Below, piece after piece: positions 1-64,000 of a stretch of DNA of 64,000 nt (position 1 is the stretch's first letter; each line of letters starts with the position of its first letter). The stretch is from the IMG/VR virus record IMGVR_UViG_3300009551_000042; one strand, written 5' to 3'. The position numbers and the translations under genes were made by a program. Below the pieces are notes generated by a model. That model saw only the letters and a program-made list of their open reading frames with translations. It was not told the DNA's origin and did not search any database. This DNA comes from a virus (taxonomy: Duplodnaviria; Heunggongvirae; Uroviricota; Caudoviricetes).

Positions 1-1
1 G

Positions 2-790
2 GCCGGATCCAGCGCTGGCTCCGTTACGCTGCGTGCTGGCTCCTCGGCTTCTCAACTTCAGTTGACGGCCGGGTCGCCAGGTATCCTCGCAACAAACGTG
101 AGTCTTGCCTGGGACTCTTCGGCGAGCACACCGAAGATCTACCAAGTCACCGACACCACGGCGACGATTATCGGTGACGCATTCCTGATCAATGCTCAGG
201 ATTGCTCCGGCACAACCGCTGTAACCGGTGGCGCGATGACATTGCGTGCCGGCGACGCGACCGGTGGTAGCGGTAACCGTAACGGCGGAGCTTTGACGCT
301 GCGCTCTGGAACCGGCGCGACGACGGTTGGCAACGTTTCTCTGCTTGCTGGGTCTTACAACCTGGTCGGCTACAGCAACTCGACCAGTAAGCTCACGCTA
401 GGTGACGCCACAGGTGCTGACACCGTATTCGTAGGCGCCGGCAACCTCTACGCCTTCCAATGGAAGGTGGGCGCTACGCTTGCGATGAGCTACCAGTCTG
501 GCAGCTCTGGCGGTCTGGTCTTCGAGGGGTCAACAGACAACATCTCGATCGGCAGCGCACCAGGCGCCACTGTGGTTCACATGGCGACCGCAGGCGGCGG
601 CGCAAACGTTGGACTGATTCCAAACTCTGTATCACCGGCATTCAACGGCGCACAGGGAATCATCTACATCGGCAACCGAACGACGCTACCGAGCAGCAAC
701 CCGTCCGCGGGTGGCTATCTGTACGTTGACGGCGGTGCGCTGAAGTACCGCGGTTCGAGCGGCACGATCACCACTGTTGCTGCTGCGTAA
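2..790 (+). CDS. Gly/Thr/Ser/Ala-rich fibre-like structural protein, C-terminal fragment
   Basis: Frame is open from nt 2 (GSVTLRAGSSAS...) and repeats TLRAGD/TLRSG units; continues from upstream of the window. Confidence 0.5.
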   Translation, partial: AGSSAGSVTLRAGSSASQLQLTAGSPGILATNVSLAWDSSASTPKIYQVTDTTATIIGDAFLINAQDCSGTTAVTGGAMTLRAGDATGGSGNRNGGALTLRSGTGATTVGNVSLLAGSYNLVGYSNSTSKLTLGDATGADTVFVGAGNLYAFQWKVGATLAMSYQSGSSGGLVFEGSTDNISIGSAPGATVVHMATAGGGANVGLIPNSVSPAFNGAQGIIYIGNRTTLPSSNPSAGGYLYVDGGALKYRGSSGTITTVAAA

Positions 791-794
791 CTCA

Positions 795-827
795 AAGGCG
801 GCGCTCTTCGGGGCGCCGCTCGTTCTT
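795..827 (+). terminator. Hairpin GCGGCGC-tcttcggg-GCGCCGC then T-rich tail (putative intrinsic terminator)
   Basis: 7-bp GC stem directly after the stop at 788-790, followed by tcgttctt. Confidence 0.35.
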
Positions 828-842
828 AGGGAGAAAAACTAA

Positions 843-1196
843 ATGATTCGTGTACCCGAACAGCTCGGGCCAGGCATTGATTTGCGCTGGTTCACCGAGC
901 ATGTCATCGACAATTCGCCGCTGTTTAAGACAGCCAGCGCGATTGCAAAAGCCTCGCTCGTGTTGGCCGCCGATCTCGACACCGTTGGTGCCGACGTCGA
1001 AGTCAACCCTGGCGGCCTGAAGCTTGTTCGTGAGGCTCTCACCAGTGAAGAGCAACCGCTTTCGCTGCCTGAACTCGTTGCCTCCAAGACTGATGAAGAG
1101 GGCAAGCCCATCGGTGAGCCCGTAAAGATCCCGCCTCGCGTATACGCGCGCTTCATCGACGCGCTGTGCACCGACGTACAGAAAGAAACAGAATGA
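843..1196 (+). CDS. hypothetical protein
   Basis: GGGAGA RBS 8 nt upstream; ORF 117 aa. Confidence 0.6.
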   Translation: MIRVPEQLGPGIDLRWFTEHVIDNSPLFKTASAIAKASLVLAADLDTVGADVEVNPGGLKLVREALTSEEQPLSLPELVASKTDEEGKPIGEPVKIPPRVYARFIDALCTDVQKETE

Positions 1197-1441
1197 GTGC
1201 TGCACTTAAGCTCGTGCCTCGTGTGCGCGAGTCCCGCGATCTGCTCGCGGACGAAAAAGTATCAATTCAAGGTGAGCCACGCGCTGTCGCCGTCGCGAAG
1301 TTTCGCGAACTGGCTGACAAGCTCGAATGCGGCGAACTCGACGGCGCCCGCGTTCAGTGGCGCGACGGTCTTCCGGAGATGGAGACCGTGACCATGGACG
1401 GCGAAACCGTTCAATTCACGCAATTCAAGATCGAGGTCTAA
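1193..1441 (+). CDS. hypothetical protein
   Basis: ATGA start/stop overlap with upstream gene (MSAALKLVPR...); longer 1166 start rejected. Confidence 0.5.
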   Translation: MSAALKLVPRVRESRDLLADEKVSIQGEPRAVAVAKFRELADKLECGELDGARVQWRDGLPEMETVTMDGETVQFTQFKIEV

Positions 1442-1446
1442 ACTAG

Positions 1447-1854
1447 ATGGCTCTGAATCCAAAGACCGGCGTTGCTCGTCGCAATGCCGCGCTGGATACC
1501 GCTTTTGACGCGCTGAACAGCGGTCATTTGATGGTCTATGACAGCACCCAGCCGACCGACGCCGACACGGCGCTTGGTGCGCAGGTGAAGCTCGCCGACC
1601 TTGCTTTCGGCTCGACCGCATTCGCGGCTGCCGCATCGGGTTCGAAGGCGGCAAACAGCATCACGCAAGACTCCAGCGCTGACGCGACCGGCACAGCAAC
1701 TTGGGCAACGCTTGTCCCCACCTCGCGCGCAACCGTCGGATTTATGGACATGTCCGTCGGAACTTCCGGCGCAAACCTGAACTTCAACTCCGTTGCGATC
1801 TCTAGCGGCGCGGCGGTGTCCGTCTCTTCGCTGACGATCACGCAGGCTGCCTAA
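1447..1854 (+). CDS. hypothetical structural protein
   Basis: ORF 135 aa, tight spacing in the structural operon. Confidence 0.6.
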   Translation: MALNPKTGVARRNAALDTAFDALNSGHLMVYDSTQPTDADTALGAQVKLADLAFGSTAFAAAASGSKAANSITQDSSADATGTATWATLVPTSRATVGFMDMSVGTSGANLNFNSVAISSGAAVSVSSLTITQAA

Positions 1855-2147
1855 TGGCTAAGATTTTCATCGTGCGTCACCAGGCCGCTGGTCTGGTGCA
1901 CGAGTTCCCCTTTGCTGAATCGCCCAGCAAGGAACAGATCGACGCGGTCGCGTCATTCTGCGCGCGTAGTCACGGCGAGGTTCACGGCAAAACCGGTGAG
2001 TCGTACTGGGTTCGCGTTGAAGAGCGCGAGTTGCTGAGCGCCACCGACCTGCCGTCTGTCCCATCCCCCGGCGGTGTCTCCACCGGCAATGCCGCCGCGT
2101 CCGGTGAATTCACCGTTTCCGGCGAAGGCGCAGTTTCCGAAAAGTAA
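1854..2147 (+). CDS. hypothetical protein
   Basis: TAATG overlap with upstream gene; 97 aa. Confidence 0.55.
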   Translation: MAKIFIVRHQAAGLVHEFPFAESPSKEQIDAVASFCARSHGEVHGKTGESYWVRVEERELLSATDLPSVPSPGGVSTGNAAASGEFTVSGEGAVSEK

Positions 2148-2150
2148 TCC

Positions 2151-2699
2151 ATGTCTGGACTTCCGTTCTTTCCACAGGTGCTAACGCAGCAAAAGTCTGC
2201 TGGCACGCTGTTCAATACGTACACGACCGCGAAGACGGTCATCAACCAAGAAAACCTGCTCACCCTGCCACCCAACTACTTGGGACAGGGTTCGAAGCTG
2301 AAGATCCGTGTCTACGGCGGCATCTCGAACGTCGTCACCGCAACGCCGACCTTCACCTTTCAGGTGATGATGGGCTCGACCGTTGCTTGGTCTTCGGGTG
2401 CTATCACCACGAACGCGACGGCCAATACGCTGCTACCGTTCACGCTCGATATCGAGCTGCGCGTGGACTCGATCGGAACCGGCACGGCCGCTAAGTACAT
2501 GGGCCATGCATCGCTGACCTGCGCAGCGTTCGCGTCTGGCTCGACTGCGATCACCGTTCCTGTTGCAAGCCCTGCAGTTGGCAACGGTTGGGATTCGACA
2601 ATCGCAAACATCCTGGATTTCTGGGTTGGCATCAGCGCGTCGAACGCCGGCAACGGTGTGCAGATCTACGACTACAAGGTCTCGCAAGAGTGGAGCTAA
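2151..2699 (+). CDS. hypothetical virion/tail protein
   Basis: ORF 182 aa, Thr/Ser/Asn-rich, in operon with fibres. Confidence 0.6.
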   Translation: MSGLPFFPQVLTQQKSAGTLFNTYTTAKTVINQENLLTLPPNYLGQGSKLKIRVYGGISNVVTATPTFTFQVMMGSTVAWSSGAITTNATANTLLPFTLDIELRVDSIGTGTAAKYMGHASLTCAAFASGSTAITVPVASPAVGNGWDSTIANILDFWVGISASNAGNGVQIYDYKVSQEWS

Positions 2700-2704
2700 G
2701 CTGA

Positions 2705-5059
2705 GTGCGACGCGCGTTCCAGCCGCCGCGCATGGGTCATGGTATTTTTACCCCGGCGGCTGTTCGCGCTTCGCAGATCTTGTCCGTTTCCGGAAACAAG
2801 ATCGTCGATAGCGCGGGCAGAACCGTCTACCTGCGCGGCTTCTCACATTCGAGCCCTGAGTACTCTCCGATCTATCCGGGCTCGACTCAGTTCTATGACG
2901 ACGCCACGCCGTACCTGATGGACAGGTCGGCGCGGCTGGGTGCGAATATGATTCGCATCCCGCTCAACCAAGCCGCTTGGCTTGGAACCGTTGCTGGCAA
3001 TGAGTCCGTAACTGGCGCCAACTACCGCGCTGCGATCGTTGCGCTCGTCACCGCGGCGCGTTCCTACGGTCTCTACGTGATCGTGGAGTTGCACTGGAAC
3101 GATCCGCGACCGACTCCTGACACGACGTATCAAGGATCTCAGCAGCAGATGCCGGATCGCCAGAACAGTCTGGCATTCTGGACGTCCGTCGCTACGCAAT
3201 TCAAGGCTGACACTGGCGTCATCCTTGAGCTGTACAACGAGCCGAACGTCGTCAACTGGTCGGAGTGGCTCAACGGCGGCAAGTCGATTTCGTACTTCAA
3301 CACGAACGGCTCAGGCGCGATCAGCATGTCAACGCTCGGCCTTCCGGACTGGACGACAGCCGGCATGCAAGAGCTGGTGAATACGGTCCGCGCTACCGGT
3401 GCAACGAACATCATCGTTGTCAACGGACTAAATTACTCAGCGTCGCTCGGACAGAATGCCGGTGATTGCAACGGTGATCCAACCCTTGGTTGGCTAGCCA
3501 ACAAGCCCACTGATCCGCTGCAAAACCTGGTCGCCGGTACACACTTCTACCCAGACCAGCCCTACACCAAGGATTACTCAAATCCTGGCTCTCGGTACTT
3601 TCATTCACCGAGTGCGGCAACGGTTCTCACCGTCGCGACCTACTACCCGGTCCTAATTGGTGAGTATGGCGACAAGCGTACCACACCGCTGGACAACTTC
3701 GCGCCTTTGGTTTTGCCATGGGCCGAAAAGAATGGTCTTCACCACTGCGCGTGGACGCTGAACGATTGGACTCAGGACAACACGCTGGTGTCGAGCTTCT
3801 TCGACACCAACAATCCGTATGAGGTTGTCCCGAACGCTGGTCTAGGCGCGCTTGCGCTGCCCTACATCAGCGGTCGCCGCCAGATCACGAAGCCAAACAC
3901 GAACATCAGCGCCGGAAGACCGATCTATGCAAGTACGACCGGCGCCGGCAACGTGTCCAACATCACGCAAGGGCGTTGGGATACTTCTAGCTGGCAGTCG
4001 ACCGGCTTCCCTGCCGACGTGTCGCTCGATCTCTCTGGTGTAACAGCTACCCAGCGCACTCACCTTTCGCTGGTTTGGTCGACGAACAATTACATCGGCG
4101 ATTCCACGCTAACGGGTGGCACCACCTATCGCTCACCGGGTGACTACGTCATTCAGGGAAACGCTGGTGCTGGTGGCGGAGCGCCGCCGGCTTCGGGTTG
4201 GGTTGACCTTGTTACCGTAACTGGCAACAAGCGTCGCAGCCGTTCGCATCGCTTCGACTTCTGTTCAAGCCTGTCGAACTCAAAGTCGAACACACCGTTC
4301 AACTGGCTACGCATCCACTTCACCGCGGGCCAGTCAGAAAACGAGCCTACACAACCACAGGTCTCGATCGCGCATCTTGACGTCTTTGACGTCACCGCTG
4401 GCGGTCATGACACCTGGTTCATCTTTGGTGATTCGATCACCGCAGAGGGCGCACGCTTTCAGGAAGGCATGGGCGCGGCGTGGATCTCGCGTCTCACTGG
4501 TACTGGTTATGCGCCGCTGATCGAAACAGTCGGGGCGCCCTTCTACCATGCTGTCGACTTCGGAATTAACTACTCGGGGACGTACCCAACCGGCACGCAG
4601 ACTGCCGGCGGGAGCCGAACCGAGTGGCTGAATCTGCTTAACGGGACCGCGGCCCACAACGTTCTGATTTGTCTCGGAACGAACGACGCCGCCGGGACGC
4701 CGAACACGACGCAGTTTTACAACCACCTTCGCACCATGATCGATGACTGCCTCTCGCGAGGTAAGCGTCCGTGGGTTGCGAAGATCCCGTGGTCACCAGA
4801 CACGACGCGCCAGGGCAACACCACACCGCTCAACACCAAGATCGCACAGCTGTACACAGAGTACGGAAGCGCGATCGGCGTTGGCCCTGACTTCTACACT
4901 TATTACGCGGCGCACCCCGAGGCGTGGATTGGGGACACCGTACACCCAACGGGTGATTGGACGCTGTGGGGCGAAGAGGTCGCTCGCGTAATCGCGACGA
5001 CTGCCTATCCGTCGAATCAAAGCTCGTGGGTTAACCCGACGATCGATCTCGCAGCGTAA
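2705..5059 (+). CDS. tail-associated polysaccharide-degrading protein: N-terminal GH5-like glycosidase fused to C-terminal SGNH/GDSL esterase
   Basis: GH5 blocks IVELHWND, ELYNEPN (acid/base NEP), LIGEYG (nucleophile). SGNH blocks FIFGDSITAEG (GDS), LICLGTNDA (GxND), DTVHPTGDW (DxxH). GTG start at 2705; ATG at 2732 is an alternative. Confidence 0.7.
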   Translation: MRRAFQPPRMGHGIFTPAAVRASQILSVSGNKIVDSAGRTVYLRGFSHSSPEYSPIYPGSTQFYDDATPYLMDRSARLGANMIRIPLNQAAWLGTVAGNESVTGANYRAAIVALVTAARSYGLYVIVELHWNDPRPTPDTTYQGSQQQMPDRQNSLAFWTSVATQFKADTGVILELYNEPNVVNWSEWLNGGKSISYFNTNGSGAISMSTLGLPDWTTAGMQELVNTVRATGATNIIVVNGLNYSASLGQNAGDCNGDPTLGWLANKPTDPLQNLVAGTHFYPDQPYTKDYSNPGSRYFHSPSAATVLTVATYYPVLIGEYGDKRTTPLDNFAPLVLPWAEKNGLHHCAWTLNDWTQDNTLVSSFFDTNNPYEVVPNAGLGALALPYISGRRQITKPNTNISAGRPIYASTTGAGNVSNITQGRWDTSSWQSTGFPADVSLDLSGVTATQRTHLSLVWSTNNYIGDSTLTGGTTYRSPGDYVIQGNAGAGGGAPPASGWVDLVTVTGNKRRSRSHRFDFCSSLSNSKSNTPFNWLRIHFTAGQSENEPTQPQVSIAHLDVFDVTAGGHDTWFIFGDSITAEGARFQEGMGAAWISRLTGTGYAPLIETVGAPFYHAVDFGINYSGTYPTGTQTAGGSRTEWLNLLNGTAAHNVLICLGTNDAAGTPNTTQFYNHLRTMIDDCLSRGKRPWVAKIPWSPDTTRQGNTTPLNTKIAQLYTEYGSAIGVGPDFYTYYAAHPEAWIGDTVHPTGDWTLWGEEVARVIATTAYPSNQSSWVNPTIDLAA

Positions 5060-5063
5060 ATAA

Positions 5064-7370
5064 ATGACAGCTCGTCTTCGCAGGGCCACCTCGTTGGTAG
5101 GTGGCGGCGGCAACGGTGCGCTTACCGTCACGCTAGCTGAGGTTGGCGCCATCGCGGCTAGCGCATCTAAGCGCGCCGAGGTGTTCCTCGCCGTGTACTT
5201 CGGCGGCTCCCAGATGACCTCTGGCGAGCTGTCGAACGACGCGAGCGGCATGACGACGTTCTTTTTCGGAGCAGCGCCGGCAAACAACCACTTCGCGGAG
5301 ATTTTTCTCCGCGAAGCGCCAGGGCCAGCAACCGGAACCTACGGCATGAACGGCAGCGTTCACGCTGGCTGGCGCGTGCTCGGTATTGGCATCGTGGACG
5401 GCGTTGACGTCACGTCGACGCTAACGGCTGCTGTCAAAGCAACTAACACGGGAACCGGAACCGGATCACCGTCGTGCCCAAGCGTAACGGGTGCCGCCGT
5501 TGGTGACTTCCACATCATCGGCATTGCCTGCAATACCGGTGGTGGTTTCGGAACACAGACACCGCCAGCCGGTTACCAGGCATTCCTGCCACTGCCGGAA
5601 GGAAACTGGTATTACAAGGTCCTAACGAGCGGTGACCTTACCGGCTCGACGGTAGCCGCGCAGACGATCACGACAACCGGCACACCAGCGAGCTGGGTGT
5701 CCATGTCGTGTGTGCTCAAAGCGACGAGCACATCAAACCCGAGCTATCGGTACTACCGCTTCCGCTCGACCGAGTCAGCGGTTTCGGACACGATGACCGC
5801 TGCGGAGATCAATCTCCTCGACGGCACCGGAACTCCCCTCACTCGAACGGGATGGACGCTTGGGGCCTCAAGCTCTTTCAGAGGCAACCCAGTCTCCAAC
5901 ACGACTGACGGTAGCACCGGCACGTTTTGGGAAACCGACTGGTCGCAACCTGCCGGCACGGTCGGAGCCAAGGCCCCCCCCTACCACTGGCAGGCTGATC
6001 TAGGTGCTGCTACCGCTGTTTCTGCCCTTCGCTACACGCCTCGCGGCGGTTCGATGGGCAATAACGGCGCTGTTGGCTACTTCGATATCTACGGCAGCAA
6101 CGACGGGTCAGCATGGACGCTGCTGACTGGTGGTTATCAGCCGGCGTTCTCAGCGATTGATGGAAACGCGACGATCGAGATCCAGGTCTCGACCGCTGCG
6201 GTTGTGGCCGCCACGTACGGCCCGCTACTCGGCAAGCAGCAACGCTGGCCAGGCTTTCCGCCTACAGCCCCGCCTGGTGGCATTGCGCGCCTTGGCATGG
6301 GCGTACTGGCGCCTCAGGCATCCGTCTACGCCTTTCAGGGCGGCGGTGGTGCGCTATCGCCGTACGCGGTAGCGGGAACAGGCGCTCAAGGAACGGGCGC
6401 CACGGGTACGGCGGCGCTTTCGCCGTTCGACTCTGCTGGTCTCGGTCTTGAGACGTTTGCCGGCACGGTTACTGCGGCGTTTTCGGCGTTCGCGGTAACA
6501 GCCGTCGGACTGCTGACGTTCGTTGCCTCGGGCACGGCGTCAATGTCGCCGTTTGCCTGCTCTGGTTCTGGCGCGGAGTCATTCGCGTGCTCCGGTACCG
6601 CAGCCATGTCGCAATTCGCGGCAAGTGCAAGCGGGACGGTCGGCACGTACACGCCACCGCCGGCCTTCTGGGCTCAAGCGCAGCCACGCACCCTAGGTTT
6701 CGGCCCGGCGCGCTTGGTCATGCCGATTGCGCCGATGCTTGGCCTTGGCCTGCTAGTCGCGCAATCGCCGGCAGCAGGGTTCGTCTGCTCCGGATCGGCT
6801 GGTCTATCGAGCTTCGCGACCAACGCGAGCGGCGCGATCACTTTCGTGGCTATCGGTTCGGTCGCCATGTCGACATTCGCGTGTGCCGGAACCGGCGTAG
6901 GCGGTGCCGTCACTGGCAGCGGTTCAGCGGCGTGCGCGCCGTTCGGCTCGTCTGCTTCTGGTCTCGAATCGTTCTCGTGTTCTGGCAGCGCTGCAATGCG
7001 GCCGTTTGCCAGCTCGGGGAACGGAGCCTTGGGGACTGTATTCGTTGGCTCGGGGTCTGCGGCCTTCTCGGCGTTTGCCGTAACTGCCATAGCTGTCCAG
7101 GGCTTCACCGGAACTGCTTCGGCGCTCGTTCAGTCCTTTGCGGTGTCTGGTGCCGCGTTCCAAACGCATGCGGCAACCGGTACGGCCAGCATGTCGCCGT
7201 TCGCATCAACGTCGATTGGTTTCGTTGGCGACTTCATCGGCTTCGGCTCTGCAGCCATGGCCCCGTTTGCTGTGACGTCACTCGGGTTGATCCCGATCAC
7301 GTTCACCTACGTGACCAGCAGAACGAAAGCCAGCATCACAATCATCACCCCGACCTCGCGATCTGTATGA
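5064..7370 (+). CDS. tail fibre-like protein with F5/8 type C (discoidin-like) carbohydrate-binding domain and C-terminal tandem-repeat array
   Basis: YRYYRF...TFWETDW...YFDIYGSNDGSAWTLL resembles a discoidin domain. Residues ~410-730 are imperfect ~13-aa repeats (GSAAMSPFA/CSG...) = ~39-nt DNA repeats at 6300-7260. Confidence 0.65.
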   Translation: MTARLRRATSLVGGGGNGALTVTLAEVGAIAASASKRAEVFLAVYFGGSQMTSGELSNDASGMTTFFFGAAPANNHFAEIFLREAPGPATGTYGMNGSVHAGWRVLGIGIVDGVDVTSTLTAAVKATNTGTGTGSPSCPSVTGAAVGDFHIIGIACNTGGGFGTQTPPAGYQAFLPLPEGNWYYKVLTSGDLTGSTVAAQTITTTGTPASWVSMSCVLKATSTSNPSYRYYRFRSTESAVSDTMTAAEINLLDGTGTPLTRTGWTLGASSSFRGNPVSNTTDGSTGTFWETDWSQPAGTVGAKAPPYHWQADLGAATAVSALRYTPRGGSMGNNGAVGYFDIYGSNDGSAWTLLTGGYQPAFSAIDGNATIEIQVSTAAVVAATYGPLLGKQQRWPGFPPTAPPGGIARLGMGVLAPQASVYAFQGGGGALSPYAVAGTGAQGTGATGTAALSPFDSAGLGLETFAGTVTAAFSAFAVTAVGLLTFVASGTASMSPFACSGSGAESFACSGTAAMSQFAASASGTVGTYTPPPAFWAQAQPRTLGFGPARLVMPIAPMLGLGLLVAQSPAAGFVCSGSAGLSSFATNASGAITFVAIGSVAMSTFACAGTGVGGAVTGSGSAACAPFGSSASGLESFSCSGSAAMRPFASSGNGALGTVFVGSGSAAFSAFAVTAIAVQGFTGTASALVQSFAVSGAAFQTHAATGTASMSPFASTSIGFVGDFIGFGSAAMAPFAVTSLGLIPITFTYVTSRTKASITIITPTSRSV
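6300..7260 (+). repeat. intragenic imperfect tandem repeats (~39 nt unit) inside the fibre gene
   Basis: Recurring gccatgtcgccgttcgc / tcgttctcgtg... units; the antisense ORFs are mirror artefacts. Confidence 0.55.
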
Positions 7371-7714
7371 CGCTTCCGAACACGGAAAACCTAACGCTTG
7401 TGCGAGGCGATGACTACTCGCAGGCGTTCGAGTTCACTCAAACAGTCAGTAGCTTCACACAAATCTACTTCACTGCGCGAGTTGCCTACGCGACCTACGA
7501 AACAGACAATTCCGCTGCCGCATTCTCAGCAATGCTTGGCAGCGGAATCTCTGCCATTGGCTCGAACACGGTTCAGCTCGACATTACGCACGCACAGTCG
7601 CTCACGCTCACTGCTGCGTCCTATTACTACGACATTCAAGTCTTGACCACGACTGGCAAGATCTACACAACCCAACGCGGAATGCTCCGAGTCCTCTCGG
7701 ACGTGACCCGCTGA
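7367..7714 (+). CDS. hypothetical protein
   Basis: ATGA overlap with fibre gene stop (MTLPNTENLTLVRGDD...). Confidence 0.5.
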   Translation: MTLPNTENLTLVRGDDYSQAFEFTQTVSSFTQIYFTARVAYATYETDNSAAAFSAMLGSGISAIGSNTVQLDITHAQSLTLTAASYYYDIQVLTTTGKIYTTQRGMLRVLSDVTR

Positions 7715-7800
7715 ATTACTAGCCGCTCCGCGCAGGCGCCTCGGCTTGCGATTCTCCCTAAGCGAGCCTGGGCGTCTGCTCGGGGCGGCAAGGATTTTTC

Positions 7801-7962
7801 ATGTTGACTGCTCTCACTGTGAGTCTCCCCATTTGGCTTCCGATCGTGGTTGGTCTCGTCGGCACCGGGCTAGAAGCAACGGGCAACCCGGTTGCGGTTG
7901 CTATCGGCCAAAAGCTCGAAGCGATCTCGATCGACCTCCCGAAGCTATTCGGAAAGAAGTAA
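7801..7962 (+). CDS. small membrane protein (holin-like?), 53 aa
   Basis: aagga RBS; one predicted TM helix LTVSLPIWLPIVVGLVGTGL; below the ORF-track length cut-off. Confidence 0.35.
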   Translation: MLTALTVSLPIWLPIVVGLVGTGLEATGNPVAVAIGQKLEAISIDLPKLFGKK

Positions 7963-7963
7963 A

Positions 7964-8188
7964 ATGCTCAAAGCTCTGTTGACCACGCTAGCGCTCGTCG
8001 CGGGCTGCTCTGGGGCTCTTTCCGACCCCTGTTCCGTCGACACGCTGACGGCGCAGACGGCCGCGATTGTGGCCGAATGCAAGGCCCGTCGCCCGAGCGA
8101 GTGTAGGGGCTTCGAGGTTCTAGACGAATGCCCGCTAATTCAGGAATGCGACGCGCGTCTAGATAAGGTCGGTGCATCATGCCACTGA
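7964..8188 (+). CDS. Cys-rich lipoprotein (o-spanin-like?)
   Basis: Signal peptide plus lipobox LALVAGC; 7 Cys; immediately follows the small TM gene. Confidence 0.45.
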   Translation: MLKALLTTLALVAGCSGALSDPCSVDTLTAQTAAIVAECKARRPSECRGFEVLDECPLIQECDARLDKVGASCH

Positions 8189-8340
8189 TCGAAACCTTGG
8201 TTGGGTTGCTCTCGAAAGTTCCTGAGCCGGTCCTGGAGCTGATGGTTGACCTAGCGAAAGCGGTCGCCGGTTCTAAGACGCAAGGCGAAGCCGCTCGTAA
8301 GGCCATGATCGTAGCGGCGAAGAAAGCGATCCGATCGTGA
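8179..8340 (+). CDS. small helical protein, 53 aa
   Basis: Overlaps lipoprotein gene stop; MPLIETLVGLLSK... Confidence 0.3.
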   Translation: MPLIETLVGLLSKVPEPVLELMVDLAKAVAGSKTQGEAARKAMIVAAKKAIRS

Positions 8341-8616
8341 GCTACCATCGGTGTCCCGTGCACGGGCTGGCCCCGTGCGACTGCCGATGGGCTCTAGTGC
8401 CGAAACGCTGACGTCGACAATACTCGCTGATGTGAGTTTGATTCGCCCGCGAACTTTCGCTGACATCTTTCTTGCTTCTGTTCTTATCCCTGGGCTGTTC
8501 GCTTGGACGGCCCTTAAGGGACTCTTGCTCCACGTGACCGACCGGCGTCGGTGATGGGCTGTAACCCCGTTCCGCTTTGCGCGGCAGTTAGGTTCGACTC
8601 CTAAGTGGTGCACTAT

Positions 8617-8691
8617 GCGGCTGTATCTCAATTGGCAGAGGCCCGGCTTTTAACCGGTGCGACGTCGGTTCGAACCCGGCCAGCCGCACCA
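8617..8691 (+). tRNA. tRNA-Lys(TTT)
   Basis: 7-bp acceptor gcggctg/cagccgc, T-arm gtcgg-ttcgaac-ccggc, loop cttttaa, CCA encoded. Confidence 0.65.
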
Positions 8692-8695
8692 CAAT

Positions 8696-8769
8696 GCGTG
8701 TGTAGCACAGAGGTAGTGCAGTCGGCTCTTAACCGATCGGATCGCGTTCGACTCGCGACGCACGCACCA
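8696..8769 (+). tRNA. tRNA-Lys(CTT)
   Basis: Acceptor gcgtgtg/cgcacgc, D gcac/gtgc, AC gtcgg-ctcttaa-ccgat, T tcgcg-ttcgact-cgcga, CCA encoded. Confidence 0.7.
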
Positions 8770-8816
8770 TCCCCCACGGTTCGCCCGTGGGCTGCCTGGG
8801 GCAACCAGGCTTCTAT

Positions 8817-8888
8817 TCCGGGATCGTCTAACTGGTAGGACTAGGGATTCTGAATCCCTCAACGCTGGATCGTACCCAGCTCTCGGAT
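8817..8888 (+). tRNA. tRNA-Gln(CTG)
   Basis: U1:A72 acceptor tccggga/tctcgga, AC aggga-ttctgaa-tccct, T gctgg-atcgtac-ccagc (A54 T-loop). Confidence 0.6.
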
Positions 8889-8904
8889 CTCTTTGACAAT
8901 CTAT

Positions 8905-8989
8905 TCCAGGATGGGTGAGCGGCAAGCCACTCGGCTGTTAACCGAGCGCAGAAATGCAATCGTTGGTTCGAATCCAACTCCTGGAGCCA
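8905..8989 (+). tRNA. type II (long variable arm) tRNA whose anticodon loop reads GTT
   Basis: Acceptor tccagga/tcctgga, G73, CCA encoded; AC ctcgg-ctgttaa-ccgag; variable hairpin gca-gaaa-tgc; T gttgg-ttcgaat-ccaac. Confidence 0.5.
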
Positions 8990-8991
8990 TT

Positions 8992-9063
8992 GCCGGTCTA
9001 GCACTCGGGGAGTGCACCTCATTTGTAACGAGGAGTAGATGGGTTCGAATCCCTTGATCGGCT
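8992..9063 (+). tRNA. tRNA-Thr(TGT)
   Basis: Acceptor gccggtc/gatcggc, D gcac/gtgc, AC loop ttgtaa with A31-C39 mismatch, T atggg-ttcgaat-ccctt. Confidence 0.55.
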
Positions 9064-9150
9064 CTAGGGTGCCTGTTGGTGTGGCGTACCCGTTAACTGA
9101 AGTAACCCAACGCTCGCTGGCAGACCGAGCAAACCCGTCCGCTCATTCAT

Positions 9151-9221
9151 GGCGCATGTACTGCTGGTGCGGTAGTCGGCTTTTCACACCGACCCGCCGG
9201 GATCGTAACCCGGATGCGTCA
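9151..9221 (+). tRNA. tRNA, probable Glu(TTC) with expanded anticodon loop (C31-A39 mismatch)
   Basis: Acceptor ggcgcat/atgcgtc, T ccggg-atcgtaa-cccgg; AC stem gtcgg/ccgac with 9-nt loop cttttcaca. Confidence 0.4.
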
Positions 9222-9310
9222 CTACCCGGAGCGGCAACCGGGCATCAAAGTGTCGCGCGCAGGCTTCGAGACATTTGGCCCGGGCTGGTTCTCTCGATTG
9301 TAGCGCGTTA

Positions 9311-9383
9311 GGGTCGTTAGCAAATCTGGTGATTGCCGTGCGTTGAAGCCGCACAGAGGCCGGTTCGAATCCGGCGCGACCCA
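9311..9383 (+). tRNA. tRNA-Phe(GAA)
   Basis: Acceptor gggtcgt/gcgaccc, D gcaa/ttgc, AC gtgcg-ttgaagc-cgcac, T gccgg-ttcgaat-ccggc. Confidence 0.75.
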
Positions 9384-9473
9384 CTTGTGCGGAGTTGGCT
9401 CCGTTGGCGACGGGGGAAGGCCTGTGACCTGGGGTGAGAGGACCCTTTTGACTGCCAGGAAAGACTGGCTCTG

Positions 9474-9546
9474 CGAGCTGAAGTCCGTTGGACGGACACG
9501 TGTCTTGGGCACACGATGTATGAGAGTTCGATTCTCTCCAGCTCGA
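9474..9546 (+). tRNA. tRNA-Pro(TGG)
   Basis: C1:G72 acceptor cgagctg/cagctcg, D gtcc/ggac, AC cgtgt-cttgggc-acacg, T gagag-ttcgatt-ctctc. Confidence 0.7.
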
Positions 9547-9551
9547 CGACT

Positions 9552-9626
9552 GGGGTGTGGCCCGGGTTTGGGCAAGGGCGGCTGTGACCCGCTTTTAACG
9601 GAGTTCGACTCTCCGGCATCCCTCCA
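9552..9626 (+). tRNA. tRNA, probable His(GTG)
   Basis: Acceptor ggggtgt/gcatccc, T cggag-ttcgact-ctccg, CCA encoded; AC ggcgg-ctgtgac-ccgct; D-arm irregular. Confidence 0.45.
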
Positions 9627-10186
9627 TGGACAGGGAGAAAAGCAAACGCCTGAGCTATGTGCTGAGGCACCACCCAGAAAGCGCCGGGCTTACGCTTGAC
9701 GTTGCTGGTTGGGCTGACGTGCATCGCCTTATGGCGAACATGGGGTTTAACCCGACCGAACTGTCTCACGAAGTGCTTACGAATTCAAAGCAGCGCTTCG
9801 AGTTCAGTGATGATGGGATGCGCATTCGCGCCTGTCAAGGTCACAGTGTGGATGTAGACCTGGGGCTACGCGAGCAGCAGCCGCCCATAGTGCTTTTCCA
9901 CGGTACGTGCGAAGACTCACTTCCTGGAATTCGGGAAGAGGGCATCAAAGCGATGTCCCGTAGACAGGTGCACCTGTCGACCGACCGCGAGACGGCTCAG
10001 CAGGTCGGGGCTCGTCACGGTGCGCCAGTCGTCTTGAGCGTTCAGTCATTGCTGATGTGCGTTGAGGGCTACCGCTTCTATCTCTCGACCAACGGAGTCT
10101 GGCTTACGGATTCCGTACCATCAAAGTTCATCAACTTCGGGCCGCGCCGACAGCCCTCGGGTATTCCCGAAAACCCGGCGCCCTAA
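9626..10186 (+). CDS. kptA: RNA 2'-phosphotransferase (Tpt1/KptA family)
   Basis: KRLSYVLRHHPE, IRACQGHSVDVDL, VLFHGTCEDSL, RRQVHLS motifs; start ATG overlaps the CCA end of the preceding tRNA. Confidence 0.8.
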   Translation: MDREKSKRLSYVLRHHPESAGLTLDVAGWADVHRLMANMGFNPTELSHEVLTNSKQRFEFSDDGMRIRACQGHSVDVDLGLREQQPPIVLFHGTCEDSLPGIREEGIKAMSRRQVHLSTDRETAQQVGARHGAPVVLSVQSLLMCVEGYRFYLSTNGVWLTDSVPSKFINFGPRRQPSGIPENPAP

Positions 10187-10188
10187 AT

Positions 10189-10259
10189 GCTACCGGACGC
10201 GATTGGATCGCGAACCCGCTGTCTACGGGTTGAAGAGGGTTCGATTCCCTTCGGTAGCG
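10189..10259 (+). tRNA. tRNA-Asp(GTC)
   Basis: Acceptor gctaccg/cggtagc, D cgcg/cgcg, AC acccg-ctgtcta-cgggt, T gaggg-ttcgatt-ccctt. Confidence 0.7.
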
Positions 10260-10330
10260 CCCGCTGGTGACACAGCAGACCGCTACCCGTCGGCACACGG
10301 GTTGATAGGCGTAACGGGTACGCCGCTCAT

Positions 10331-10398
10331 GAGTCCGAGTGCAGGGCACAACGAAGCCTCCAAAACTTCGGAACTAGGTTCGATTCCTAGCGGGCTCG
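10331..10398 (+). tRNA. tRNA, probable Trp(CCA); compact D-arm, C31-A39 mismatch
   Basis: Acceptor gagtccg/cgggctc, T ctagg-ttcgatt-cctag; AC stem cgaag/cttcg with inner loop ctccaaa; 68 nt. Confidence 0.4.
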
Positions 10399-10557
10399 CT
10401 ACATGTCGAGATCAAGGCATGACAGCAAGCGTCGTGGTGGCCGTGAATATTGGTCGCGTCGCTACACGCCAACAGCGCTCTCCTGGGGAACGTATGGCAA
10501 ACGTTTGACGCATCGCTTCGAGCGGCAGCAAGCCAAACGAATCATTCTCGAACAATC

Positions 10558-10630
10558 GGGGCACTGACGAAGGCGTCGGAACATCCTTGCAAGATGTCTC
10601 CAGAGGGAGCGTTACCCTCGTGCTCCACCA
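10558..10630 (+). tRNA. tRNA-Ala(TGC)
   Basis: Acceptor ggggcac/gtgctcc with G3-U70, AC acatc-cttgcaa-gatgt, T gaggg-agcgtta-ccctc (non-canonical T-loop), CCA encoded. Confidence 0.6.
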
Positions 10631-10730
10631 GTCGCCAGTTAGCTGATAAATCACTGGCAAGCAGGGACAAGGGTTACCGGTTTACTAGACCCTCCTGCGA
10701 ACTCGATTGCAACGAGCAAACCGGAACAAT

Positions 10731-10799
10731 GCTGGTTCGTCTTGGAGACCGCTCTGCATGGTAAGCAGGCCGGAACGGGATCGAAACCCGTAACCAGCT
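10731..10799 (+). tRNA. tRNA-Thr(GGT)
   Basis: Acceptor gctggtt/aaccagc, AC tctgc-atggtaa-gcagg, T acggg-atcgaaa-cccgt; tiny D-loop. Confidence 0.45.
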
Positions 10800-10978
10800 C
10801 GGGCATTCCCAGGATCGGGGAGTTTGAAAGTCGGCACGCCTGCCGGCGCTTAGCAACTTAAACGCGGGTTGTGGTGACATGTGGCGCGCCGGTCGCTCCG
10901 GCAATGACAATCACATGCAGGCCGGTTTGCTGTCCGGTCGCAATCCACCAAAGCGGACTAGTCACTAAAACAGCATCT

Positions 10979-11053
10979 GCGCGTGAGGTGTACTTGGCTG
11001 CATCTCTGTCTTCCAAACAGAAGGACTCGGATCATTCCCGAGCACGCGCACCA
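10979..11053 (+). tRNA. tRNA-Gly(TCC)
   Basis: Acceptor gcgcgtg/cacgcgc, AC tctgt-cttccaa-acaga, T ctcgg-atcattc-ccgag, CCA encoded. Confidence 0.65.
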
Positions 11054-11054
11054 C

Positions 11055-11128
11055 GCAGTCAATGAGTTACGGTAGCTCGTCGCATTGCCAATGCGGAGGC
11101 CCGGGATCATCACCCGGTGACTGCACCA
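11055..11128 (+). tRNA. tRNA-Gly(GCC)
   Basis: Acceptor gcagtca/tgactgc, D gagt/gctc, AC tcgca-ttgccaa-tgcgg, T ccggg-atcatca-cccgg, CCA encoded. Confidence 0.7.
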
Positions 11129-11129
11129 C

Positions 11130-11198
11130 GACCCGCAGCCCAGGGGGCTAGCAGCGCTGCAAACGCAGCTCGGGGCGGATCGATACCGCCGCGGGTCT
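11130..11198 (+). tRNA. tRNA-like, anticodon unresolved
   Basis: Acceptor gacccgc/gcgggtc and T ggcgg-atcgata-ccgcc are clean; the central region folds as a tetraloop hairpin (gctgc-aaac-gcagc) instead of a 7-nt anticodon loop. Confidence 0.35.
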
Positions 11199-11203
11199 CA
11201 AGC

Positions 11204-11271
11204 GCCCCCGCCGATGGACGGCACCGCGTCTTCTAAACGCACGTGAGCAGGCTCGATCCCTGCCGGGGGCA
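11204..11271 (+). tRNA. tRNA-Arg(TCT)
   Basis: Acceptor gcccccg/cgggggc, AC gcgt-cttctaa-acgc, T gcagg-ctcgatc-cctgc; truncated D-arm, 68 nt. Confidence 0.45.
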
Positions 11272-11275
11272 CTAT

Positions 11276-11347
11276 GCCGCGCTCGACTTCAGGTGAGGTC
11301 GTAGGTTTCTCAAACCTACCAGACGGGATCGTTACCCGTGCGCGGTG
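11276..11347 (+). tRNA. tRNA-Glu(CTC)
   Basis: Acceptor gccgcgc/gcgcggt, D gact/ggtc, AC taggt-ttctcaa-accta, T acggg-atcgtta-cccgt. Confidence 0.7.
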
Positions 11348-11385
11348 CCGATGAAACCAGGCACCACACCGATCGGTTAAATCAT

Positions 11386-11454
11386 ACCCCGGCCCGAGGA
11401 TGGGCCGTGACGCTACGAACGTTACTGGACAGGGTTCGAGTCCCTGACGGGGTA
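11386..11454 (+). tRNA. tRNA-Arg(ACG)
   Basis: AC tgacg-ctacgaa-cgtta, D ggcc/ggcc, T caggg-ttcgagt-ccctg; acceptor has a G7-A66 mismatch or a 1-nt offset. Confidence 0.5.
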
Positions 11455-11512
11455 CCTATGTCGGGCGAGTGAAACGGTTCACGTCAGCCTCATAAGCTGA
11501 AAACACCCAGGT

Positions 11513-12478
11513 TCAATTCCAGGGGCCCGACTCCAAAATCTTCTCCGCGTACGCTTGCCCAATGAGGCAATCCGCGGCGCCAGTCCTATGGATCATGTCA
11601 GCGCCAAACGCTGACCCGTAGGAGTCGATCGCGTGACCAGGTGACGCGATCGACGTCTGCACGGCGCGCACAGCATCCATGCTGGCCTTCTTGTATCGCG
11701 GCGACCAAGTGATCACGATGTACGGATCCAGCGGCTGTTTCGCGACGCCTTCGAACGCCGCCCGCAACGCAGCGAGCCGTCCGGGCCAGGCTGCGGTAAC
11801 CTCGGGGTCGCCGAGCTTCGCTTCGTTCTCGCCTTGATCCCAGACCCAGCGGAAATCAAACGCAGTACCGGACGGGAACTCTTTGGCGAGCAGCGAAACC
11901 GCCAGCTCGAATTTCTTGACGTAAGGAACGCCGGGACCAGTCGGATCCCACTGGCTGATGTACGTGCCGCCGTGCGTGATCTTGATCACGGCAACGCGAC
12001 GGCCGGCAGCCTGCAAGGCCTTTGCTGCGCATAGCTCATGTGACAGCGTGCCGTCGAACGCAGGAGCAACTGACAGGAACGCTTCCTGCTGGAGCGCCTT
12101 TGCCTTGCCGAAGCTGAACTGGAACTCCGGAATTGTTGCGTCCGGAACGCCTCCCGGTACCGAGTCCGTCGACATTCCCTCCGCGTTGCTCTGACCAGCA
12201 ACGAACAGCACGATGACTGGAAGCTCTGGGCCTGCACCAGCTTCGCCTCCAGTGGCTAACGCACCCGCTTCGCCTCCGGCGCCTGCTGCTCCGGCCTCGA
12301 CGCTCGCAGCCTGTCCCGCTTCGCCACCGATGGTCGCTTGCTCAACAACGGCAGGAGCGCCGGCCCCTGATTCGTGGGCCCCCGCCTCGTCGCACAGTGT
12401 GGCCTGATTCGACTCAGTAGGCACCGCTGACGAGCAAGCCACCACCATTCCCACTACAAGCATAGCCATGTGTTTCAT
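11513..12478 (-). CDS. secreted lipoprotein, SASA-type SGNH carbohydrate esterase (sialate O-acetylesterase-like)
   Basis: Signal/lipobox MKHMAMLVVGMVVAC, Ala/Gly-rich linker, then VAGQSNAEG (GQSNMxG-type motif). Only minus-strand gene inside the plus-strand tRNA array. Confidence 0.6.
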   Translation of the reverse strand: MKHMAMLVVGMVVACSSAVPTESNQATLCDEAGAHESGAGAPAVVEQATIGGEAGQAASVEAGAAGAGGEAGALATGGEAGAGPELPVIVLFVAGQSNAEGMSTDSVPGGVPDATIPEFQFSFGKAKALQQEAFLSVAPAFDGTLSHELCAAKALQAAGRRVAVIKITHGGTYISQWDPTGPGVPYVKKFELAVSLLAKEFPSGTAFDFRWVWDQGENEAKLGDPEVTAAWPGRLAALRAAFEGVAKQPLDPYIVITWSPRYKKASMDAVRAVQTSIASPGHAIDSYGSAFGADMIHRTGAADCLIGQAYAEKILESGPWN

Positions 12479-12517
12479 CTATGCGCATGGATATCGTCCA
12501 TATTTATTACCGTCAAG

Positions 12518-12589
12518 CGTGCGCGGCTGAGGTAGCAGCGAAGGCTCATATCCTTTAGCTTTTGGGTTCGAATCCCAGGCGCACGACCA
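12518..12589 (+). tRNA. tRNA-Met/Ile(CAT)
   Basis: C1:G72 acceptor cgtgcgc/gcgcacg, AC gaagg-ctcatat-ccttt, T ttggg-ttcgaat-cccag, CCA encoded; no initiator G-C triplet. Confidence 0.55.
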
Positions 12590-12660
12590 CCAGGAGGCGC
12601 GAATGATGCCTATTCGCTGGCGAGGACTTTAGCGGACCCCGAACTATCGGAGGTTTCGCA

Positions 12661-12735
12661 TGTGCAAGTATTGCAAGCTTGCGATCCAGCTCGGCGGCAA
12701 GATGTGCCGCCCATGCTGGCGTCGGAAGCGTTGAA
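12661..12735 (+). CDS. 24-aa zinc-ribbon micro-ORF (MCKYCKLAIQLGGKMCRPCWRRKR)
   Basis: GGAGG RBS 8 nt upstream, CxxC-N9-CxxC; a second AGGAGG-ATG micro-ORF (MMPIRWRGL) lies at 12603-12632. Confidence 0.3.
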
Positions 12736-12812
12736 CTGACACTCGCAGAGGCGAACGCCTGCTGCGCAAAAATGGAGAGCCGCGCGCCAAGCGTCTGAAC
12801 AGCGGCAACTAT

Positions 12813-12884
12813 TCCAGGTTCGTCTAACGGGTAGGACGCAGGATTTTGGTTCCTGCTATCGGGGTTCGAATCCTCGCCCTGGAA
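12813..12884 (+). tRNA. tRNA-Gln(TTG)
   Basis: U1:A72 acceptor tccaggt/ccctgga (7:66 mismatch), D gtct/ggac, AC cagga-ttttggt-tcctg, T cgggg-ttcgaat-cctcg. Confidence 0.55.
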
Positions 12885-12888
12885 CAAC

Positions 12889-12963
12889 GGCACGCGAGTC
12901 CAGCTGGTGAAGGCGGCGCACTTACAATGCGTTCTCGCATGGGTTCGATTCCCTGGCGTGTCA
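12889..12963 (+). tRNA. tRNA-Val(TAC)
   Basis: Acceptor ggcacgc/gcgtgtc, AC gcgca-cttacaa-tgcgt, T-stem with 1-nt bulge around ggg-ttcgatt-ccc. Confidence 0.5.
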
Positions 12964-12969
12964 CCCCGA

Positions 12970-13041
12970 GCGCGTTCGGTTGGGTAGCCTAGCCGGCCTT
13001 ATGAGCGGTGAGAGCTGGTTCGACTCCAGCAGCGCGCACCA
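12970..13041 (+). tRNA. tRNA, anticodon unresolved (expanded 8-10-nt loop ccttatga)
   Basis: Acceptor gcgcgtt/agcgcgc, T gctgg-ttcgact-ccagc, CCA encoded; no clean 5-7-5 anticodon hairpin. Confidence 0.4.
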
Positions 13042-13042
13042 T

Positions 13043-13116
13043 GCACCTGAGTCCACCTGGTTGGTGGAAACGATCTGATACGTCGTACGCGGTGAGTTCG
13101 ATTCTCACGAGGTGCA
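13043..13116 (+). tRNA. tRNA-Ile(GAT)
   Basis: D tcca/tgga, AC acgat-ctgatac-gtcgt, T gtgag-ttcgatt-ctcac; acceptor gcacctg/gaggtgc with 7:66 mismatch. Confidence 0.6.
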
Positions 13117-13152
13117 CCCGTCTGCGGGAGGACGTTAAACAGTCCCGTCAAT

Positions 13153-13226
13153 CCTGACGTAGCCCAATTGGCCGAGGCAACCGTCTTAGAAACGGACAGA
13201 TGTGGGTTCGAGTCCCTCCGTCAGGA
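13153..13226 (+). tRNA. type I tRNA whose anticodon loop reads TAG (Leu CUA codon) but lacks a long variable arm
   Basis: C1:G72 acceptor cctgacg/cgtcagg, AC accgt-cttagaa-acgga, 5-nt variable loop, T gtggg-ttcgagt-ccctc. Confidence 0.45.
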
Positions 13227-13241
13227 CTAGTAGCGACTAAC

Positions 13242-13326
13242 GCAAGCGTGGTGGAACAGGCAGACGCAGCGGCTTCAAACCCCGCCGGGCTATCAGCCCA
13301 TGCGAGTTCGACTCTCGCCGCTTGCA
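13242..13326 (+). tRNA. type II tRNA (85 nt); anticodon loop cttcaaa (TCA) or alternative register CAA
   Basis: Acceptor gcaagcg/cgcttgc, T gcgag-ttcgact-ctcgc; anticodon stem imperfect (gg/cc then mismatch). Confidence 0.45.
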
Positions 13327-13332
13327 CAGACC

Positions 13333-13857
13333 ATGAGACGCCGAAGAGCAAACCAACCCGGTCGCAAAACGCTGGTTCTTAGCGCAAGCTACGTGCCCGT
13401 CCGCATTATCTCATGGCGCGACGCAATCAAGATGCGTTGCGAGGACACGGCCGATGTGGTGGCGGAGTACCGCGAGACGGTTAGCTCACCGTCGGTAACG
13501 TGGCGCATTCCGGCCGTGATCCGCGAGCGGCAATTTCACAAGGGCCGCGCTGGTGTCAGGTTTAGTCCGCTGAATGTCTTCAGGCGCGACGGCTACCGCT
13601 GTCAGTATTGCGGCGACAGATTCCCGCCCGACAAGCTCGAATGCGAACACGTTGTCCCGAAGAGCAAGGGCGGGAAGCGCAACTGGGAAAACATCGTTGC
13701 GGCATGCCGCACATGCAACGCCAGAAAGCGCGATAGGAGCTGCGAGGAGATCGGCATGTTCCCGTTGGCCAAACCAGTGCGGCCCAAGTCGCTTCCTGTC
13801 GACAGGCTCGAGGTGCCGCACGAGCGAGCGCCTGAAGAATGGCTCGCGTATTTGTGA
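13333..13857 (+). CDS. HNH endonuclease
   Basis: CQYCG...HVVPKSKGG...N...ACRTCNARK HNH motif; ATG chosen right after the tRNA 3' end (longer 13300 start would overlap the tRNA). Confidence 0.7.
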   Translation: MRRRRANQPGRKTLVLSASYVPVRIISWRDAIKMRCEDTADVVAEYRETVSSPSVTWRIPAVIRERQFHKGRAGVRFSPLNVFRRDGYRCQYCGDRFPPDKLECEHVVPKSKGGKRNWENIVAACRTCNARKRDRSCEEIGMFPLAKPVRPKSLPVDRLEVPHERAPEEWLAYL

Positions 13858-13862
13858 TTTCT

Positions 13863-13945
13863 GGAAAGTAAACCCTGAGTGGTCGGGGAGCCGGTTTGAA
13901 CCCGGTGGCACCGCAAGGTGAGGCGTTCGACTCGTCTGCTTTCCT
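13863..13945 (+). tRNA. tRNA-Ser(TGA), type II
   Basis: Acceptor ggaaagt/gctttcc, AC gccgg-tttgaac-ccggt, variable hairpin cacc-gcaa-ggtg, T aggcg-ttcgact-cgtct. Confidence 0.6.
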
Positions 13946-13951
13946 CAAACT

Positions 13952-14037
13952 GGAGAGTAAACCGGCAAGGCTGGCCGGGCTTGCTTGCTAAGCAATGTCG
14001 CACCGTAAGGTGTGGGCTTCGATTGCTCTGCTCTCCG
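13952..14037 (+). tRNA. tRNA-Ser(GCT), type II
   Basis: Acceptor ggagagt/gctctcc with G73, AC ttgc-ttgctaa-gcaa, variable hairpin cacc-gtaa-ggtg, T tgggc-ttcgatt-gctct. Confidence 0.6.
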
Positions 14038-14045
14038 CAAAATTC

Positions 14046-14113
14046 GCCCGCGCGCTTCGGAAGCATCGTGCATTCGTATCGCACCTAACCCGGTTCGACT
14101 CCGGGCGTGGGCT
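14046..14113 (+). tRNA. tRNA, possibly Thr(CGT) (A31-C39 mismatch, compact D-arm)
   Basis: Acceptor gcccgcg/cgtgggc, T cccgg-ttcgact-ccggg, AC gtgc-(a)ttcgtat(c)-gcac. Confidence 0.35.
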
Positions 14114-14115
14114 CT

Positions 14116-14802
14116 ATGGATCTCGACCTGTGGCGCACGGCTGCCGTTGCGCTCGATGAGTACGCTTGCAATGGGGACAAGGGGCGCGACAAGCGTGATC
14201 CTGTCTACCTTGAGGTCGTCGAAAAGCGCGACGGAATTCTAGTCCCGTATGACCGCTATTCCAGCTGCGCAGATCGCGCGCACTGGAAACTCTGGCGCCT
14301 CGGGGTGCGAGAGAAGTTCGTTAACCGAGAGGAACGAACACCGCTGCCGAACGATTGGCACGTCGGCGCCAACATCTCCCAGCTTTGGAACAAGGCAATG
14401 GGCTCACCATCTGAGCAACCTACCGCCGACTGGCTTCCGGAACCAGGCGATGAGCTGCTGATTTGGAACACCGGGAACGATGCTCATTCGCTCTCGATCA
14501 TGAGCTACGACCCGGTAAAGCGCGAAGCGCGCACCGCGAACTACGGAACCGCCGGCATGAGTAAGGCGACGTTTCCAGGCGCGAAGTGCAGCACCGCTCC
14601 CCTAGTTTACACCGCGCAAGATGGCTGGCTCTATGGGCTCAGTCACAAGCGCAAGGTGCAGCGTGTAACCAAGCTAGCCAAGGTGGTCCCTCTGATCACG
14701 GCGAAGCCTAACTTCAGAGACAGTGCTGGTCAGTACATCTTCGGAAACGGAGAATCGCTGGATGCGCTAGAGGCCCCGTGGAATCAGAACACACTCGCGT
14801 AA
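14116..14802 (+). CDS. hypothetical protein, possible Cys/His peptidase-like (CHAP/NlpC-like?) enzyme
   Basis: ATG immediately after the tRNA 3' end; conserved-looking SCADRAHW and NDAHSLSIMS segments; function not established. Confidence 0.45.
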   Translation: MDLDLWRTAAVALDEYACNGDKGRDKRDPVYLEVVEKRDGILVPYDRYSSCADRAHWKLWRLGVREKFVNREERTPLPNDWHVGANISQLWNKAMGSPSEQPTADWLPEPGDELLIWNTGNDAHSLSIMSYDPVKREARTANYGTAGMSKATFPGAKCSTAPLVYTAQDGWLYGLSHKRKVQRVTKLAKVVPLITAKPNFRDSAGQYIFGNGESLDALEAPWNQNTLA

Positions 14803-14834
14803 CAGTCCCCCCAGCGGCAGAGGTCGACAACCGC

Positions 14835-15221
14835 ATGGTGCAGCTCGCTTTGAGCAGTATGGCCACCACGCTGGAGACCATCGAATCGGCCGTTAGCCAC
14901 ATCCCCGGCATTCGGGGCGCCCTACAGACGCTTGAGAACCAGCACGACGTCACCGTTAAGCTGATTGGTGAAGCCAAGGGCGCGGCCAATCTTGCCGGCG
15001 GCATGGCAGCGCGAGCGCTGGAAGAGATCCAGGACGTTCGCATTACGGTCAATCGTATCGAGACAGCTGTCGGACTGCTAGCTCAGTCGATGCAGGGACT
15101 TGAGCAGGCCAGCCGCTCGCTAATCGAAACCGTGTACCCCGAGCGCGATAGCCCGAGCACGCCACCAGAGATTGAGCTGGCAGACGTTGTGCCGATCCGA
15201 CGAGCGATGACCGGCGAGTAA
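14835..15221 (+). CDS. hypothetical coiled-coil protein
   Basis: Internal ATG after the upstream stop; the longer 14778 start would overlap. Confidence 0.5.
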   Translation: MVQLALSSMATTLETIESAVSHIPGIRGALQTLENQHDVTVKLIGEAKGAANLAGGMAARALEEIQDVRITVNRIETAVGLLAQSMQGLEQASRSLIETVYPERDSPSTPPEIELADVVPIRRAMTGE

Positions 15222-15241
15222 AGATTTCGGAGAGGGAGAGA

Positions 15242-15808
15242 ATGCAAGCACCACCAAAGCCGCGCCGTCCGCAGCCGGACGCGCGAGGTTTGCCTTTGGC
15301 GCGTCAGGACATCGTGCCAGGTATACCAAAACAGGCGCCATCGCCGCGCGCCCTGGAGGCCGCCAGGGAGGCCGCACGGGCTAGCAGCCCCGAGGTCCAT
15401 GACCTGCAGATCGAGTCCCTAGACGGCCGCGTAACCGCACTAGAGGCCCGTGTCGGTGACATGAGCGCGAGTCAGCACCGGGTAGCAAACTCGGTCGACA
15501 AGCTCACTGAAAAGTTCGGCGAATGGGAACTTCAGGCAGCCGGCAGCGAGAACGTCAAGATCCAGGAAGAGCAAAAGACCAAACGCTGGGTCTCGCTCAT
15601 TGGCCTACTGACCATGATCATTTCGCCGCTCGGCGCTGTAGCGGGTAGCTATCTCACGCGCGAGACGCCGCATACGCAGACTCAGCAAGTAATCGTCAAA
15701 AGCGAGATGCAAGAAGAGCTTGACGAATGCGCGAAAAAGCCGCGCGAGAAATACGCAGAGTGCTGGCGTGACGTCACGCTGAAGCATCTCCCACAACAAG
15801 AACGCTAA
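15242..15808 (+). CDS. hypothetical protein with C-terminal TM segment
   Basis: GGAGAGGGAGAG RBS; TM WVSLIGLLTMIISPLGAVAGSYL. Confidence 0.6.
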   Translation: MQAPPKPRRPQPDARGLPLARQDIVPGIPKQAPSPRALEAAREAARASSPEVHDLQIESLDGRVTALEARVGDMSASQHRVANSVDKLTEKFGEWELQAAGSENVKIQEEQKTKRWVSLIGLLTMIISPLGAVAGSYLTRETPHTQTQQVIVKSEMQEELDECAKKPREKYAECWRDVTLKHLPQQER

Positions 15809-15825
15809 CGACAGTCAGGTGTCGT

Positions 15826-15863
15826 CAAAGCCCCTCGGGTTCACGCCCGGGGGGCTTTTTTGC
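15826..15863. terminator. bidirectional intrinsic terminator
   Basis: aaagcccctcgggttcacgcccggggggcttttttg: GC-rich hairpin with T6 on plus and A-run on minus, between convergent genes. Confidence 0.6.
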
Positions 15864-15870
15864 GTCCATC

Positions 15871-16020
15871 TTACGGTTCTAGGCAACCCTTGTCGCTGTA
15901 GAGGTGCACCGCGTGACTGCGCGAAGCGCAGTCATCAGAGGCGACGCTATAGAGCAGCGCGCAGGCCGCGAAAACAATCACGCCAATCGACAGCAACCAA
16001 AGATAATGCTTGTTCACCAT
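15871..16020 (-). CDS. small membrane protein, 49 aa
   Basis: GGGAGGATGAA RBS; MVNKHYLWLLSIGVIVFAACALLY...; below the ORF-track length cut-off. Confidence 0.45.
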   Translation of the reverse strand: MVNKHYLWLLSIGVIVFAACALLYSVASDDCASRSHAVHLYSDKGCLEP

Positions 16021-16042
16021 TTCATCCTCCCTATTGGTTCGC

Positions 16043-16336
16043 TTACACCGATCGCTGGCTACGTTGGTTGGAGTTCTTGAGCGGGTCGAAACCGCACCAC
16101 GGGCAGGCGCTCAGCGGCCCATGGTCGCCGCGCATGCGGCAAGTCTCCGGCGTCACGTTGATGTATTCGATCGCGCGATCGAATCGCTCCAGCGCATCTT
16201 CCAGCCTTTCATCGGCGCGTCGAAGCTGTGCCTCGCTGCGTTCGCGCTGCTCGGGCGTGAGCGCCCCCAATGCTGCTGCGCAAGCCGCGCGCGCTTCCCG
16301 TGTCAGCTGCTTGGCGCGCTCGATAACCTCGCTCAC
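16043..16336 (-). CDS. hypothetical protein
   Basis: GTGA start/stop coupling to the upstream gene; the longer Arg-rich N-terminus in the ORF track is rejected. Confidence 0.5.
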   Translation of the reverse strand: MSEVIERAKQLTREARAACAAALGALTPEQRERSEAQLRRADERLEDALERFDRAIEYINVTPETCRMRGDHGPLSACPWCGFDPLKNSNQRSQRSV

Positions 16337-16545
16337 GGTTTGACCTGCTTGATAGGCTGACAGCCGCTCGTGAGCTTTTCTTCGAGCGCTTTCGAGACGA
16401 GCAGCGTGCCGCCGGACAGCACCGCGTGCACGATGACGCCGTCTTCCGTGTGGCTCTCGAACGGTAGCATCTGAGGCGCTGGCGCCCATGGCGTACCCAT
16501 CAACACCATGCCTTGCGCCGCTTGGTCTGTAATCTCTTTCAGCAT
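16333..16545 (-). CDS. hypothetical protein
   Basis: ORF 70 aa, operon spacing. Confidence 0.5.
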   Translation of the reverse strand: MLKEITDQAAQGMVLMGTPWAPAPQMLPFESHTEDGVIVHAVLSGGTLLVSKALEEKLTSGCQPIKQVKP

Positions 16546-16555
16546 GAGCGTCCTT

Positions 16556-16786
16556 TCACGAGCGCCTGACTACCTCACCACCGCGCTTCCAAGGTCCAAC
16601 TCCCGCCGCAGCTCCACTGTGTTCACCGTAGAAATCCGTTTCAATCCCGCGCTTACGTCTTGGGCGAGAGAAACCTTTGAACCAGTCATAGAACCTGCGA
16701 ATACAAGGTCCGCAAACGACAACGCGCTCGGAATACCAAGCGCCTGTGCTCACGTGATAAGGGCCACCGCAAAGAAAACAGGCCAC
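16556..16786 (-). CDS. zinc-ribbon protein (CxxC-N17-CxxC)
   Basis: CFLCGG...CGPC; GTG start lies inside the T-tail of the hairpin at 16779-16812, so uncertain. Confidence 0.35.
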   Translation of the reverse strand: MACFLCGGPYHVSTGAWYSERVVVCGPCIRRFYDWFKGFSRPRRKRGIETDFYGEHSGAAAGVGPWKRGGEVVRRS

Positions 16787-16812
16787 GCTCCGCGGAGGAT
16801 GGCGGAGCGTGG
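16779..16812. terminator. 13-bp perfect hairpin ggccacgctccgc-ggaggatg-gcggagcgtggcc with T-tract on the minus side
   Basis: Seen directly; sits between minus-strand genes 16823-17233 and 16556-16786. Confidence 0.45.
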
Positions 16813-16822
16813 CCTTTGGGTA

Positions 16823-17233
16823 CTAGCGCGTCGGGTCGTGCTGCGCGGTGTAAGAATCTGCCGGAGGGTGGATCGCGCGATAGGCCGCGCTCATGCGGTA
16901 CATGATGCGGCCACGCTTAGCCTCCGTGTCAAAGGGCTCACCGATGCGACCTGGCAAATCAGGCAAACGATAGGATGCGCCGTGGTTGAGAACGGAAAGC
17001 ACAGTTCGCGGGGAAGCCTGTTGAAGGGTCTGGATTAGCTCGCCCTTCTCACGCGGCCAGGCGTCCAGCTCCGCCTGCGTCCATTTCGCCTCCGTCCCAT
17101 CGTTCTCGTCGGGATAAAGGACGATGCATTCTGTGATGATATGCCCTGCACGGGTCTGCGCTACCGCTTCATCGGCGCGCCTGTGCGCCTTGTCCACCCG
17201 CGCGATCTCTTCCTTGGTCGGTGTCGTCATCAC
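16823..17233 (-). CDS. hypothetical protein
   Basis: ORF 136 aa. Confidence 0.6.
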   Translation of the reverse strand: MMTTPTKEEIARVDKAHRRADEAVAQTRAGHIITECIVLYPDENDGTEAKWTQAELDAWPREKGELIQTLQQASPRTVLSVLNHGASYRLPDLPGRIGEPFDTEAKRGRIMYRMSAAYRAIHPPADSYTAQHDPTR

Positions 17234-17469
17234 CTGTCCTTTCGGCCTAGAGCCGAGAACAACGGCTAGCAGGACTAGGCATAGGCTTCAAGATCCTTTA
17301 TTACTTTCGGCGTGGCCACATGCACATGACCAAGACCAAGATCGCCGAGACTGCAAAAACCAGCCAATCCGACCCTGATAGTGGGATCACCTCTCGCGGC
17401 ACCACCGTCTCATCGATGCTCTCCATGCACAACGCGCCTACCAGCGGCAGGCATGAACCGCAAGCGTCT

Positions 17470-18468
17470 TTATGCCCGGAGCTGGCTAGAGCTGATATCC
17501 CAGCGCCCCTCAAGGGGCTCCAGGTTGTAGATGACACCGGATTCCGGAACCGCCGCGATAGCCTCTTCGGCGCTGACCCAGCGCCCGTTGACCTCGCGTC
17601 CAACAATCTTCAAGGTCGTGTCATTGTCGGCGAGCTTGCGTAGGAGGTCCATCGGGTCAGGACCCCACTTCGGGTCGAGCATCCGAAGGAAGGCGTCTGC
17701 ACCGATGACGATTGCACGACGCGGAAACGCATTGGACTTATCCAGATAGAGCGGCATACCCGACGTGAACAGACGGTCTCTGCGGTGCAGCATCTTGGCT
17801 CGCTGCACCATCTCAGCCAGCGCTAGCGGTGGCTTGTGCGGCGTGGTCGCTTCGATCCAGTGAATCGCGTTGACCGATTCGGCGATAGCCAGGTGTCCCT
17901 GATGCGGCGGATTGAAGGCACCTGGGTATAGCGCGCGATGCGCTGGTGGTGTGGCGTGGCGTGTACCATCGGCTGCCCAGTAGGAGCGACCTAGAAAGAG
18001 ACTAAGCGCGTGTCCCGTGACCTCACCGGACAGAGGGCGCCCGCGATCGAGTAGCATCTTGATCACTGAGTCCGCATGCCGTCCCTGCCACTCGCGAGCC
18101 TTTGCGCCGTGCTCATTCTCGTAGCCGTAGTGGTACGCCCTGACGCCCTCCGCCGTCATCAGGGCAACATGGATGCGGTTCTCGCCCTTGCGCGGCTTAG
18201 CGCTCGCCACAGCGCCGCTGAGCCCTACCCCAACCGCGTCAGTCCCGGGCTGCCATGCGCGATAGTAGGCCATCATCGCCATCTCGATCGATGTATCCTC
18301 ACAGCACGCTCGCTCCGGCGCGAAGCCTAAAAAGTCCTCTAGCTGATCGTGACCGTACGGGAAGCAGGCCCCGGCGAAGTAGGCGGAGCAGCCGGGCACA
18401 CGCCAAATGTCGGCCTGTGCTCCGGCTCCTGCACCCGTTGCCGCAATGTAGATGCGGCGCTTACTCAC
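17470..18468 (-). CDS. nicotinamide-nucleotide adenylyltransferase (NMNAT, C-terminal HxGH nucleotidyltransferase domain) with N-terminal domain of unknown function
   Basis: GAFNPPHQGHL (H/T)xGH motif in C-terminal half; 4-nt overlap with the NAMPT gene. Confidence 0.65.
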   Translation of the reverse strand: MSKRRIYIAATGAGAGAQADIWRVPGCSAYFAGACFPYGHDQLEDFLGFAPERACCEDTSIEMAMMAYYRAWQPGTDAVGVGLSGAVASAKPRKGENRIHVALMTAEGVRAYHYGYENEHGAKAREWQGRHADSVIKMLLDRGRPLSGEVTGHALSLFLGRSYWAADGTRHATPPAHRALYPGAFNPPHQGHLAIAESVNAIHWIEATTPHKPPLALAEMVQRAKMLHRRDRLFTSGMPLYLDKSNAFPRRAIVIGADAFLRMLDPKWGPDPMDLLRKLADNDTTLKIVGREVNGRWVSAEEAIAAVPESGVIYNLEPLEGRWDISSSQLRA

Positions 18469-19862
18469 GCTGCCAAGCTCCTGTCCGCGTTGGCGCGAAC
18501 CTCGTCGAGGGTGAACGTGCGCTTGAGTTCGCCGTTTTCGAAGACGGTCTGCAACTCATCTCGCAGCTGGGTCGGTTGCTGAACTGTCGTATAAGCACCG
18601 GTCTGCGCGTTGCGCACGAGAGACAAGCGGCCCCATTTGCTTCGCTTCCCCGGGTCCGTGACAGGGTCCTTAGCGATCGGACGCGATACGCCGTTGACCG
18701 TTACCTCGCTCGGCTTGAACGCAAACTTCTGCGTGTCGCGGTCGACCTTCTGTAGCAACGCGCCGCCCATACCGAACGCGATGTTTGACGCACTGTAGCC
18801 ATTGGCCTTCATGACGAGGAGGATCTCAGTGATGGAGTCGTGATTGACGCCGTCGCCCTGGATCACGCGGAGCCACTTCGGGAGCAGCTTGTAGCCGCGC
18901 ATGTTCATCGGCGCGCCGACCTTGCGCTCCAGGATCTGAAGCGTCTTCAGCACGACGTCCGGCGGGTGACCCGAGTCCGGGCGAACCACGAGAGTGGCGC
19001 CGCTGCGCTCGATGTCCTCGCGAAGCTCACCGCCCCACACGTTCTCCAGCACGTTCCACAGGTCGTAACTGTCCGAGACGCACGCGAACAGAGAGCCAGG
19101 CTTGGCGAACTGTTTGACGACGTTGCGGTATGCATCGAGCTCGCCGTCTCGTCCCCAGCTGATGATCGTGCTGTGCTCGGTCGCCGGGATCGAGAACGCC
19201 GGCATGCCGTTAGCGGTGCCGTAGAAGCGGCGCGCTGCCAGAATGCCTTCCACTGTGTCTGAGCCCTGGAAGTTCACCAGGTGCGCCATGCCGCCAAGCT
19301 CGGCGGATTCCGCGCTCGACACTCCGCGGGCCCCGAAGTCGTGAAGCTTGAACGGCAGCTCGGCCAAGGGCGCGTCGCTGGTCTCGTTCAGGTATTCCAG
19401 GATCGTCCGCTTGATGTAGTGCGATTGCGTGGCAACCGTGGTCGGATACCAAATCGCGCGCAGCAGAACGGTCTCGAGGTACGAGGGGAGCCAGAAGAAC
19501 TCTGGATCCGTCGACTCGACGGACATCAGGATGTTGTGCGTCGGAACGACGGTGCCCTCGGCTACCGCCTTGATGCGCAGCGGCAGCGTCCCGCCGTGCT
19601 TATCAACGAGACGCAACCAAGCCGCACGGTCGAACGGCTCACCGTGCGCCGCGAAGAACTCTGCAGCCTCCCGAACGTCGTCGACAGTTAGAACGGCGCC
19701 GCTGAGGTACGCCTTTAGGAAGGCCTGGAGACCGAAGAAAACAGTCGATCCGTACTTGCCGCCGCGACTCTCCAGGTAGCTGTAAAGCCCCGTGGTCCCC
19801 GGCGGGAACAGACCGATGTGTGATGGCTTGTATGAATCAGTAGCTAGACACAGATTGCGCAT
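18465..19862 (-). CDS. nadV: nicotinamide phosphoribosyltransferase (NAMPT/NadV)
   Basis: 465 aa; characteristic type II phosphoribosyltransferase blocks (GYRGVSS-like, DSGHPPDVV). Confidence 0.8.
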   Translation of the reverse strand: MRNLCLATDSYKPSHIGLFPPGTTGLYSYLESRGGKYGSTVFFGLQAFLKAYLSGAVLTVDDVREAAEFFAAHGEPFDRAAWLRLVDKHGGTLPLRIKAVAEGTVVPTHNILMSVESTDPEFFWLPSYLETVLLRAIWYPTTVATQSHYIKRTILEYLNETSDAPLAELPFKLHDFGARGVSSAESAELGGMAHLVNFQGSDTVEGILAARRFYGTANGMPAFSIPATEHSTIISWGRDGELDAYRNVVKQFAKPGSLFACVSDSYDLWNVLENVWGGELREDIERSGATLVVRPDSGHPPDVVLKTLQILERKVGAPMNMRGYKLLPKWLRVIQGDGVNHDSITEILLVMKANGYSASNIAFGMGGALLQKVDRDTQKFAFKPSEVTVNGVSRPIAKDPVTDPGKRSKWGRLSLVRNAQTGAYTTVQQPTQLRDELQTVFENGELKRTFTLDEVRANADRSLAA

Positions 19863-20370
19863 GCCCCGGTGTTAAAGCCGGGGCAGCGTTCATCACTAGA
19901 ACAGGCGCCGCGTCTTGCTCAAGCGCGCTACGCAAGATCTCGACATGATCGAAAGCCAGTCTCCCGGGTTCGAACAGGTCGCCTGTCATCTCCACCCATT
20001 CAGCTGCGGCAGCGTCGTCACCGGCTTTGATGATGATCGGGCCCTCGTAGTCATCGAGCGAAGCCACGAAAGCCACGCTCACGACCCAGCCACGCGGATC
20101 CCTTCCGGGCGTCGTGAACGCCCGGACCTGTACGAGAGAAGCGGCGCGGTGGTAGACGTCATTGACGACAAGGCGTAGCCCGGTCTCTTCCTCCAGCTCC
20201 CGCTGGGCCGCCTCCTCCGCGCTCTCACCCTCGTTCACGTAGCCGCCAGGCAGCGCCCACATGCCCTTGAACGGCTCGTCGCGGCGCTTGATGAGCAGCA
20301 CGCGCGAGCCGTCCAAGACCACGCAATCGACAGTCAGCGCCGGGCGCGGATAGTCGTAGGTATGCTTCAC
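19837..20370 (-). CDS. NUDIX hydrolase
   Basis: Nudix box GGYVNEGESAEEAAQRELEEETGL. Confidence 0.75.
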   Translation of the reverse strand: MKHTYDYPRPALTVDCVVLDGSRVLLIKRRDEPFKGMWALPGGYVNEGESAEEAAQRELEEETGLRLVVNDVYHRAASLVQVRAFTTPGRDPRGWVVSVAFVASLDDYEGPIIIKAGDDAAAAEWVEMTGDLFEPGRLAFDHVEILRSALEQDAAPVLVMNAAPALTPGHAQSVSSY

Positions 20371-20705
20371 GCCTGGGCTCGTGGGGGTTGAGGCTGCTGC
20401 TTGCCGTTAGGCTTGGCTGCGCCATTGGTCGCGGGCGCTGGTGGCGGCACATCCGCCGGGCGTGCGTCAGCGCGCGCCTTTTCCGTCTCCCCCCTCTTGG
20501 TTTCCTCGTCGCTCTCAGGGAGAACGAGATCGCCCATCTTGGATCGAAGCTTGATCATCTGCATGACAGGGTCGGGAATCTTTTCGATGAATTCCTGACG
20601 CTTCTTGGCGATGGCCTTCTCTTGTTCGTCGAACTTGGCGATTTGCTCTTCGACGTATGCGCAGTAGGCGTAGATTTCTTTCGGTTGCTGTTTCGGTCGT
20701 GCCAT
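20367..20705 (-). CDS. hypothetical protein
   Basis: ORF 112 aa, 4-nt overlap with the Nudix gene. Confidence 0.55.
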   Translation of the reverse strand: MARPKQQPKEIYAYCAYVEEQIAKFDEQEKAIAKKRQEFIEKIPDPVMQMIKLRSKMGDLVLPESDEETKRGETEKARADARPADVPPPAPATNGAAKPNGKQQPQPPRAQA

Positions 20706-20794
20706 TTTTGGGTGTCCCTTCCAAAAGTCAGCCCCAACGGGCCTGAGTAATAGATACCATAGCCAGACTATTACTCAAGCCCGACGAGCTACTT

Positions 20795-21196
20795 TCAGAA
20801 CGGAATGTCGTCGTCACCAGCGGGCGGTGCCGGGGCGTCATCCGACCCTGAGCTACCCTTTCCACCACCGCAGAGCACCACATTCGAGGCGTTAACCTCG
20901 GTCTTGTAGCGCTTGTTTCCGTCCTTATCGTCATACGACGACGTACGGTTCGACCCCTCGACCAGGATCCTGGAACCCTTGGTTAGGAACTTGGACAGGG
21001 CCTCGGCGCGCTTGCCCCAGAGGGTAACCGAATGCCATTCGGTCCGTTCGGTGCGTGGGCCGCCATCCTTACCGGGGATGGATTCCGTGGTCGCTAAGCG
21101 CATGTTGAGGACGGAATTCCCGTTGCTCGTCACGCGCAACTCGGGATCCGCCCCCAGGTTGCCTAGCAATGTTACTCGATTCAAACCTTCAGCCAT
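20795..21196 (-). CDS. ssb: single-stranded DNA-binding protein
   Basis: OB-fold-like N-terminus, Gly-rich linker, acidic C-terminal tail DDDIPF. Confidence 0.8.
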   Translation of the reverse strand: MAEGLNRVTLLGNLGADPELRVTSNGNSVLNMRLATTESIPGKDGGPRTERTEWHSVTLWGKRAEALSKFLTKGSRILVEGSNRTSSYDDKDGNKRYKTEVNASNVVLCGGGKGSSGSDDAPAPPAGDDDIPF

Positions 21197-21213
21197 TCTT
21201 TACTTTCCTGCTT

Positions 21214-21954
21214 TTATTCGGCCGCAATTGGCCAGAGTTCTTCTAGATTGACCGGCGCATCGTCCAGCAACGTGGCGAGCTTCACGGCCATCGTTGGATC
21301 CCATGCCCGGATCGAGTCCAGGATCTTGTGCGAGATGCCGCGGATGGACAGGATCTCCTCGTCGGCAGCCGCGCGGATCCCGTCGATGGTGCCGAACTTG
21401 CGCAGCAACGCACCAGCCTTGGCTGGCCCAATCAGAGGACAGCCTTCGATGTTGTCGGCGTTGTCGCCGCAGAGCGCCAGATAGTCGCGGATCTGGTTCG
21501 GTTGGACGCCGAACTTCTCAACGCACTTCGCTTCGTTCACCAGGCCACGGCGGTTCGTGAGCCACACCGTTTCGCACACGAGCGCGTACAGGTCTTTGTC
21601 CTCGACGATCAGCTGTACATCTTCCGGCCACGCCTGCCGAACAAGCGTGGCCATCAGATCGTCGGCCTCGTAACCCTCACATTCGACGACAGGAAGCCCG
21701 AGCAGCTGGCACTGTTCTTTGACTGACTGCAATGCGTCGACCGCGTCTTGCGGCTTCGGTGGGCGGTTGCCCTTGTATTCAGGAGACCACACACAGCGGA
21801 GCAACCTCGGCCCGTCGCAGAGGATGGCGAGACGTTCGGACCGTCCCCTATAAAATAGGATGCTGTCCATCGTGCGCTCGTAAGCCTCAAGGGCTGACTT
21901 GCGCACGAAGTAGTTTCGCCAAAACTCTGCTGACAGGTCGAAGAGTGTGATCAT
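21214..21954 (-). CDS. 5'-3' exonuclease / flap endonuclease (Pol I N-terminal-like)
   Basis: EGYEADDLMATL metal site and H3TH GDNADNIEGCPLIGPAKAGALLRKFG. Confidence 0.8.
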   Translation of the reverse strand: MITLFDLSAEFWRNYFVRKSALEAYERTMDSILFYRGRSERLAILCDGPRLLRCVWSPEYKGNRPPKPQDAVDALQSVKEQCQLLGLPVVECEGYEADDLMATLVRQAWPEDVQLIVEDKDLYALVCETVWLTNRRGLVNEAKCVEKFGVQPNQIRDYLALCGDNADNIEGCPLIGPAKAGALLRKFGTIDGIRAAADEEILSIRGISHKILDSIRAWDPTMAVKLATLLDDAPVNLEELWPIAAE

Positions 21955-21957
21955 TTT

Positions 21958-22086
21958 TCAGGATGCCCAATGCAGGTGAACGAACACCCACCACACAAGT
22001 TCAATCAGCTTCCAAAGCCCGAGCGGCACGAAGACCACCACGAGACCGAGCAGCATCTTGAAGAGCTGTTCAAGCCCATCGAACAT
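21958..22086 (-). CDS. 42-aa membrane peptide
   Basis: MFDGLEQLFKMLLGLVVVFVPLGLWKLIELVWWVFVHLHWAS, strongly hydrophobic, GC3-rich, 12 nt after the ATPase stop; preferred over the antisense His-rich ORF 21970-22152. Confidence 0.4.
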   Translation of the reverse strand: MFDGLEQLFKMLLGLVVVFVPLGLWKLIELVWWVFVHLHWAS

Positions 22087-22097
22087 CCCGGGCCCCA

Positions 22098-23000
22098 TCA
22101 CGCCGCCTTGAGACGGTTGGTAGCCGACTCCAGAGCTGCCCGCACAACCTGAACACTGCTGCCCAGCTGGTCGCGCTTGCTCGTTGCGTCGGCCTTCACG
22201 GCGTTGACCTCGTCGAGCGACGTAGCGGCCTCAAGGCGCGCCACCAGCTCGCCGGCAACGTCGTTAGCCGGAGGGACGGATGCAGCCGGGATCTCGCGCT
22301 TCGGTGCGCCGCTGTTGAGCCACGCCAGCAGCGTGTCGGCAACATCCTTGCCCGGCTTGCGGTACACCTTGCCGTCGAGCGCTTCGACGCGCGTCTTTCC
22401 GATCGCGAGATCGTGCTCGATCGTCAACATACCTTCGACGTCCATCTCGTATTGGAAGCCGTCACGCATCTCCGGCGCGAGCCCGAGCTTCGTGACCTTG
22501 CCGCCTTCCTTGCTGTACTCCTGCTTCGCGCGCAGCGTGATGATCACGTGCGCATTGCAATTCAGGATCGCCGCAACGAACTTCTTGTAGATCGGGTCGA
22601 CGATCTTCCAAGCGTTGAAGCTGTCGCCCTTGCCACCTTGAGCGCGCTGGCGCTTGACCTCGTTGTCGATCAGCTCAAGGAAGCCGCCGGAGCCATTCCA
22701 GAAGTGGCTACCGGAATCGATGATGATCACGTCATAGCCAGCGGCCGCGCCGGCTTCTAGGAACTCGCAAGCCTTGTCGGGGTGGAAATTCCCCTCGAAC
22801 TCGTGCACGTCGAAGTTGAACTTATCGCCGTACTTGCTTGCGGACTTCGTCTCGGTGTCACCCAGCAAGATGCGCTGCCCAAGGTGGGCCGCTATGCTGA
22901 GCGCAGAGAAAGTCTTCCCCGAGCCGCTCGGCCCGTGGATCGCCATTCTGAGTTTTGATTGTTCTTTGGTTGCCTTTTTGAATTCGAATTTCGTCGACAT
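22098..23000 (-). CDS. RecA-fold ATPase (Sak4-like ssDNA annealing/recombination ATPase)
   Basis: Walker A GPSGSGKT, Walker B VIIID; ~300 aa phage-type. Confidence 0.65.
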   Translation of the reverse strand: MSTKFEFKKATKEQSKLRMAIHGPSGSGKTFSALSIAAHLGQRILLGDTETKSASKYGDKFNFDVHEFEGNFHPDKACEFLEAGAAAGYDVIIIDSGSHFWNGSGGFLELIDNEVKRQRAQGGKGDSFNAWKIVDPIYKKFVAAILNCNAHVIITLRAKQEYSKEGGKVTKLGLAPEMRDGFQYEMDVEGMLTIEHDLAIGKTRVEALDGKVYRKPGKDVADTLLAWLNSGAPKREIPAASVPPANDVAGELVARLEAATSLDEVNAVKADATSKRDQLGSSVQVVRAALESATNRLKAA

Positions 23001-23033
23001 GCCCCCGGTGTAACGGGGGTGGTGAGTTCGGTG

Positions 23034-23573
23034 CTAGAGCCGCATGTCGTAGGGACACAGCCACACTCGAGGATCTGATGTCCTCTGCATTCTGTGTTGA
23101 ATTGAGGAGATCGAAACTCCGGCGAGTCGCGCCATTTCTTTTGTCGTTAGCATTACACCATAAACATCATGAACCTTTTGGGATCCGCCATGAGCGACAT
23201 TAGAGCCGCAGCCAGAGGCGCAACTTTTATGGCGCCGCGCGCGAAGCTCAGCGGCTCTCAACTCCTTTTCTTGCCCGCAATCGCACCTGCACAAATAGAC
23301 TCTTCCATTAGCAGCTGACGATACCCGCGCAACCACCAAGAGTTGGCCGTACCTGTTGTCAGTTAAGTCCTCCATCCGGTGAGATGGATCGCCACAACTT
23401 TTCGTTCCGCTACTGTTGCCTTTGACAAGATCACGTCCGGCAACTTCTTTTATGGCTCCACAGATGCACCGGCATATCCATTTCCGGCGACCGTCGTTGG
23501 TCTTATTGTCGCTCGCCGAAAGAACGGTCAATAGCCCATATACGTTGCCAGTTATGTCAGCATGTTTACCCAA
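23034..23573 (-). CDS. DNA-binding protein with two zinc-ribbon repeats and C-terminal HTH
   Basis: Duplicated YG(L/Q)L(T/L)V...W(I/L)CRC.CG units; C-terminal TKEMARLAGVSISSIQHRMQ. Confidence 0.5.
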   Translation of the reverse strand: MGKHADITGNVYGLLTVLSASDNKTNDGRRKWICRCICGAIKEVAGRDLVKGNSSGTKSCGDPSHRMEDLTDNRYGQLLVVARVSSAANGRVYLCRCDCGQEKELRAAELRARRHKSCASGCGSNVAHGGSQKVHDVYGVMLTTKEMARLAGVSISSIQHRMQRTSDPRVWLCPYDMRL

Positions 23574-24890
23574 TCGGCACCAGCCCCCTTCTGCTTCGCG
23601 AACTCCACGAGCCGTGTGCGAAACGAACGGTACGCTTCTAGTTTTTCTTCGTTCTCATCTGGCACTGGCAACGCCGCCGGGAATGAGTAGTCACACTCTG
23701 AGCAAACCAGCGCGCCAGCTGGCACGTTGAAGTTGCATTCCGGGCACACCTTCCAGGGTGCGACCGATTCCCCGTTCCCCGACTCGCGTCCTGTAACGAG
23801 CTTCCATTCACGCTCATCAGTCGGCAAGCCGAAGCCGCGCCTTAGACATGCCCCTACGTGATCCAACAGGATAGGCCGCTGGCCTCGATATGGACGCTCG
23901 AAACGCCCTGTCATTTGAAGGTAATAGGTCAGGCTGCGCGTTGGTCTCGCAATCACTACGCACTTGCACACCGGCATATCCCAACCCTCGGTGAGCACCG
24001 CGACGTTTACGATAACGTGGATTTCTTTCTTCTCGAACCGCCGCAGGATTTCGGTGCGCTCCGCTTGCGGCGTATCGCCAAGCAGAACGGCGCACGAGAT
24101 GCGAGCGCGTTTGAGCTGCCTGGCGATGTGCTCCGCGTGCATTCTGCCCACTGCGAAAACCACCGTTTGTAGGTTCATCGCGTGGCGCCGGACCTCATTT
24201 ACGATGGTTCCCACCAAGCTACGCTTGTTGACGCGGGCCTCTAGCTCACGCAACGAGTAGTCACCTTGACTCAGACGCAGGCCCTTCAGTTCAGGCCGCT
24301 CGCGCTCCGGAACAGTATAAGCGCGCGGCTCAACTATGAATCCTCCTGCGATCAGCTCGCTCGGTTTGGCAATGACGTATAGCTCCTCGTAGAAGTCGCC
24401 CAGCCCGCGCCCGTCGAAGCGGATAGGTGTAGCTGTCAGCCCGAGGTGACGCGCCTCGGGGTAGTCGGTGAGCAGCGTTTGGTAGGAGTCAGCCATGGTG
24501 CGGTGGCACTCATCGACGATCACGAGGTCAGCCGGTGGCCTCGCCTCGCGAGCGATCAGCGTCTGAATACCGCAGACCTGGACAGCGGCGTCTGGGTTGA
24601 CTCTCTCGCGACCGGACGCCAGCACGGCGTCGCTTCCCATGATAACGCCGAGGTCGACGAGTCCTACGCCGCCACGGCGAATCTGCTCGAAGGCCTGGAT
24701 TGCAAGCTCTCGGCGATGCACCACAAACAGCACGCGCTTCCCACGCTTTACATAGTCGGCAATGATACGCGCCGCGATCACCGTCTTGCCGCAACCGGTA
24801 GGACCGGTCATGCACAAGCGCTTAGCTTTGGACCTTTTGAAATGCGTAAAGGCGCGTTCCTGGTAATCGCGCACCTGCAGCTTTTTCACC
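23552..24890 (-). CDS. SF2 DEAD/DEAH-box helicase with C-terminal zinc ribbon
   Basis: Walker A TGPTGCGKT, DECH box, CPECNF...CSECDY ribbon; start reassigned to GTG 24890 (GGAGG RBS, GTGA coupling). Confidence 0.75.
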
Positions 24891-25095
24891 GCGGCGCCTC
24901 CACCACGCAAAGACACCGACCCTCCAGCAACTCCGCGTGCTCGCCGGTTGCACACTTCTTCGCCTCGCACTCGTTGGTGTTCCGAAACGCTAGCCATGCG
25001 GTGATGGCAACAGCGATGAAGAACACCAGGCAGCCTACGGGGCTACGGGGGCTGAAGATCAGCGCCACGTCCAGCACGTCACCGTCATCGATCAT
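24886..25095 (-). CDS. small membrane protein
   Basis: TM LVFFIAVAITAWLAF; GTGA coupling to the helicase and ATGA coupling to the upstream gene. Confidence 0.45.
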   Translation of the reverse strand: MIDDGDVLDVALIFSPRSPVGCLVFFIAVAITAWLAFRNTNECEAKKCATGEHAELLEGRCLCVVEAPR

Positions 25096-25676
25096 TTGCT
25101 AAACCTCTCGTCGAGCTTGCCTACGCGGCCAGGAGGCACCACACCATCGGGCCACAAATGCGGGTTTGGACCGAGTCCAGCGACGTAGAGCCACTCATCG
25201 ATCTCGTGCGCGACCAGCTCGATCATCAGCCGTCGCGCCTCACGGACCGCTTCCTCGGCGGTGTCTACGTACTTACCTCCGCCGCGCAGGAGAATTTCCT
25301 GCGTGTGCAGACCGCCAGTTAGCGGGGTCGGCTTCACGCTAACTGAGACGCAGACATAAGTCTTCTCGTACGGAATGAACGAAGGCATCCCTAGCGCCGT
25401 GTGGAATCGGAGGTCACGCAAGGAAAGCGTGATCTCATCCAGCGCTTTACTTACTGCTGCTAAGCGCTCGTCGATAGGCGGAGCTGCGTAGCCACCGATC
25501 GTAACGGTCTCGAATTTCAACTCAGTGAGCCGGCCTCCGAAGTCGTGAAGCTTCGGAAAGTCCAGCTTGTCTGACTCGGTCGGTTGCGGTGGAGCTGGCT
25601 CCTTTGCAGCTGCCTTGCGCTTCACCTGCCGCAAGCGCTCACGCTCGCGCCACCGCTCGTCATGCTTGCTCAGCAT
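25092..25676 (-). CDS. hypothetical protein
   Basis: ORF 194 aa. Confidence 0.6.
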   Translation of the reverse strand: MLSKHDERWRERERLRQVKRKAAAKEPAPPQPTESDKLDFPKLHDFGGRLTELKFETVTIGGYAAPPIDERLAAVSKALDEITLSLRDLRFHTALGMPSFIPYEKTYVCVSVSVKPTPLTGGLHTQEILLRGGGKYVDTAEEAVREARRLMIELVAHEIDEWLYVAGLGPNPHLWPDGVVPPGRVGKLDERFSK

Positions 25677-25690
25677 TCAAAACCTCCGGG

Positions 25691-26079
25691 TGGACCGCCC
25701 GGGAATCGAACCCGGGTCCACGAGACGGAACAGAGGATCTCGCTCACGCGCGTAGTCCGTTTAGAGCCCGGACGGGCTTGACGCCGGGGGGACGGCGCCT
25801 CCACCACCAGTGCCTACTAGAACGTCGATGGAAGGTGCACTGGAACCATCGTCGACAGCTGCCCGTGTATTTGCGCCGTGAGAGCTACTCGGGCTCTCGC
25901 ACCCACGACGGCTTACGCTGCCAGGGGCAGGTAAGCATCACCCTCGTCGGCTTGCGCCTCGAAGGGGACCGCGTTGTCGTTCGCAGTTACGTTTGCTCGC
26001 CGGGATTAACGACTCTCGCGAGCATGAGTCGGCGCGATCAATCCTACATCCACATCCCATGTCGAAACCTGTGCGGCCC
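25691..26079 (-). ncRNA. ssrA: tmRNA (ssrA-like), tag reading frame ANDNAVPFEAQADEGDAYLPLAA-stop
   Basis: Minus strand: 5' GGGCCGCACAGGTTTCGACATGGG (cf. bacterial GGGG...GGAUUCGACGGG); 3' T-arm ccggg-ttcgatt-cccgg plus acceptor gcggtcc pairing with the 5' end including G3-U70; tag ORF at plus 25904-25975 ending LAA-TAA. Confidence 0.7.
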
Positions 26080-26087
26080 AGACACGC

Positions 26088-26288
26088 TCAGTCGTTGTCG
26101 GTGAAAAACTCCTCAATGCCGCCGTGCGCCTCGATGTAGCGCCAAGCCAGCACGCCTGCGATTGCGATGGCGACGAAGAATCCGCCAATCAGGATGACAT
26201 CGAAAAACTTGATCACGAGCAGCGCAACGATTGCGACAACTGCCGTTGTGATGATGGTCTTCTTTTCCTCAGCCCAGAACTTTTCCAT
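26088..26288 (-). CDS. small membrane protein (2 TM)
   Basis: TAVVAIVALLVIKFF and IGGFFVAIAIAGVLAW. Confidence 0.55.
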   Translation of the reverse strand: MEKFWAEEKKTIITTAVVAIVALLVIKFFDVILIGGFFVAIAIAGVLAWRYIEAHGGIEEFFTDND

Positions 26289-26350
26289 GGTGCCTCCGTA
26301 AGCAAGAGCCAGCGCGCCCGCGTGATTGCGAGCGCGCCGACCCGAGCGGA

Positions 26351-26950
26351 TCAGTCGTGGAGAGCGCCGGAAAACGCGGCCATGAAATCGACGTCCGTCA
26401 GAGCCTTGACGTCCACGATGTCATGTTTTGCGTTGAGGTTGTCGTCCAGCTCGGTGAGGAACGTGCGGAGCCCGCTGTTGATCTCGCCGACGGTGAGGAA
26501 CGAGATCGCGAACTCGTGCTCTTCGCGAAGCTCGGAAGCGATCGTGCGGATCGTGTTCTTGACAGCCTCCGGGTCGCTCGGGGCGCCGTCCGTGGCTACG
26601 AACAGAACCGTCTGATCGTAGTTGCCTGCACGGTGGAGTTTGTAGGCCTCGCGGATCACGCCGGCCGTGTCCGTCATGCCTTCCTTGGCGTCCAGACCGT
26701 TGATGATCGTTTCCGCCTTGTCGGCCGTGACGCCCTTGTACGGGGTGATCCGCTCACCGAACGAAAGAACGTCGATACCGTCCGAGTCCCATTTGCTTGC
26801 TTCCTTGGCGAAGGTGATGACGCCTTCCTTCAGGTATTCGATGCGGCTCTTGCCGCCGGGGCAATCCTTGGTTTGCATCGACGCGCTCACGTCGACCGCG
26901 AAAATGAAGTTGTCGCCCTTGTTCAGCTCGAGTTGATTTGATTGGTCCAT
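26351..26950 (-). CDS. von Willebrand factor A (vWA) domain protein
   Basis: MIDAS FAVDVSASM; AAGGAACAGGAAA RBS before ATG 26950 (the longer 26998 start is less likely). Confidence 0.7.
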   Translation of the reverse strand: MDQSNQLELNKGDNFIFAVDVSASMQTKDCPGGKSRIEYLKEGVITFAKEASKWDSDGIDVLSFGERITPYKGVTADKAETIINGLDAKEGMTDTAGVIREAYKLHRAGNYDQTVLFVATDGAPSDPEAVKNTIRTIASELREEHEFAISFLTVGEINSGLRTFLTELDDNLNAKHDIVDVKALTDVDFMAAFSGALHD

Positions 26951-27039
26951 GTTATTTCCTGTTCCTTTCGTTGCACACACGTACACCTCCGCTCCCATGC
27001 GGGGTGATTGACTTGGTAGATGTTGAGCGTGACTCGGCG

Positions 27040-27264
27040 CTAGGCCGGCACCGTTGAATGCAGTGGCTTACGGTCGCCCTCAGTGCACAGCACAGGAGCA
27101 TCCAAGATGACCCGGAGTCCTTCGAGCGCAAGCCCAGCGACTGCTACGGCCTCACGCGCCTCAGCGTCGCCAGCAAGCGTGTCCGTGGCTGCGTGACGCA
27201 CCACAGAACGGAGCTGTGCGGTAACTTCAGCGGCGCGAGCAACGATACGATCGAAGCGCGTCAT
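27040..27264 (-). CDS. hypothetical small protein
   Basis: 74 aa; start directly abuts the palindromic operator-like site. Confidence 0.5.
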   Translation of the reverse strand: MTRFDRIVARAAEVTAQLRSVVRHAATDTLAGDAEAREAVAVAGLALEGLRVILDAPVLCTEGDRKPLHSTVPA

Positions 27265-27271
27265 CAGTTAT

Positions 27272-27296
27272 AAGTTATTACTGGCAGTAATAACTT
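27272..27296. promoter_or_regulatory. perfect palindrome AAGTTATTACTG-g-CAGTAATAACTT (operator-like)
   Basis: 12-bp inverted repeat with 1-nt spacer immediately upstream of the minus-strand gene; half-site variants recur at 28225-28238, 28307-28322, 31104-31135. Confidence 0.5.
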
Positions 27297-27312
27297 CGCG
27301 CAACAAAAATCG

Positions 27313-27618
27313 TCACGCCGACTGGACGTGCAGCAGAAACAGGCCGGATTTCACGCACATTGCGCTTGCTACATCGCACGCGATCCCGAGCGACGTCTCC
27401 AGACCAATGTCTTCGCTGACGAGAAATCCAAGCGCGAGCCACACTCCCCACTCGCTCTGCGCGTAGATGAGATCCTCTTCCAGGACGAACGCTTCGCCGT
27501 CGGGAACAGCGCTCGTCATCACGACGCTGTAGCCCAGCTCACCCGCGGCCACGTCGTAACGCGATCCGAGTCTACGCAGCTCAATGATCAGTTCCCGGCG
27601 CGCCCCAGACATCTTCAT
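27313..27618 (-). CDS. hypothetical protein
   Basis: Start at MKMSGARREL...; GC3-rich. The upstream Arg-rich extension is rejected, and the antisense ORF 27328-27645 judged spurious. Confidence 0.45.
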   Translation of the reverse strand: MKMSGARRELIIELRRLGSRYDVAAGELGYSVVMTSAVPDGEAFVLEEDLIYAQSEWGVWLALGFLVSEDIGLETSLGIACDVASAMCVKSGLFLLHVQSA

Positions 27619-27685
27619 GAGACCGCGCAGAGTGCCCCGCGCTAACAAAATCGTCAACGCAATCCCGCCCCGCGTGTGACTTTTT

Positions 27686-28210
27686 TTAGGGCTTGCTTCG
27701 GATCTTGCGCGACGATCGTCGAGTGCTGCCCGCGCTTCGTACGCTCGGCGGCGATGTGTCACTTCCTGAAGTACGCTTACGCCCGAACGTTTCGAGCATG
27801 GTGGCAACTGCGATCAGATCCAGGGCTTCCAACTGTTCAGGTGGGAACGACAGCACCGACCGACCCACGCGCTCCCACACTTTTTCAGTGAAGCGATTTC
27901 CAGCGACACGGCGCGCAGAAAATAGAGCCACTTGATAATTGGGCAGCTCGGAACACATGCGCAGTGTGTGCGAAGGGGCATCGTCTTCGATGTTTAGGAT
28001 CTCGTTGATGCTGATCCCAAGCTCACGCGCGATCTTGCTAGCGCTCTCAACGGACCCACCCATGTCACCGTTAACGAAGCGGTGAAGCCACGACTGGCTT
28101 TGCTCAATCGCAACAGCCGCGCTGCTCAAGTTGCCACCGTGAATCTCGATGAGGCGCCTCGCAAACGTGCGAACACGCTCGTTCATTTCTGGGGTTAGAT
28201 GAGCGGCCAC
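27686..28210 (-). CDS. HTH (XRE-like) transcriptional regulator, CI-like repressor candidate
   Basis: HTH SKIARELGISINEILNI; divergent from a Cro-like gene across an AT-rich intergenic region. Confidence 0.6.
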   Translation of the reverse strand: MAAHLTPEMNERVRTFARRLIEIHGGNLSSAAVAIEQSQSWLHRFVNGDMGGSVESASKIARELGISINEILNIEDDAPSHTLRMCSELPNYQVALFSARRVAGNRFTEKVWERVGRSVLSFPPEQLEALDLIAVATMLETFGRKRTSGSDTSPPSVRSAGSTRRSSRKIRSKP

Positions 28211-28326
28211 TGGCTTTTACCGAGGTTATTATAGTCAGGCATAAATCGCCACCAATTTTTTGACACGGAAACGTCGAATTTCACACAGGTTTTGATGGCG
28301 TCTATGCTTGGTAGTAATAAATTGTC
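28211..28326. promoter_or_regulatory. AT-rich divergent promoter/operator region (genetic-switch-like)
   Basis: Contains TTGACA (28256) and the operator-like half-sites gttattatagtcag and cttggtagtaataaat in inverted orientation. Confidence 0.45.
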
Positions 28327-28437
28327 TTGCACGTATGCAAAGCCGAGAGCACATTGCGAGGTGTGAGACGGCAGCTGAGGGAGCGGCGCTCCAGAACGCT
28401 AGCGGATCCACGGGGCACTGCAACTGATTTTGCATCA

Positions 28438-28671
28438 GTGCAAAAGGCTCCCGCCAGCGAGAATGATAGTGCTGCTGATTGGATCGGACAAGAGCTTGAA
28501 AAGTCCGGACTTTCGGTCGCCCAGCTAGCCGAAAAAGCAGGGATAGACCCGTCAACCGCATGGCGGTGGGCGAAGGGAATTGGAAACTTCAGCCAGGTGA
28601 AGGCTGTTCTTTTTCTGATGTCTTTCAACTCTGACAAGGCTGACTTAAGTCCCCCAGTCGCTGCTGAATAG
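28438..28671 (+). CDS. Cro/CI-type HTH protein
   Basis: HTH SGLSVAQLAEKAGIDPSTAWRWAKG; GTG 28438 start proposed (ATG 28327 alternative). Confidence 0.5.
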   Translation: MQKAPASENDSAADWIGQELEKSGLSVAQLAEKAGIDPSTAWRWAKGIGNFSQVKAVLFLMSFNSDKADLSPPVAAE

Positions 28672-28877
28672 ACCCCGGAACTAGCAAGTCCGCAGCCGCA
28701 AACGCAAGCGTTTTCAGCACGACCAATCCTATCGTGTGTGAAATTCGTGTACCTAATCCGCCACGGATCGGCCTTTAGGCATAACTTCGACAAGCAACCC
28801 CCGCGGGCTCAGAACCGCAGAAAACGACGCATTCTAGCGGCGAATGACCAGCCGCCCCTAAGACCGTAGGCCAGTTC

Positions 28878-30509
28878 ATGAAATACCTACAGCACTTCAA
28901 TCCGGCTCGCACGCCGCAGACCGAGCAAGCGTCCGCTAAGCAGGTCCCGAACTCGGCCGGCGGGTTTTCCTTTGCCGTCGACAACTGGAAGCGCCTGGAA
29001 AGGTTCGTGATCTTGGGGTCTGAGGGCGGCAGTTACTACGCGAGTGAGAAGACGCTGACCCGCGAAAGCGCCGCAGCTGTCCTGGCGTGCTGTGCGGAGG
29101 ATGGTCCGCGCGCCGTCAGTTCTGTCGTGGAAATCTCGGACAGCGGCCGGGCACCAAAGAACGATGCCGCTATATTTGCCCTAGCGCTTGCCGCCACGCA
29201 CGATAACCCGAGCGCTCGTGAGGCGGCGCTCTCCGCGCTACCGCGCGTGTGTCGAACCGGGACGCACCTGTTCCAGTTTGTTTCACAGGTCGATCAGATG
29301 CGCGGCTGGGGCAGAGCCCTACGGCGCGGCGTATCGAACTGGTACACGAGCAAGACGCAAGCTGACCTTGCGTTTCAGGTTTGCAAGTACCAGAACCGCG
29401 AGGGTTGGTCGCACGCTGACGTTCTAGCCCGCTGCCACGCGCGAAGCCTCGACCTGAATCCGGTGTTACGTTGGATCGTCGCTGGCATCAACGGGGGCGG
29501 TGAGCGCGCACATTACAGCCGGGAGATGCAGCTGTTTCGTGAGTATCCGGACCCGGGTCCCCTCCCCGAGTTCCTGATCGACTTCGAGGAGCTGAAGCAT
29601 GCTGACGAGAAGCGAACCATTCAGCTGATTCAAAAACACGGCTACACGCACGAAATGATCGCGACCGAGCATAAGAACTCGGCGGCGGTTTGGGAGTCAT
29701 TACTCCCGCGCATGGGCATGACCGCGCTCATTCGTAACCTGGGCAAACTGACCGAGGTCGGTTTACTCAAGCCGCTGAGTGCAGCCGCGCGAACAGTCTC
29801 CGAGCGATTGCAGGATCGAGAGGCCTTGCGCAAGGGGCGAGTCCATCCGATTCAAATGCTCTCGGCCCTCAGTGTCTACGCACAAGGCCACGGCGAGCGC
29901 GGGTCTCTGACCTGGGTTCCCGTTAGCACTGTGACCGATGCACTGAATGAGGGTTTCTATCAGTCGTTCGGAGTCATCCAGCCGAGCGGCAAGCGCCACA
30001 TGCTGGCGCTCGATGTTTCTGGAAGCATGACCTGCGGGCGCATCGCTGGAGTGCCGGGGCTCACGCCGCGCACTGCGTCTGCGTGCATGGCGATGGTGAC
30101 CGCCCGCGTTGAAAAGGAATGGGAGGTATACGGCTTCTCAGATCGCTTCATCAAGCTGGACATCAGCCCGACTCGTCGCCTGGACGAAATTTGCCACTAC
30201 ATGAACCGGTTGCCGTTCAGCTCGACGAATTGCTCGCTACCGATTCAGTTCGCGAGCCAGCAAAAGATGGAGGTCGATCTGTTCTCCGTCTACACCGACT
30301 CAGAGACCTACGCGGGCAATGAGCACCCGCACCAGTCACTGCGCCGATACCGGCAAAACATGGGTATTCCGGCTCGCATGGCCGTGATCGGGATGGTTTC
30401 CAACGGATTCACGATCGCTGATCCTGATGACGCCGGCATGCTGGACGTCGTCGGCTTTGACACAGCGACGCCCGCGCTACTTTCAGCGTTCGCGCGCGGC
30501 GACCTCTAG
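28878..30509 (+). CDS. rsr: Ro60-related protein (Rsr; TROVE domain plus C-terminal vWA)
   Basis: 543 aa; TROVE-like N-terminal region; C-terminal MIDAS LALDVSGSM. Confidence 0.8.
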   Translation: MKYLQHFNPARTPQTEQASAKQVPNSAGGFSFAVDNWKRLERFVILGSEGGSYYASEKTLTRESAAAVLACCAEDGPRAVSSVVEISDSGRAPKNDAAIFALALAATHDNPSAREAALSALPRVCRTGTHLFQFVSQVDQMRGWGRALRRGVSNWYTSKTQADLAFQVCKYQNREGWSHADVLARCHARSLDLNPVLRWIVAGINGGGERAHYSREMQLFREYPDPGPLPEFLIDFEELKHADEKRTIQLIQKHGYTHEMIATEHKNSAAVWESLLPRMGMTALIRNLGKLTEVGLLKPLSAAARTVSERLQDREALRKGRVHPIQMLSALSVYAQGHGERGSLTWVPVSTVTDALNEGFYQSFGVIQPSGKRHMLALDVSGSMTCGRIAGVPGLTPRTASACMAMVTARVEKEWEVYGFSDRFIKLDISPTRRLDEICHYMNRLPFSSTNCSLPIQFASQQKMEVDLFSVYTDSETYAGNEHPHQSLRRYRQNMGIPARMAVIGMVSNGFTIADPDDAGMLDVVGFDTATPALLSAFARGDL

Positions 30510-30627
30510 TAGCCAAACGAGGCCACAACTAAAACAAGACTACGGCACGAGCCGGAAGCTGGTGGGTTATCAATTGTAAACTGATGCCAACCCCACCGGC
30601 GCCACCTTTGTTCGTGCCAACTTTTAC

Positions 30628-30763
30628 GCAGGTGATCGTCTAGCGGTAGGACGCGAAAATCTCCCTTGACGCCCTCTTTGTCCAATCCTCGGTTGGGCCG
30701 ATAGTTGAGGGTTACCATCTTCAGGAGATCGAAACGCTGGTTCGAATCCAGCTCACCTGCCCA
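30628..30763 (+). ncRNA. Y RNA-like ncRNA (tRNA-mimic module plus long imperfect helix) downstream of rsr
   Basis: 8-bp acceptor-like stem gcaggtga/tcacctgc with CCA after it, D-arm gtc-tagcggtag-gac, T-arm gctgg-ttcgaat-ccagc; the anticodon arm is replaced by an ~80-nt bulged helix (atctcc/ggagat, gccctc/gagggt). Confidence 0.55.
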
Positions 30764-31103
30764 GAGCCCAGGGCCGCACGACGGAGGGTTAACCCGTTAA
30801 GTTTTCCCCCTCCGTCACCACCTTTGCCCGGGCTCGCCTACTTATGACTGAGAGAGTCTTCGTTCCGAGCTGGGTTCTCATAGGCCTGCTCTGTGCCATC
30901 GCGTGCGCCGCTGGCGTCGCTGCTGGTTGCCATTGATCGGGCGACTGGTCAGCTCCGGCCTAGCGGTCGGGTTCCTTGTCGGATTTTGCCTCGGGAGTTT
31001 CGTCGGCCTTCTATGCACCCGTTAACCGCACCGCTTGTTTTTTCCATCTTGGCGCGGATGCCCGTCTGTTGGGCTGACCGTCACGATCATAGAAAACCGT
31101 GGC

Positions 31104-31135
31104 AGTTATTGACTGTGGCGCATGCTATTACTGAG
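31104..31135. promoter_or_regulatory. operator-like motif copies gttattgactg / gctattactgagg
   Basis: Same GTTATTACTG family as the 27272 palindrome; lies in a ~350-nt apparently non-coding stretch after the Y RNA. Confidence 0.35.
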
Positions 31136-31166
31136 GTCGCCAACAGCTCACGGCAGCCAGTGGACA

Positions 31167-31495
31167 AGGCCGGAAAGCTCATCACGACGTTTTACCACGA
31201 GGGCCGCGGATGCCTCGACGTGCATAGCGGCGCGCATCGTGGTCCGGGGCGCGGGCCGTTTCAGCTCGAAGGCCAGAGCAAGCGCTACTCTGGGCCGTTC
31301 GTTGGGCTCGACTACGAATCCACCCTGAACGCCGCCCGTGTGGCTGGCGACGTTTTCGATCACTCGTATCAATGCGGCTCGACGCCCGCTGATGTTTTCA
31401 CGGCCTACGCCGGCCGCCCCTGCGGCAAGCCATGGCCGACCTTAGACGACAGAACGCGCACCTACCGCTGGGTTACGTGGAGGCTTAGTCAATGA
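31167..31495 (+). CDS. hypothetical protein (start uncertain)
   Basis: The ORF-track N-terminus looks like non-coding read-through; in-frame GTG at 31116 or 31167. Confidence 0.4.
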
Positions 31496-31755
31496 AATTC
31501 GAGGTGGAGATCGATAACGAGAAGGTCTTCGACACCAAGACCGGCTTGGATACGATCCATTGGAAGGTGACGCTCAAGCGGAACGGCGAGTTCATCTGTG
31601 AAACGACGGATGAGGATCTAGGCAAGGCCTTTGCTGACGCGCACCAGATGGCTACCCACGAAGTCGCCGAAGATCTGGCCGCGCGTGTAGGCGCGTTCTT
31701 TGAAGAGTTCGACACTATGCGCCGCCGCTTGGCGACTTTGGAGAAGAAGAAATGA
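31492..31755 (+). CDS. hypothetical protein
   Basis: GGAGG RBS, ATGA coupling. Confidence 0.55.
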   Translation: MKFEVEIDNEKVFDTKTGLDTIHWKVTLKRNGEFICETTDEDLGKAFADAHQMATHEVAEDLAARVGAFFEEFDTMRRRLATLEKKK

Positions 31756-32237
31756 TCGGGCACTCTCAAGGCATGGCCGCACTCATGCGCGACGTTGCTG
31801 CGTTCCACGCCGCACACGGAAGCGCGGACCCGACCAACCTGATAGAAAAGCCATGCGTAGAGGTCGTGCGTCTACGTGCGAAGCTGATCACGGAAGAGTA
31901 CTGCGAAACGATCGTTGCGATGTTCGCCGGCAACACGCCGGAGGTGAAGGCACTCCTGAAAGAGATGCTGCAACCCATCCTCGACGTGATCGACCAGTGC
32001 CCGGCAGACCACTTCGACCTTGAGGCAACCGCCGACGGACTAGCTGATCTGATTTACGTATCGGTCGGCACAGCTCTGGCTCTCGGGATGACCAGGTTTC
32101 CAAGTGTATGGTCCGAAGTGCAGCGGTCCAACATGGACAAGCTCGGCGGCGGTAGGCGTGAGGACGGGAAGATCCTCAAGCCAGAAGGCTGGAAGCCTCC
32201 ACACATCCACCATGCGCTTTACGACGTAGCCGTCTAA
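31752..32237 (+). CDS. all-alpha NTP pyrophosphohydrolase (MazG-like) candidate
   Basis: Acidic helices EEYCET...DLEATADGLADLIYV; ATGA coupling. Confidence 0.4.
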   Translation: MIGHSQGMAALMRDVAAFHAAHGSADPTNLIEKPCVEVVRLRAKLITEEYCETIVAMFAGNTPEVKALLKEMLQPILDVIDQCPADHFDLEATADGLADLIYVSVGTALALGMTRFPSVWSEVQRSNMDKLGGGRREDGKILKPEGWKPPHIHHALYDVAV

Positions 32238-32266
32238 TCGGCAGCAGTCGGGAGTCTCTCTGCGCC

Positions 32267-32605
32267 ATGCGTGGCGCCACGGGAAAGGTGTATCCAATGA
32301 TTAAGGATGGTCTGCGCCAAGCGCGAGCTTTGCTCGACGCCGGATGGTGCAAGGGCGCCTCTGCGCTCGACGCGGAAGGCCTAGCGTGCTGGTCTGATTC
32401 AAAGCGCGCTGTTTGCTTCTGTATGCTGGGCGCGATCAATCGCGCGTTTCCAGATGGCGGCCAGCGAGACATCGCCTTCAAGCTCATCAGGCCACTCATT
32501 CCCGCGAACTTTCTTGGGTCAATCTACGGGTTCAATGACGACCCGAAGACAACGAAAGCAATGGTTCTGGCGACCATGGACGAAGCAATCGAGGTAGCCC
32601 CATGA
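32267..32605 (+). CDS. hypothetical protein (paralog A)
   Basis: Shares ARALLDAGWCKG...C..LGAI pattern with the next gene. Confidence 0.55.
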   Translation: MRGATGKVYPMIKDGLRQARALLDAGWCKGASALDAEGLACWSDSKRAVCFCMLGAINRAFPDGGQRDIAFKLIRPLIPANFLGSIYGFNDDPKTTKAMVLATMDEAIEVAP

Positions 32606-32961
32606 CACCGATCGATATCCTGAAAGCAGCCCGCGACCTCATCGCCGACCCGAGTCGTTGGGCCCAAGGTTACTTCGCCAGGACTGAGACCGGTGAGTCG
32701 TGCGCCTCATACTGCGAGAAGGCCAGCTGCTGGTGTCTCTGGGGCGCCATCCTGAAGGTTTGCGGGTTCAGTGCGCACACGCAGACCACGCCAGAGGTTG
32801 AGGCTGCCTTGGGGCTCCTAGACCGCGCCGCGAGGTGCCTGTACCCGGACAGTTGGCGGATCAACATGCCGCGTTACTTCGCGGTAGTGAATGACGACCA
32901 AGACCACGCTGGTGTCCTCGCCCTGACGGACCTCGCCATAGAGCTAGCGGAGGCCGCGTGA
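32602..32961 (+). CDS. hypothetical protein (paralog B)
   Basis: ARDLIADPSRWAQG...CWCLWGAILK; ATGA coupling. Confidence 0.55.
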   Translation: MTPIDILKAARDLIADPSRWAQGYFARTETGESCASYCEKASCWCLWGAILKVCGFSAHTQTTPEVEAALGLLDRAARCLYPDSWRINMPRYFAVVNDDQDHAGVLALTDLAIELAEAA

Positions 32962-33161
32962 GTCTGCTTGGCATCGGGACCGTTGGTTGCGGAGTTGGAC
33001 TCCTACTCCTCGCCGCCTGGCTCGGAGTGACAGCGCTATTGGGGATCGGAGCCGCCTGGGTTCTGTCTTACTTCGGTTTGGTCGTGCCTTGGTACGTCTG
33101 CGCTGTCGCTCTGTTCATCCTGTCTAGCATCTTCCGCTTTGGCGTGACGGTGACCAAATGA
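32958..33161 (+). CDS. small membrane protein
   Basis: Two hydrophobic helices; GTGA coupling. Confidence 0.5.
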   Translation: MSLLGIGTVGCGVGLLLLAAWLGVTALLGIGAAWVLSYFGLVVPWYVCAVALFILSSIFRFGVTVTK

Positions 33162-33520
33162 AGTTCATCGTCTACCGGGACACCTGGCTGAGGGGCCGAA
33201 CCGATAGCGCTCTGCATATCCAGGGGCAGCGATGTTGCCTTGGGTTCCTGGGGTTGGCCTGCGGATACACGGACGAAGAGATGGACATGTCGGCCACACC
33301 CGACGATGTCTGTTTCTTGGGCAACCGCTGGCCCAAGGCGCTGGTCAGCCTCATGGAGGACGAAGAGTCGGCCGCCTTCTGCGATAGTCATCTGTGCTCG
33401 CAGATCATGGGGGAGAACGACGGGGGCGGTGTGACGGAAGCCGAGCGCGAAGCTCGGCTCACTGCCCTATTCGCCAAGGGCGGGATCGAGGTCGAGTTCA
33501 GGGACGGGGCCGGGCCGTGA
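33158..33520 (+). CDS. hypothetical Cys-rich protein
   Basis: ATGA coupling; 120 aa. Confidence 0.55.
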   Translation: MKFIVYRDTWLRGRTDSALHIQGQRCCLGFLGLACGYTDEEMDMSATPDDVCFLGNRWPKALVSLMEDEESAAFCDSHLCSQIMGENDGGGVTEAEREARLTALFAKGGIEVEFRDGAGP

Positions 33521-33703
33521 GACAGGCGCAACCGGCACTTGCTGTCGTGGAAACCACACCACGGGTAATAGCGGTCATAGAATCGCAACCAACGCCACAC
33601 CTTGAGGGGGCGCGGATCAAGCCCAGCCGTGAACTCATTGGCGCCATGGCAGATCTTTTGATCGCGGATCTACTTCGCAGGGGCCCGAAAAAGGAATAGG
33701 ATA

Positions 33704-35359
33704 TTGGCCATGCGTTGCGCTTTCTATGGCCGGAAATCAACCGAAGAACAGATCGCCTCTCTGGACGTCCAGATGGAAGAGGCGACGAGGTATGCCCAAT
33801 CTAAGGGTTGGACGCTTGCTCCCGGACACATCTACCAAGACAGCGCGATCAGCCGCGCAGAGTTCAAGAAGCGCCCAGGTCTTATCGCGCTGCTCAACGC
33901 TCTAAGCTCCGGTGAGTTCGACGCGGTGATCATGCGCGACGACTCGCGCTTGGGCGGCGACATGCACCGCACCGGCCTGGTCGTTCAGGACATCATCGAG
34001 AACGGTAAGCGGCTCTTCTGCTACTTCGAGGAGAACGAAATCACCCTAGAGTCCGCCACGGACAAGTTCATGATGGCCGTGCGAGGTTTCGCGGCTGAGC
34101 TAGAGCGAGAGAAGATTGCAGGTCGTACCCGTGAGCACCTTGAGACTAAGGCCCGCAAGGGCTACGTAACTGGAGGCAAGTGTTACGGATACGACAACGA
34201 GCGTTTAGCCGACCATGTTGAGCACCGCATCAACGAAACCCAAGCCGCTATCGTTCGCGAGGTGTTCCAGGCGAAGGCAGATGGCGACGGCTACAAGAAG
34301 ATCGCAAAGCGTCTAAACGCGCGCGGCGTCCCCTCGCCTAGCGCCGGGAAGCGCGGCACTGGGTCATGGGCCCCGACTATGATCCTCAGCATGCTTCGAA
34401 ACGAGCGCTATATCGGCGCCGTTCTCTGGGGCAAGGCTACGAAGACTTACCGCGGAGGAACGAAAGTCAGGCTTCAATCAGCGGAGGAGGATCGAATCCG
34501 TAGTGAGCGCCCAGAGCTGCGCATTGTCCCGCAAGAGCTGTGGGATCAGGTTCAAGCCGGAATGCGGCAAAACAAGTCGAGCGGACGCAGGCGCGGGCCA
34601 GAGCCTCGCTACCTGCTATCCGGGATTGCCCGATGCTCTGAGTGCGACGGCCCCATGCGGGCACATGCGGCAAAGTTCGGTTCTGAAAAAACCCACCTGT
34701 ACCTTTGCGCTCGTCACCATGATCGCGGTGACGCCGTCTGCAAGAGCGATCTGCGTCGGCCGGTGGCCCTCGTGGACGCAGCCGTGATCGATTGGGTCAT
34801 GGCAAATGTCTTGAATGAAGAGGTCATCACGGCCGTGTTGGCTGAGGTCAGGGGCCGCGTAGCAAAGCGAAGCGAGGCGCCCAACGCCGAGCGCGACGAG
34901 CTGGAAACAGAGTCGAAGCGCCTACGCGCGGAGATCGATCGGCTGGTCGGTGCTTTGGCTAGCGGCGTTGAATCCGCGACGATCGCCACCGTCATCGGTC
35001 AGCGCGAAAAGCGACTGATGGAGGTCAAGGCTCGCCTTGAGGTCATTGCTATCGCGCCTTCGGTCCTGGACCTGGAGGTGCGACGGCTGGAAAAGGAAGC
35101 CCGTGCGCGCCTGAAAGAGTTCAAGAAGATTCTGAGCGGCAACGTGGCCGTTCTTGAGTCACGAAAAGTGCTCGAAGCGCTGTTTGATGGCCCAATGCGC
35201 TTCACCGAGACATCGACCCCCGGTGGCCGCCGCTTTCGCGTTGAATTTGCGGTGGCCACCGGGAATCTGATGTCCCCTACTGCGGGCGTCCCCAAGGGGA
35301 TTCGAACAGTAGGGGACATGATGGAATTCCCTGAAAAACGAGGGGTGCTCACAGCCTAG
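33704..35359 (+). CDS. large serine recombinase / serine integrase
   Basis: N-terminal resolvase catalytic domain (AFYGRKSTEEQ), recombinase domain, zinc ribbon CSECDGPM...C..C, coiled-coil C-terminus. Confidence 0.8.
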   Translation: MAMRCAFYGRKSTEEQIASLDVQMEEATRYAQSKGWTLAPGHIYQDSAISRAEFKKRPGLIALLNALSSGEFDAVIMRDDSRLGGDMHRTGLVVQDIIENGKRLFCYFEENEITLESATDKFMMAVRGFAAELEREKIAGRTREHLETKARKGYVTGGKCYGYDNERLADHVEHRINETQAAIVREVFQAKADGDGYKKIAKRLNARGVPSPSAGKRGTGSWAPTMILSMLRNERYIGAVLWGKATKTYRGGTKVRLQSAEEDRIRSERPELRIVPQELWDQVQAGMRQNKSSGRRRGPEPRYLLSGIARCSECDGPMRAHAAKFGSEKTHLYLCARHHDRGDAVCKSDLRRPVALVDAAVIDWVMANVLNEEVITAVLAEVRGRVAKRSEAPNAERDELETESKRLRAEIDRLVGALASGVESATIATVIGQREKRLMEVKARLEVIAIAPSVLDLEVRRLEKEARARLKEFKKILSGNVAVLESRKVLEALFDGPMRFTETSTPGGRRFRVEFAVATGNLMSPTAGVPKGIRTVGDMMEFPEKRGVLTA

Positions 35360-35366
35360 CACAGAG

Positions 35367-35387
35367 GCTCCGAGCGCCCAGGCTGGG
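35367..35387. other. perfect 9-bp inverted repeat GAGCGCCCA-ggc-TGGGCGCTC directly after the integrase stop
   Basis: Seen in sequence; no T-tract follows, so it is either a GC-only terminator or part of a recombination site. Confidence 0.3.
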
Positions 35388-35631
35388 CGCTCCTCGTTGG
35401 CAGCTTGGCCAGGTTCCGCAACGATTCTGCAAATGACCGGTACATCGTGCACCTCCATTCCTCGCTCAACGCGGGTCGTTCGCGCCGGCATTGCCGCCGC
35501 ATTCGAGGATGGTTTCGGCGGTTGGGACATCTTCCATGGTCGCGATTTCCTTTTCAATACGACCGTAAACGCGCCGGCAGGCGACCTTTACGAGGTGCTC
35601 AGACTGATCCTCAAGCTCAAGGAAAGAACCG

Positions 35632-35940
35632 ATGACCTACCAGTTTCCGACGAATAAACGGTTTCGCAAGCTCGCCGCAAAGCTCGCCGATGCCGTGACC
35701 GTGGCGATCAATTCTGGTCGCAAGGTGGGCAACCGGAACGGTGGAACCTGCCCCTTTGGTTGCTTGTTTCCGCCGCGGGTTCCTCGCCCCGGTTGCTGGC
35801 AAGGCGCGCGAGTTTTGGGGTGCACCCAAGAAGAAGCTTCGGCCTTCATGACAGCTTTCGATGGTGAACCGCGCGATCGTTACACCATCTCTGAGCCATT
35901 CTATCGGCTCGGACTCGCTTACCGTAGCCGCTTCGCTTGA
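35632..35940 (+). CDS. hypothetical protein
   Basis: AAGGAAAG RBS. Confidence 0.45.
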   Translation: MTYQFPTNKRFRKLAAKLADAVTVAINSGRKVGNRNGGTCPFGCLFPPRVPRPGCWQGARVLGCTQEEASAFMTAFDGEPRDRYTISEPFYRLGLAYRSRFA

Positions 35941-35981
35941 CCTTCTAGTGACCAACGGATCGCCTCGCGCATCGTGCGCGG

Positions 35982-36782
35982 ATGCGCCTCGCTTGGCTCA
36001 CTGATATTCACCTAGACCACCTCAAACCTCGACGCGAAGCGCGTCGGGCATTCGCGGAACTCGTCGCCAATTCCGCGGACGCTTGTGTGATTACCGGCGA
36101 CTGTTCCAGCGCTACAGAAGCCCATCTACTCGGCGATTTCGCGGACGATAACGGTAAACCCGTCTACTTCGTCCTAGGGAATCACGACTACTGGGGCAGC
36201 TCATTCGGCGGCGCCGAGGAGCACGTGCGTAAGCTTTGTGCTGCGCGTTCCAACCTGCATTGGCTGACTGAATCAGGTCCAATTGACATCGCTCCCGGCG
36301 TTCAGCTGTGCGGTGTTGACGGTTGGTACGACGCCGAATTCGGCAACTGGCGATCCAGCGACTTCATCATGGTTGATTGGAAAAAGATCACCGACTTGCG
36401 GAAGATTTTCCAAGTAATGGCAGGCGAACACCTCGTCAAAGCCTGCCGCGAGCGTGCGCAAATGTTCGCCATCAAGGCACGGGAACAGCTCTCGAAGGCG
36501 ACCGCAAAGCGCGTGTTCTTCGCAACGCATATGCCACCGTTCGAGCAGTCAGCCATGCATGAGGGGCGCCCCTCTACGCCTCAAGCTCTACCTTGGTACA
36601 CCTCACGCGCGATGGGTTACGCGCTCATGATTCACGCCGACAAACACCGCGACCAGGAATTCACGACGCTTTGCGGCCACGTTCATTCGGCATCTGAGTA
36701 CATCGAAGGGCCGAACCACACCGTCCTTTGTGGCGCGGCTGAGTACGGTAGGCCGGAGATTGTGAGGGTTTTCGACCTATGA
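35982..36782 (+). CDS. calcineurin-like metallophosphoesterase
   Basis: DIHLDH, ITGDCSSA, GNHDYW, GHVH blocks. Confidence 0.7.
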   Translation: MRLAWLTDIHLDHLKPRREARRAFAELVANSADACVITGDCSSATEAHLLGDFADDNGKPVYFVLGNHDYWGSSFGGAEEHVRKLCAARSNLHWLTESGPIDIAPGVQLCGVDGWYDAEFGNWRSSDFIMVDWKKITDLRKIFQVMAGEHLVKACRERAQMFAIKAREQLSKATAKRVFFATHMPPFEQSAMHEGRPSTPQALPWYTSRAMGYALMIHADKHRDQEFTTLCGHVHSASEYIEGPNHTVLCGAAEYGRPEIVRVFDL

Positions 36783-36982
36783 AGTACATCTCATTCGGCC
36801 TCACTTCCATCTGCGTGGGCTGCATCGCCGGCATCATCTCCGGAGACAGCTGGATCGGGACGTTCGGTTCGCTCGGCCCCTGGTTCCTGTTGATATCGCT
36901 CGATCAAATCGTCAACGGCTCCGAGCATGAGTCCAGACGGGCTCCGCTTGTGCCGGCCATCGTTGCGGACGATCTCCTATGA
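36779..36982 (+). CDS. small membrane protein
   Basis: ATGA coupling; hydrophobic N-terminal half. Confidence 0.5.
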   Translation: MKYISFGLTSICVGCIAGIISGDSWIGTFGSLGPWFLLISLDQIVNGSEHESRRAPLVPAIVADDLL

Positions 36983-37419
36983 GAACCGCCGTCCTCGTCT
37001 CTGGTTACCGGGAATGGACCAGCCGCGACGCGATCCTGCATCGCCTCAACCGGTACGAGGCCGGAACGATTCTTTTGCACGGCGACTGCGGCGAATCGGT
37101 TCGGAACAGTCCCGATCCGTGGGATTGGTATCACATCGGCGCCGACAAGATCGCGGGCGAGATAGGCAAGATTCTGCGCTTTCACGTGCACGCCTACCCT
37201 GCCCATTGGGACCTCGGAAAGCGCGGCGGACCGCACCGTAACGACACCATGTTGGACGTGCTCCTGGTGCTCCAGCGTCGTGGCTACGACTGCCATTTCG
37301 AAGCGTTTCTACACCCGAACAGCGTCGGCATCGTCCGCATGATCGAATCGCTCGACAAGCATAACTCTCGCCTAATCACCGCCAAACAGATCCCCAAATT
37401 CATCACAAAGGCCACATGA
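36979..37419 (+). CDS. hypothetical protein
   Basis: ATGA coupling; 146 aa. Confidence 0.55.
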   Translation: MRTAVLVSGYREWTSRDAILHRLNRYEAGTILLHGDCGESVRNSPDPWDWYHIGADKIAGEIGKILRFHVHAYPAHWDLGKRGGPHRNDTMLDVLLVLQRRGYDCHFEAFLHPNSVGIVRMIESLDKHNSRLITAKQIPKFITKAT

Positions 37420-37979
37420 AAACAGCAAAGTTCGACAGCCTGACACCGGAACAGAAGCGCATCACCATCGCCAACGACGTGCTCGAACAGCTTCGGCTAC
37501 GTCGATTCGTCGCGACAACTGGCACTTGGGTTCGCCAATTGGGGCGAGCAGCTAAGAAAAAAGTCGGTGAGGACGTCGAGGTTTGCGACGTCACACGCAA
37601 GCTCAAGAAGTGCAATGTTTGCGCCTTGGGCGGCATGTTCATTGCTGCCGTAGAGCGCGCCGACAAGCTCAAGGGACGCGACCTGCAGGGCGGAACAGAC
37701 TGGGATGGGACCCGCGTTCAGCTCGCGCAAAAGGACGTGTTTCGGTACATGGAGCAGTTCTTTTCCAAGAAGCAGCTCCAGCTGATTGAGGCAGCGTTCG
37801 AGCGCGGCGCGGGGGCGTGCAACAACACAGTAGCCGAGGAGTTCTGTCCGGTGGGTCTCGGACCAGAGGAGCGGATGCGCCTCATCATGGAGAACATCGT
37901 CGCCAACAATGGCCGCTTTCTTCCCGGCAAACGCCCTGTGCTGATCTGGGCTACGCCGGGCTATGAGGGGGCAGCGTGA
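37416..37979 (+). CDS. hypothetical protein
   Basis: ATGA coupling; 187 aa. Confidence 0.55.
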   Translation: MKTAKFDSLTPEQKRITIANDVLEQLRLRRFVATTGTWVRQLGRAAKKKVGEDVEVCDVTRKLKKCNVCALGGMFIAAVERADKLKGRDLQGGTDWDGTRVQLAQKDVFRYMEQFFSKKQLQLIEAAFERGAGACNNTVAEEFCPVGLGPEERMRLIMENIVANNGRFLPGKRPVLIWATPGYEGAA

Positions 37980-38317
37980 CGCCGCAGGAGATCTTCGACA
38001 AGGTCGCTACGCACCTGCTCGCGCAGGGAAAGAAGGCGAGAAATGGAGCGGGTGGACCGTGTCTGTATCGTGCTGAGGACGGCGCACGATGCGCAGCCGG
38101 GTGCCTCATTCCCGATGAACTCTACAACGCGAGCATGGAATGTAAGCGGATTCGCGTGCTCTCGCAGACCTACAAGCTTCCAGAATTCATCACAGACAAC
38201 ATCCGCCTCATCGTTCAGCTCCAGGACGTTCACGACCAAGCAGACCCCACCGGGTGGCGCAGTGAACTGCACAGAGTGGCAGCGGATAACAACCTGAGCG
38301 CAGCAGTTCTGAGCTAG
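37976..38317 (+). CDS. hypothetical protein
   Basis: GTGA coupling; 113 aa. Confidence 0.55.
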   Translation: MTPQEIFDKVATHLLAQGKKARNGAGGPCLYRAEDGARCAAGCLIPDELYNASMECKRIRVLSQTYKLPEFITDNIRLIVQLQDVHDQADPTGWRSELHRVAADNNLSAAVLS

Positions 38318-38387
38318 CAGCGAGCGATCACAGGGGCGGATAAAAGCGGGATCACGCGCTCATTACTGGCGAGCGCGGGCGGGAGAC

Positions 38388-39923
38388 GTGTGCCCAATGA
38401 TCGAAACAAGCAGCTACATGGACGTGCTGAACGACGAGCAGCGCTGGCACGTCGAGCACTCTGACGCCCTCACCTTTCTCCAAAAACTTCCGGACGCCTG
38501 CTGTGACTCCATCGTCACCGATCCCCCGTCTGGAACCGGGTTCATGGGGCGCGATTGGGACAAGAACAAGGGCGAGCGCGACAAGTGGATCGGATGGCTC
38601 GCGGAGATCATGCGCGAAGCATTCCGGGTTCTGAAGCCCGGTGGACACGGCTTGATCTGGGCGTTTCCCCGCACGTCACACTGGACCGGTATCGCGCTCG
38701 AAGATGCGGGTTTTGAGCTTCGGGATAAGATCCAACACGTCTTTGGATCAGGCTTTCCCAAGTCGCTGAACGTCGACAAAGCGATCGATAAGAAGAAGGG
38801 CGCAAAACGAAAGAAGGTCGGTGAGTACACGATCGCTGGTACTTCCGCGATGTCACTTGCGGAGAAAGGCGGAACGTATTCCGCCGGTATTGCCAGCAGC
38901 GGTCACAAGAAAGTGATCGAAATCACCACGCCGGAAAGCGACGAGGCGAAGCAGTGGGAGGGCTACGGAACCGGGCTTAAGCCAGCGCATGAGGATTGGT
39001 GGCTGGTTCGTAAGCCGTGCGAAGGGTCGATCGTAGATAGTGTCTTGCGCAACGGAACTGGTGCGCTAAACATCAATGACTGTCGCATCGGAAACGGTGC
39101 TGACAAGGGCATCTGGCCGGTTACCGCTCGCACAAGCGAGCGCGGAACTATGACCGGTGAGCTTGGATGCGTTGAAACCAAGCGTGAAGTTGGCCGCTGG
39201 CCTGCCAACTTTCTGCTTTCGCATTCCGCCGGATGCGTGTGCGAGGGCACGCGCGAAATCAAAGCTAACCCGACTTGGGACACACCGAATCGGGACACCG
39301 AACCGAGTTCGTTCACGGGCAAAGCCGTCTCCGATGTGGCTCACGGCTCCAAAGGAAAAGAGCGCGTGCCGGTGTGGCGCTGTGCTCCTGACTGTCCGGT
39401 GTTCTTGCTCGATATCGGGCAAAAGCTCGACGCATCGCGCTACTTCGCTGACCTCACGTGGGGTCCCGATGACGTCCCTGTGCCGTTCATCTACCAGGCC
39501 AAACCGTCACGCAAAGAACGCGACGCGGGCCTCCAGAACTTCAAGCGACTGACCGGCGGCAAAGCCACGGGACGTAAAGACGGCTCCGCCGGAACGAACT
39601 CACCGCGCGCTGGAGCGGGCCGCAAGGGCGGATCAGCGAACTCACACCCTACGGTCAAGTCAGTGGCGCTCATGCGCTACCTGTGCCGACTTGTAACGCC
39701 TCCTAACGGCGTTGTCCTCGACGTATTCACTGGCTCAGGAACGACCGGGATTGCGTGCCTACGCGAGGGATTCCGCTTCCTGGGGTGCGAGCTGAACGAC
39801 ACCCAAAAGGAGCCATTCGTCAGCATTGCACGTGCCCGTATCGGGCACGTCGAGGGGCGGACGTTCATCCCGCGCGAGTCACTACGCGCGGTCGTAACCG
39901 ACAGCCAAGGGAGTCTCTTTTGA
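38388..39923 (+). CDS. DNA amino-methyltransferase (N6-A/N4-C class, motif IV before motif I)
   Basis: SIVTDPPSG (DPPx) near N-terminus, VLDVFTGSGTTGIA (FxGxG) near C-terminus. Confidence 0.7.
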   Translation: MCPMIETSSYMDVLNDEQRWHVEHSDALTFLQKLPDACCDSIVTDPPSGTGFMGRDWDKNKGERDKWIGWLAEIMREAFRVLKPGGHGLIWAFPRTSHWTGIALEDAGFELRDKIQHVFGSGFPKSLNVDKAIDKKKGAKRKKVGEYTIAGTSAMSLAEKGGTYSAGIASSGHKKVIEITTPESDEAKQWEGYGTGLKPAHEDWWLVRKPCEGSIVDSVLRNGTGALNINDCRIGNGADKGIWPVTARTSERGTMTGELGCVETKREVGRWPANFLLSHSAGCVCEGTREIKANPTWDTPNRDTEPSSFTGKAVSDVAHGSKGKERVPVWRCAPDCPVFLLDIGQKLDASRYFADLTWGPDDVPVPFIYQAKPSRKERDAGLQNFKRLTGGKATGRKDGSAGTNSPRAGAGRKGGSANSHPTVKSVALMRYLCRLVTPPNGVVLDVFTGSGTTGIACLREGFRFLGCELNDTQKEPFVSIARARIGHVEGRTFIPRESLRAVVTDSQGSLF

Positions 39924-40144
39924 GAGCTGAGCAGATCTATCAAGTCTTCGATCAGGCCGGCCTAGCGCCGCCTGTGCACTGGGCAGCAGCACCGCAAGTC
40001 TGGCGAAGCGCATGCGCGGCGCTCGCTAGCGACTTCGACGACGAAGCGGAATCGCTCCTGCTCGCCCAAGAAATTCACGCGCCGATCGACCAGTTACCCA
40101 CCGAATCACTGCTCGACGCAGTGCGAAAGGTCATGCGTAAATGA
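39920..40144 (+). CDS. small hypothetical protein (TTG start coupled to the MTase stop)
   Basis: TTGA overlap upstream, ATGA overlap with dnaN downstream. Confidence 0.35.
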   Translation: MRAEQIYQVFDQAGLAPPVHWAAAPQVWRSACAALASDFDDEAESLLLAQEIHAPIDQLPTESLLDAVRKVMRK

Positions 40145-41250
40145 AGTTCACAGCCGAAAAAGAAGACCTTCTGGCAGCGCTTTCGCGTTGTGTTGGGGTC
40201 GCCGAACAGAAGTCAACGAACCCGATTCTAGGGACGGTTCGCATTGCGGCCGGTCCCGATCTCTCGATGCGCGCAACTGACTTGATGCGCGGAATTGCGT
40301 GTCGCGTGGACGGCGCAACGCAAAAAGAGGGCTCGATTTGCTTGGGCGCTCACGACCTTTTGGAGCGCGTAAAGCTCATGCCGGACGGCGCAATCGTCGT
40401 CGATGTGGACGGCAGCAAGGCGACTATCAAGGCCAAGTCCGCGTCACGCCGATTCACGATGCACGGCATCCCGGGCGATGAATTCCCCGTCGCTCTGCCG
40501 AAACACGAGCGTTTGAACCCGCTGGACACCAGTACTCACAAGCTTGCTCAGGTGCTGAGCGCTGTCCATCACGCGGTGTCAACAGACCCTACCCGCTTGC
40601 AGCTCAACGCGGTCAACCTGGAACATTGGGACGGCCATTTGCGAGCCGTTGCCACGGATGGTCATCGCGTTGCGGCCGTGAGTACCGGCGAGTTGGACCC
40701 CACCAGCAAGCCCGCTGCGTGGTTGATTCCGGCCTCCGGCATCGCCCACCTTCGCAAGCTTTGCGACACGAAGGCCGACGAGTCGGTCACGCTGTTCGAG
40801 TCTCGCGAGGCGCTTTTTGCGGAGTTCGATGCGTTCGATTTCTCGTGCAAGCTTACCGCGGGCAGCTTCGTTCCTTGGCAGCAAGTTGTCCCCGAACACA
40901 GCGAACGCTCTGTCACGGTTGACCGTAAGGCGCTGATTGAGGCGCTCCGCGCCGTCGGCACCGCGACCGGTCTCAGTGGCGCGGTGCGCTTCGTCTTCGG
41001 CGAAACGCTCCGTCTGGAATCGGAAAGCCCGTCGGGTGGCGACGCTTTCGACGAGGTCGCTTGCGAGTCGGTGAGCGGCAACGGGCAGTCAGCCACGATC
41101 GGCTTGAGTCATCACTACATGCTGAACGCGCTGAGTGTTCTCGGTGTCGACAAGGTCTCGATCGGAAGTAGCGGCGAGCTGGATCCGGTCCTTATCAAGG
41201 TACCCGGGCGCTCGGAGTTCTTGGCTTGCGTGATGCCAATCAGGATCTGA
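40141..41250 (+). CDS. dnaN: DNA polymerase III beta sliding clamp
   Basis: 369 aa, three-domain clamp-like; MKFTAEKEDLLAAL N-terminus. Confidence 0.75.
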   Translation: MKFTAEKEDLLAALSRCVGVAEQKSTNPILGTVRIAAGPDLSMRATDLMRGIACRVDGATQKEGSICLGAHDLLERVKLMPDGAIVVDVDGSKATIKAKSASRRFTMHGIPGDEFPVALPKHERLNPLDTSTHKLAQVLSAVHHAVSTDPTRLQLNAVNLEHWDGHLRAVATDGHRVAAVSTGELDPTSKPAAWLIPASGIAHLRKLCDTKADESVTLFESREALFAEFDAFDFSCKLTAGSFVPWQQVVPEHSERSVTVDRKALIEALRAVGTATGLSGAVRFVFGETLRLESESPSGGDAFDEVACESVSGNGQSATIGLSHHYMLNALSVLGVDKVSIGSSGELDPVLIKVPGRSEFLACVMPIRI

Positions 41251-41254
41251 AACC

Positions 41255-41872
41255 ATGACCAAACCGCTGTTCGCTGTCGAGTATCGACAGCAAGGAACGA
41301 CCGAGAAACGCAACGACGCCCGCGAAGAGCGGAAGAAAACCCAGGTCACGCCTTGGACGTGCCTCGTTGAATGCTTTCAGAAGCAGAAGCGAACGCCCGT
41401 ATCTTTTCTGTTTTTGGCTGCGCGCAGGCGAACCTGGCTGACCCCCGAAGAGATCGCCGAAGAACTAAACCGCCTGTCCTCAGCAGGCGAGAATCTAACT
41501 GCCGCCGACGTCCATTTGTTCACGGTCGCGGCCGAGCGCCGACTGAAGCGCCGCGGTACCTACGCACGGCGTTTCAACACCTTTCTCGAATTGGCTGACG
41601 TCGAGATCAAAAAGGAACGCGAGAAGCTCGCTGCGGCCGAGAGCGAAACCGATCGCGCCATTCGCGAGCAAGCCGAGGACGTTCAATACGCCTATCACAT
41701 GACCTTCCAGGAAATCGGGTGGCAGCGCGGGTCATCGTGGCAAAGAGCGCAACAAGAGGTCAACGAGGCAATGGCAGAGCTTCACGGCAAGCTCAAGCAG
41801 TCAGCCGGCAGGGCTCGCAAGTCGAACGAGAACATCCGCAAGTTCCTCGATTCGGCTGGGGTTCACCCGTGA
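41255..41872 (+). CDS. hypothetical protein
   Basis: ORF 205 aa. Confidence 0.55.
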   Translation: MTKPLFAVEYRQQGTTEKRNDAREERKKTQVTPWTCLVECFQKQKRTPVSFLFLAARRRTWLTPEEIAEELNRLSSAGENLTAADVHLFTVAAERRLKRRGTYARRFNTFLELADVEIKKEREKLAAAESETDRAIREQAEDVQYAYHMTFQEIGWQRGSSWQRAQQEVNEAMAELHGKLKQSAGRARKSNENIRKFLDSAGVHP

Positions 41873-42387
41873 ACTGTGAGTCCATTTTCGTCGATTATCG
41901 CCCTTTGGTGAAGGTGCTGGTGGGCCAGTTCAAGCGGACGCTTGCGGCCGTCGACTGGGATGACCTCTTCAGTGAGGCCAATGGTGCGCTTTGGAAGGCC
42001 TACCTGACCTATCGCCCACAGGCTGGCATGACATTCGGTCAATATGCACGAATGCTAATTCGTCAGCGCCTGTGCGTCATCTATGCGCACGAGCGACGGC
42101 GCGCTCGGCTCGGGGATCCGATTGTGGAGAACTCCGATGGGGACCGCATTGTCGACGAAATCCCAACCTACGACGCCGACCACGTCGAAGCAGACGAGCT
42201 TGCGCGCGTGATGCACGAAGCGATGTCATGCCTCCCAATCAAAGAGCGCCTCGTATTGCGGATGCGCTTCTATGGGGAGGGAATGACGCTCGAACTCGTG
42301 GGCGAGGAGCTGGGATTCACACGTGAGCGCGTACGGCAAATCGAAGAATCAGCGCTAGCGAAGCTGCGCAGAAAGGTGGACTGGTGA
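41869..42387 (+). CDS. sigma-70 family RNA polymerase sigma factor (regions 2 and 4)
   Basis: DDLFSEANGALWKAYLTY (region 2) and LELVGEELGFTRERVRQIEESALAKLR (region 4); GTGA coupling start. Confidence 0.7.
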   Translation: MNCESIFVDYRPLVKVLVGQFKRTLAAVDWDDLFSEANGALWKAYLTYRPQAGMTFGQYARMLIRQRLCVIYAHERRRARLGDPIVENSDGDRIVDEIPTYDADHVEADELARVMHEAMSCLPIKERLVLRMRFYGEGMTLELVGEELGFTRERVRQIEESALAKLRRKVDW

Positions 42388-42515
42388 TGCGGTACTTCCT
42401 TGTTAACGACGAAAGCGGCGAAGAGGTGGAATTGGTGCTTTCTCAGAGGGACGCTGAGGAATCACGGGCCTTTTGGAAGTCGCTCGGGTGGACGTTGTTC
42501 CAATGCACACCGTAA
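42387..42515 (+). CDS. 42-aa hypothetical protein
   Basis: TGATG coupling to the sigma gene; below the ORF-track cut-off. Confidence 0.35.
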   Translation: MRYFLVNDESGEEVELVLSQRDAEESRAFWKSLGWTLFQCTP

Positions 42516-42694
42516 CCGAACACCGCGTCACCTATTGGGCTGTCCATGGTGACCGCTGGTGCAATGTTGACGGCCTGATTTCGGCCGAGTTGCTGCGCAA
42601 ATGGGAGCAAGCTGGCTGGCGAATCGTGACGCGAGTCACGCACACCGAACGGGAAGTATTCGGAGAATTGGAGCACAGGTTCGATGTTGAGTGA
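42503..42694 (+). CDS. small hypothetical protein
   Basis: Internal ATG (MHTVTEHRV...) after the upstream stop. Confidence 0.4.
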   Translation: MHTVTEHRVTYWAVHGDRWCNVDGLISAELLRKWEQAGWRIVTRVTHTEREVFGELEHRFDVE

Positions 42695-42917
42695 ATGGCT
42701 ACACAATGTCTTCTGGGCTGTGAAAATTGCCTCTGTGCTGGCGACGATTGTCGGCGCAGTTCTAGGTGCCGTGGCGCCGATCGTCTGGGTGTGTGAATTC
42801 ACAAGCTGGCGATCGGTGTGGTTTCCGATCCTCTCTATTGCCATAGCACTCGGCTTCGCTGGGGTTGCGCCAATGGCCATCTGCTGGGCAAGCACTACTA
42901 CGTTGCAGTGCAAATGA
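42684..42917 (+). CDS. membrane protein (2 TM)
   Basis: Hydrophobic; overlapping start. Confidence 0.5.
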   Translation: MLSEWLHNVFWAVKIASVLATIVGAVLGAVAPIVWVCEFTSWRSVWFPILSIAIALGFAGVAPMAICWASTTTLQCK

Positions 42918-43306
42918 AGCCAGAAATCCACGCCAAAAACTCTGCCAGGAAGTTCGGCGGCAAGCCTGAAGACTACCTGGAGATCCACGACTGGCTAGAC
43001 CAGACGAAGGCGCATCACGCGGACATGCGGCACCGCGCGATGCTTCACAACAGCTGGGGGATCTACCTGGCTGAGCAGTGGTTTGGCCACAGCATCACCA
43101 ATAGCGACGGTCGCAGCGTGAGCGTTCGCGACGTCGCGGAACACCACGTCCTCGAAGACATGGGCCGCATTCCTAGTGTCGGGGACTACCTGAAAGGTAT
43201 GCCCTTCTACAGCTGGCTTGGCGGTCCGAAGCGCAGACGCGGCACTGATGCAATGGGTGACGAGCATCCGCCAGACGAAGAAACAACGTTCCAGGGAGCT
43301 GACTAA
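42914..43306 (+). CDS. hypothetical protein
   Basis: ATGA coupling (MKPEIHAKNS...). Confidence 0.55.
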   Translation: MKPEIHAKNSARKFGGKPEDYLEIHDWLDQTKAHHADMRHRAMLHNSWGIYLAEQWFGHSITNSDGRSVSVRDVAEHHVLEDMGRIPSVGDYLKGMPFYSWLGGPKRRRGTDAMGDEHPPDEETTFQGAD

Positions 43307-43798
43307 ATGACCCTTTCAAAGTTCATGGCTGCGGCAGAGAAGCTCAAGCAAGCTCGGAAAGAGATCGCGGAGCTTGGTGCAAAAGAAGGCGGCGAAGCGA
43401 TTCGCGAGGCTTTCGCGCCAGCATTCGAGCCCCCGACGAACCTCACCAAGATCGTTTGGACTCAATATACGCCGTTTTTCAACGATGGCGAAGCCTGCGA
43501 GTTCAGCGCGCATGAGCCGGAGTTGTACCGCGGTGGAACCGGTGACGACACCGAGGAGTCGAGCGACATTTACGGACTGATCGACCGCGAGGGCAGGCGC
43601 CACAACCCCGACTATCAGGACTACCTGAAACGCAAACGCGCTGAACTCGAAGCGAAGTTTGGCGCGAACGCCGTCACCACCGTGATCGATCTTTGGTCGA
43701 AGCTCGACGACGACATTCTTCTCGCCGTTTTCGGCGACCACAAGGAAATCACCATCACGAAGGACGGCGTCACCGTCGAGGAGCACGAGCACGAATGA
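43307..43798 (+). CDS. hypothetical protein (paralog 1, WTQYTPFFNDGEAC)
   Basis: Tandem paralog of the next gene. Confidence 0.55.
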   Translation: MTLSKFMAAAEKLKQARKEIAELGAKEGGEAIREAFAPAFEPPTNLTKIVWTQYTPFFNDGEACEFSAHEPELYRGGTGDDTEESSDIYGLIDREGRRHNPDYQDYLKRKRAELEAKFGANAVTTVIDLWSKLDDDILLAVFGDHKEITITKDGVTVEEHEHE

Positions 43799-44220
43799 GC
43801 ATTGAAGCAGTCAAGGAAGCCACGGCGAAGCTCAACAAGGCGCGTGAGGAACTGCGCGCAGTCGCCAAGAGCGCACGAGAGCCAATCGCAAAGATGTTCC
43901 AAGAGATCCTCGAACGTCACACCGACGTGAATTGTGTGACTTGGACGCAGTACGCGCCCCACTTCAATGATGGCGACGCCTGCATCTTTCATGTTCACGG
44001 GTTCTGTATTCTCCCGGCCAACGAAGAGCCGCGCAGCAATCAACCGGACTACGATTTTGAAGGCCAACCAGACGGCGTGAGTGAGGAAGCTTACGAGGAA
44101 CTGAGCAGCGCGTTCAGCAACATTGATAACGAAGACTTGCTCAAAGCCGTTTTCGGCGCTGACGCGAAGATCATCATCACGCGCGACGATTGCGAGGTCG
44201 ACTACTGTGACCACGACTGA
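43795..44220 (+). CDS. hypothetical protein (paralog 2, WTQYAPHFNDGDAC)
   Basis: ATGA coupling. Confidence 0.55.
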   Translation: MSIEAVKEATAKLNKAREELRAVAKSAREPIAKMFQEILERHTDVNCVTWTQYAPHFNDGDACIFHVHGFCILPANEEPRSNQPDYDFEGQPDGVSEEAYEELSSAFSNIDNEDLLKAVFGADAKIIITRDDCEVDYCDHD

Positions 44221-44761
44221 AATCCTCCTCGACTGCGACGGCGTTCTAGGCCAGTTCGCCCCGGAGGCCGTCGACTTCTGCAATCTCTACGGCCGTGAGC
44301 CCGGCGCAAAACCCTGGACGATCGACGACGTCACCAACTGGGATATCCTCAAAAACTTCGGCTTGGAACACCTGCAAGATCGACTCGATCAGCACATGAT
44401 CGACACCGACTTTTGCAGGCACATGCCGCTGTATCCAGGCGCTCAGGAATTCGTGGAAGCGCTGCGCGGATTGGGCAACGTGACGATCGTTACGAGCCCT
44501 TACACGGCGGTCCCTAATTGGTGCAGCGCGCGCTATGCCTGGCTCGCGGAACACTTCAACATCGACAAGCGCGATGTGATTTTCGCTAAGAAGAAGTGGA
44601 AAGTCTGGGGCGACTACCTGATCGACGATCAGACCGAGAACTGTATCCAGTTCGAGGCGAAGGCGCCCTACGGATCACCGCTCTGTCTAGCCCGGCCCTG
44701 GAATGAAGACTTCATCGGGCGCTGTTCAAGCTTCGAAGAGATCATCTACGAGATCAGTTGA
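44207..44761 (+). CDS. HAD-superfamily 5'(3')-deoxyribonucleotidase-like
   Basis: Motif I ILLDCDGVL; GTG start proposed. Confidence 0.6.
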   Translation: MTTTEILLDCDGVLGQFAPEAVDFCNLYGREPGAKPWTIDDVTNWDILKNFGLEHLQDRLDQHMIDTDFCRHMPLYPGAQEFVEALRGLGNVTIVTSPYTAVPNWCSARYAWLAEHFNIDKRDVIFAKKKWKVWGDYLIDDQTENCIQFEAKAPYGSPLCLARPWNEDFIGRCSSFEEIIYEIS

Positions 44762-45042
44762 GGGTATTTGTCAGCCTGGTTGCATTCAACCTGGCTGAGG
44801 TCGCGATTCAGAGGGAAGAGGCGCGGGGGATGGTTGAGGCGTGCCTTTGGCGCCTTCTAGCGCTCATTGGCGAAAGGCGACCAAAGCTTGTTGGAGTCTA
44901 CGACGGTGACGCGGGATGCGTTCACGTCGTCTATCGGGTGAGGACGCGCAGTCGTGCGCTGCAATGGCACGCGCTGTCCGCACCATTCGGGGATCTGGAC
45001 CGACGGTTCATTGATGACGCTTGGGGGCAAGAGGAAACATGA
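44758..45042 (+). CDS. hypothetical protein
   Basis: ORF 94 aa. Confidence 0.45.
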   Translation: MRVFVSLVAFNLAEVAIQREEARGMVEACLWRLLALIGERRPKLVGVYDGDAGCVHVVYRVRTRSRALQWHALSAPFGDLDRRFIDDAWGQEET

Positions 45043-46058
45043 CGGATTTTCATGTCGAATGTGTGCGGGTAGGCAAGATCGATAAACACCCGAACGCGGA
45101 CACGCTCGGGATCACGCACGTCGGGGACTACCCGGTGATCGTGAAGCTCGACGACTTCAAAGAGGGCGATCTTGCTGTGTACGTGCCGGTCGATGCGATC
45201 GTGCCGAACAAGCCAGAATGGGCATTTCTTGGCGGACACTTCCGCATCAAGGCCAAGCGCCTACGTGGCGTGTTCTCACAAGGCCTTTTGATGCCGGCGC
45301 CGCTCGGAGTGCTCGAAGGCGAGGACTGCGCTGTGCTGCTGGAGATCGAGAAATACGAGACTCCGGAAGAGAAAGCGGAGCGCTCTGGAGGTGGTCCCAA
45401 CAATCCGCGGCCGCGCGCAGCGGTACCGGCAAGCCTACCGCGTTACACGGACCTGGAGAACGTGCGCCGTTGGCCAAACGCGCTGCGTGAGGGAGAAGAC
45501 GTCGTCATCACCGAAAAGATCGAGGGTGAGAACTGCGGCGTGACTTACGAGCGCTTCCCGTGGTGGAAACGGGCATGGAACTGGTTCTGGTGCGAGCCCA
45601 TGGGGCGCACGATCGTACGCAGCCGCAACCAGCTCAAGACGGAAGGCAAATGGGTTGAGGTCACAGCATCGATCGACTTCGAACAGCTGCCGGATCCGGA
45701 GCGCTATTCGATCTACGGCGAGAGCTACGGCTACACTGCCGGGTTCAACTACGGCAAGCGCAACATCCCGCGCTTCGCGATGTTCGATGCTTGGGATCGC
45801 AAGGAAAAGCGTTGGTGCAACTGGCAAGAGGTGGCTGCGCTCTCATCGTTGCTCGACCTCGACCTAGTTCCCATTCTGCACTGGGGTCCGTGGTCACGCG
45901 ATCTGTTGAATCTCGCTGAGGGTGAATCCGAATGGGATTCGCACGTGCGTGAGGGCTTCGTGGTCCGGCCTGAGAACGAGCGCACCGAGCCCGGATTGGG
46001 TCGCGTGATTCTCAAGTGCAAGGGCGAAGGCTACTTGCTCAGGAAGGAAGCGGCGTGA
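45039..46058 (+). CDS. Rnl2-like ATP-dependent RNA ligase
   Basis: Motif I ITEKIEGENCGV (cf. T4 Rnl2 VTEKIHGTN); GAGGAAA RBS. Confidence 0.7.
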   Translation: MTDFHVECVRVGKIDKHPNADTLGITHVGDYPVIVKLDDFKEGDLAVYVPVDAIVPNKPEWAFLGGHFRIKAKRLRGVFSQGLLMPAPLGVLEGEDCAVLLEIEKYETPEEKAERSGGGPNNPRPRAAVPASLPRYTDLENVRRWPNALREGEDVVITEKIEGENCGVTYERFPWWKRAWNWFWCEPMGRTIVRSRNQLKTEGKWVEVTASIDFEQLPDPERYSIYGESYGYTAGFNYGKRNIPRFAMFDAWDRKEKRWCNWQEVAALSSLLDLDLVPILHWGPWSRDLLNLAEGESEWDSHVREGFVVRPENERTEPGLGRVILKCKGEGYLLRKEAA

Positions 46059-46429
46059 GTTACAACGTTGACCACGTCGAGATCGTAGCCAGCAACCGCT
46101 TTTGCATTCCGCGCGACAGCATTGCGATTCTTCGAAAGCTCGTAACCGACGACGACCTTCCTGAGATCTGCTTTCTGGATGAGATCGACGACGAGCGCTT
46201 TTTCAGCGAGGACACGGAGGAGATTCTCCATCCGAAGCATCTGAGCTGGTGCGGCAGCGGCAGCGGCTGGTCTGTAAAGACGCTCGAAACGCTGCTCTCA
46301 CACTTCAGCGGATCGGTTGACTTGGTTCTTACCTGGGAAGGCGGAGATTCGTTCTCCGGCCTGCGGCTCGTGGACGGGAAGGTGACGCGACACGACGTAT
46401 TGATGTCACTGGGGTCTGAGCGTGGTTGA
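46055..46429 (+). CDS. hypothetical protein
   Basis: AGGAAGGAAG RBS, GTGA coupling. Confidence 0.5.
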   Translation: MSYNVDHVEIVASNRFCIPRDSIAILRKLVTDDDLPEICFLDEIDDERFFSEDTEEILHPKHLSWCGSGSGWSVKTLETLLSHFSGSVDLVLTWEGGDSFSGLRLVDGKVTRHDVLMSLGSERG

Positions 46430-47858
46430 CACGCTTCGCCCGTATCAGATCAACCTTCTAAAGAACATCGAAGCGGGTTGGAACCGTGGCGCCCGCCGCC
46501 AGTTGGCTGTCTTGCCAACTGGCGGCGGTAAGACGGTGGTGGCCTCAGAATTCATCCACCGCGAGCCTGGCTCGGTCCTTTTCGTGGTGCACCGCCGCGA
46601 CCTAGTGCGACAGACGGCGAAGCGCCTGCGCGATCGCTTCGGAGCCTCCGAGGTCGGAGTCGTACTGCCGGGCGCTGACCGTTCGCCATACTCTCGGATC
46701 CAGGTTGGAACAGTTCAGACATTCAACGCGCGTGGCATTCGTCCCGATGCTGCTCTAGCCATCTTCGACGAGGCCCACCACTACGCCGCCGACGATTGGG
46801 CAACGCTCCTCAATCACTACTCCCAGGCGCGCTTACTTGGGCTCACAGCAACGCCGCAGCGTGCCGACGGGAAGCCGCTCAACGATTGCTTTGACGAGCT
46901 TGTTGTCGGTGCTCGCTACTCGGAACTACTGGCTGACGGCTTCTTGGTGCCTTGCGGCATCTTCAGGCCACCGCCCGTGCTCGACGCCGGAGACCTCGCA
47001 AAGGATCCCCTCGCGGCGTGGCAAGAGTACGGCGACGACAGCCAGACATTTGTGTTCTGTGCGAGCGTCGAAGCCGCTGAGGCGCTAGCGCGCCGCTTCT
47101 GTGAGGCGGGTGTACCTGCTAAGTGCATTGAAGCCAACACCCCAAAGGGTGAGCGCGATCAGGCAATCGCGGCGTTCGAGCGCGGCGAACTCAAAGTCAT
47201 CACCAATGTGAACACGATGACCGAGGGGATCGACGTGCCGCAAGCGCGGTGCGTAATTCTGGCTCGGTCGTTCAATCATCTTGGCGCCTACCTGCAAGCA
47301 TGCGGCCGGGTACTACGTCCCCACCCTACCAAGCCACACGCAATCCTGATCGATCTTGTCGGCGCAACGTATACGCACCTCTCGCCTACGATCGATCGCG
47401 ACTACTCGCTAGACGGCGAAGGCATCAAGACGCCCGGCGTCGGGCCGATGGCGACGTGCCCCGCGTGCCTGATCAGCTATCCGAGCCGCCCCGGCGGCTG
47501 TCCCGCGTGCGGCCACGTTGCACCGAAGGAAGAGAAACCGCTACCGAAGATCTGGGATCTGCAGCTTGAGGCAGTGTTCGACTTCCAGCACACGCCAGTC
47601 AGCGCGAAGCTGAGTGAGTACAAGCGCCTAAGAGAGATTGGCCGTCAACGCGGCTGGAATCTCTACTTCATTCAGAAAGAGTACAAGAAACTGTTCGGCG
47701 AGCTGCCCGTCATTCACGACGCGACAGAGCAAGAACAGCGCGACATGTTCGAGCGATTCCGCACCACGGCGGAGGAGCGTGGATTCAAGGCCGGATACGT
47801 TGGCGTCCGCTTCAAAGAGATGTTCGGGAAGTGGCCGCCGAGGAGTTGGGCAGCGTGA
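46422..47858 (+). CDS. SF2 DEAH-box helicase with C-terminal zinc ribbon (paralog of 23552-24890)
   Basis: LPTGGGKT, FDEAHH, CPACLISYPSRPGGCPACGH. Confidence 0.75.
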   Translation: MVDTLRPYQINLLKNIEAGWNRGARRQLAVLPTGGGKTVVASEFIHREPGSVLFVVHRRDLVRQTAKRLRDRFGASEVGVVLPGADRSPYSRIQVGTVQTFNARGIRPDAALAIFDEAHHYAADDWATLLNHYSQARLLGLTATPQRADGKPLNDCFDELVVGARYSELLADGFLVPCGIFRPPPVLDAGDLAKDPLAAWQEYGDDSQTFVFCASVEAAEALARRFCEAGVPAKCIEANTPKGERDQAIAAFERGELKVITNVNTMTEGIDVPQARCVILARSFNHLGAYLQACGRVLRPHPTKPHAILIDLVGATYTHLSPTIDRDYSLDGEGIKTPGVGPMATCPACLISYPSRPGGCPACGHVAPKEEKPLPKIWDLQLEAVFDFQHTPVSAKLSEYKRLREIGRQRGWNLYFIQKEYKKLFGELPVIHDATEQEQRDMFERFRTTAEERGFKAGYVGVRFKEMFGKWPPRSWAA

Positions 47859-47929
47859 TCGATATCGCAATCGGCGCCGCGCTGGCGGTCGTCTGTCTCT
47901 GGGTTGGCTCTCGTTACTTCTGAAAGGGA
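47855..47929 (+). CDS. 24-aa TM micro-ORF
   Basis: GTGA coupling to the helicase stop; IDIAIGAALAVVCLWVGSRYF. Confidence 0.25.
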
Positions 47930-47933
47930 AAGC

Positions 47934-48812
47934 ATGGAGAAACTATTCGCAGCCGTTGTTTTAGTACTGTTTTCATTCTTCGGGCTCGTCGGCAGCTGCA
48001 CCAGCGTCAGCACGGGATCGGTTGGCGTGGTGAAGCACTTTGGCGCCGTTCAGCCGTACACTTTGCCCGAGGGAGTTAGCTGGGTTCGCCCTTGGCCGTT
48101 TGCCAGCGTGACCGAGGTCACCACGCAAAACAACACAACCGAGACCGAGGCGGATGCCGCTTCGAAAGACCTGCAGATGGTGAAGACCAAGGTCACTCTG
48201 CAGTGGTCGATCGCGCCGCACATGGCCGCGCTGTTCCTGCAGCGCTTTGGCGATTGTGACGGCTGCTGGGTCGGTCTCATCACGCCCGCTGTTGAGGAGA
48301 CGGTCAAGGCGGTGAGCGCACGCTACACGGCGGAACAGCTTATCACGCAGCGGCATCAGGTGAAGGCTGAGATCGAACAGGGCCTGAACGGGTTTCTCAA
48401 AAAGACGCTGAGTGAGCGAGGTGTCGACGGTGCGATCCATATCGCTAACGTGGCCGTGACGAATTTCGAGTTTTCGCACGACTTCAACGCATCGATCGAG
48501 GCCAAGGTGAAGGCCGAGCAAGACAGTTTGCGCGCGGAGAATGAGAAGCGCACAAAGATCACGCAAGCCGAAGCAAAGGCGCGCGAAGTCACGCTAGCCG
48601 CAGAAGCCACGGCCAAACAAACGACGCTCGCCGCAGACGCGGAAGCCTACGCAACCGAGGTGCAGTCAAAGGCCAAGGCTGGTGCGATCAAGCGCGAAGC
48701 CGACGCGCTCAACGCAAACCCGCAGCTGGTAGAGCTGCGCCGCATCGAGCAATGGAACGGTGTGCTACCTCAGTATCAGGGCGCGGCTGTGCCGTGGTTC
48801 TCAGTCAAATGA
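47934..48812 (+). CDS. SPFH/band-7 (stomatin/prohibitin-like) membrane protein
   Basis: N-terminal TM then SPFH core and long Ala/Glu coiled coil; RBS GGGAAAG. Confidence 0.75.
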   Translation: MEKLFAAVVLVLFSFFGLVGSCTSVSTGSVGVVKHFGAVQPYTLPEGVSWVRPWPFASVTEVTTQNNTTETEADAASKDLQMVKTKVTLQWSIAPHMAALFLQRFGDCDGCWVGLITPAVEETVKAVSARYTAEQLITQRHQVKAEIEQGLNGFLKKTLSERGVDGAIHIANVAVTNFEFSHDFNASIEAKVKAEQDSLRAENEKRTKITQAEAKAREVTLAAEATAKQTTLAADAEAYATEVQSKAKAGAIKREADALNANPQLVELRRIEQWNGVLPQYQGAAVPWFSVK

Positions 48813-49012
48813 CTGACGTGCTTTTCGGCTGGTTCCTGGGCGCAATTATCTCCGGATTTGCCGTGCCCACGATCCTTATGGAGTCGGACTTCAAGGCGCC
48901 AGAAATCGCAGCGCTGGCCATCTTCTGGCCCTTCTCGCTTCTAGCAATGACTTTGATCGGCGTGAGACAGCTGATTCGGCGCTTCTATGACCGAATCAGA
49001 GATTCAGCATGA
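48809..49012 (+). CDS. small membrane protein (NfeD-like partner?)
   Basis: ATGA coupling to the SPFH gene; 2 TM. Confidence 0.45.
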   Translation: MTDVLFGWFLGAIISGFAVPTILMESDFKAPEIAALAIFWPFSLLAMTLIGVRQLIRRFYDRIRDSA

Positions 49013-49337
49013 TATCCGCGTAGCGCTCGGGCAGCTGCCCGATGTGCGCGTGTTCCGAAACAACGTGGGCGTGGCGGATGTACGCGGATCCAAGGTCCGC
49101 TTTGGTCTCGCGAAGGGATCCAGCGACCTGATCGGGTTCATCCGTCACGACTTCAACGGCAAAAAGATCGCCCGGTTCGTGTCACTGGAAGTCAAGACAC
49201 CCACGGGCAAGACGACTGAAGAACAGGATCTCTGGATTGCTGCAATTCGTCGCTTTGGTGGATTCGCCTGCGTCGTGCGCAGCGTTGAAGACGCCCTAGC
49301 AGCCATCGAGCGAGCAAGAAAAGGTGAGTACGAATGA
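48987..49337 (+). CDS. VRR-NUC domain nuclease (PD-(D/E)xK)
   Basis: GSSDLIG...LEVKTPTGK core. Confidence 0.65.
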   Translation: MTESEIQHDIRVALGQLPDVRVFRNNVGVADVRGSKVRFGLAKGSSDLIGFIRHDFNGKKIARFVSLEVKTPTGKTTEEQDLWIAAIRRFGGFACVVRSVEDALAAIERARKGEYE

Positions 49338-49441
49338 CCGCGCTTGTTGTCTGTCTACTGTTTCTCTCGTTCATTCAGAACGAGCCATCTCTGATGGCGT
49401 TCTTTGCGTTCCTGCTGATCTGCCAGGTGCTGAATGACTGA
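49334..49441 (+). CDS. 35-aa TM peptide
   Basis: ATGA coupling; MTALVVCLLFLSF... Confidence 0.35.
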   Translation: MTALVVCLLFLSFIQNEPSLMAFFAFLLICQVLND

Positions 49442-49559
49442 TCGTCAATACACCGGATTCACGCTGTGCCTGTTGCTGCTGGTCTTCTTCGGCGCTGATT
49501 GGTTGGCCTTGCCGCTGTGTGCGGTGGGCAACGCGCTGGATTGGAGCATCAAGGCGTGA
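49435..49559 (+). CDS. 40-aa TM peptide
   Basis: ATGA coupling upstream and GTGA coupling to the primase. Confidence 0.35.
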
Positions 49560-51688
49560 TCACACGCTTTCGTGAGCTGTATGCGACGGAAGCGAAACCG
49601 GACCCGATCGACTGGCAGTCACTCTTCGCTGAGTTCAGCCAGAAGGTACCCTACCGCGGTGATCTTCGTCATCCGGGTTGGAGCCCGGCCGAGTTCGATC
49701 CGCCAAAGCGCAGCCTAGACAACTGCAAGCGCATTCATGCGCTTGTGCTGGACTTCGACAATCAGAGCAAAGGTGGTGACCGTGTAGCGGACCCGGTCAC
49801 CATCGAGTCCATCACCGAAACGCTGCTCGACTATTACGCGCTTATCCATACGACGCGGCACCACACCCGCGATTGGCCCCGCTTCCGCGTTATCCTGCCC
49901 CTAGAGCGCCCGATCGATCGGCTGGGCTATCAGGTGCTCTGGCAGGCTGCGGCGCGCGTGTGGCCCACCCTGGACCCGGCTCCGAAGGATCCGTCACGCT
50001 TTTGGTATACCCCAGGCGTTGCCGATATTGAAGGCGCCGAGTTCGAGGCGCTCACCATCAAAGGCGCGTACCTCAACCCGGATGAATTCAGTAAGCCAAT
50101 CGTCGAGACGAAGCCGCCACCTGCGGCCCCTAGCTCGCTCTTGGAGACCAGAGCCCGCGCGTACCTGGAAAAGATGCCGGCCGCGATCTCTGGTGCCGGC
50201 GGTCACAATGATCTGTGGCGCGCTGCGCGCAAGCTCGTTTGCGATTTCGGTCTCAACGAGCAAGCTGCGTTTCGAATTCTGAAGACAGAGTACAACCCGC
50301 GCTGTCAGCCGCCTTGGTCTGACAAGGAAATCCAGCACAAGGTCCAACAGGCGCTCACGCGCGCGAACGAGCATCACCCGATCCAAGATCGCCCGATGCC
50401 GGGCGCTGTGCCGATGGTGAACCTCGGTGAGTACGAAATCGAAGCCGCTGCTGCGACCGTTGAAATCGTGAAGAACGATGCATGGAAGAAGAACCTTCGG
50501 TACGACAAGAACGGGCAGCTAACCAAAGACGTCGGGAACGTCACGCTCATTCTGAAGAATGAGGCGGGGTTCCGTGACTGCCTTCGCTATGACGAAATGT
50601 CTTACCGCTGCATGTGGTACCGCGAACCATCGTACAGCATCGGGATCGAGCCGCCACAGGCCGGTGAGATGCTTGAGGATCACCATGCGGTGTATGTGCA
50701 GCAGGTTCTAGCGAAGAACTTCGGGCTTTCGGTCAGCGACGCGATGACATGGAAAGCGCTCGAAGCCGCCGCGCACGAAAAGAGCGTCCATCCCGTCAAA
50801 GAGTACCTCTTGCCGCTCATCTGGGACGGCGTGCCACGCCTCTCAACGTGGCTCACGACCTATCTGGGGGCCCCTCAAACCGAATACACGCAAAGCGTGG
50901 GGCGATGGTGGATGATCTCGGCTGTTGCGCGAGCCTTACGCGCTGGCTGTCAGGTGGACCATTGCCTGATTCTCGAAGGCGAGCAGGGCGAAGGCAAATC
51001 GCAAGTCATCAAGGCGCTTTCCGATCCTTGGTACCTCGGATCGCTGCCCGATATTCGGGACCGCGATCGTGCGGCGGACACGATCGGTGGGTCATGGATC
51101 GTCGAGATCGCGGAGCTAGACGCTATCAAGGGCGCGAGCATGACTCGCGTCAAAGAATTCCTCACGCTGCAAAGCGACAAATACCGCGCCGCTTACGCTC
51201 GCTCGCCTGTTACGCGACCCCGCTCGTGCGTGTTCTTCGGAACCACAAATGAAAAAACGTACCTAAGCGATCCAACTGGCGCGCGCCGTTTTTGGCCTGT
51301 TGAGGTCGCTGGACCCATCCACCGTGTCGGCATTGAGCGTGACCGCGATCAGCTTTGGGCTGAGGCCGTTGCTGCCTATCGAGCCGGTGAGAAATGGTAT
51401 CCCGAGAAGCAACACCGGGACATGATCGAGGAGGAGCAATCCGCTCGCTACCTAGAAGACGATTGGACCGGCATCGTTAGGCGCTTCATCAAGACGAACG
51501 GCGCTAGCGATGAAGGGTTCTCGTGTGAGGAAATCATGACGCAAGCGCTCAACATCGAGCCGCGCCTGATGGACCGATCAGCTCAAACGCGCATCGGCGC
51601 GATCCTAACCAAACTGAAGTGCACCAGAAAGCGAGTCCAGATCAATGGAGAACGTGACTACCGATACTTCGCGCCAACTAAACCGTAA
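49556..51688 (+). CDS. D5-like primase-helicase (SF3 NTPase)
   Basis: N-terminal primase-like region; Walker A LEGEQGEGKSQVIKAL, Walker B WIVEIAELD; GTG start at 49556. Confidence 0.7.
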   Translation: MITRFRELYATEAKPDPIDWQSLFAEFSQKVPYRGDLRHPGWSPAEFDPPKRSLDNCKRIHALVLDFDNQSKGGDRVADPVTIESITETLLDYYALIHTTRHHTRDWPRFRVILPLERPIDRLGYQVLWQAAARVWPTLDPAPKDPSRFWYTPGVADIEGAEFEALTIKGAYLNPDEFSKPIVETKPPPAAPSSLLETRARAYLEKMPAAISGAGGHNDLWRAARKLVCDFGLNEQAAFRILKTEYNPRCQPPWSDKEIQHKVQQALTRANEHHPIQDRPMPGAVPMVNLGEYEIEAAAATVEIVKNDAWKKNLRYDKNGQLTKDVGNVTLILKNEAGFRDCLRYDEMSYRCMWYREPSYSIGIEPPQAGEMLEDHHAVYVQQVLAKNFGLSVSDAMTWKALEAAAHEKSVHPVKEYLLPLIWDGVPRLSTWLTTYLGAPQTEYTQSVGRWWMISAVARALRAGCQVDHCLILEGEQGEGKSQVIKALSDPWYLGSLPDIRDRDRAADTIGGSWIVEIAELDAIKGASMTRVKEFLTLQSDKYRAAYARSPVTRPRSCVFFGTTNEKTYLSDPTGARRFWPVEVAGPIHRVGIERDRDQLWAEAVAAYRAGEKWYPEKQHRDMIEEEQSARYLEDDWTGIVRRFIKTNGASDEGFSCEEIMTQALNIEPRLMDRSAQTRIGAILTKLKCTRKRVQINGERDYRYFAPTKP

Positions 51689-51860
51689 GATCGGGGATTG
51701 GGTTGTCGTCACCGCGCCGGGCAAGTGGTTCGGTATGGTTGGCGAGATCATCGATCGAGTTCACGAGAACGTGCGCAGCCGTTTGGACTGGTGGATCGAG
51801 TTCACCGTGGGCCACGAAGGAGCGGGCTTCGCTGAAGATGAGATCATGGTGAAGCCGTGA
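51645..51860 (+). CDS. small KOW-like protein
   Basis: GDWVVVTAPGKWFGMVGEI; overlaps the primase 3' end by 44 nt (alternative ATG 51733). Confidence 0.4.
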   Translation: MENVTTDTSRQLNRKIGDWVVVTAPGKWFGMVGEIIDRVHENVRSRLDWWIEFTVGHEGAGFAEDEIMVKP

Positions 51861-52032
51861 AGGCCCACCGCCTCACAAGCATGACCCGACGCTGTAGCCG
51901 CTTCGCGTATTGCACCACGTGCGGCTTGGTCTCGCTACGAAACCAGGCGAGCGCGAAAGCCACAAAGGCGGAGTGCCGTGGAGAGCGTCCGGTCAAAGCC
52001 TACGTGGTGGGCGATGCAAGCAAGTGCAGGGA

Positions 52033-52302
52033 ATGAGCGACGCCCAAGAATTCAACGAACGCATGGCCGAGTATCGAGCCGCAACCGCGACCAAACAGCC
52101 GCGTGTGATTACCCGTTGCACAAGGCCAGAGGATAACGGCGCGCGCGGTTACTATTGTTCGCGTGAACCAGGGCACACGGGGCCGTGCGCCGCGTATAGC
52201 GCGGTTGACTTCGACCTTGTGGGATTGTTCAGGTCACTAGCAAACGCCGGAGATACCAGGAGCTTCGGCCAATGGCTCGCGCACTGGTGCCGTGAGTCCT
52301 AG
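52033..52302 (+). CDS. hypothetical protein
   Basis: Internal ATG MSDAQEFNER... Confidence 0.45.
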   Translation: MSDAQEFNERMAEYRAATATKQPRVITRCTRPEDNGARGYYCSREPGHTGPCAAYSAVDFDLVGLFRSLANAGDTRSFGQWLAHWCRES

Positions 52303-52503
52303 TCTAGCAGCTAGCTGCACGTAACGATCGTCATCGTAGAACTCTAGCCAGAGGTCGCCGAAGCGTTGCAGCTCTGCTTTTGGGGCTGGCTCAAAAGCTG
52401 TGTGGCCGAACTCACCGCACTTGGAACAAATCCAAGCCCAGCGGCGAACCGCCGTTAGGTACGCTTCGCCCGAGTAGACGGGATCGTGTACGCAGTCAGC
52501 CAC
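52237..52503 (-). CDS. hypothetical protein
   Basis: Coupled to the upstream minus gene. Confidence 0.45.
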   Translation of the reverse strand: MADCVHDPVYSGEAYLTAVRRWAWICSKCGEFGHTAFEPAPKAELQRFGDLWLEFYDDDRYVQLAARLGLTAPVREPLAEAPGISGVC

Positions 52504-52945
52504 GCAACACCAGCCCGAGCATCATCAGGCAACGCGCCGCGACATGCGCGTAAGGGTGCTCGCCCGTGTCCTCGTCGGCCGTTACGCCCTTCATACCGGC
52601 CGCAAGGTGACCGAGCATTTTAGCGATCTGGTGCGGCACGCTCTGGCCCGCCCATTTCGGCCCAGGATGCTTCCCCTGCTGAGCCCATGCGGTGACTCGT
52701 TCGACTGCGTCAAGCGCGTCAGCGAGGCCAATAGCGCGCAGGGTGGGCCAGCGTTCGCTGGGTAGTGGCGGGGTGCCAAGCAGCAGCTGTCCCAGTGCAA
52801 CCCCTAGAGCGCCCGACGCAGGCCGCTCCGCGAAGCATTGCTCACACCCCACCAGTGGCCCCGTGGCATGCACACCGGTTGCCGAATCGATCCAAGCCAA
52901 CCAAGCATCCTTCGACTTGCCGTCAAACGTCTCAGACTCGTTCAT
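52496..52945 (-). CDS. hypothetical protein
   Basis: ORF 149 aa. Confidence 0.55.
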   Translation of the reverse strand: MNESETFDGKSKDAWLAWIDSATGVHATGPLVGCEQCFAERPASGALGVALGQLLLGTPPLPSERWPTLRAIGLADALDAVERVTAWAQQGKHPGPKWAGQSVPHQIAKMLGHLAAGMKGVTADEDTGEHPYAHVAARCLMMLGLVLRG

Positions 52946-53478
52946 AGAACCTCATACGTGAACGGTGGTCTTACACCGGTCGTTTCCTTCGCTGCGCGTT
53001 CGAGCGCTCGCTTGAGGCGCGTGCGTGGTTGCAGTTTCGCCGTTTCACAAAGCGATGTGCGAGCTGGTCCCGCGCCGCTTCCGATCGCCGAGTAGTCTTC
53101 CAGCGTGCGCCAGAAACACAAATCCGACTCCATTACGAACAGGCAACCGGCTACACCTATCATCGCCTGACACTCGTCGATTTCGAATGCGCCTGACTCG
53201 TGCACGTAGCCGTCGTTTATGAGCGACTTGCGGATCTCGTAAGCCAGTTCCACGTTGATCCACTGACCGGGATCCTGGCCTTTGCGAAAGCGCGGAATGT
53301 CGACCACGTATCGCATGAGCGCTTCGAATCTAGCTTTGCCGCAGACGCCGATCAGCACGTCCCCACGTCGGAAGACTTTCGGATCGCGTTGGATCCAAAC
53401 CTCTTCATCGGTGCTGAACGCCGAGTCCCCGCCCATCCAAACGCGGTTCTTGTGAATGAGGCCGACGATTGCGGTCAT
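52942..53478 (-). CDS. Ntn-hydrolase-like (proteasome/HslV-like fold?) protein
   Basis: N-terminal MTAIVGL...GGDS after Met; assignment tentative. Confidence 0.45.
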   Translation of the reverse strand: MTAIVGLIHKNRVWMGGDSAFSTDEEVWIQRDPKVFRRGDVLIGVCGKARFEALMRYVVDIPRFRKGQDPGQWINVELAYEIRKSLINDGYVHESGAFEIDECQAMIGVAGCLFVMESDLCFWRTLEDYSAIGSGAGPARTSLCETAKLQPRTRLKRALERAAKETTGVRPPFTYEVL

Positions 53479-53654
53479 GCGATGTTCGCGCGGTACTCAG
53501 CAAGGAACAGTTCCGACAGGCGCTTGGCAGCATCCTCGTGTGTCTCACCGTACACAGAGCAAATTGGGAACAGAGGCGTTGCGGTCACACCGCCATCGTC
53601 CTCAAGCTCGAACTCGACGACCAACGGGACGACGATAAAACTCTTCTCAGTCAT
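53475..53654 (-). CDS. 59-aa HicB-like (UPF0150-type) small protein
   Basis: MTEKSFIVVPLVVEFELEDDGGVTATPLFPICSVYGETHEDAAKRLSELF; ATGA coupling; below the ORF-track cut-off. Confidence 0.4.
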   Translation of the reverse strand: MTEKSFIVVPLVVEFELEDDGGVTATPLFPICSVYGETHEDAAKRLSELFLAEYRANIA

Positions 53655-53655
53655 A

Positions 53656-53967
53656 TTATTTGCGCTGGTCGAGCTGCATTTCGGTCAGCACCTCGCGCAA
53701 GAGCACATCATCACCGCCTAGGCGCTTGCGATGCTTGCGCACGGCGCGAAACGTCTTCCCGAACTCTGTAAGGGCTTGCTTTTCGGTGATGCCAACATTG
53801 AGCAAAGCAAATGCAGTCGCCACGTGAGCGACAGTAACCGCGCTAAGGTATTGCTCCGGAGACTCGTCGGCGTAGTCAGACATTGCATCGGCGATCTCGT
53901 AACCGAGCACGATCCGATCGGCCGCTGCATCTACCTTCGCCCAGTCAATGGATGACTTGGCTGTCAA
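53656..53967 (-). CDS. hypothetical protein
   Basis: TTG start with GGGAGGG RBS; the longer ORF-track N-terminus is rejected. Confidence 0.4.
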   Translation of the reverse strand: MTAKSSIDWAKVDAAADRIVLGYEIADAMSDYADESPEQYLSAVTVAHVATAFALLNVGITEKQALTEFGKTFRAVRKHRKRLGGDDVLLREVLTEMQLDQRK

Positions 53968-54946
53968 GGATGACCCTCCCGTCAATGATCGGATGGAACT
54001 GCACCCAACCGAGTCCAGTTGCGCGCTCGATGGTTGCCGTTGAGAAGCCGTGCGTCCATTCGCGGCGAGCCTTCCAGCGCTTCGCGTAGCTGAACGCAAG
54101 CGCGTCGTAATCGCCGAGCCAGCCGCATGTCATGCCCACGTGACGCTCACCGTCGGTCGTGCCCGAGTATTCGATCGCAGCTCTGTGCGTGTGACCGAAC
54201 ACAACGCAATGACCCGTCGCGGCTAGTGACTGGCTCACTGAACGTGAGCCGGCGGCCCCGTAGTCATGACAGAACCGGATGTGACCGATCTGGAGTTGTT
54301 CACCGTAAGGAATCCACTGCCACCCCGGGCGGCGTTCGAATTCGAGCAAGTCAGGGATCGAAGTGACCCCATGCAGCTCGGGGGCATTTTTCGCGATGTG
54401 CTTATCAAGGCGATACTCGTGGTTCCCGCCTAGGAACTTGACCGGGCCGGCGAAGGCCGCTTGCAGCTGGTTGCAGGCCTTGACCCCTGCCCCGATCTCG
54501 TCAGCGAACGAAAGCTGACGCGCGGGGTCTTTGGTGAACTCGGAGATGGAGTAGCAGTCGAGGAAGTCACCGAGGCACACGAGTGTGTCAGGCTTCCAAG
54601 CGCGGCAAGCGTTGAGAAAGACATTCCAGGCGCGTTCGTCGTGGTAAGGGACATGGACGTCCGGGCAGATGATCACGCGCTCGATGGCGCTTTCTGGTTC
54701 GGCAACAAAGCGGCGCGTGCTCGGTAGGCGCCCTGCGGCGCGCTGCTGGGCTCGGCTCTGCCGCTCACGACCCGTCGAAACGTGGTCGACCGGTGACCCG
54801 CACTTGAGTCCCTTTTCACGGGCTCGCTCGAACAACGCACGCAACGCGGCGGGTGTGGTCTGGAGACTGAGAGCGGCCTCCCGAACCGACCCGCTACGCC
54901 CCAACAGTTTGATCGCCCTGGTTACCCGTGGATCTTGGTAGGTCAC
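53945..54946 (-). CDS. calcineurin-like metallophosphoesterase (Ser/Thr phosphatase-like)
   Basis: GDFLDCYSISEF, GNHEYRLDKH, GHTH blocks. Confidence 0.7.
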   Translation of the reverse strand: MTYQDPRVTRAIKLLGRSGSVREAALSLQTTPAALRALFERAREKGLKCGSPVDHVSTGRERQSRAQQRAAGRLPSTRRFVAEPESAIERVIICPDVHVPYHDERAWNVFLNACRAWKPDTLVCLGDFLDCYSISEFTKDPARQLSFADEIGAGVKACNQLQAAFAGPVKFLGGNHEYRLDKHIAKNAPELHGVTSIPDLLEFERRPGWQWIPYGEQLQIGHIRFCHDYGAAGSRSVSQSLAATGHCVVFGHTHRAAIEYSGTTDGERHVGMTCGWLGDYDALAFSYAKRWKARREWTHGFSTATIERATGLGWVQFHPIIDGRVILDSQVIH

Positions 54947-55008
54947 GGCGGAAACCCTAAGTTTCCTGGCTGATTCGGTGCTAGTATGCTCCTGGGTAAT
55001 AAAAGAGC

Positions 55009-55037
55009 TTGACTAGGAAACTCAGATTAGGCATAGT
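55009..55037 (+). promoter_or_regulatory. promoter cassette variant TTGACT-N17-CATAGT-N7-ATG
   Basis: Same architecture as eight downstream copies. Confidence 0.5.
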
Positions 55038-55044
55038 GGGTGAC

Positions 55045-55227
55045 ATGAACGCGACGCAATCCACCCGCTACGTGATCCGGTTCGCGGACGGTGAACTGGC
55101 CAAGAACTGCAACGGCGTGCGCACCTTCAAGAGTGCCGCGAACGCGGAGCGCGAACGCGCGGGCAAGGCTCGCCGCGACATCGTGATGGGTCCCCGATAC
55201 GCGACCGCGAAGGTTGAGCCTCGCTGA
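55045..55227 (+). CDS. hypothetical small protein (MNATQ...)
   Basis: Shares its start region (catgaacgcgacgcaa) with the gene at 57676. Confidence 0.45.
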   Translation: MNATQSTRYVIRFADGELAKNCNGVRTFKSAANAERERAGKARRDIVMGPRYATAKVEPR

Positions 55228-55294
55228 GACCAGGCGGCGGCCCCCCGGACCGGAGCTTCGAAAGAGGCCCGGGCTTGAGGCGTTAGAGGAACCC

Positions 55295-55504
55295 ATGTAC
55301 CAGCCCGGCTACCAATCCGCGATCCGTGTTTCTGTCGCTCCCAATTGCTGCAACCCGTACGTGTGTACCAAGTGCGGCGCGAGCGGCGCGGGTCCGTACT
55401 GCTGCGATCCTGATGACAGCCAGTCCGAGCTAGCGCGTCGCGCATTCGGCCCGCATCCGATCCGGCAGCTGCACACCGAACCCCTGACACCGGGGCACCC
55501 ATGA
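55295..55504 (+). CDS. Cys-rich small protein
   Basis: GAGGAA RBS; CCNPYVCTKCG...YCC. Confidence 0.45.
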   Translation: MYQPGYQSAIRVSVAPNCCNPYVCTKCGASGAGPYCCDPDDSQSELARRAFGPHPIRQLHTEPLTPGHP

Positions 55505-55854
55505 ACATCCCCCGGCGCACCGAAGCCGAGCAACTAGCGCTAAACGAGCGCATCAAAAACACCATCACCCCGAGCAAGTTGCGCTCGCTCAAGCGCGGTC
55601 TTCGCGACGCTCGCGCGGAATACTCGCGGTGTCGGGCGGAAGCGCTAGCCGCCGGGCGTGCCATGCGCGCCGAGCCAAAGCGCGGACGCTTGTTGCTCGA
55701 CTACGAGCGCGCGATCGGGGCTGCCGTCATGGCGCGTCACGACGTCAAACACATGGCCAGCATCATTGCTGCTCGTGAGCCATACGTGCAGGTGGGCGCG
55801 AAGTGGTCCGCCCGCGGGCTGGCCAACGTGCGCCGCGCGAATGCGAATCGGTAA
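55501..55854 (+). CDS. hypothetical basic protein
   Basis: ATGA coupling. Confidence 0.5.
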   Translation: MNIPRRTEAEQLALNERIKNTITPSKLRSLKRGLRDARAEYSRCRAEALAAGRAMRAEPKRGRLLLDYERAIGAAVMARHDVKHMASIIAAREPYVQVGAKWSARGLANVRRANANR

Positions 55855-55876
55855 CCGACCACTAGAACCGTGACAA

Positions 55877-56101
55877 GTGAGCGAGCCAATGGCCAAAGGT
55901 GACCCCCAAGCAATCAAGCTGCACTACCGCAAGAGCGATACGAACCGCCGCCCGATCTGCGGCGCGCGCTCTGGCAACATGACGTTCAGCACCACCAAAC
56001 GCGCCGAGGTCGATTGCATCCGCTGCCTGGCGATGCTGACCAACAGCACAAGCTTGCTCATGGGCGCCCCGGGGCGCCCTGTTGCGCCCCGAAGAGATTG
56101 A
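55877..56101 (+). CDS. zinc-finger small protein
   Basis: PICGARSG...DCIRC. Confidence 0.45.
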   Translation: MSEPMAKGDPQAIKLHYRKSDTNRRPICGARSGNMTFSTTKRAEVDCIRCLAMLTNSTSLLMGAPGRPVAPRRD

Positions 56102-56267
56102 CGTGCTGCGCCGCTGCGAACTGGCCGAGCGTTTCACTAGCCCGACTGTTTCGACAACGAAGCCGCGTCCGAGCACGTTCGTGCTGCTCAAAGACATGGG
56201 CCTGATCTGTTGGGCGCCCGGCTGGCGCCTGACCGAAAAAGGCCGCGAAGCCCTCAAGAACGCCTGA
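56082..56267 (+). CDS. hypothetical protein
   Basis: ORF 61 aa. Confidence 0.4.
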   Translation: MRPEEIDVLRRCELAERFTSPTVSTTKPRPSTFVLLKDMGLICWAPGWRLTEKGREALKNA

Positions 56268-56278
56268 GACAGCCACCA

Positions 56279-56542
56279 ATGCGCGAACTAATCATCACCC
56301 TCCCCACCGCGTCAGACCCGCTCGGGCGCTGGCTCGAAGCGAACCACGTGGCGATCAACATTCACGTGTCCATGGGCAAGTACCATATCGAAGCGCGTTG
56401 GAAAAAACTGCATTCGTACAGCGACAACGAGGGGGAGCACAGCGAGATCTGGAACGTCAACCGGTCGGGCACCGACCCGGCGCTGACGTTCGGCCTGGTG
56501 CTCGAAGCCGTGGCAAAGAAGATTGGAAAGCCGCTACCGTGA
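56279..56542 (+). CDS. hypothetical protein
   Basis: Internal ATG MRELIITLP... Confidence 0.5.
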   Translation: MRELIITLPTASDPLGRWLEANHVAINIHVSMGKYHIEARWKKLHSYSDNEGEHSEIWNVNRSGTDPALTFGLVLEAVAKKIGKPLP

Positions 56543-56844
56543 GCTACGACCCACCGGAAGACGCCCCCACCGACGCGCTTGATCCCAAGCGAAAAAAGTT
56601 TCTCGTCACCGCCAAGCGCTGTGATGAGTGCCTGTTCTCTAAGGCGAAACTGGTTGACGATAGCCGGCAGCAGCAAATCCTAAACAACTGCCGCGAAACA
56701 GGGAGCTACTTCCTGTGTCACAAGGGCACGCTGCGCGGTGTAGCCGTCGTGTGTCGCGGGTTCTTCGACACCGAGGCAAACCAGGCTTGTCAGGTAGCTG
56801 ATAGGCTTGGGCTAGTTGAATTCATCGATCCGGAGGAAGTATGA
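56539..56844 (+). CDS. hypothetical Cys-containing protein
   Basis: GTGA coupling. Confidence 0.5.
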   Translation: MSYDPPEDAPTDALDPKRKKFLVTAKRCDECLFSKAKLVDDSRQQQILNNCRETGSYFLCHKGTLRGVAVVCRGFFDTEANQACQVADRLGLVEFIDPEEV

Positions 56845-57290
56845 GCAGCATCGAACGTGATACGTTTTTGACCGTGAGCACACATGGTGACGCAGAAAGC
56901 GCCAAGCGCTTCATCGGTGGAGGCTTTTACAGGGTTGTGCCGTCCGGTCCGGACCCTCGCGACCCGGGCAAGACGATCTTTCGCATGTATCGGACGGCCA
57001 AGGATTGGGGCGATGAAATCCGCAAGCGGGTGGCCGCTGGTGAGAGTCAGCTAGATTTGGCGCAGGAGTTCAATATCAGCCAATCGATCATTTTTCGCAC
57101 CGCAAACGGCACGTACGCGATCAGCGACGAGCGCGAGCCGGACCAGGGTAGCGAACGGGAAAGCGCCATGCGTGACCTGATCACAGATTGGCGTGACAAG
57201 GCGGACAACTGCCTAGCCGACCAGCCAGCGGCTAGCCAAGCCTACGACCATTGCGCGGCGCGGCTGGAAGACTTGCTCGCTACCAAATGA
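56841..57290 (+). CDS. hypothetical protein
   Basis: ATGA coupling. Confidence 0.55.
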   Translation: MSSIERDTFLTVSTHGDAESAKRFIGGGFYRVVPSGPDPRDPGKTIFRMYRTAKDWGDEIRKRVAAGESQLDLAQEFNISQSIIFRTANGTYAISDEREPDQGSERESAMRDLITDWRDKADNCLADQPAASQAYDHCAARLEDLLATK

Positions 57291-57592
57291 TCATCGTTCG
57301 GCACCCCGGAACCATGACCATCAAGCAAGACCTCGAAGCCATCGAGGCCCTGATCCGCAAGGCGCCCCATGAGGCGACGAAACACCATGAGGTGAGCATC
57401 GCCCTGCAAGCGCTGGAGCGCGTCCAGCGGGCAGCCACCGGCCCGCTCGCGAGCGCCTTTGCGGACGCCTATCGGGAAGCCCAAGCGAAGGGCAACGACA
57501 CCGCCCGGTGCGAGCTGTTAGCCCTCGTCGCGGTCAGCGGGGCCATTGTCGAGCGGTACAGGGTGCTCATTCCGTCGACCTCTCGAAAATAG
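57287..57592 (+). CDS. hypothetical protein
   Basis: ATGA coupling. Confidence 0.5.
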   Translation: MIIVRHPGTMTIKQDLEAIEALIRKAPHEATKHHEVSIALQALERVQRAATGPLASAFADAYREAQAKGNDTARCELLALVAVSGAIVERYRVLIPSTSRK

Positions 57593-57639
57593 TTAGAGCC
57601 GTTTTGATGCTGGATCGTGAGTGCTGTGCATTTATCTGA

Positions 57640-57668
57640 TTGACCATTGGACTCAGATAAATCAGTAT
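57640..57668 (+). promoter_or_regulatory. promoter cassette TTGACC-N17-CAGTAT-N7-ATG
   Basis: Repeat-family member. Confidence 0.5.
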
Positions 57669-57675
57669 CCACGAC

Positions 57676-57879
57676 ATGAACGCGACGCAAAACGAAGTGA
57701 ACCGGGTAGCGGCTGAGATCATCGCCAAGAATGCCGCCCGTGAGCACGGGGCGCACCACGTACTTCGCATCGCTTCCCAGGGCTTCAGCCCTTTCCACAG
57801 CCCGGAACTGAACCGCGCCGGCCGTGAGCTGGCGCGACGTCACCCTTTCGTTGCCCACCTCTACCCCGAGGCCCGCTAA
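57676..57879 (+). CDS. hypothetical small protein (MNATQ...)
   Basis: Immediately downstream of a promoter cassette. Confidence 0.5.
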   Translation: MNATQNEVNRVAAEIIAKNAAREHGAHHVLRIASQGFSPFHSPELNRAGRELARRHPFVAHLYPEAR

Positions 57880-57881
57880 AC

Positions 57882-58283
57882 ATGAACGGTTACCAATACG
57901 CAGCCCTCGCCCCTGGCGAGTCACTCCAAAGCCCCGAGGCCTGCGACTGCTGCGGCCGCGAAGGCCTCAAGAAGACCATCAAGCTCGTGAACCCTGAGGG
58001 GCGCGCCGTTTGGTTCGGTGTCGGTTGCGCCGCGCGCGCGCTCAGTGAACCCGAGAGGCTCGTACGTAAAGCTCGCGACGAGCAGATCGAAACCGCCGAT
58101 AAAGCACAGCGTGATGCCGCCAAGGCGGCTCACGACGCCGAGCAAGGGCGCTTCAGCGCCTGGCTTCTAGCCACCGTGGGGGCGTTTGCTGACTGGGACG
58201 GCCGCCCCAACCGCGCAAAGCAGCTCGAAGCCCTGGGCGGGTACCGGGCAGCCTTCAACGCCTACCGTGAGGCCCAATCGTGA
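57882..58283 (+). CDS. hypothetical protein (CxCC-containing)
   Basis: ORF 133 aa. Confidence 0.55.
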   Translation: MNGYQYAALAPGESLQSPEACDCCGREGLKKTIKLVNPEGRAVWFGVGCAARALSEPERLVRKARDEQIETADKAQRDAAKAAHDAEQGRFSAWLLATVGAFADWDGRPNRAKQLEALGGYRAAFNAYREAQS

Positions 58284-58480
58284 AACCCTTCCGCGTCAGC
58301 GTACTGGCCGCCGATGGTGTCACCTGGGCGGCCACAGCCATCGTGGTCGTGGGTCCTGACGGACCCATCAAGGTTAGGCTTTTCTGGATCACCGCTGACG
58401 GCGTTCCCAGTCCGCCCACTACAGACGCTTGGCTTGACCTGACGGGCGCCGCTCTGATGATTCATAACAAATCTGATTGA
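58280..58480 (+). CDS. hypothetical protein
   Basis: GTGA coupling. Confidence 0.45.
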   Translation: MKPFRVSVLAADGVTWAATAIVVVGPDGPIKVRLFWITADGVPSPPTTDAWLDLTGAALMIHNKSD

Positions 58481-58505
58481 CGCCACAACTCACATAAACC
58501 ATACT
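58477..58505 (+). promoter_or_regulatory. promoter cassette TTGACG-N17-CATACT-N9-ATG
   Basis: Repeat-family member. Confidence 0.5.
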
Positions 58506-58514
58506 CACCTCATC

Positions 58515-59081
58515 ATGAACAAAGACGAATTCGCCAAGGCTCTCAACTGGAACCCCAAGAACGTCTGGGCTCGCCTACTGGCTCTCGGGCTTCTGGACAA
58601 CTGCAGTCGTTGCGGCGGCTCGGGGAACTACAGCCGCTGCGCCATGTATGGAACCACCTGCTTCAAGTGCCGCGGTTCAAAGTTCCAACTCCCCCGCCTC
58701 ACGGGCAAGCTGGCGCGTCTGGTGGCTGAACGTGTCGAAGCTGGCGGGCTCGTTGAGTACTTCCTGAGGCAGGAACAGATCCGCAAGGCAAAGGCTGAGC
58801 TTCCGGCGCTGCTAGCCCAGGCTGAAGCCTGTTACTACGTCATTGGTAAGCCGTACTCCGCCGCGAGCATGGCCGGCAACGTCACCCCTGAACTACTCGA
58901 CCTGCAGGAGCGCAATAACCGGCTCTACTGGGGTCACGGGATCAGCCCGACGTGGAACCGTCCGCAACCGGTTGGCGTTCGTGAGGTCAAGGATATGGCG
59001 GAGCGCGGACAGTGTCAGGCTGATTGGGCTGCCGATCGGATTCGCCTGCTGATCCAGGATCTTGCCGCCCCTGTCGGCTGA
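58515..59081 (+). CDS. zinc-ribbon protein
   Basis: CSRCGGSGNYSRC...CFKCRGSK. Confidence 0.55.
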   Translation: MNKDEFAKALNWNPKNVWARLLALGLLDNCSRCGGSGNYSRCAMYGTTCFKCRGSKFQLPRLTGKLARLVAERVEAGGLVEYFLRQEQIRKAKAELPALLAQAEACYYVIGKPYSAASMAGNVTPELLDLQERNNRLYWGHGISPTWNRPQPVGVREVKDMAERGQCQADWAADRIRLLIQDLAAPVG

Positions 59082-59176
59082 ATTCGAGTCCACCCGCCAG
59101 GCTGCCTGATAGGCATAGCACTCAGCCCTGTTTATGATTCTGGACAACGCCCGGGACCCTCGACTAAAAGGGTCCC

Positions 59177-59620
59177 ATGGCGCAACAGACGACCACACAA
59201 CAACTGATAAACACGATCGTAGAAACGCTCAATCTGCTGGTGGAAACCGCGCGCACTGAGGAACAGGAGAACATCGTTTCGCTATTCACCTCCCGGGCGA
59301 GCGCACCCAAGAAAGGGAAGCCCGGACCTAAGCCGGGACGCAAAGCCGTGCGGACGGCAGCTCCGAAGCCCGTCAAGCGCACCAAGCAGCCCAAGCGCTC
59401 TGAGGACGAAATCAACGCGACGATCAAGCGCATGAGCACGTTCCTCACCAAGCACCCCAACAGCAGCTCCAAGCAGATTCAGCAAGCAACTGGGCTCACC
59501 GCTGCCGAGCTGCAGTTCCCCTTCCGTAAGATGAAGGAAGCGAAGATGCTGCGCTCCAAGGGCGAAGGCGTCAACACCACGTACAGCGTGCGCGCGGCTG
59601 CAGCTGCCTCGGAGGCATAA
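59177..59620 (+). CDS. DNA-binding protein, basic AT-hook-like region plus winged-helix
   Basis: KKGKPGPKPGRK; paralog of the next gene. Confidence 0.55.
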   Translation: MAQQTTTQQLINTIVETLNLLVETARTEEQENIVSLFTSRASAPKKGKPGPKPGRKAVRTAAPKPVKRTKQPKRSEDEINATIKRMSTFLTKHPNSSSKQIQQATGLTAAELQFPFRKMKEAKMLRSKGEGVNTTYSVRAAAAASEA

Positions 59621-59752
59621 CCTGGCGGTGGATTAGGTGGGCTGCGTCGAGAAAATCGGCACGGCCCACCGCCATTTACCCGAAATCATAATTCTCGTCA
59701 GATTTCATGAGCATTGACACCGGGCGTTGCCCCCGGGTAATGAAACCGTCTC

Positions 59753-60169
59753 ATGAGTGCTATCGAGAAACTGAGGGATTTCCTGGAGGCGTTTGAGGAG
59801 GAGTGTCGCGCTGGCTACGAGCTAGACCTGCGGGCGGCGCTGGGGAAGCCGCGTAAAGCGGCACCGAGAACCCGCGTGACTAATGAGGTCATGAAGGAAG
59901 TCACGAGCCGTCAGCCGTCACGGACTCAGCGGGCGCAGCCGGCTCAGCAAGCCACTCTACCCCGCCGCGACCCCACCGAGCTGCAACGCATCACCGATAG
60001 CCTGCTGACCTACATAAAGGATCACCCGTCGGAGCGCATCGAGCAGATCTCTGACGGCATGGGGGTATCCACGAAAGAGCTAAAGCTACCGATGCGTTAC
60101 CTGAAACAACAGAAGCAGGTGACCCAAAAGGGCGAGCGCCGCGCCGCGACCTATGCCGCCAAAGGGTGA
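59753..60169 (+). CDS. winged-helix DNA-binding protein (paralog)
   Basis: C-terminal wHTH similar to the previous gene. Confidence 0.55.
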   Translation: MSAIEKLRDFLEAFEEECRAGYELDLRAALGKPRKAAPRTRVTNEVMKEVTSRQPSRTQRAQPAQQATLPRRDPTELQRITDSLLTYIKDHPSERIEQISDGMGVSTKELKLPMRYLKQQKQVTQKGERRAATYAAKG

Positions 60170-60173
60170 AGCC

Positions 60174-60941
60174 ATGCGCTTCTGGCGCCCAGAGGCCGAT
60201 CTAGTGCTCGTTGAGCACTACGGAAAGCGTCCGCCTAGTGAGATCGCCAGCTTGCTAGGGCGCTCGACGGCGGCCGTGAACAATCGAGCTTCGCGCATCG
60301 GGATAACGACTCGGGAACTATGGAGCGCGAAGGAAGAAGCAACCCTACGCGCTCTGTGGGGCTCTGAGCCCGTCGAATCGATCGCTAAGAGGCTCTCACG
60401 CACCCCGGTGGCTGTATGCCTGAAGGCGTCGTTAGTAGGCCTGCGTGCAATGCCCCGACAGGGCGAAGAATCGCTGACCGATGCGGCGCGGCGGTGCAAC
60501 TTTGACGCCGTCACTCTGCGAAATCTGCTCGTTCGCGCGGGGGTCAAGCGGGGCCCGTCTGGGCTTTTCGATTGCTTCGACGTGGATCTAGCGGTTGAGG
60601 CCTACCTCAAAACCCAGCCAATCCACGTCCATGCAACGAAGCGTCGCATGGTTGGCGCGCTGCTCAGGCGCTGGATCGTGGCTGCAATGCAGCACACGAA
60701 CATCGTGATACCGCCGAGGCCACGCAAGCACAAGTTCTGGCGCCTGACCGATGAAACCGTCGATGAGGTGCTGGTCTGGAGGGACTCGCTTGAGTCATTG
60801 ACCGCGGCCTCTAAGCGCCACCGTCGGGACCGTGCGAGGTCGAAACGAAAGCTGATTGAGGCTCAAATCAAGCTCTTTCACTTTCACAAGACCGATTGGG
60901 TCCTGAAAACAGACGCGGATCGCGTTCTGAAAAATAGTTAG
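60174..60941 (+). CDS. DNA-binding protein with tandem HTH-like repeats
   Basis: Two W...E...L......IA..L.R......R repeats. Confidence 0.5.
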   Translation: MRFWRPEADLVLVEHYGKRPPSEIASLLGRSTAAVNNRASRIGITTRELWSAKEEATLRALWGSEPVESIAKRLSRTPVAVCLKASLVGLRAMPRQGEESLTDAARRCNFDAVTLRNLLVRAGVKRGPSGLFDCFDVDLAVEAYLKTQPIHVHATKRRMVGALLRRWIVAAMQHTNIVIPPRPRKHKFWRLTDETVDEVLVWRDSLESLTAASKRHRRDRARSKRKLIEAQIKLFHFHKTDWVLKTDADRVLKNS

Positions 60942-60984
60942 AGCCGTTTTGATGCTGGATACATGCAACGCGCATTTTATCTGA

Positions 60985-61013
60985 TTGACGACACCACTCA
61001 GATAAATCATAGT
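60985..61013 (+). promoter_or_regulatory. promoter cassette TTGACG-N17-CATAGT-N7-ATG
   Basis: Repeat-family member. Confidence 0.5.
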
Positions 61014-61020
61014 CCCTTAC

Positions 61021-61284
61021 ATGAACAAGACGAACCGCGGCGCCCTGATTGCGAAGACCTTCGGTGAGACCTCGCACTATCAGGTCGGTGAAAGCCTGAC
61101 CGTCAACGACTGCAAGATCCTCAACGCCGTTGCGGCTAAGCTGGTTGAGTTCGGCGCCGCTAGCATCGAGCGCCTCCAGAGCGCATGCAAACTAGAGAAA
61201 ATCTCCGTCCAGTGGGCGATCTGCTGGCTCGGTGCCCGTTGCGGTACCGCTGAGATCTACTGGCTCCCCGAGTTCGAGGATTGA
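61021..61284 (+). CDS. hypothetical protein
   Basis: Promoter-proximal start. Confidence 0.5.
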   Translation: MNKTNRGALIAKTFGETSHYQVGESLTVNDCKILNAVAAKLVEFGAASIERLQSACKLEKISVQWAICWLGARCGTAEIYWLPEFED

Positions 61285-61646
61285 TGGAACTGAAAATTCG
61301 CGACGGGTGGCGGGTCGCAAGGCCCGCTGGCTTCTCAGGCTTCGGTATGGGCGCCCCGTGGCGTGAGGCTGAGTGTTGGGAGGTTACGGTTACCGAGATC
61401 AAGACCGCGAGCATTCGCCGAACCTTCCGCGTTCAGGGTGAGCTGATCGCCCAGATCCATCCGGAACGCTGGTGCCTCGACAGCTCCACGATGCTCCCGA
61501 CCGAGGCGGAGCCAGTGCCGGGTGTTTACGTGGGAGGGCGCGAGTTCAATGCGCTGGGGGCGGCGCGCGATGCTGCGCGGGACCTGGTGACATTGCTCGG
61601 CGGGAAGATGTTTTTCCAAGACGTCAGGCTGTGTAAATTCGCATAG
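61281..61646 (+). CDS. hypothetical protein
   Basis: ATGA coupling. Confidence 0.5.
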   Translation: MMELKIRDGWRVARPAGFSGFGMGAPWREAECWEVTVTEIKTASIRRTFRVQGELIAQIHPERWCLDSSTMLPTEAEPVPGVYVGGREFNALGAARDAARDLVTLLGGKMFFQDVRLCKFA

Positions 61647-61682
61647 TTAGAAGAAATCGACCGAGACCCAAACAAATCTGGT

Positions 61683-61711
61683 TGACCAGTGGCATCAGAT
61701 AAATCATAGTC
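61683..61711 (+). promoter_or_regulatory. promoter cassette TTGACC-N17-CATAGT-N7-ATG
   Basis: Repeat-family member. Confidence 0.5.
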
Positions 61712-61717
61712 CCTCTC

Positions 61718-62125
61718 ATGCAAACGCAAATCATCCTCTGCAACGCCGACCAAATCCGCATCGAGTTTTCGCACGTGGCTGTCCGCGGCATCGAGCACCA
61801 GGGTTCGGTCTGGTTCAATGTCTCCGGCGGTAATGCCGTGGTCATTGACCGCTACTGCAGCGGGCGCCGCAAGTGCCACGCCTACCGCCAGGGCACATTG
61901 ACCGATGCTACCCTGGCCGCCGATGCGAAGCTGGTCGAGATCATGACCACCAAGGCTCAGGAGTGGCTCGCGACCGCTGGCCAGGACATCGAGGCCAAGC
62001 GGATCGCCGAGCTGGACCAGGCCGTGATTGACGCCGAGGAGGTTCTTCGCAACGCTTTGGCCGCCGTGGAGGCCGCTCGCGCTATGGTGAGCGAGGCCGA
62101 AAAGAATCGCCGCGCGATCGGCTAA
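61718..62125 (+). CDS. hypothetical protein
   Basis: Promoter-proximal start. Confidence 0.5.
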   Translation: MQTQIILCNADQIRIEFSHVAVRGIEHQGSVWFNVSGGNAVVIDRYCSGRRKCHAYRQGTLTDATLAADAKLVEIMTTKAQEWLATAGQDIEAKRIAELDQAVIDAEEVLRNALAAVEAARAMVSEAEKNRRAIG

Positions 62126-62131
62126 AACTGG

Positions 62132-62160
62132 TTGACAACATCAGTCGCTTACGCCATACT
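62132..62160 (+). promoter_or_regulatory. promoter cassette TTGACA-N17-CATACT-N7-ATG
   Basis: Repeat-family member. Confidence 0.5.
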
Positions 62161-62167
62161 GCTTCCT

Positions 62168-62689
62168 ATGACGAACACCGCAATTGCTCAGGCCGTCGAA
62201 CCGCTCCGCGCTGACGCTATGGATCGCGCCCGCAAGGCCGCTGGCATGCTGGCTGAAGACACTCTCAAGGATCAGGCCGCGCACCCCGAGCAATACACCT
62301 ACCCGATGGGCCTCGGAAACTCCGCGTGGAAGATCCAGAAGGCTCGCCGGGATCGCTTTCTGTCCCTGGTGACCACCAAGTCTGACTATGTTCCCGGGAC
62401 CGGATACGTCGAGAGCTACACCCGCGACGAGGAGAAGATCGCGGCCTTCATTGCCGCCGCGGTGGAAGCGGCCGGGCTCGCCTACACGGCTTTCATTGAG
62501 AAGCTCGAAAGCAAGGTGGGCGCACATTCGGCTGCCACCCTCGAAGGGTCGCACGTCTGGGGTTACAGCGTGCTGACGGTCACCAAGGCGGACGGCTCGG
62601 TGGAGCGCTGGAAGACGCAACAGATCGTCAACGTGAGCGTCCATGGCCTACTTTTCAACCAGTGGCCAAGCCGCAAGATGAAGGGCTGA
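62168..62689 (+). CDS. hypothetical protein
   Basis: ATG 7 nt after the -10 element; the longer 62132 ORF start would cover the promoter. Confidence 0.5.
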   Translation: MTNTAIAQAVEPLRADAMDRARKAAGMLAEDTLKDQAAHPEQYTYPMGLGNSAWKIQKARRDRFLSLVTTKSDYVPGTGYVESYTRDEEKIAAFIAAAVEAAGLAYTAFIEKLESKVGAHSAATLEGSHVWGYSVLTVTKADGSVERWKTQQIVNVSVHGLLFNQWPSRKMKG

Positions 62690-62729
62690 GGGGCGCAAAA
62701 TAAATCGACGTGCAACCGTCTAAATCTGA

Positions 62730-62758
62730 TTGACGGTTGCACTCGGATAGTCCATACT
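62730..62758 (+). promoter_or_regulatory. promoter cassette TTGACG-N17-CATACT-N7-ATG
   Basis: Repeat-family member. Confidence 0.5.
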
Positions 62759-62765
62759 GCTTCTC

Positions 62766-63020
62766 ATGACGAACAGCAACACCATCCACCTGCAGGGAAT
62801 CGGCCTCGTGAACGCGGTTACGGCCGCCGAGCTGACCATCGGCACCCGTACGATCTGGAATTACGGCTATGTGGCCGTGGTCCAAGCCATCAAGCCCAAG
62901 GGTAAGCAGTCGATCGAGGTGACACTCATCACCGAGGGTAGCGGCCACGTGGGCAACCGCGTTTTTCGCAAAACCCGCCTCGTCGGCATCGTGCGAAATA
63001 AATCGACCACGGCCACCTGA
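62766..63020 (+). CDS. hypothetical protein
   Basis: Promoter-proximal start. Confidence 0.5.
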   Translation: MTNSNTIHLQGIGLVNAVTAAELTIGTRTIWNYGYVAVVQAIKPKGKQSIEVTLITEGSGHVGNRVFRKTRLVGIVRNKSTTAT

Positions 63021-63027
63021 AATCTGA

Positions 63028-63056
63028 TTGACAGACGGACTCGGTTAACACATACT
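63028..63056 (+). promoter_or_regulatory. promoter cassette TTGACA-N17-CATACT-N7-ATG
   Basis: Repeat-family member. Confidence 0.5.
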
Positions 63057-63063
63057 CCCTCAC

Positions 63064-63261
63064 ATGAACAAGCCGATGACCCCCGCCGCTCTCCTCACCG
63101 CCGCTATCGCCCTCATCGAGAGCGATTCGATCCGCGCCTGGGCCAACGGCCAGCGCCATGCGTTCTTGTACATCGCCAAGAGCTGGCGCAAGCATAACAG
63201 CTCGCGCAACGATCCGACCGCGTTCGCTACCTACATCACCGCCGTCGCCCTGGGAGCCTGA
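63064..63261 (+). CDS. hypothetical protein
   Basis: Promoter-proximal start. Confidence 0.5.
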   Translation: MNKPMTPAALLTAAIALIESDSIRAWANGQRHAFLYIAKSWRKHNSSRNDPTAFATYITAVALGA

Positions 63262-63264
63262 TCC

Positions 63265-63555
63265 ATGATTACCGCAGGAACCAACGTCAAGATCCTCAAA
63301 GGCTGCAACGCTCGCAACATCCGGAAGGGAACCACGTGGCATGTCCGCGAGGTGCAGCCAATGGGGGCAGAGTACAGTCATCAAGCCCGCGTGGTCCTAA
63401 CCCACGGCTCCCGCGTGCTCACCTTTTGGGCGCGTCACCCCAACCGCCTGAACGATGCGACTGTGCGCCTGAACGATGGCAGCCCTAACTACACGATCGA
63501 AGTCAAGGCGCTGGCGCCTGGTGAGCTGGGGCCCGGACAGATACGGATCAAATAA
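63265..63555 (+). CDS. hypothetical protein
   Basis: ORF 96 aa. Confidence 0.5.
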   Translation: MITAGTNVKILKGCNARNIRKGTTWHVREVQPMGAEYSHQARVVLTHGSRVLTFWARHPNRLNDATVRLNDGSPNYTIEVKALAPGELGPGQIRIK

Positions 63556-63582
63556 ATCGACCGCGGGCCCCATCAAATCTGA

Positions 63583-63611
63583 TTGACACAACCGCCCACA
63601 TAAATCATACT
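63583..63611 (+). promoter_or_regulatory. promoter cassette TTGACA-N17-CATACT-N7-ATG
   Basis: Repeat-family member. Confidence 0.5.
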
Positions 63612-63618
63612 ACTTCTC

Positions 63619-64000
63619 ATGACGAACCAAAACCCCATGGAAATGCTCCTCGCTATCGGTCACAGCGTCGGCCCTGCCGTCGAGAACGACAACCGCGCCG
63701 AGCTGCGCACCAACGGCAAGCACTCGATCTCCCTCAGCCTGATCGCTGGTGACTGGCGCGTCAGCTGCTTTCCTTGCGGCGCCGATGGTTTGCCCGACTA
63801 TGAACAAGACCCGGTGTTCTGCCGCATCGTGGCGGCCGATGTGGCTCACGCGGTTTTCCGTGGCGAGTGCCGCGCCCTCTACTGCCGTGCCGATGACATG
63901 CGCCTCGCCATTGGGAGCGTGTACGACTCGATCAACAGCCTCAAGAGCTGCCGTGACAACGAAGTCCAGAAGGAAGCGGCCACCCTGGTGCGCACCATCC
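63619..64000 (+). CDS. hypothetical Cys-rich protein, 3' partial (runs off window)
   Basis: MTNQNPMEMLLAIGHS...; open to the window end, so absent from the ORF track. Confidence 0.5.
   Translation, partial: MTNQNPMEMLLAIGHSVGPAVENDNRAELRTNGKHSISLSLIAGDWRVSCFPCGADGLPDYEQDPVFCRIVAADVAHAVFRGECRALYCRADDMRLAIGSVYDSINSLKSCRDNEVQKEAATLVRTI

What the first reader, a model, noticed from the sequence alone, without database searches (positions are those of the whole stretch)
25691..26079. Phage-borne tmRNA (ssrA) on the minus strand with an ANDN...PLAA tag
The ~390-nt stretch between two protein genes has no credible ORF. On the minus strand it has a tmRNA-type 5' end (GGGCCGCACAGGTTTCGACATGGG). Its 3' end carries a canonical T-arm and a 7-bp acceptor that pairs with that 5' end, including the G3-U70 alanine identity pair. 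An internal reading frame (plus 25904-25975) starts GCG-AAC-GAC-AAC and ends LAA-TAA, the classic ClpXP degron. A tmRNA in a tRNA-rich phage suggests the phage manipulates or rescues stalled ribosomes. That fits the co-occurrence of anticodon-nuclease counter-measures elsewhere in the window.
Basis: partly seen in the sequence, partly recalled or inferred. Interest (0 to 1): 0.75.

Follow-up and report, generated by a model that had tools for sequence, protein, structure and literature searches.

The report
Phage-borne tmRNA with long tag

Summary
Confirmed. Window 25689-26079 (minus strand) is a complete one-piece tmRNA. ARAGORN calls it, with tag ANDNAVPFEAQADEGDAYLPLAA*. Rfam RF00023 gives 88.8 bits (gathering score 47, E 3.8e-33, full-length match).

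It lies inside a co-oriented block of phage replication genes on a 112-kb soil metagenome contig. That contig also carries 21 tRNAs, Tpt1, an RNA ligase and a Ro60-like protein.

Five diverged relatives (63-70% RNA identity) carry the same tmRNA beside the same uncharacterised 190-aa gene. On the six sequences, 93% of structure cells pair. Twenty-five pairs show compensatory changes, against 10.1 +/- 2.2 in shuffles and at most 5 in slid controls. PK1-PK4 form in every sequence, often with different bases. The RNA is therefore under selection, not a relic.

Only this phage has a 23-residue acidic tag, from a 30-nt in-frame insert; its relatives have 13 residues. I found no SmpB. CCA is not fully encoded.

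Phage tmRNAs are documented in about 2.3% of phage genomes, in cluster C mycobacteriophages and in huge phages. The verdict is a new member of a known kind, of modest interest.

The parts
25689..26079 (-). Complete one-piece tmRNA (ssrA) gene, 391 nt
   Evidence: ARAGORN. Rfam RF00023 at 88.8 bits, E 3.8e-33, full-length. Identical in the source contig copy L001.
26073..26079 (-). Acceptor stem, 5' strand GGGCCGC (G3 of the G3-U70 pair; unusual C4)
   Evidence: Pairs with 25692-25698. All 7 pairs are kept in 6 of 6 homologues, G-U at position 3 is invariant, and there is one compensatory G6:C to C6:G change in L019.
26061..26069 (-). D-loop analogue GGUUUCGAC of the tRNA-like domain
   Evidence: Invariant in all six homologues. 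Aligned to the model consensus GGaUUCGAC.
26032..26061 (-). Helix 2, 5' strand (three segments)
   Evidence: Pairs with 25719-25751. There are 20 pairs in 3 segments, 8 of them with compensatory changes, and 90-100% of cells are paired.
25994..26031 (-). Pseudoknot PK1 (S1 CGACUC/GAGUCG; S2 UGCUCGC/GCGAGCA), ending 9 nt before the resume codon
   Evidence: Both stems are found in all six sequences. S1 has 4 of 6 pairs with compensatory change and S2 has 1.
25913..25984 (-). Tag reading frame: resume codon GCG, 23 codons, stop UAA. Encodes ANDNAVPFEAQADEGDAYLPLAA*
   Evidence: The leader CGUAACU plus GCG AAC GAY AAC GCG G is invariant in the six homologues. The frame contains a 30-nt in-frame insert absent from the five relatives.
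25911..25936 (-). Helix 5 hairpin GCUUAC-CUGCC...GGCAG-C-GUAAGC, holding the UAA stop in its 3' strand
25861..25910 (-). Pseudoknot PK2 (S1 CGUCGUGGG/CUCACGGCG; S2 GCCCG/CGGGC)
   Evidence: The first pair of S2 is G-C, A-U or U-A in different homologues. The outer part of S1 has 3 compensatory pairs.
25807..25857 (-). Pseudoknot PK3 (S1 CGAUGG/CCAUCG; S2 CCAGUGC/GCACUGG)
   Evidence: The script reports a 7-bp S2 with a different sequence in five of the six RNAs (for example GGCCGUU/AACGGCC in L010, CCAUGCU/AGCAUGG in L012, GCUGGAU/GUCCAGC in L019). For L020 a 6-7-bp S2 (CCCAUU(C)/(G)AAUGGG) was read by eye from the printed segment.
25780..25799 (-). G+C-rich hairpin GGCGCCG-UCCCCC-CGGCGUC between PK3 and PK4
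   Evidence: Read by eye in all six sequences from the segments printed (5 of 6 pairs in L019). MAFFT does not keep it in register, so one search counts only 65% of its cells as paired.
25755..25778 (-). Pseudoknot PK4 (S1 AGCC/GGCU; S2 GUCC/GGAC)
   Evidence: S2 is GUCC/GGAC, GUCG/CGAC, GUUG/CAAC, GGUCG/CGACC, AGCU/AGCU or GCUC/GAGC in the six homologues. Three of its 4 pairs are compensatory.
25719..25751 (-). Helix 2, 3' strand
   Evidence: partners of 26032-26061.
25699..25715 (-). T-arm CCGGG-UUCGAUU-CCCGG
   Evidence: All cells are paired, and 2 pairs show compensatory changes (GGGGG/CCCCC in L019, CUGGG/CCCAG in L022).
25691..25698 (-). Acceptor 3' strand GCGGUCC plus discriminator A. 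It is followed by CC-C, so the CCA end is not fully encoded.
   Evidence: A full CCA is encoded in only 2 of the 6 homologues.
25092..25676 (-). Conserved neighbour gene, 194 aa, function unknown, with invariant motif L..HE.DE.L..AGLGP.PH. Its GGAGG ribosome-binding site starts 3 nt after the tmRNA 3' end.
   Evidence: All six full-length family members lie next to this tmRNA type. Distant homologues do not. There is no Pfam, PHROG or PDB match. The AF2 model has pLDDT 82 and no convincing fold match.
26088..26288 (-). Upstream co-oriented 66-aa predicted membrane protein. Its stop codon ends 8 nt before tmRNA +1.
   Evidence: No promoter-like or terminator-like site lies between it and the tmRNA.

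Best explanation
This is a functional, phage-encoded, one-piece tmRNA (SsrA).

Shown by computation:
- It has every sequence and structure element of the family: an alanine-type tRNA-like domain with G3-U70 and discriminator A, a T-arm, a D-loop analogue, the long helix 2, and PK1 placed just upstream of a GCG resume codon.
- It has a 23-codon tag frame whose stop codon sits in helix 5, followed by PK2-PK4.
- These elements are maintained by compensatory substitutions in six diverged members of one phage clade.

Inferred mechanism:
- The RNA is transcribed as part of the minus-strand replication-gene operon. It starts 8 nt after the upstream stop codon, and the next gene's ribosome-binding site follows 3 nt after its 3' end.
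- RNase P cuts it out at the 5' end and host 3' processing trims the other end. The CCA-adding enzyme completes the 3' end.
- Host AlaRS charges it with alanine, and host SmpB and EF-Tu deliver it to ribosomes stalled at the 3' ends of broken mRNAs.
- The ribosome switches to the tag frame, appends ANDNAVPFEAQADEGDAYLPLAA, terminates and is recycled. The ...LAA carboxy terminus targets the product to host ClpXP-type proteases.

Inferred benefit: the phage gains extra ribosome-rescue capacity during infection, when mRNAs and tRNAs are being cleaved by host nucleases or by the phage's own host shut-off. This fits the rest of the phage's RNA toolkit (21 tRNAs, Tpt1, RNA ligase, phosphoesterases, Ro60-like protein).
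For: - Two detectors agree: ARAGORN and Rfam at 88.8 bits, E 3.8e-33, full length.
- The same RNA occurs in five further lineages at 63-70% identity to this one.
- On the six-sequence alignment, 93.0% of 399 structure cells pair (shuffles 83.0 +/- 1.0, 0 of 500 reach it). Twenty-five pairs have changes on both sides (shuffles 10.1 +/- 2.2, 0 of 500; slid controls 0-5). The covariation score is 0.374 against 0.167.
- All four pseudoknots form in each sequence, often with unrelated bases (PK3 of L020 was read by eye from the same output).
- G3-U70, the discriminator A, the leader CGUAACU and the codons for ANDNA are invariant. All tags end in Ala/Val-rich termini: PLAA, AQAA or ALVA.
- The context is phage on both sides.
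- No promoter-like or terminator-like site flanks the gene.
- Precedent: 402 of 18,146 phage genomes carry a tmRNA (PMC9004378). Huge phages carry tmRNA and SmpB (PMC7162821). Cluster C mycobacteriophage Alice has an annotated tmRNA with a 25-aa acidic tag, plus many tRNAs and a Ro-like protein.
Against: - There is no expression, charging or tagging data. The host is unknown, so the tag cannot be compared with the host's own.
- No SmpB was found in the window. The first 48 kb of the contig was only partly seen.
- CCA is not fully encoded.
- The Rfam score (89 bits) is much lower than that of a bacterial tmRNA from a Polyangia genome (164 bits), so the RNA is divergent.
- The 23-residue acidic tag is unique within the clade. 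It could alter adaptor or protease recognition.
Confidence: 0.87

Rival explanations
1. The RNA is a real tmRNA but is used to re-programme tagging, not simply to add rescue capacity. The phage copy would out-compete the host tmRNA for SmpB and stalled ribosomes and attach a different, longer, acidic tag. That tag could change the fate of tagged proteins, for example by escaping an adaptor such as SspB, slowing proteolysis, or avoiding a host response that monitors trans-translation.
For: - The tag is 23 residues with 5 acidic and no basic residues, because of a 30-nt in-frame insert that the five relatives (13-residue tags) lack.
- The only other phage tmRNA examined here, from mycobacteriophage Alice, also has a long acidic tag (25 aa, 7 acidic).
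- A TLD-only relative of this very tmRNA type exists in L016. TLD-only molecules are reported to inhibit tmRNA, perhaps by titrating SmpB (PMC4131195). Interference with host trans-translation is therefore within the repertoire of this RNA lineage.
Against: - Five of the six clade members have ordinary 13-residue tags with the canonical ANDNA start and Ala-rich end. The clade-wide function therefore does not need a long tag.
- The N-terminal ANDN and the C-terminal LAA, the two parts known from E. coli work (own knowledge) to be read by SspB and ClpX, are both retained in this tag.
Confidence: 0.08
2. The tmRNA is a passenger: a host ssrA copy picked up by imprecise prophage excision, not used by the phage and on its way to decay.
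For: - ssrA is a classical prophage integration site, and ssrA fragments in phages are attributed to imprecise excision (PMC9004378).
- The element encodes a serine integrase (33704-35359).
- A related tmRNA sits right next to a tyrosine integrase at the end of an IMG/VR contig (L029).
Against: - The gene is full-length and is kept in six lineages that have diverged to 63-77% RNA identity, with about 36-45% identity between this window's neighbour protein and the other five. Helices are preserved by 25 compensatory pairs.
- The tag frame, resume context and identity elements are invariant.
- The gene lies about 8 kb from the integrase, inside an operon of replication genes.
Confidence: 0.03
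3. The contig is bacterial and this is the host's own chromosomal ssrA, with a prophage or island on one side.
For: - No capsid or terminase gene was seen in the window itself.
- An integrase is present.
- The tmRNA of L029 looks like a provirus boundary.
Against: - Both flanks are phage-type genes in one co-oriented block: helicase, AAA_24, 5'-3' exonuclease and SSB on one side, and VWA, Ro60-like and DUF6197 on the other.
- There is no gap or signal separating the RNA from its neighbours.
- A virion structural protein family hit and a weak tail-fibre hit lie upstream.
- The 30-nt 3' signature of the tRNA-like domain is absent from one genome of each of 185,579 bacterial and archaeal species.
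- The same RNA recurs in a different gene order in related phage contigs that carry a different integrase type.
Confidence: 0.02

Closest known systems
Bacterial one-piece tmRNA (SsrA, Rfam RF00023), as in E. coli
   Same: The architecture is the same: an alanine tRNA-like domain with G3-U70, helix 2, PK1, a resume codon for Ala, a tag ending in LAA with its stop codon in helix 5, and PK2-PK4. The tag starts ANDN, as many proteobacterial and myxobacterial tags do. A Polyangia genome has ANDNNATAALAA with an identical 19-nt leader.
   Different: - It is encoded by a phage and embedded in a protein-coding operon without signals of its own.
- The acceptor is GGGC... (C4:G69), where the model consensus has GGGG.
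- It scores only 89 bits, against 164 for the Polyangia tmRNA.
- The tag has 23 residues, about twice the usual length.
- No smpB was found nearby.
tmRNA of cluster C mycobacteriophages (Bxz1, Alice and others; Bixzunavirus)
   Same: It is a phage-borne one-piece tmRNA in a genome that also has a large tRNA set and a Ro-like RNA-binding protein (43.5% identical to this window's). It also has a long acidic tag (Alice: ATDTDATVTDAEIEAFFAEEAAALV, 25 aa) and a low Rfam score of 77 bits.
   Different: - There is no detectable DNA similarity.
- In Alice the tmRNA lies inside the tRNA array. Here it is 12 kb from the array, between protein genes.
- Alice also has an RF-1-domain protein; none was seen here.
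- The tag families differ (ATDTD... against ANDNA...), and so, probably, does the host phylum.
Two-piece (permuted) tmRNAs of marine phages such as OM43 phage Melnitz and pelagimyophages
   Same: They are phage-encoded ssrA genes placed within an operon. The authors propose that they maintain the hijacked translation machinery or tag host proteins (PMC9004378).
   Different: Those are circularly permuted two-piece RNAs, some with a glutamine riboswitch. This one is a standard one-piece RNA, and no riboswitch was found by Rfam.
tmRNA plus SmpB in huge phages (Al-Shayeb et al. 2020)
   Same: The tmRNA is part of an expanded phage translation and RNA toolkit (PMC7162821).
   Different: The contig is 112 kb, not over 200 kb. 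No phage SmpB was found in the parts examined.
TLD-only tmRNA derivative of mycobacteriophage DS6A (comparison for the side observation in L016)
   Same: L016 carries the same acceptor, D-loop analogue and T-arm as this window's tmRNA, joined by a short hairpin with no mRNA or pseudoknot domain. DS6A is listed as 'TLD only' (PMC4131195).
   Different: L016 is a different lineage and is not in this window. It is only a 1.2-kb contig, so its context is unknown.

Membership tests
tmRNA (SsrA; Rfam RF00023) | Covariance-model score above the curated gathering threshold over the full model | tested here: met
   88.8 bits against a gathering score of 47, E 3.8e-33, model positions 1-374 of 374. ARAGORN agrees.
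tmRNA (SsrA; Rfam RF00023) | tRNA-like domain: 7-bp acceptor stem with the G3-U70 alanine identity pair, discriminator A, T-arm with a T-loop, D-loop analogue, and no anticodon arm | tested here: met
   GGGCCGC/GCGGUCC with G3-U70 is invariant in 6 of 6. All acceptor and T-arm cells are paired, with compensatory changes in both helices. GGUUUCGAC is invariant.
tmRNA (SsrA; Rfam RF00023) | Encoded or added 3' CCA end | tested here: inconclusive
   The genome reads A-CC-C after the acceptor. A full CCA is encoded in only 2 of the 6 homologues. The terminal A must be added after transcription, and most of the phage's tRNAs also lack an encoded CCA. No CCA-adding enzyme was found in the window.
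tmRNA (SsrA; Rfam RF00023) | Long helix 2 connecting the tRNA-like domain to the pseudoknot/mRNA domain | tested here: met
   Twenty pairs in three segments, 8 of them with changes on both sides, and 90-100% of cells paired.
tmRNA (SsrA; Rfam RF00023) | PK1 immediately upstream of the resume codon | tested here: met
   S1 has 6 bp and S2 has 4-8 bp in all six sequences. S1 has 4 compensatory pairs. PK1 ends 9 nt before the GCG resume codon.
tmRNA (SsrA; Rfam RF00023) | Short internal reading frame that starts at an Ala codon without a start codon, and ends in a hydrophobic Ala-rich C-terminus followed by an in-frame stop in or near helix 5 | tested here: met
   GCG ... CUG GCA GCG UAA encodes ANDNAVPFEAQADEGDAYLPLAA*. 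The UAA lies in the 3' strand of the hairpin GCUUAC...GUAAGC.
tmRNA (SsrA; Rfam RF00023) | Pseudoknots PK2, PK3 and PK4 between the tag frame and the 3' strand of helix 2 | tested here: met
   All three form in all six sequences (PK3 of L020 was read by eye from that output). S2 of PK2, PK3 and PK4 each changes sequence while keeping complementarity.
tmRNA (SsrA; Rfam RF00023) | Alanylation by AlaRS, SmpB binding, and trans-translation activity | not testable with these tools
   This needs biochemistry or infected-cell data. Only the sequence determinants are present.
Phage-encoded tmRNAs | The gene lies within a phage genome, not at a prophage/host junction | tested here: met
   Phage-type genes lie on both sides in one operon. 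A virion structural family hit lies upstream. The gene is conserved in five related contigs of 4-106 kb. The integrase is about 8 kb away. Caveat: no capsid or terminase gene was seen in the stretches examined.
ssrA-type ClpXP degron | C-terminal ...LAA-COOH recognised by ClpX | tested here: inconclusive
   The sequence ends PLAA. Recognition by the unknown host's ClpX cannot be tested here. Relatives end in AQAA, ALVA or PLAA.

The most novel reading that the evidence does not exclude
The tmRNA and the adjacent 190-aa protein (invariant L..HE.DE.L..AGLGP.PH motif, alpha-beta-beta-beta-alpha core) form a functional module.

In all six clade members the two genes abut. In every case the tmRNA's first base lies 0-8 nt after the stop codon of a co-oriented upstream ORF, which in five of the six is this protein. 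Cutting the tmRNA out with RNase P would therefore leave that mRNA with almost no 3' UTR.

Two readings follow. The protein could be a phage-specific tmRNA or ribosome cofactor. Alternatively, its synthesis could be coupled to tmRNA maturation and trans-translation, because an mRNA trimmed into its stop codon becomes a non-stop substrate for the RNA just released from it.
Probability: 0.08. Interest if true: 0.6.

Novelty: new member of a known kind. Interest (0 to 1): 0.3.

Why it matters
It adds a well-supported, structurally validated clade to the short list of phage lineages that carry their own ribosome-rescue RNA. The clade comes from soil phages with no close GenBank relative, and its host may be a myxobacterium.

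The co-occurrence of a tmRNA with a large tRNA set and a Ro60-like protein is also seen in the unrelated cluster C mycobacteriophages. Here the set further includes Tpt1, an RNA ligase and a probable Y-like RNA. This suggests a recurrent, convergently assembled toolkit for keeping translation running in phages.

The six sequences give a natural series of tag variants: 13 residues against 23 acidic residues, and LAA, QAA or LVA ends. Together with a TLD-only derivative, they could be used to test what a phage gains from its own tmRNA, which remains experimentally unanswered.

It does not open a new category.

Tried and rejected
1. Near and distant BLASTN of the RNA and of 12 kb around it against 50,697 GenBank phages. 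Nothing was found except a 33-nt chance match in a Microcoleus phage ORF.
2. Exact-pattern scans for the tag region and the 5' end in IMG/VR. The tag pattern gave 0 hits. The 5'-end pattern gave two hits that lie inside a ribonucleotide-reductase ORF, where ARAGORN calls nothing.
3. The 30-nt 3' TLD signature. It gave 0 hits in genome contigs and a single hit in the JGI metagenome collection. That hit is the TLD-only element in L016, not a tmRNA.
4. Looking for relatives through the neighbour protein in IMG/VR gave none. Going through the AAA_24 protein gave six loci, none with a tmRNA.
5. Is the 194-aa neighbour an SmpB-like partner?
   - There is no Pfam, PHROG or PDB sequence match.
   - Distant homologues are not next to a tmRNA, so the linkage is treated as clade synteny.
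   - The 110-aa ORF beside the L016 element is unrelated to this protein.
6. SmpB in the window. No SmpB domain appeared in the Pfam-annotated gene calls or scans.
7. Host inference gave only two weak pointers to Myxococcota. The best phage match of the AAA_24 protein is Myxococcus phages Mx8 and Mx9 at 46.6%. The only bacterial genome sharing the 19-nt tag leader is a Polyangia MAG. The primase/VapE protein was uninformative.
8. A gene-call look-up for ORF 5064-7370 failed because the called start differs. The afdb50 fold library was unavailable.

Full report
**Observation.** The minus strand of window 25689-26079 is called as a tmRNA by ARAGORN, with the tag peptide ANDNAVPFEAQADEGDAYLPLAA*. 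The Rfam tmRNA covariance model RF00023 also matches it, at 88.8 bits against a gathering score of 47, E 3.8e-33, covering model positions 1-374 of 374. The tag frame is real, but it lies at 25913-25984. Mechanical ORFs overlap the region, but the public gene calls for the same contig leave it empty.

**What the window is.**
- The window is the last 64 kb of a 112-kb metagenome contig (ENA ERZ27252311). Identical or near-identical copies occur in a Logan assembly and in a JGI metagenome.
- It has no near relative among 50,697 GenBank phage records.
- Its gene content is phage-like:
  - NAMPT, NUDIX, SSB, a 5'-3' exonuclease, an AAA_24/Sak4-like ATPase, two helicases and a VapE-type primase-helicase;
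  - a sliding clamp, a DNA methyltransferase, a sigma factor and a large serine recombinase;
  - an RNA ligase, two metallophosphoesterases and a Ro60/TROVE protein.
- There are 21 tRNAs, with a Tpt1/KptA RNA 2'-phosphotransferase gene inside the array.
- At and just upstream of the window start there are large glycosidase/esterase proteins, a virion-structural-protein family hit (phrog_3758, E 3.7e-22) and a weak tail-fibre hit.
- The tmRNA sits in a co-oriented minus-strand block: VWA protein, 66-aa membrane protein, tmRNA, 194-aa protein, helicase, AAA_24, exonuclease, SSB, NUDIX, NAMPT.
- It starts 8 nt after the upstream stop codon. The GGAGG ribosome-binding site of the next gene starts 3 nt after its 3' end. 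No promoter-like or terminator-like site flanks it.

**Relatives.**
- The 194-aa neighbour protein has very few homologues. A profile search of 1.84 billion representatives found 24, of which six are full-length.
- Every one of the six lies directly beside a tmRNA of the same type, on contigs with the same gene set (Ro60-like, PRA-PH, DUF6197, SSB, exonuclease, NAMPT).
- The five relatives have 13-residue tags: ANDNADAHVAQAA, ANDNAEFALALVA, ANDNADPALALVA, ANDNAEPALALVA and ANDNAEFAQPLAA. The window's RNA alone has a 30-nt in-frame insert that gives 23 residues, five of them acidic.
- The six RNAs are 63-77% identical to each other.

**Structure.**
- On the six-sequence alignment I specified the acceptor, T-arm, three segments of helix 2, both stems of PK1, PK2 and PK4, and one hairpin. 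This made 67 pairs.
- 93.0% of the 399 cells form standard pairs, against 83.0 +/- 1.0 in shuffles (0 of 500 reach it).
- 25 pairs show changes on both sides, against 10.1 +/- 2.2 in shuffles (0 of 500) and 0-5 when the 3' partners are slid by 1-3 columns.
- PK3 is not kept in register by MAFFT, so it was examined per sequence. The script found a 7-bp second stem with a different sequence in five of the six RNAs. The sixth (L020) was read by eye from the printed segment. The second stems of PK2 and PK4 likewise vary while keeping complementarity.
- G3-U70, the discriminator, the GGUUUCGAC element, the leader CGUAACU and the codons for ANDNA are invariant.

**Mechanism.**
- What is shown is the anatomy and its conservation. 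The rest follows from established knowledge of trans-translation.
- The inferred steps are:
  1. release from a polycistronic transcript by RNase P and 3' processing;
  2. completion of CCA, since the genome encodes A-CC-C and only 2 of 6 relatives encode a full CCA;
  3. alanylation through G3-U70;
  4. delivery by SmpB and EF-Tu to ribosomes stalled on truncated mRNAs;
  5. tagging, followed by proteolysis through the ...LAA end.
- No SmpB was detected in the window, so the host's SmpB would have to be used. That negative is incomplete.
- The likely benefit is added rescue capacity while RNAs are being cut during infection. This fits the tRNA set and the RNA-repair genes, but it is inference.

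**Rivals.**
- A decaying passenger gene is excluded by the covariation.
- A host ssrA at a prophage junction is unlikely. Phage genes flank it on both sides. The integrase is 8 kb away. Relatives keep the RNA with a different integrase type and a different local gene order. The 30-nt 3' signature is absent from one genome of each of 185,579 species.
- A re-programmed tagging role for the long acidic tag cannot be excluded, but the clade as a whole uses ordinary tags.

**Comparison with what is known.**
- Phage tmRNAs are established. They occur in 402 of 18,146 phage genomes (PMC9004378), in huge phages together with SmpB (PMC7162821), and in cluster C mycobacteriophages and Bacillus phage G (PMC4131195).
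- I checked mycobacteriophage Alice directly. Its annotated tmRNA scores 77 bits and encodes a 25-residue acidic tag. The phage also has a large tRNA set and a Ro-like protein 43.5% identical to this window's.
- This finding is therefore a new member of a known kind, from an unsampled soil phage clade.
- There are two weak pointers to a myxobacterial host. The best phage match of the AAA_24 protein is Myxococcus phages Mx8 and Mx9. The only bacterial genome sharing the 19-nt tag leader is a Polyangia MAG, whose tmRNA is otherwise diverged.

**The neighbour protein.**
- It has an invariant L..HE.DE.L..AGLGP.PH motif. A confident AF2 model (pLDDT 82) shows an alpha-beta-beta-beta-alpha core.
- No convincing fold or sequence match was found.
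- More distant homologues are not next to a tmRNA. I therefore treat the adjacency as clade synteny, and keep a functional coupling only as the low-probability novel case.

**Verdict.** This is a new member of a known kind, with interest 0.3.

Noticed in passing
L016 (JGI metagenome Ga0164318_10402211), minus strand about 659-737: A roughly 79-nt 'TLD-only' derivative of this tmRNA type. It has the same acceptor (GGGCCGC/GCGGUCC), a near-identical D-loop analogue (GGGUUCGAC for GGUUUCGAC) and the same T-arm. The whole mRNA/pseudoknot domain is replaced by a short hairpin (CUGCCG...CGGCAG). It starts directly after the stop codon of an unrelated 110-aa ORF. ARAGORN and Rfam call nothing there. 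The known precedent is mycobacteriophage DS6A ('TLD only'), and such molecules are reported to inhibit tmRNA (PMC4131195).
   Followed up: partly
window 30543-30618 (+): Thirty-four nt downstream of the Ro60/TROVE gene (28878-30509), Rfam family RF01656 (nematode stem-bulge sRNA ceN72-3/ceN74-2) scores 37.5 bits against a gathering score of 38, E 2.8e-5. From my own knowledge, stem-bulge RNAs are the nematode Y-RNA homologues. This is probably a phage-encoded Y-like RNA partner of the Ro protein.
   Followed up: no
window 9626-10186 (+), inside the tRNA array 8527-13946: A Tpt1/KptA RNA 2'-phosphotransferase gene (PF01885, E 1.8e-42) is embedded among the 21 tRNA genes. With the RNA ligase (about 45039-46058) and two metallophosphoesterases (35982-36782; 53945-54946), it suggests a complete tRNA-repair pathway of the 2'-phosphate-generating type.
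   Followed up: partly
window 25092-25676 (-), and homologues in L010, L012, L019, L020 and L022: A rare protein family of about 190 aa (24 representatives among 1.84 billion) with an invariant L..HE.DE.L..AGLGP.PH motif and a confident but unmatched alpha-beta-beta-beta-alpha fold. All six full-length members abut the tmRNA. The order is protein then tmRNA in five, and tmRNA then protein only in this window.
   Followed up: yes
L029 (IMG/VR UViG_3300010397_000042) 9219-9562 (-): A further tmRNA with the same unusual GGGC acceptor start and the same tag leader. Its tag is ANDNAIPELQAAA and it scores 103.5 bits. It lies about 200 nt from the contig end and 530 nt upstream of a co-oriented tyrosine integrase. 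It may be a host ssrA at a provirus boundary, which would make it a clue to the bacterial lineage this tmRNA type came from.
   Followed up: partly
tmRNA 5' junctions: window 26079-26090; L010 10570-10572; L012 775-776; L019 1225-1226; L020 6609-6617; L022 6588-6595: In all six phages the tmRNA's first base lies 0-8 nt after the stop codon of a co-oriented upstream ORF. RNase P release of the tmRNA would therefore leave that mRNA with essentially no 3' UTR.
   Followed up: no
window 2705-5059, 5064-7370 (+) and 11513-12478 (-): These are large proteins with GH5 cellulase plus GDSL esterase domains, F5/8 type C (galactose-binding) domains, and a SASA acetylesterase domain. They are probably tail-associated polysaccharide depolymerases, which hints at a host with a thick exopolysaccharide layer.
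   Followed up: no
window 33704-35359 (+) compared with L010 17969-19396: Related phages of this clade carry different integrase types at the equivalent position. This window and L022 have a large serine recombinase, and L010 has a tyrosine integrase.
   Followed up: no

Follow-up and report, generated by a model that had tools for sequence, protein, structure and literature searches.

A candidate XRE-type repressor and three operator-like dyads at a divergent locus of an uncultivated large phage

Two HTH genes that diverge from a short AT-rich region, in a phage that also carries a serine recombinase, raise the question of whether a repressor governs this locus, at which sites it would act and whether the phage is temperate. 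The phage is uncultivated, with a genome of about 112 kb (at least 112 kb) that bears 21 tRNAs and a tmRNA; genes of RNA repair and translation mark its lineage (Ro/Y RNA, tmRNA, tRNAs and RNA ligase), and its likely hosts are uncultivated soil bacteria. The window, the whole stretch of DNA analysed here, comprises 64,000 nt of this phage at a GC content of 60%. A full-length large serine recombinase (Resolvase, Recombinase and Zn_ribbon_recom) lies 5.5 kb to the right of the HTH locus.

We propose, with a probability of about 0.68, that the minus-strand HTH protein, HTH174, is a phage XRE-type repressor acting at three sites, O1, O2 and O3. That HTH174 binds these sites, that it represses instead of activating, and that DNA looping or a role in lysogeny may be involved, we infer from the features described below.

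The divergent locus and its HTH proteins

The genes and ORFs of the locus are as follows.

27040..27264, minus strand: p74, which opens the leftward block past O1 and is kept after the distal site in six relatives
27313..27618, minus strand: p101, a conserved partner gene of about 100 aa directly downstream of HTH174
27686..28210, minus strand: HTH174, the XRE/Cro-C1-type repressor candidate, with a GTG start at 28210
28438..28671, plus strand: Cro77, a Cro-like or CII-like small HTH ORF of 77 aa with a GTG start

As the sequence-only reading had it, the ORFs at 27686-28210 (minus) and 28438-28671 (plus) are real and are arranged divergently around an AT-rich region of 116 nt (28211-28326; GC 42-45% versus 60% for the window). 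The GTG start of HTH174 is backed by N-terminal conservation among homologs. The prediction divides it into an N-terminal domain of five helices (residues 7-72), a C-terminal domain of three helices (92-143) and a basic tail that is disordered and bears the conserved motif TSGSDTSPPS. In an AF2 model calculated with 11 sequences, helices span residues 7-23, 28-34, 39-46, 54-64 and 68-72, and the block-mean pLDDT is 91-96 over residues 11-70 (above 90 for most). The predicted structure thus contains the five-helix domain with the DNA-reading unit formed by helix 2, turn and helix 3.

Foldseek searches with this model matched DdrO, ClgR, SinR, Stl, the 434 repressor, lambda CI, P22 C2, C.AhdI and CapH at probabilities of 0.98-1.00 (1.00 for the DdrO N-terminal domain, SinR, ClgR and the 434 repressor; 0.98-1.00 for the lambda CI entries), and C.BclI was also matched. 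These alignments comprise the N-terminal domain only, with an rmsd of about 2-3 Å over 60-70 residues (2-4 Å over 60-77 for the DdrO, SinR, ClgR, 434 and lambda CI matches); the best structural match is DdrO (E 1.2e-3, probability 1.00). When the family profile was compared with the PDB, weak matches to the lambda CI N-terminal domain were obtained (E 0.16-0.9; query 5-71, chain 7-76). HTH174 alone stays under every Pfam gathering score (best 18.7 bits; HTH_26 16.3 versus 22; HTH_19 14.2 versus 30.2). Across 19 family members, matches at E <= 0.1 were seen to HTH_3 (8/19), HTH_26 (7/19) and HTH_31 (6/19), the best being 7.7e-6. This family was found by exhaustive HMMER search; a word-indexed protein search returned HTH174 itself only, and neither HTH174 nor the Cro-like ORF as query gave matches in IMG/VR and INPHARED. 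No Pfam match to Peptidase_S24 was observed in HTH174, whose C-terminal model consists of three helices and the disordered tail. HTH174 is a member of a previously uncharacterised XRE-type HTH family, although the type of switch itself is ordinary for phages.

The partner gene p101 has homologs in 9/9 closer relatives and no match in Pfam, PHROG, NCBIfam or the PDB; its single-sequence AF2 model (pLDDT 37) is unusable. Neither in p101 nor in p74 was a DNA-binding domain detectable by profile and PDB searches. A plus-strand ORF at 27058-27273, which was called in one assembly and overlaps p74, has no homologs and was rejected because the conserved frame is minus-strand p74. Past O1, the leftward block consists of p74, a VWA protein, the tmRNA, a helicase, AAA_24, an exonuclease, SSB, NUDIX and NAMPT.

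The Cro-like protein of the sequence-only reading is plausible. Codon usage is coding-like from 28438 but not in 28327-28437, which led us to reject a long ORF starting at TTG 28327, and the 77-aa product narrowly reaches the gathering score of HTH_3 (23.6 bits versus a cut-off of 23, E 5.4e-5; 22.6 bits for a 114-aa version). Weak PDB matches to an XRE domain and to lambda CII were also recorded. However, Cro77 is called by no gene caller, homolog searches with it were empty, and relatives bear unrelated small genes at its position; a divergent small HTH gene is present at three loci, the window, L014 and L027. Cro77 is probably a gene specific to this phage. A profile search, suggested earlier as a check on both HTH proteins, places Cro77 just over the HTH_3 cut-off but leaves HTH174 alone under all Pfam cut-offs. 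The gene calls of the source assemblies are corrected: GTG 28210 is the start of the HTH gene, p74 belongs to the minus strand, and a small HTH ORF that had been missed is added.

Operator dyads and putative promoters

The perfect 25-bp palindrome that had been noticed at 27272-27296 is real, and its 25-mer was scanned without bias over all 64,000 positions of the window. Both top non-self matches fall inside the one 116-nt divergent region. The resulting sites, together with the putative promoters and a terminator, are listed here.

27272..27296, no strand: O1, perfect 25-bp dyad AAGTTATTACTGgCAGTAATAACTT, that is AAGTTATTACTG-g-CAGTAATAACTT
27304..27330, minus strand: terminator-like hairpin with a T-run, at the end of p101 and just ahead of O1
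28223..28247, no strand: O2, AGGTTATTATAGTCAGGCATAAATC, 17/25 to O1, the best non-self match in the window
28228..28255, minus strand: putative HTH174 promoter, -35 TTGGTG (28250-28255), 16-nt spacer, -10 TATAAT (28228-28233)
28280..28308, plus strand: putative rightward promoter, TTCACA, 17-nt spacer, TATGCT, 9/12 consensus positions
28299..28323, no strand: O3, CGTCTATGCTTGGTAGTAATAAATT, 16/25 to O1, the second-best non-self match in the window

The arms of O1, 12 nt each and perfect, are the longest among the short-range inverted repeats listed for the window, and the site lies 7 nt upstream of the ATG of p74, the next minus-strand gene. O2 is located 12 nt upstream of the HTH174 GTG start and holds the minus-strand TATAAT, while O3 overlaps the -10 of rightward promoter candidates and encloses that of the putative promoter listed. 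The centres of O2 and O3 are 76 bp apart, and O1 lies 951 bp from O2. Two non-overlapping sites scoring >=16 within 251 nt arose in 3/20,000 simulations with local composition; a single site scoring >=17 anywhere in the window arose in 6.5% of simulations, which taken alone is of marginal significance. Neither the rest of the 64-kb window nor the 7.3 kb upstream of it yielded a further site.

The half-site consensus is AAKTTATKMYTG, with T5, A6 and T7 invariant and half-site centres about 10 bp apart. Of the operator family claimed earlier, the dyad matches O2 and O3 in the divergent region hold, whereas the window shows no significant enrichment of the 10-mer GTTATTACTG (21 matches at <=2 mismatches versus 17.5 expected), a result that led us to scan for the 25-mer dyad instead. 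The operators have AT-rich half-sites similar to -10 hexamers, and O2 and O3 each overlap such a hexamer, so that the likeness among O1, O2 and O3 could partly reflect promoter elements. The further copies reported at 31104-31135 did not withstand analysis. They are half-site matches only, 10/12 at best, and the window contains one such match outside the three operators versus 1.06 expected; the stretch, described as non-coding, lies within the gene of a conserved 160-aa protein (63-67% identity in relatives), whose residues 31-44 it encodes. What survives of the claim that one repressor controls at least three promoters is a set of three dyads close to predicted promoters, without this fourth, chance-level and coding location. 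Control of rsr and the Y RNA, if any, would have to proceed via the candidate rightward promoter near 28300.

The TTGACA that had been pointed out in the divergent region exists (28260-28265), but ACACAG, which stands 17 nt downstream of it, is a poor -10. Our promoter assignments are putative, being consensus matches read from the sequence. The leader predicted from the putative HTH174 promoter measures about 11 nt. A repeat, TGACGATTTT(T)GTT, at 27303 and 27644 was considered as a second motif family but is not enriched; its copies are better explained as the tails of the terminator-like hairpins that follow HTH174 and p101.

In the mechanism that we propose, an HTH174 dimer would bind a dyad with the half-site AAKTTATKMYTG. 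At O2 it would cover the -10 of its own leftward promoter, and this overlap would result in negative autoregulation. At O3 it would cover the -10 of the divergent rightward promoter, which may serve the rsr block as well as the small HTH ORF. The perfect site O1, presumably the strongest of the three, is positioned past the two-gene cassette of HTH174 and p101 and the terminator-like hairpin, directly before the leftward replication/recombination block, which it would control.

Layout and site sequence among relatives

A common layout is found at eleven loci (the window and ten relatives): the HTH gene is preceded by one or two dyads, and the best dyad follows the partner gene. The best non-self match of the distal dyad lies <=190 nt upstream of the HTH gene at 10/10 loci, and proximal sites in relatives are situated at about -11 to -61. 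In L016 and L024 the distal sites are paired; the most distant relative, L027, shows the same bracketing by dyads, but a partner gene was not detected there. Several relatives have dyads with 6-nt arms around seven non-complementary bases (CTATGC-N7-GCATAG). Eleven IMG/VR loci retrieved via the neighbouring VWA gene have only this gene in common, without synteny, and were set aside.

By sequence comparison, the dyad changes along with the recognition helix of the HTH protein. The window and L014 proteins are 37% identical overall, yet helix 3 begins with SQSWL in both, and both loci have the half-site GTTATTAC. DPT(L/W)IFK in the recognition helix goes with the half-site AAATCGTGAA in L016 and L024, the candidate operator of L016 taking the form AAATCGTGAA-N4-TTCACGATTT, and L017, L020, L022 and L023 share Q-T-(W/F)-(L/V)-S-(R/K) and YTATGM-N7-GCATAA (M = A or C). 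This set of relatives is small and clustered in phylogeny, and represents about 5-6 independent specificity groups. Together, the shared layout and the tracking of operator and recognition helix support a dedicated repressor of its own, the divergent and the next leftward-block promoters. A role of the O1 palindrome as attP of the serine integrase was rejected, because relatives without a neighbouring integrase have equivalent sites, and the sequence of these sites varies with the HTH protein.

Known switches, rival readings and implications

The locus matches the lambda order OL/PL - rexB-rexA-cI - PRM/OR/PR - cro, with O1 corresponding to OL by position. As in lambda, the repressor gene runs away from the divergent promoter region, the operators are predicted to overlap both promoters, the cassette has an extra gene downstream of the repressor (here p101), and a distal operator lies about 1 kb off at the next early operon, which has the same direction and recombination/replication functions. 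A short leader is predicted for the repressor mRNA, and HTH174 has an extra N-terminal helix like that of lambda CI (LTPE..R..L pattern). Unlike lambda, the window has one dyad per location instead of tripartite operators, and HTH174 carries a small three-helix domain and a disordered basic tail in place of an S24 peptidase or RecA-cleavable C-terminal domain; its family resembles lambda CI in sequence at E 0.16-0.9 only, and the Cro counterpart is not conserved among relatives.

The Lactococcus phage TP901-1 uses a large serine integrase. Its CI repressor of about 180 aa has an N-terminal HTH (aa 1-80) and helical oligomerisation domains without a peptidase domain; its operators are OR, OL and OD, and a small HTH partner (antirepressor), MOR, is encoded divergently (PMC7250872). 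Our locus is similar in repressor size, domain plan, three sites, small divergent HTH ORF and large serine recombinase. In contrast to TP901-1, the distal site of the window lies past the repressor cassette, on the repressor side; TP901-1 CI is absent from the best 50 structure matches of HTH174, a MOR homolog and OM sites were not identified here, and the small HTH ORF is without homologs.

In DdrO/IrrE, ImmR/ImmA and CapH/CapP, an XRE repressor stands next to a COG2856 metalloprotease. The present locus likewise co-encodes its repressor with a strictly conserved small partner gene, and the conserved C-terminal motif in the disordered region could be a cleavage or degron site. Unlike ImmA/IrrE, p101 has no Pfam match to Peptidase_M78 and no HExxH in the alignment; at this position most p101 relatives have AHF(L/V)A (consensus IAHFLALEL) and p101 of the window has LGFLVSED, and it resembles ImmA-like proteins on visual inspection only. 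The gp71 protein of mycobacteriophage L5 is also a single phage repressor with sites at several places besides its own promoter. The L5 stoperators, however, are 13-bp, asymmetric and oriented and occur by the dozen across the genome, whereas here three symmetric dyads, and no more, were seen within the window and the 7.3 kb upstream.

Bistability and a temperate lifestyle, both part of the sequence-only reading, may apply to this phage, the one finding in their favour being the serine recombinase. HTH174 and its sites could instead, as described, time the lytic cycle or control early genes under autoregulation in a virulent phage, much as the C proteins of restriction-modification systems or early shut-off repressors do; we consider this unlikely, yet a serious competitor. 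C.AhdI and C.BclI are indeed among the fold matches of HTH174, the Cro-like partner is not conserved, and L019 lacks the serine recombinase at the syntenic position. Large genomes, many tRNAs and a tmRNA are features associated with virulent phages, and the present genome has at least 112 kb, 21 tRNAs and a tmRNA. The suggested search for a prophage copy came back empty: two short-peptide-pattern scans of 185,579 species-representative bacterial and archaeal genomes (GTDB) returned neither such a copy nor a lineage relative, and none was found among isolated phages. These scans, however, were limited to a small number of short peptide patterns, and the hosts probably belong to uncultivated soil bacteria. 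Furthermore, the full-length recombinase 5.5 kb to the right, a topology that mirrors the lambda and TP901-1 immunity regions, and the divergent small HTH gene in the window, L014 and L027 all argue against a timer in a virulent phage.

That the dyads are bound by another factor (Cro77, p101, p74 or a host protein), with HTH174 acting elsewhere, we hold to be quite improbable. Cro77 is likewise an HTH protein and is encoded beside O3, but Cro77 and its positional counterparts are unrelated across phages while the site layout is conserved, and the sites fall into sequence groups that match helix 3 of HTH174. A host protein would leave 5-6 site families among related phages unexplained, and searches with p101 and p74 revealed no DNA-binding domain. 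We give very little credence to an O1 palindrome working as RNA (p74 leader hairpin or p101 terminator) beside O2 and O3 as chance AT-rich promoter look-alikes: minus-strand RNA of 27255-27345, palindrome hairpin included, does fold at z = -2.7, the 10-mer lacks window-wide enrichment and the half-sites look like -10 hexamers, but the two best matches share a single 116-nt region, the palindrome has no U-tract after it and is already preceded by a separate terminator-like hairpin, and the CTATGC-N7-GCATAG dyads of relatives, given their short arms and non-complementary centres, make poor RNA hairpins and fit protein dyads.

With HTH174 as the repressor, the locus provides a concrete, testable regulatory map of one repressor, three operators and three promoters for an uncultivated large-phage lineage, and it puts a name to a family of XRE repressors that is new and is accompanied by a conserved partner gene. 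The natural sets of repressor/operator pairs, with specificity legible in the recognition helix, may be of use in studies of specificity determinants and as orthogonal parts. More speculatively, and doubtful at present, HTH174 and p101 may constitute an undescribed two-gene immunity module, in which p101 would be a sensor or antirepressor and the invariant TSGSDTSPPS tail the inactivation site, and the lineage of soil phages of about 100 kb would be temperate. If so, such a module would belong to a lineage that also carries tRNAs, a tmRNA and Ro/Y RNA, and metagenomes would already yield at least five natural repressor/operator specificities that are mutually orthogonal.

Genomic setting of the divergent region

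The window has a GC content of 60%. It comes from a metagenomic contig of 112,076 bp (ENA ERZ27252311), of which it forms the final 64 kb; subtracting 48,077 from a record position gives the window position. A JGI contig of 14.5 kb shows 99.98% identity to it. Its gene content is phage-like and includes NAMPT, NUDIX, two helicases, AAA_24, a 5'-3' exonuclease, DNA polymerase III beta subunit, a VapE-type primase and an RNA ligase; a gene of tape-measure size lies upstream on the same contig. No close isolated phage was found: mycobacteriophages are matched by the Ro gene alone, at ~65% DNA identity, and for the AAA_24 protein the identity to Myxococcus phages Mx8 and Mx9 is 47%. Genes run leftward from ~28.2 kb to 16.8 kb and rightward from ~28.4 kb, which makes 28211-28437 a strand-divergence point.

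Features of the window
2705-5059, plus: 784-aa protein with GH5 cellulase and GDSL lipase/esterase domains
8527-13946: array of 21 tRNAs
9626-10186: Tpt1/PTS_2-RNA gene
25689-26079, minus: phage-encoded tmRNA
27040-27264, minus: p74, 74-aa gene
27272-27296: O1, putative operator
27313-27618, minus: p101, ~100-aa partner gene
27686-28210, minus: HTH174, XRE-type repressor candidate
28223-28247: O2, putative operator
28228-28233, minus: TATAAT, predicted -10
28260-28265: TTGACA
28280-28308: best rightward promoter candidate, TTCACA-17-TATGCT
28299-28323: O3, putative operator
28438-28671, plus: Cro-like ORF
28878-30509: Ro60/Rsr (rsr)
30543-30780: Y-RNA-like element
31013-31495, plus: p160, 160-aa protein
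33704-35359: large serine recombinase
45021-46058: RNA ligase

The tRNAs, Tpt1/PTS_2-RNA, RNA ligase, Rsr, Y RNA and tmRNA, to which the relative L021 adds RtcB, make up a large RNA-repair and translation-maintenance set. The tmRNA (88.8 bits) has an unusually long tag of 23 aa, ANDNAVPFEAQADEGDAYLPLAA. The Y-RNA-like element following rsr nearly reaches the threshold of Rfam ceN72-3 (37.5 versus 38 bits), a nematode stem-bulge RNA family whose members have been described as Y-RNA homologs. It is followed by a tRNA-like segment (GGTTCGAATCC T-arm), which stays below Rfam gathering thresholds and is uncalled by ARAGORN. The neighbour of the GH5/GDSL protein, 758 aa in length, carries a discoidin (F5/8 type C) domain; the two may act as depolymerases, tail-associated or in lysis, and are a possible hint to the host envelope.

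A putative three-site operator family

The sequence-only reading was confirmed as to the ORFs, the 116-nt AT-rich stretch (42-45% GC), TTGACA and the perfect 25-bp palindrome O1. The 10-mer form of the motif shows no enrichment in the window (21 matches versus 17.5 expected), and the whole 25-mer was therefore scored at every position. The top two non-self matches among 64,000 positions, O2 (17/25) and O3 (16/25), are exactly the sites named earlier in the divergent region, with centres 76 bp apart. A single site of at least 17/25 was seen in 6.5% of whole-window simulations, and two non-overlapping sites of at least 16 within 251 nt, at local composition, in 3 of 20,000. The six half-sites yield the consensus AAKTTATKMYTG with T5, A6 and T7 invariant; if positions 4-12 are taken as the half-site, centres would lie ~10 bp apart, as is usual for an HTH dimer.

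The proposal of an operator family with its repressor is upheld for three sites. The fourth location, 31104-31135, has half-site matches only, and one match of at least 10/12 occurs in the window outside the three operators (1.06 expected). Rather than non-coding, as had been supposed, this stretch encodes residues 31-44 of p160, which is 63-67% identical in four relatives and has coding-like codon usage. Several Cys, His and Gly residues of p160 are invariant across relatives; it has no PHROG match (longer ORF 30893-31495 as query) and no relative among isolated phages.

Taken with their inner flanks, O2 and O3 (28223-28323) make up one longer inverted repeat, an imperfect one (TTATTAyTAsyCArGCATArA..CGCCA). 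The divergent region thus has an approximate symmetry, which back-to-back promoters would be expected to show. At 27265-27283, adjoining the p74 ATG, a second imperfect dyad, CAGTTATAA-g-TTATTACTG (8/9 arm positions), overlaps O1, so that CAGTWATAA occurs three times, once every 10 bp and with its orientation alternating.

The repressor candidate, its neighbours and lifestyle

Of the two proteins assigned to XRE/Cro families, the Cro-like ORF narrowly passes as a 77-aa protein (HTH_3, 23.6 versus 23 bits); HTH174 alone falls below every Pfam gathering score. A word-indexed protein search with HTH174 returned only itself; an exhaustive HMMER search gave 44 relatives (E below 1e-10 for 11), of ~40% identity and 160-175 aa. 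Their alignments start at residue 1-5, which supports GTG 28210 as the start rather than the gene callers' ATG 28186. Family members match HTH_3, HTH_26 and HTH_31 in Pfam, and the family profile matches the lambda CI N-terminal domain weakly but consistently. The AF2 model (11 sequences; mean pLDDT 81, >90 across most of residues 11-70) places five helices in 7-72 and three in 92-143, ahead of a basic tail that is disordered; in Foldseek it matches DdrO best (E 1.2e-3) and, after that, ClgR, SinR, Stl, 434 repressor, lambda CI, P22 C2, C.AhdI and CapH. HTH174 has no peptidase domain. In its disordered C-terminus (27686-27770), TSGSDTSPPS is invariant in 7 of 11 aligned family members and near-invariant in the rest, and precedes the basic tail (RxSxxKIRK); the motif could serve for cleavage, as a degron or in partner binding.

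All nine closer relatives have p101 conserved immediately downstream of the HTH gene; it matched no family library searched. At the ImmA/IrrE HExxH position, AHF(L/V)A stands in most relatives and LGFLVSED in the window protein; p101 gives the impression, from the alignment only, of a degenerate ImmA/IrrE-like protein. As the minus-strand p74 is conserved in relatives, the overlapping plus-strand ORF called in one assembly is spurious.

Codon usage of the Cro-like ORF looks coding from its GTG at 28438 and not upstream. The ORF is absent from the gene calls of both source assemblies, no homologs were found, and its PDB matches (XRE domain, lambda CII) are weak. The small divergent gene is not conserved among relatives: it encodes an HTH protein in the window, L014 and L027 (loci encoding HTH174 relatives), several others have small genes without a Pfam match, with a WLVR...GW pattern common to L016, L017 and L019, and in L021 the first divergent gene is RtcB. 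Two scans of 185,579 bacterial and archaeal genomes for a prophage copy disclosed no relative, and L019 lacks the serine recombinase at the syntenic place. A lytic-cycle timer instead of a lysogeny switch therefore stays a serious rival. The bistable, temperate reading goes further than the evidence carries.

Dyads across relatives and proposed control

Contigs with an HTH174 relative are syntenic, with the HTH gene always first at the strand-divergence point, followed by the ~100-aa gene and, further on, AAA_24, exonuclease, SSB, NUDIX and NAMPT. In 10 of 10 loci, scans over 3.4-12.5 kb with the dyad after gene 2 (~+860 to +935, counted from the start of the HTH gene) placed its best non-self matches immediately upstream of that gene (~-11 to -190). 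L027, a more distant IMG/VR locus, encodes an HTH protein of 126 aa and has an XRE-like ORF running divergently (7516-7812); TGACWTTCARTGTCA sites at 6783-6811 and 7507-7535 flank its HTH gene, and bracketing therefore reaches beyond the close family. Dyad sequences vary between phages and group with helix 3.

Helix 3 start and dyad by locus
Window, L014: SQSWL; half-site GTTATTAC
L016, L024: DPT(L/W)IFK; AAATCGTGAA-N4-TGCACGATTT
L017, L020, L022, L023: Q-T-(W/F)-(L/V)-S-(R/K); YTATGM-N7-GCATAA (M = A or C)
L019: NPGSFSR; GATGTATTGC|GCAATACATC
L021: DPSWLHK; TCTGGCA-N4-TGCAAGA

Such grouping would be expected of a dedicated repressor with its own operators. Host factor sites, a generic promoter element or an RNA hairpin are hard to reconcile with the window and L014, which have both helix 3 start and half-site in common although their proteins, at 37% identity overall, are no closer to each other than either is to other groups.

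For a dedicated repressor, the layout predicts the following. The minus-strand -10, with TTGGTG 16 nt upstream, lies in O2, which ends 12 nt from the HTH174 GTG; HTH174 bound there would switch off its own promoter, whose transcript would have a short leader. O3 overlaps the -10 of the rightward candidate. Since O1 lies 7 nt ahead of the p74 ATG, just past a terminator-like hairpin closing p101, it should gate the leftward replication/recombination block, within which the tmRNA sits. If rsr and the Y RNA are controlled as suggested, this could only be by way of the rightward promoter candidate. On that path, within the Cro-like ORF, lies a terminator-like hairpin with a T-run (28590-28616, plus), which could terminate a short rightward transcript or be due to chance.

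The topology is that of the lambda immunity region, with HTH174 for cI, p101 for rex and O1 for OL; the TP901-1 CI/MOR switch (PMC7250872) is closer in the size of the protein, which likewise lacks a peptidase domain, and in operator number. It is also closer in integrase type. As read from sequence, the finding is real and of an ordinary kind, a repressor whose operators lie at a divergent early-promoter region, in a protein family and a phage lineage not previously described.
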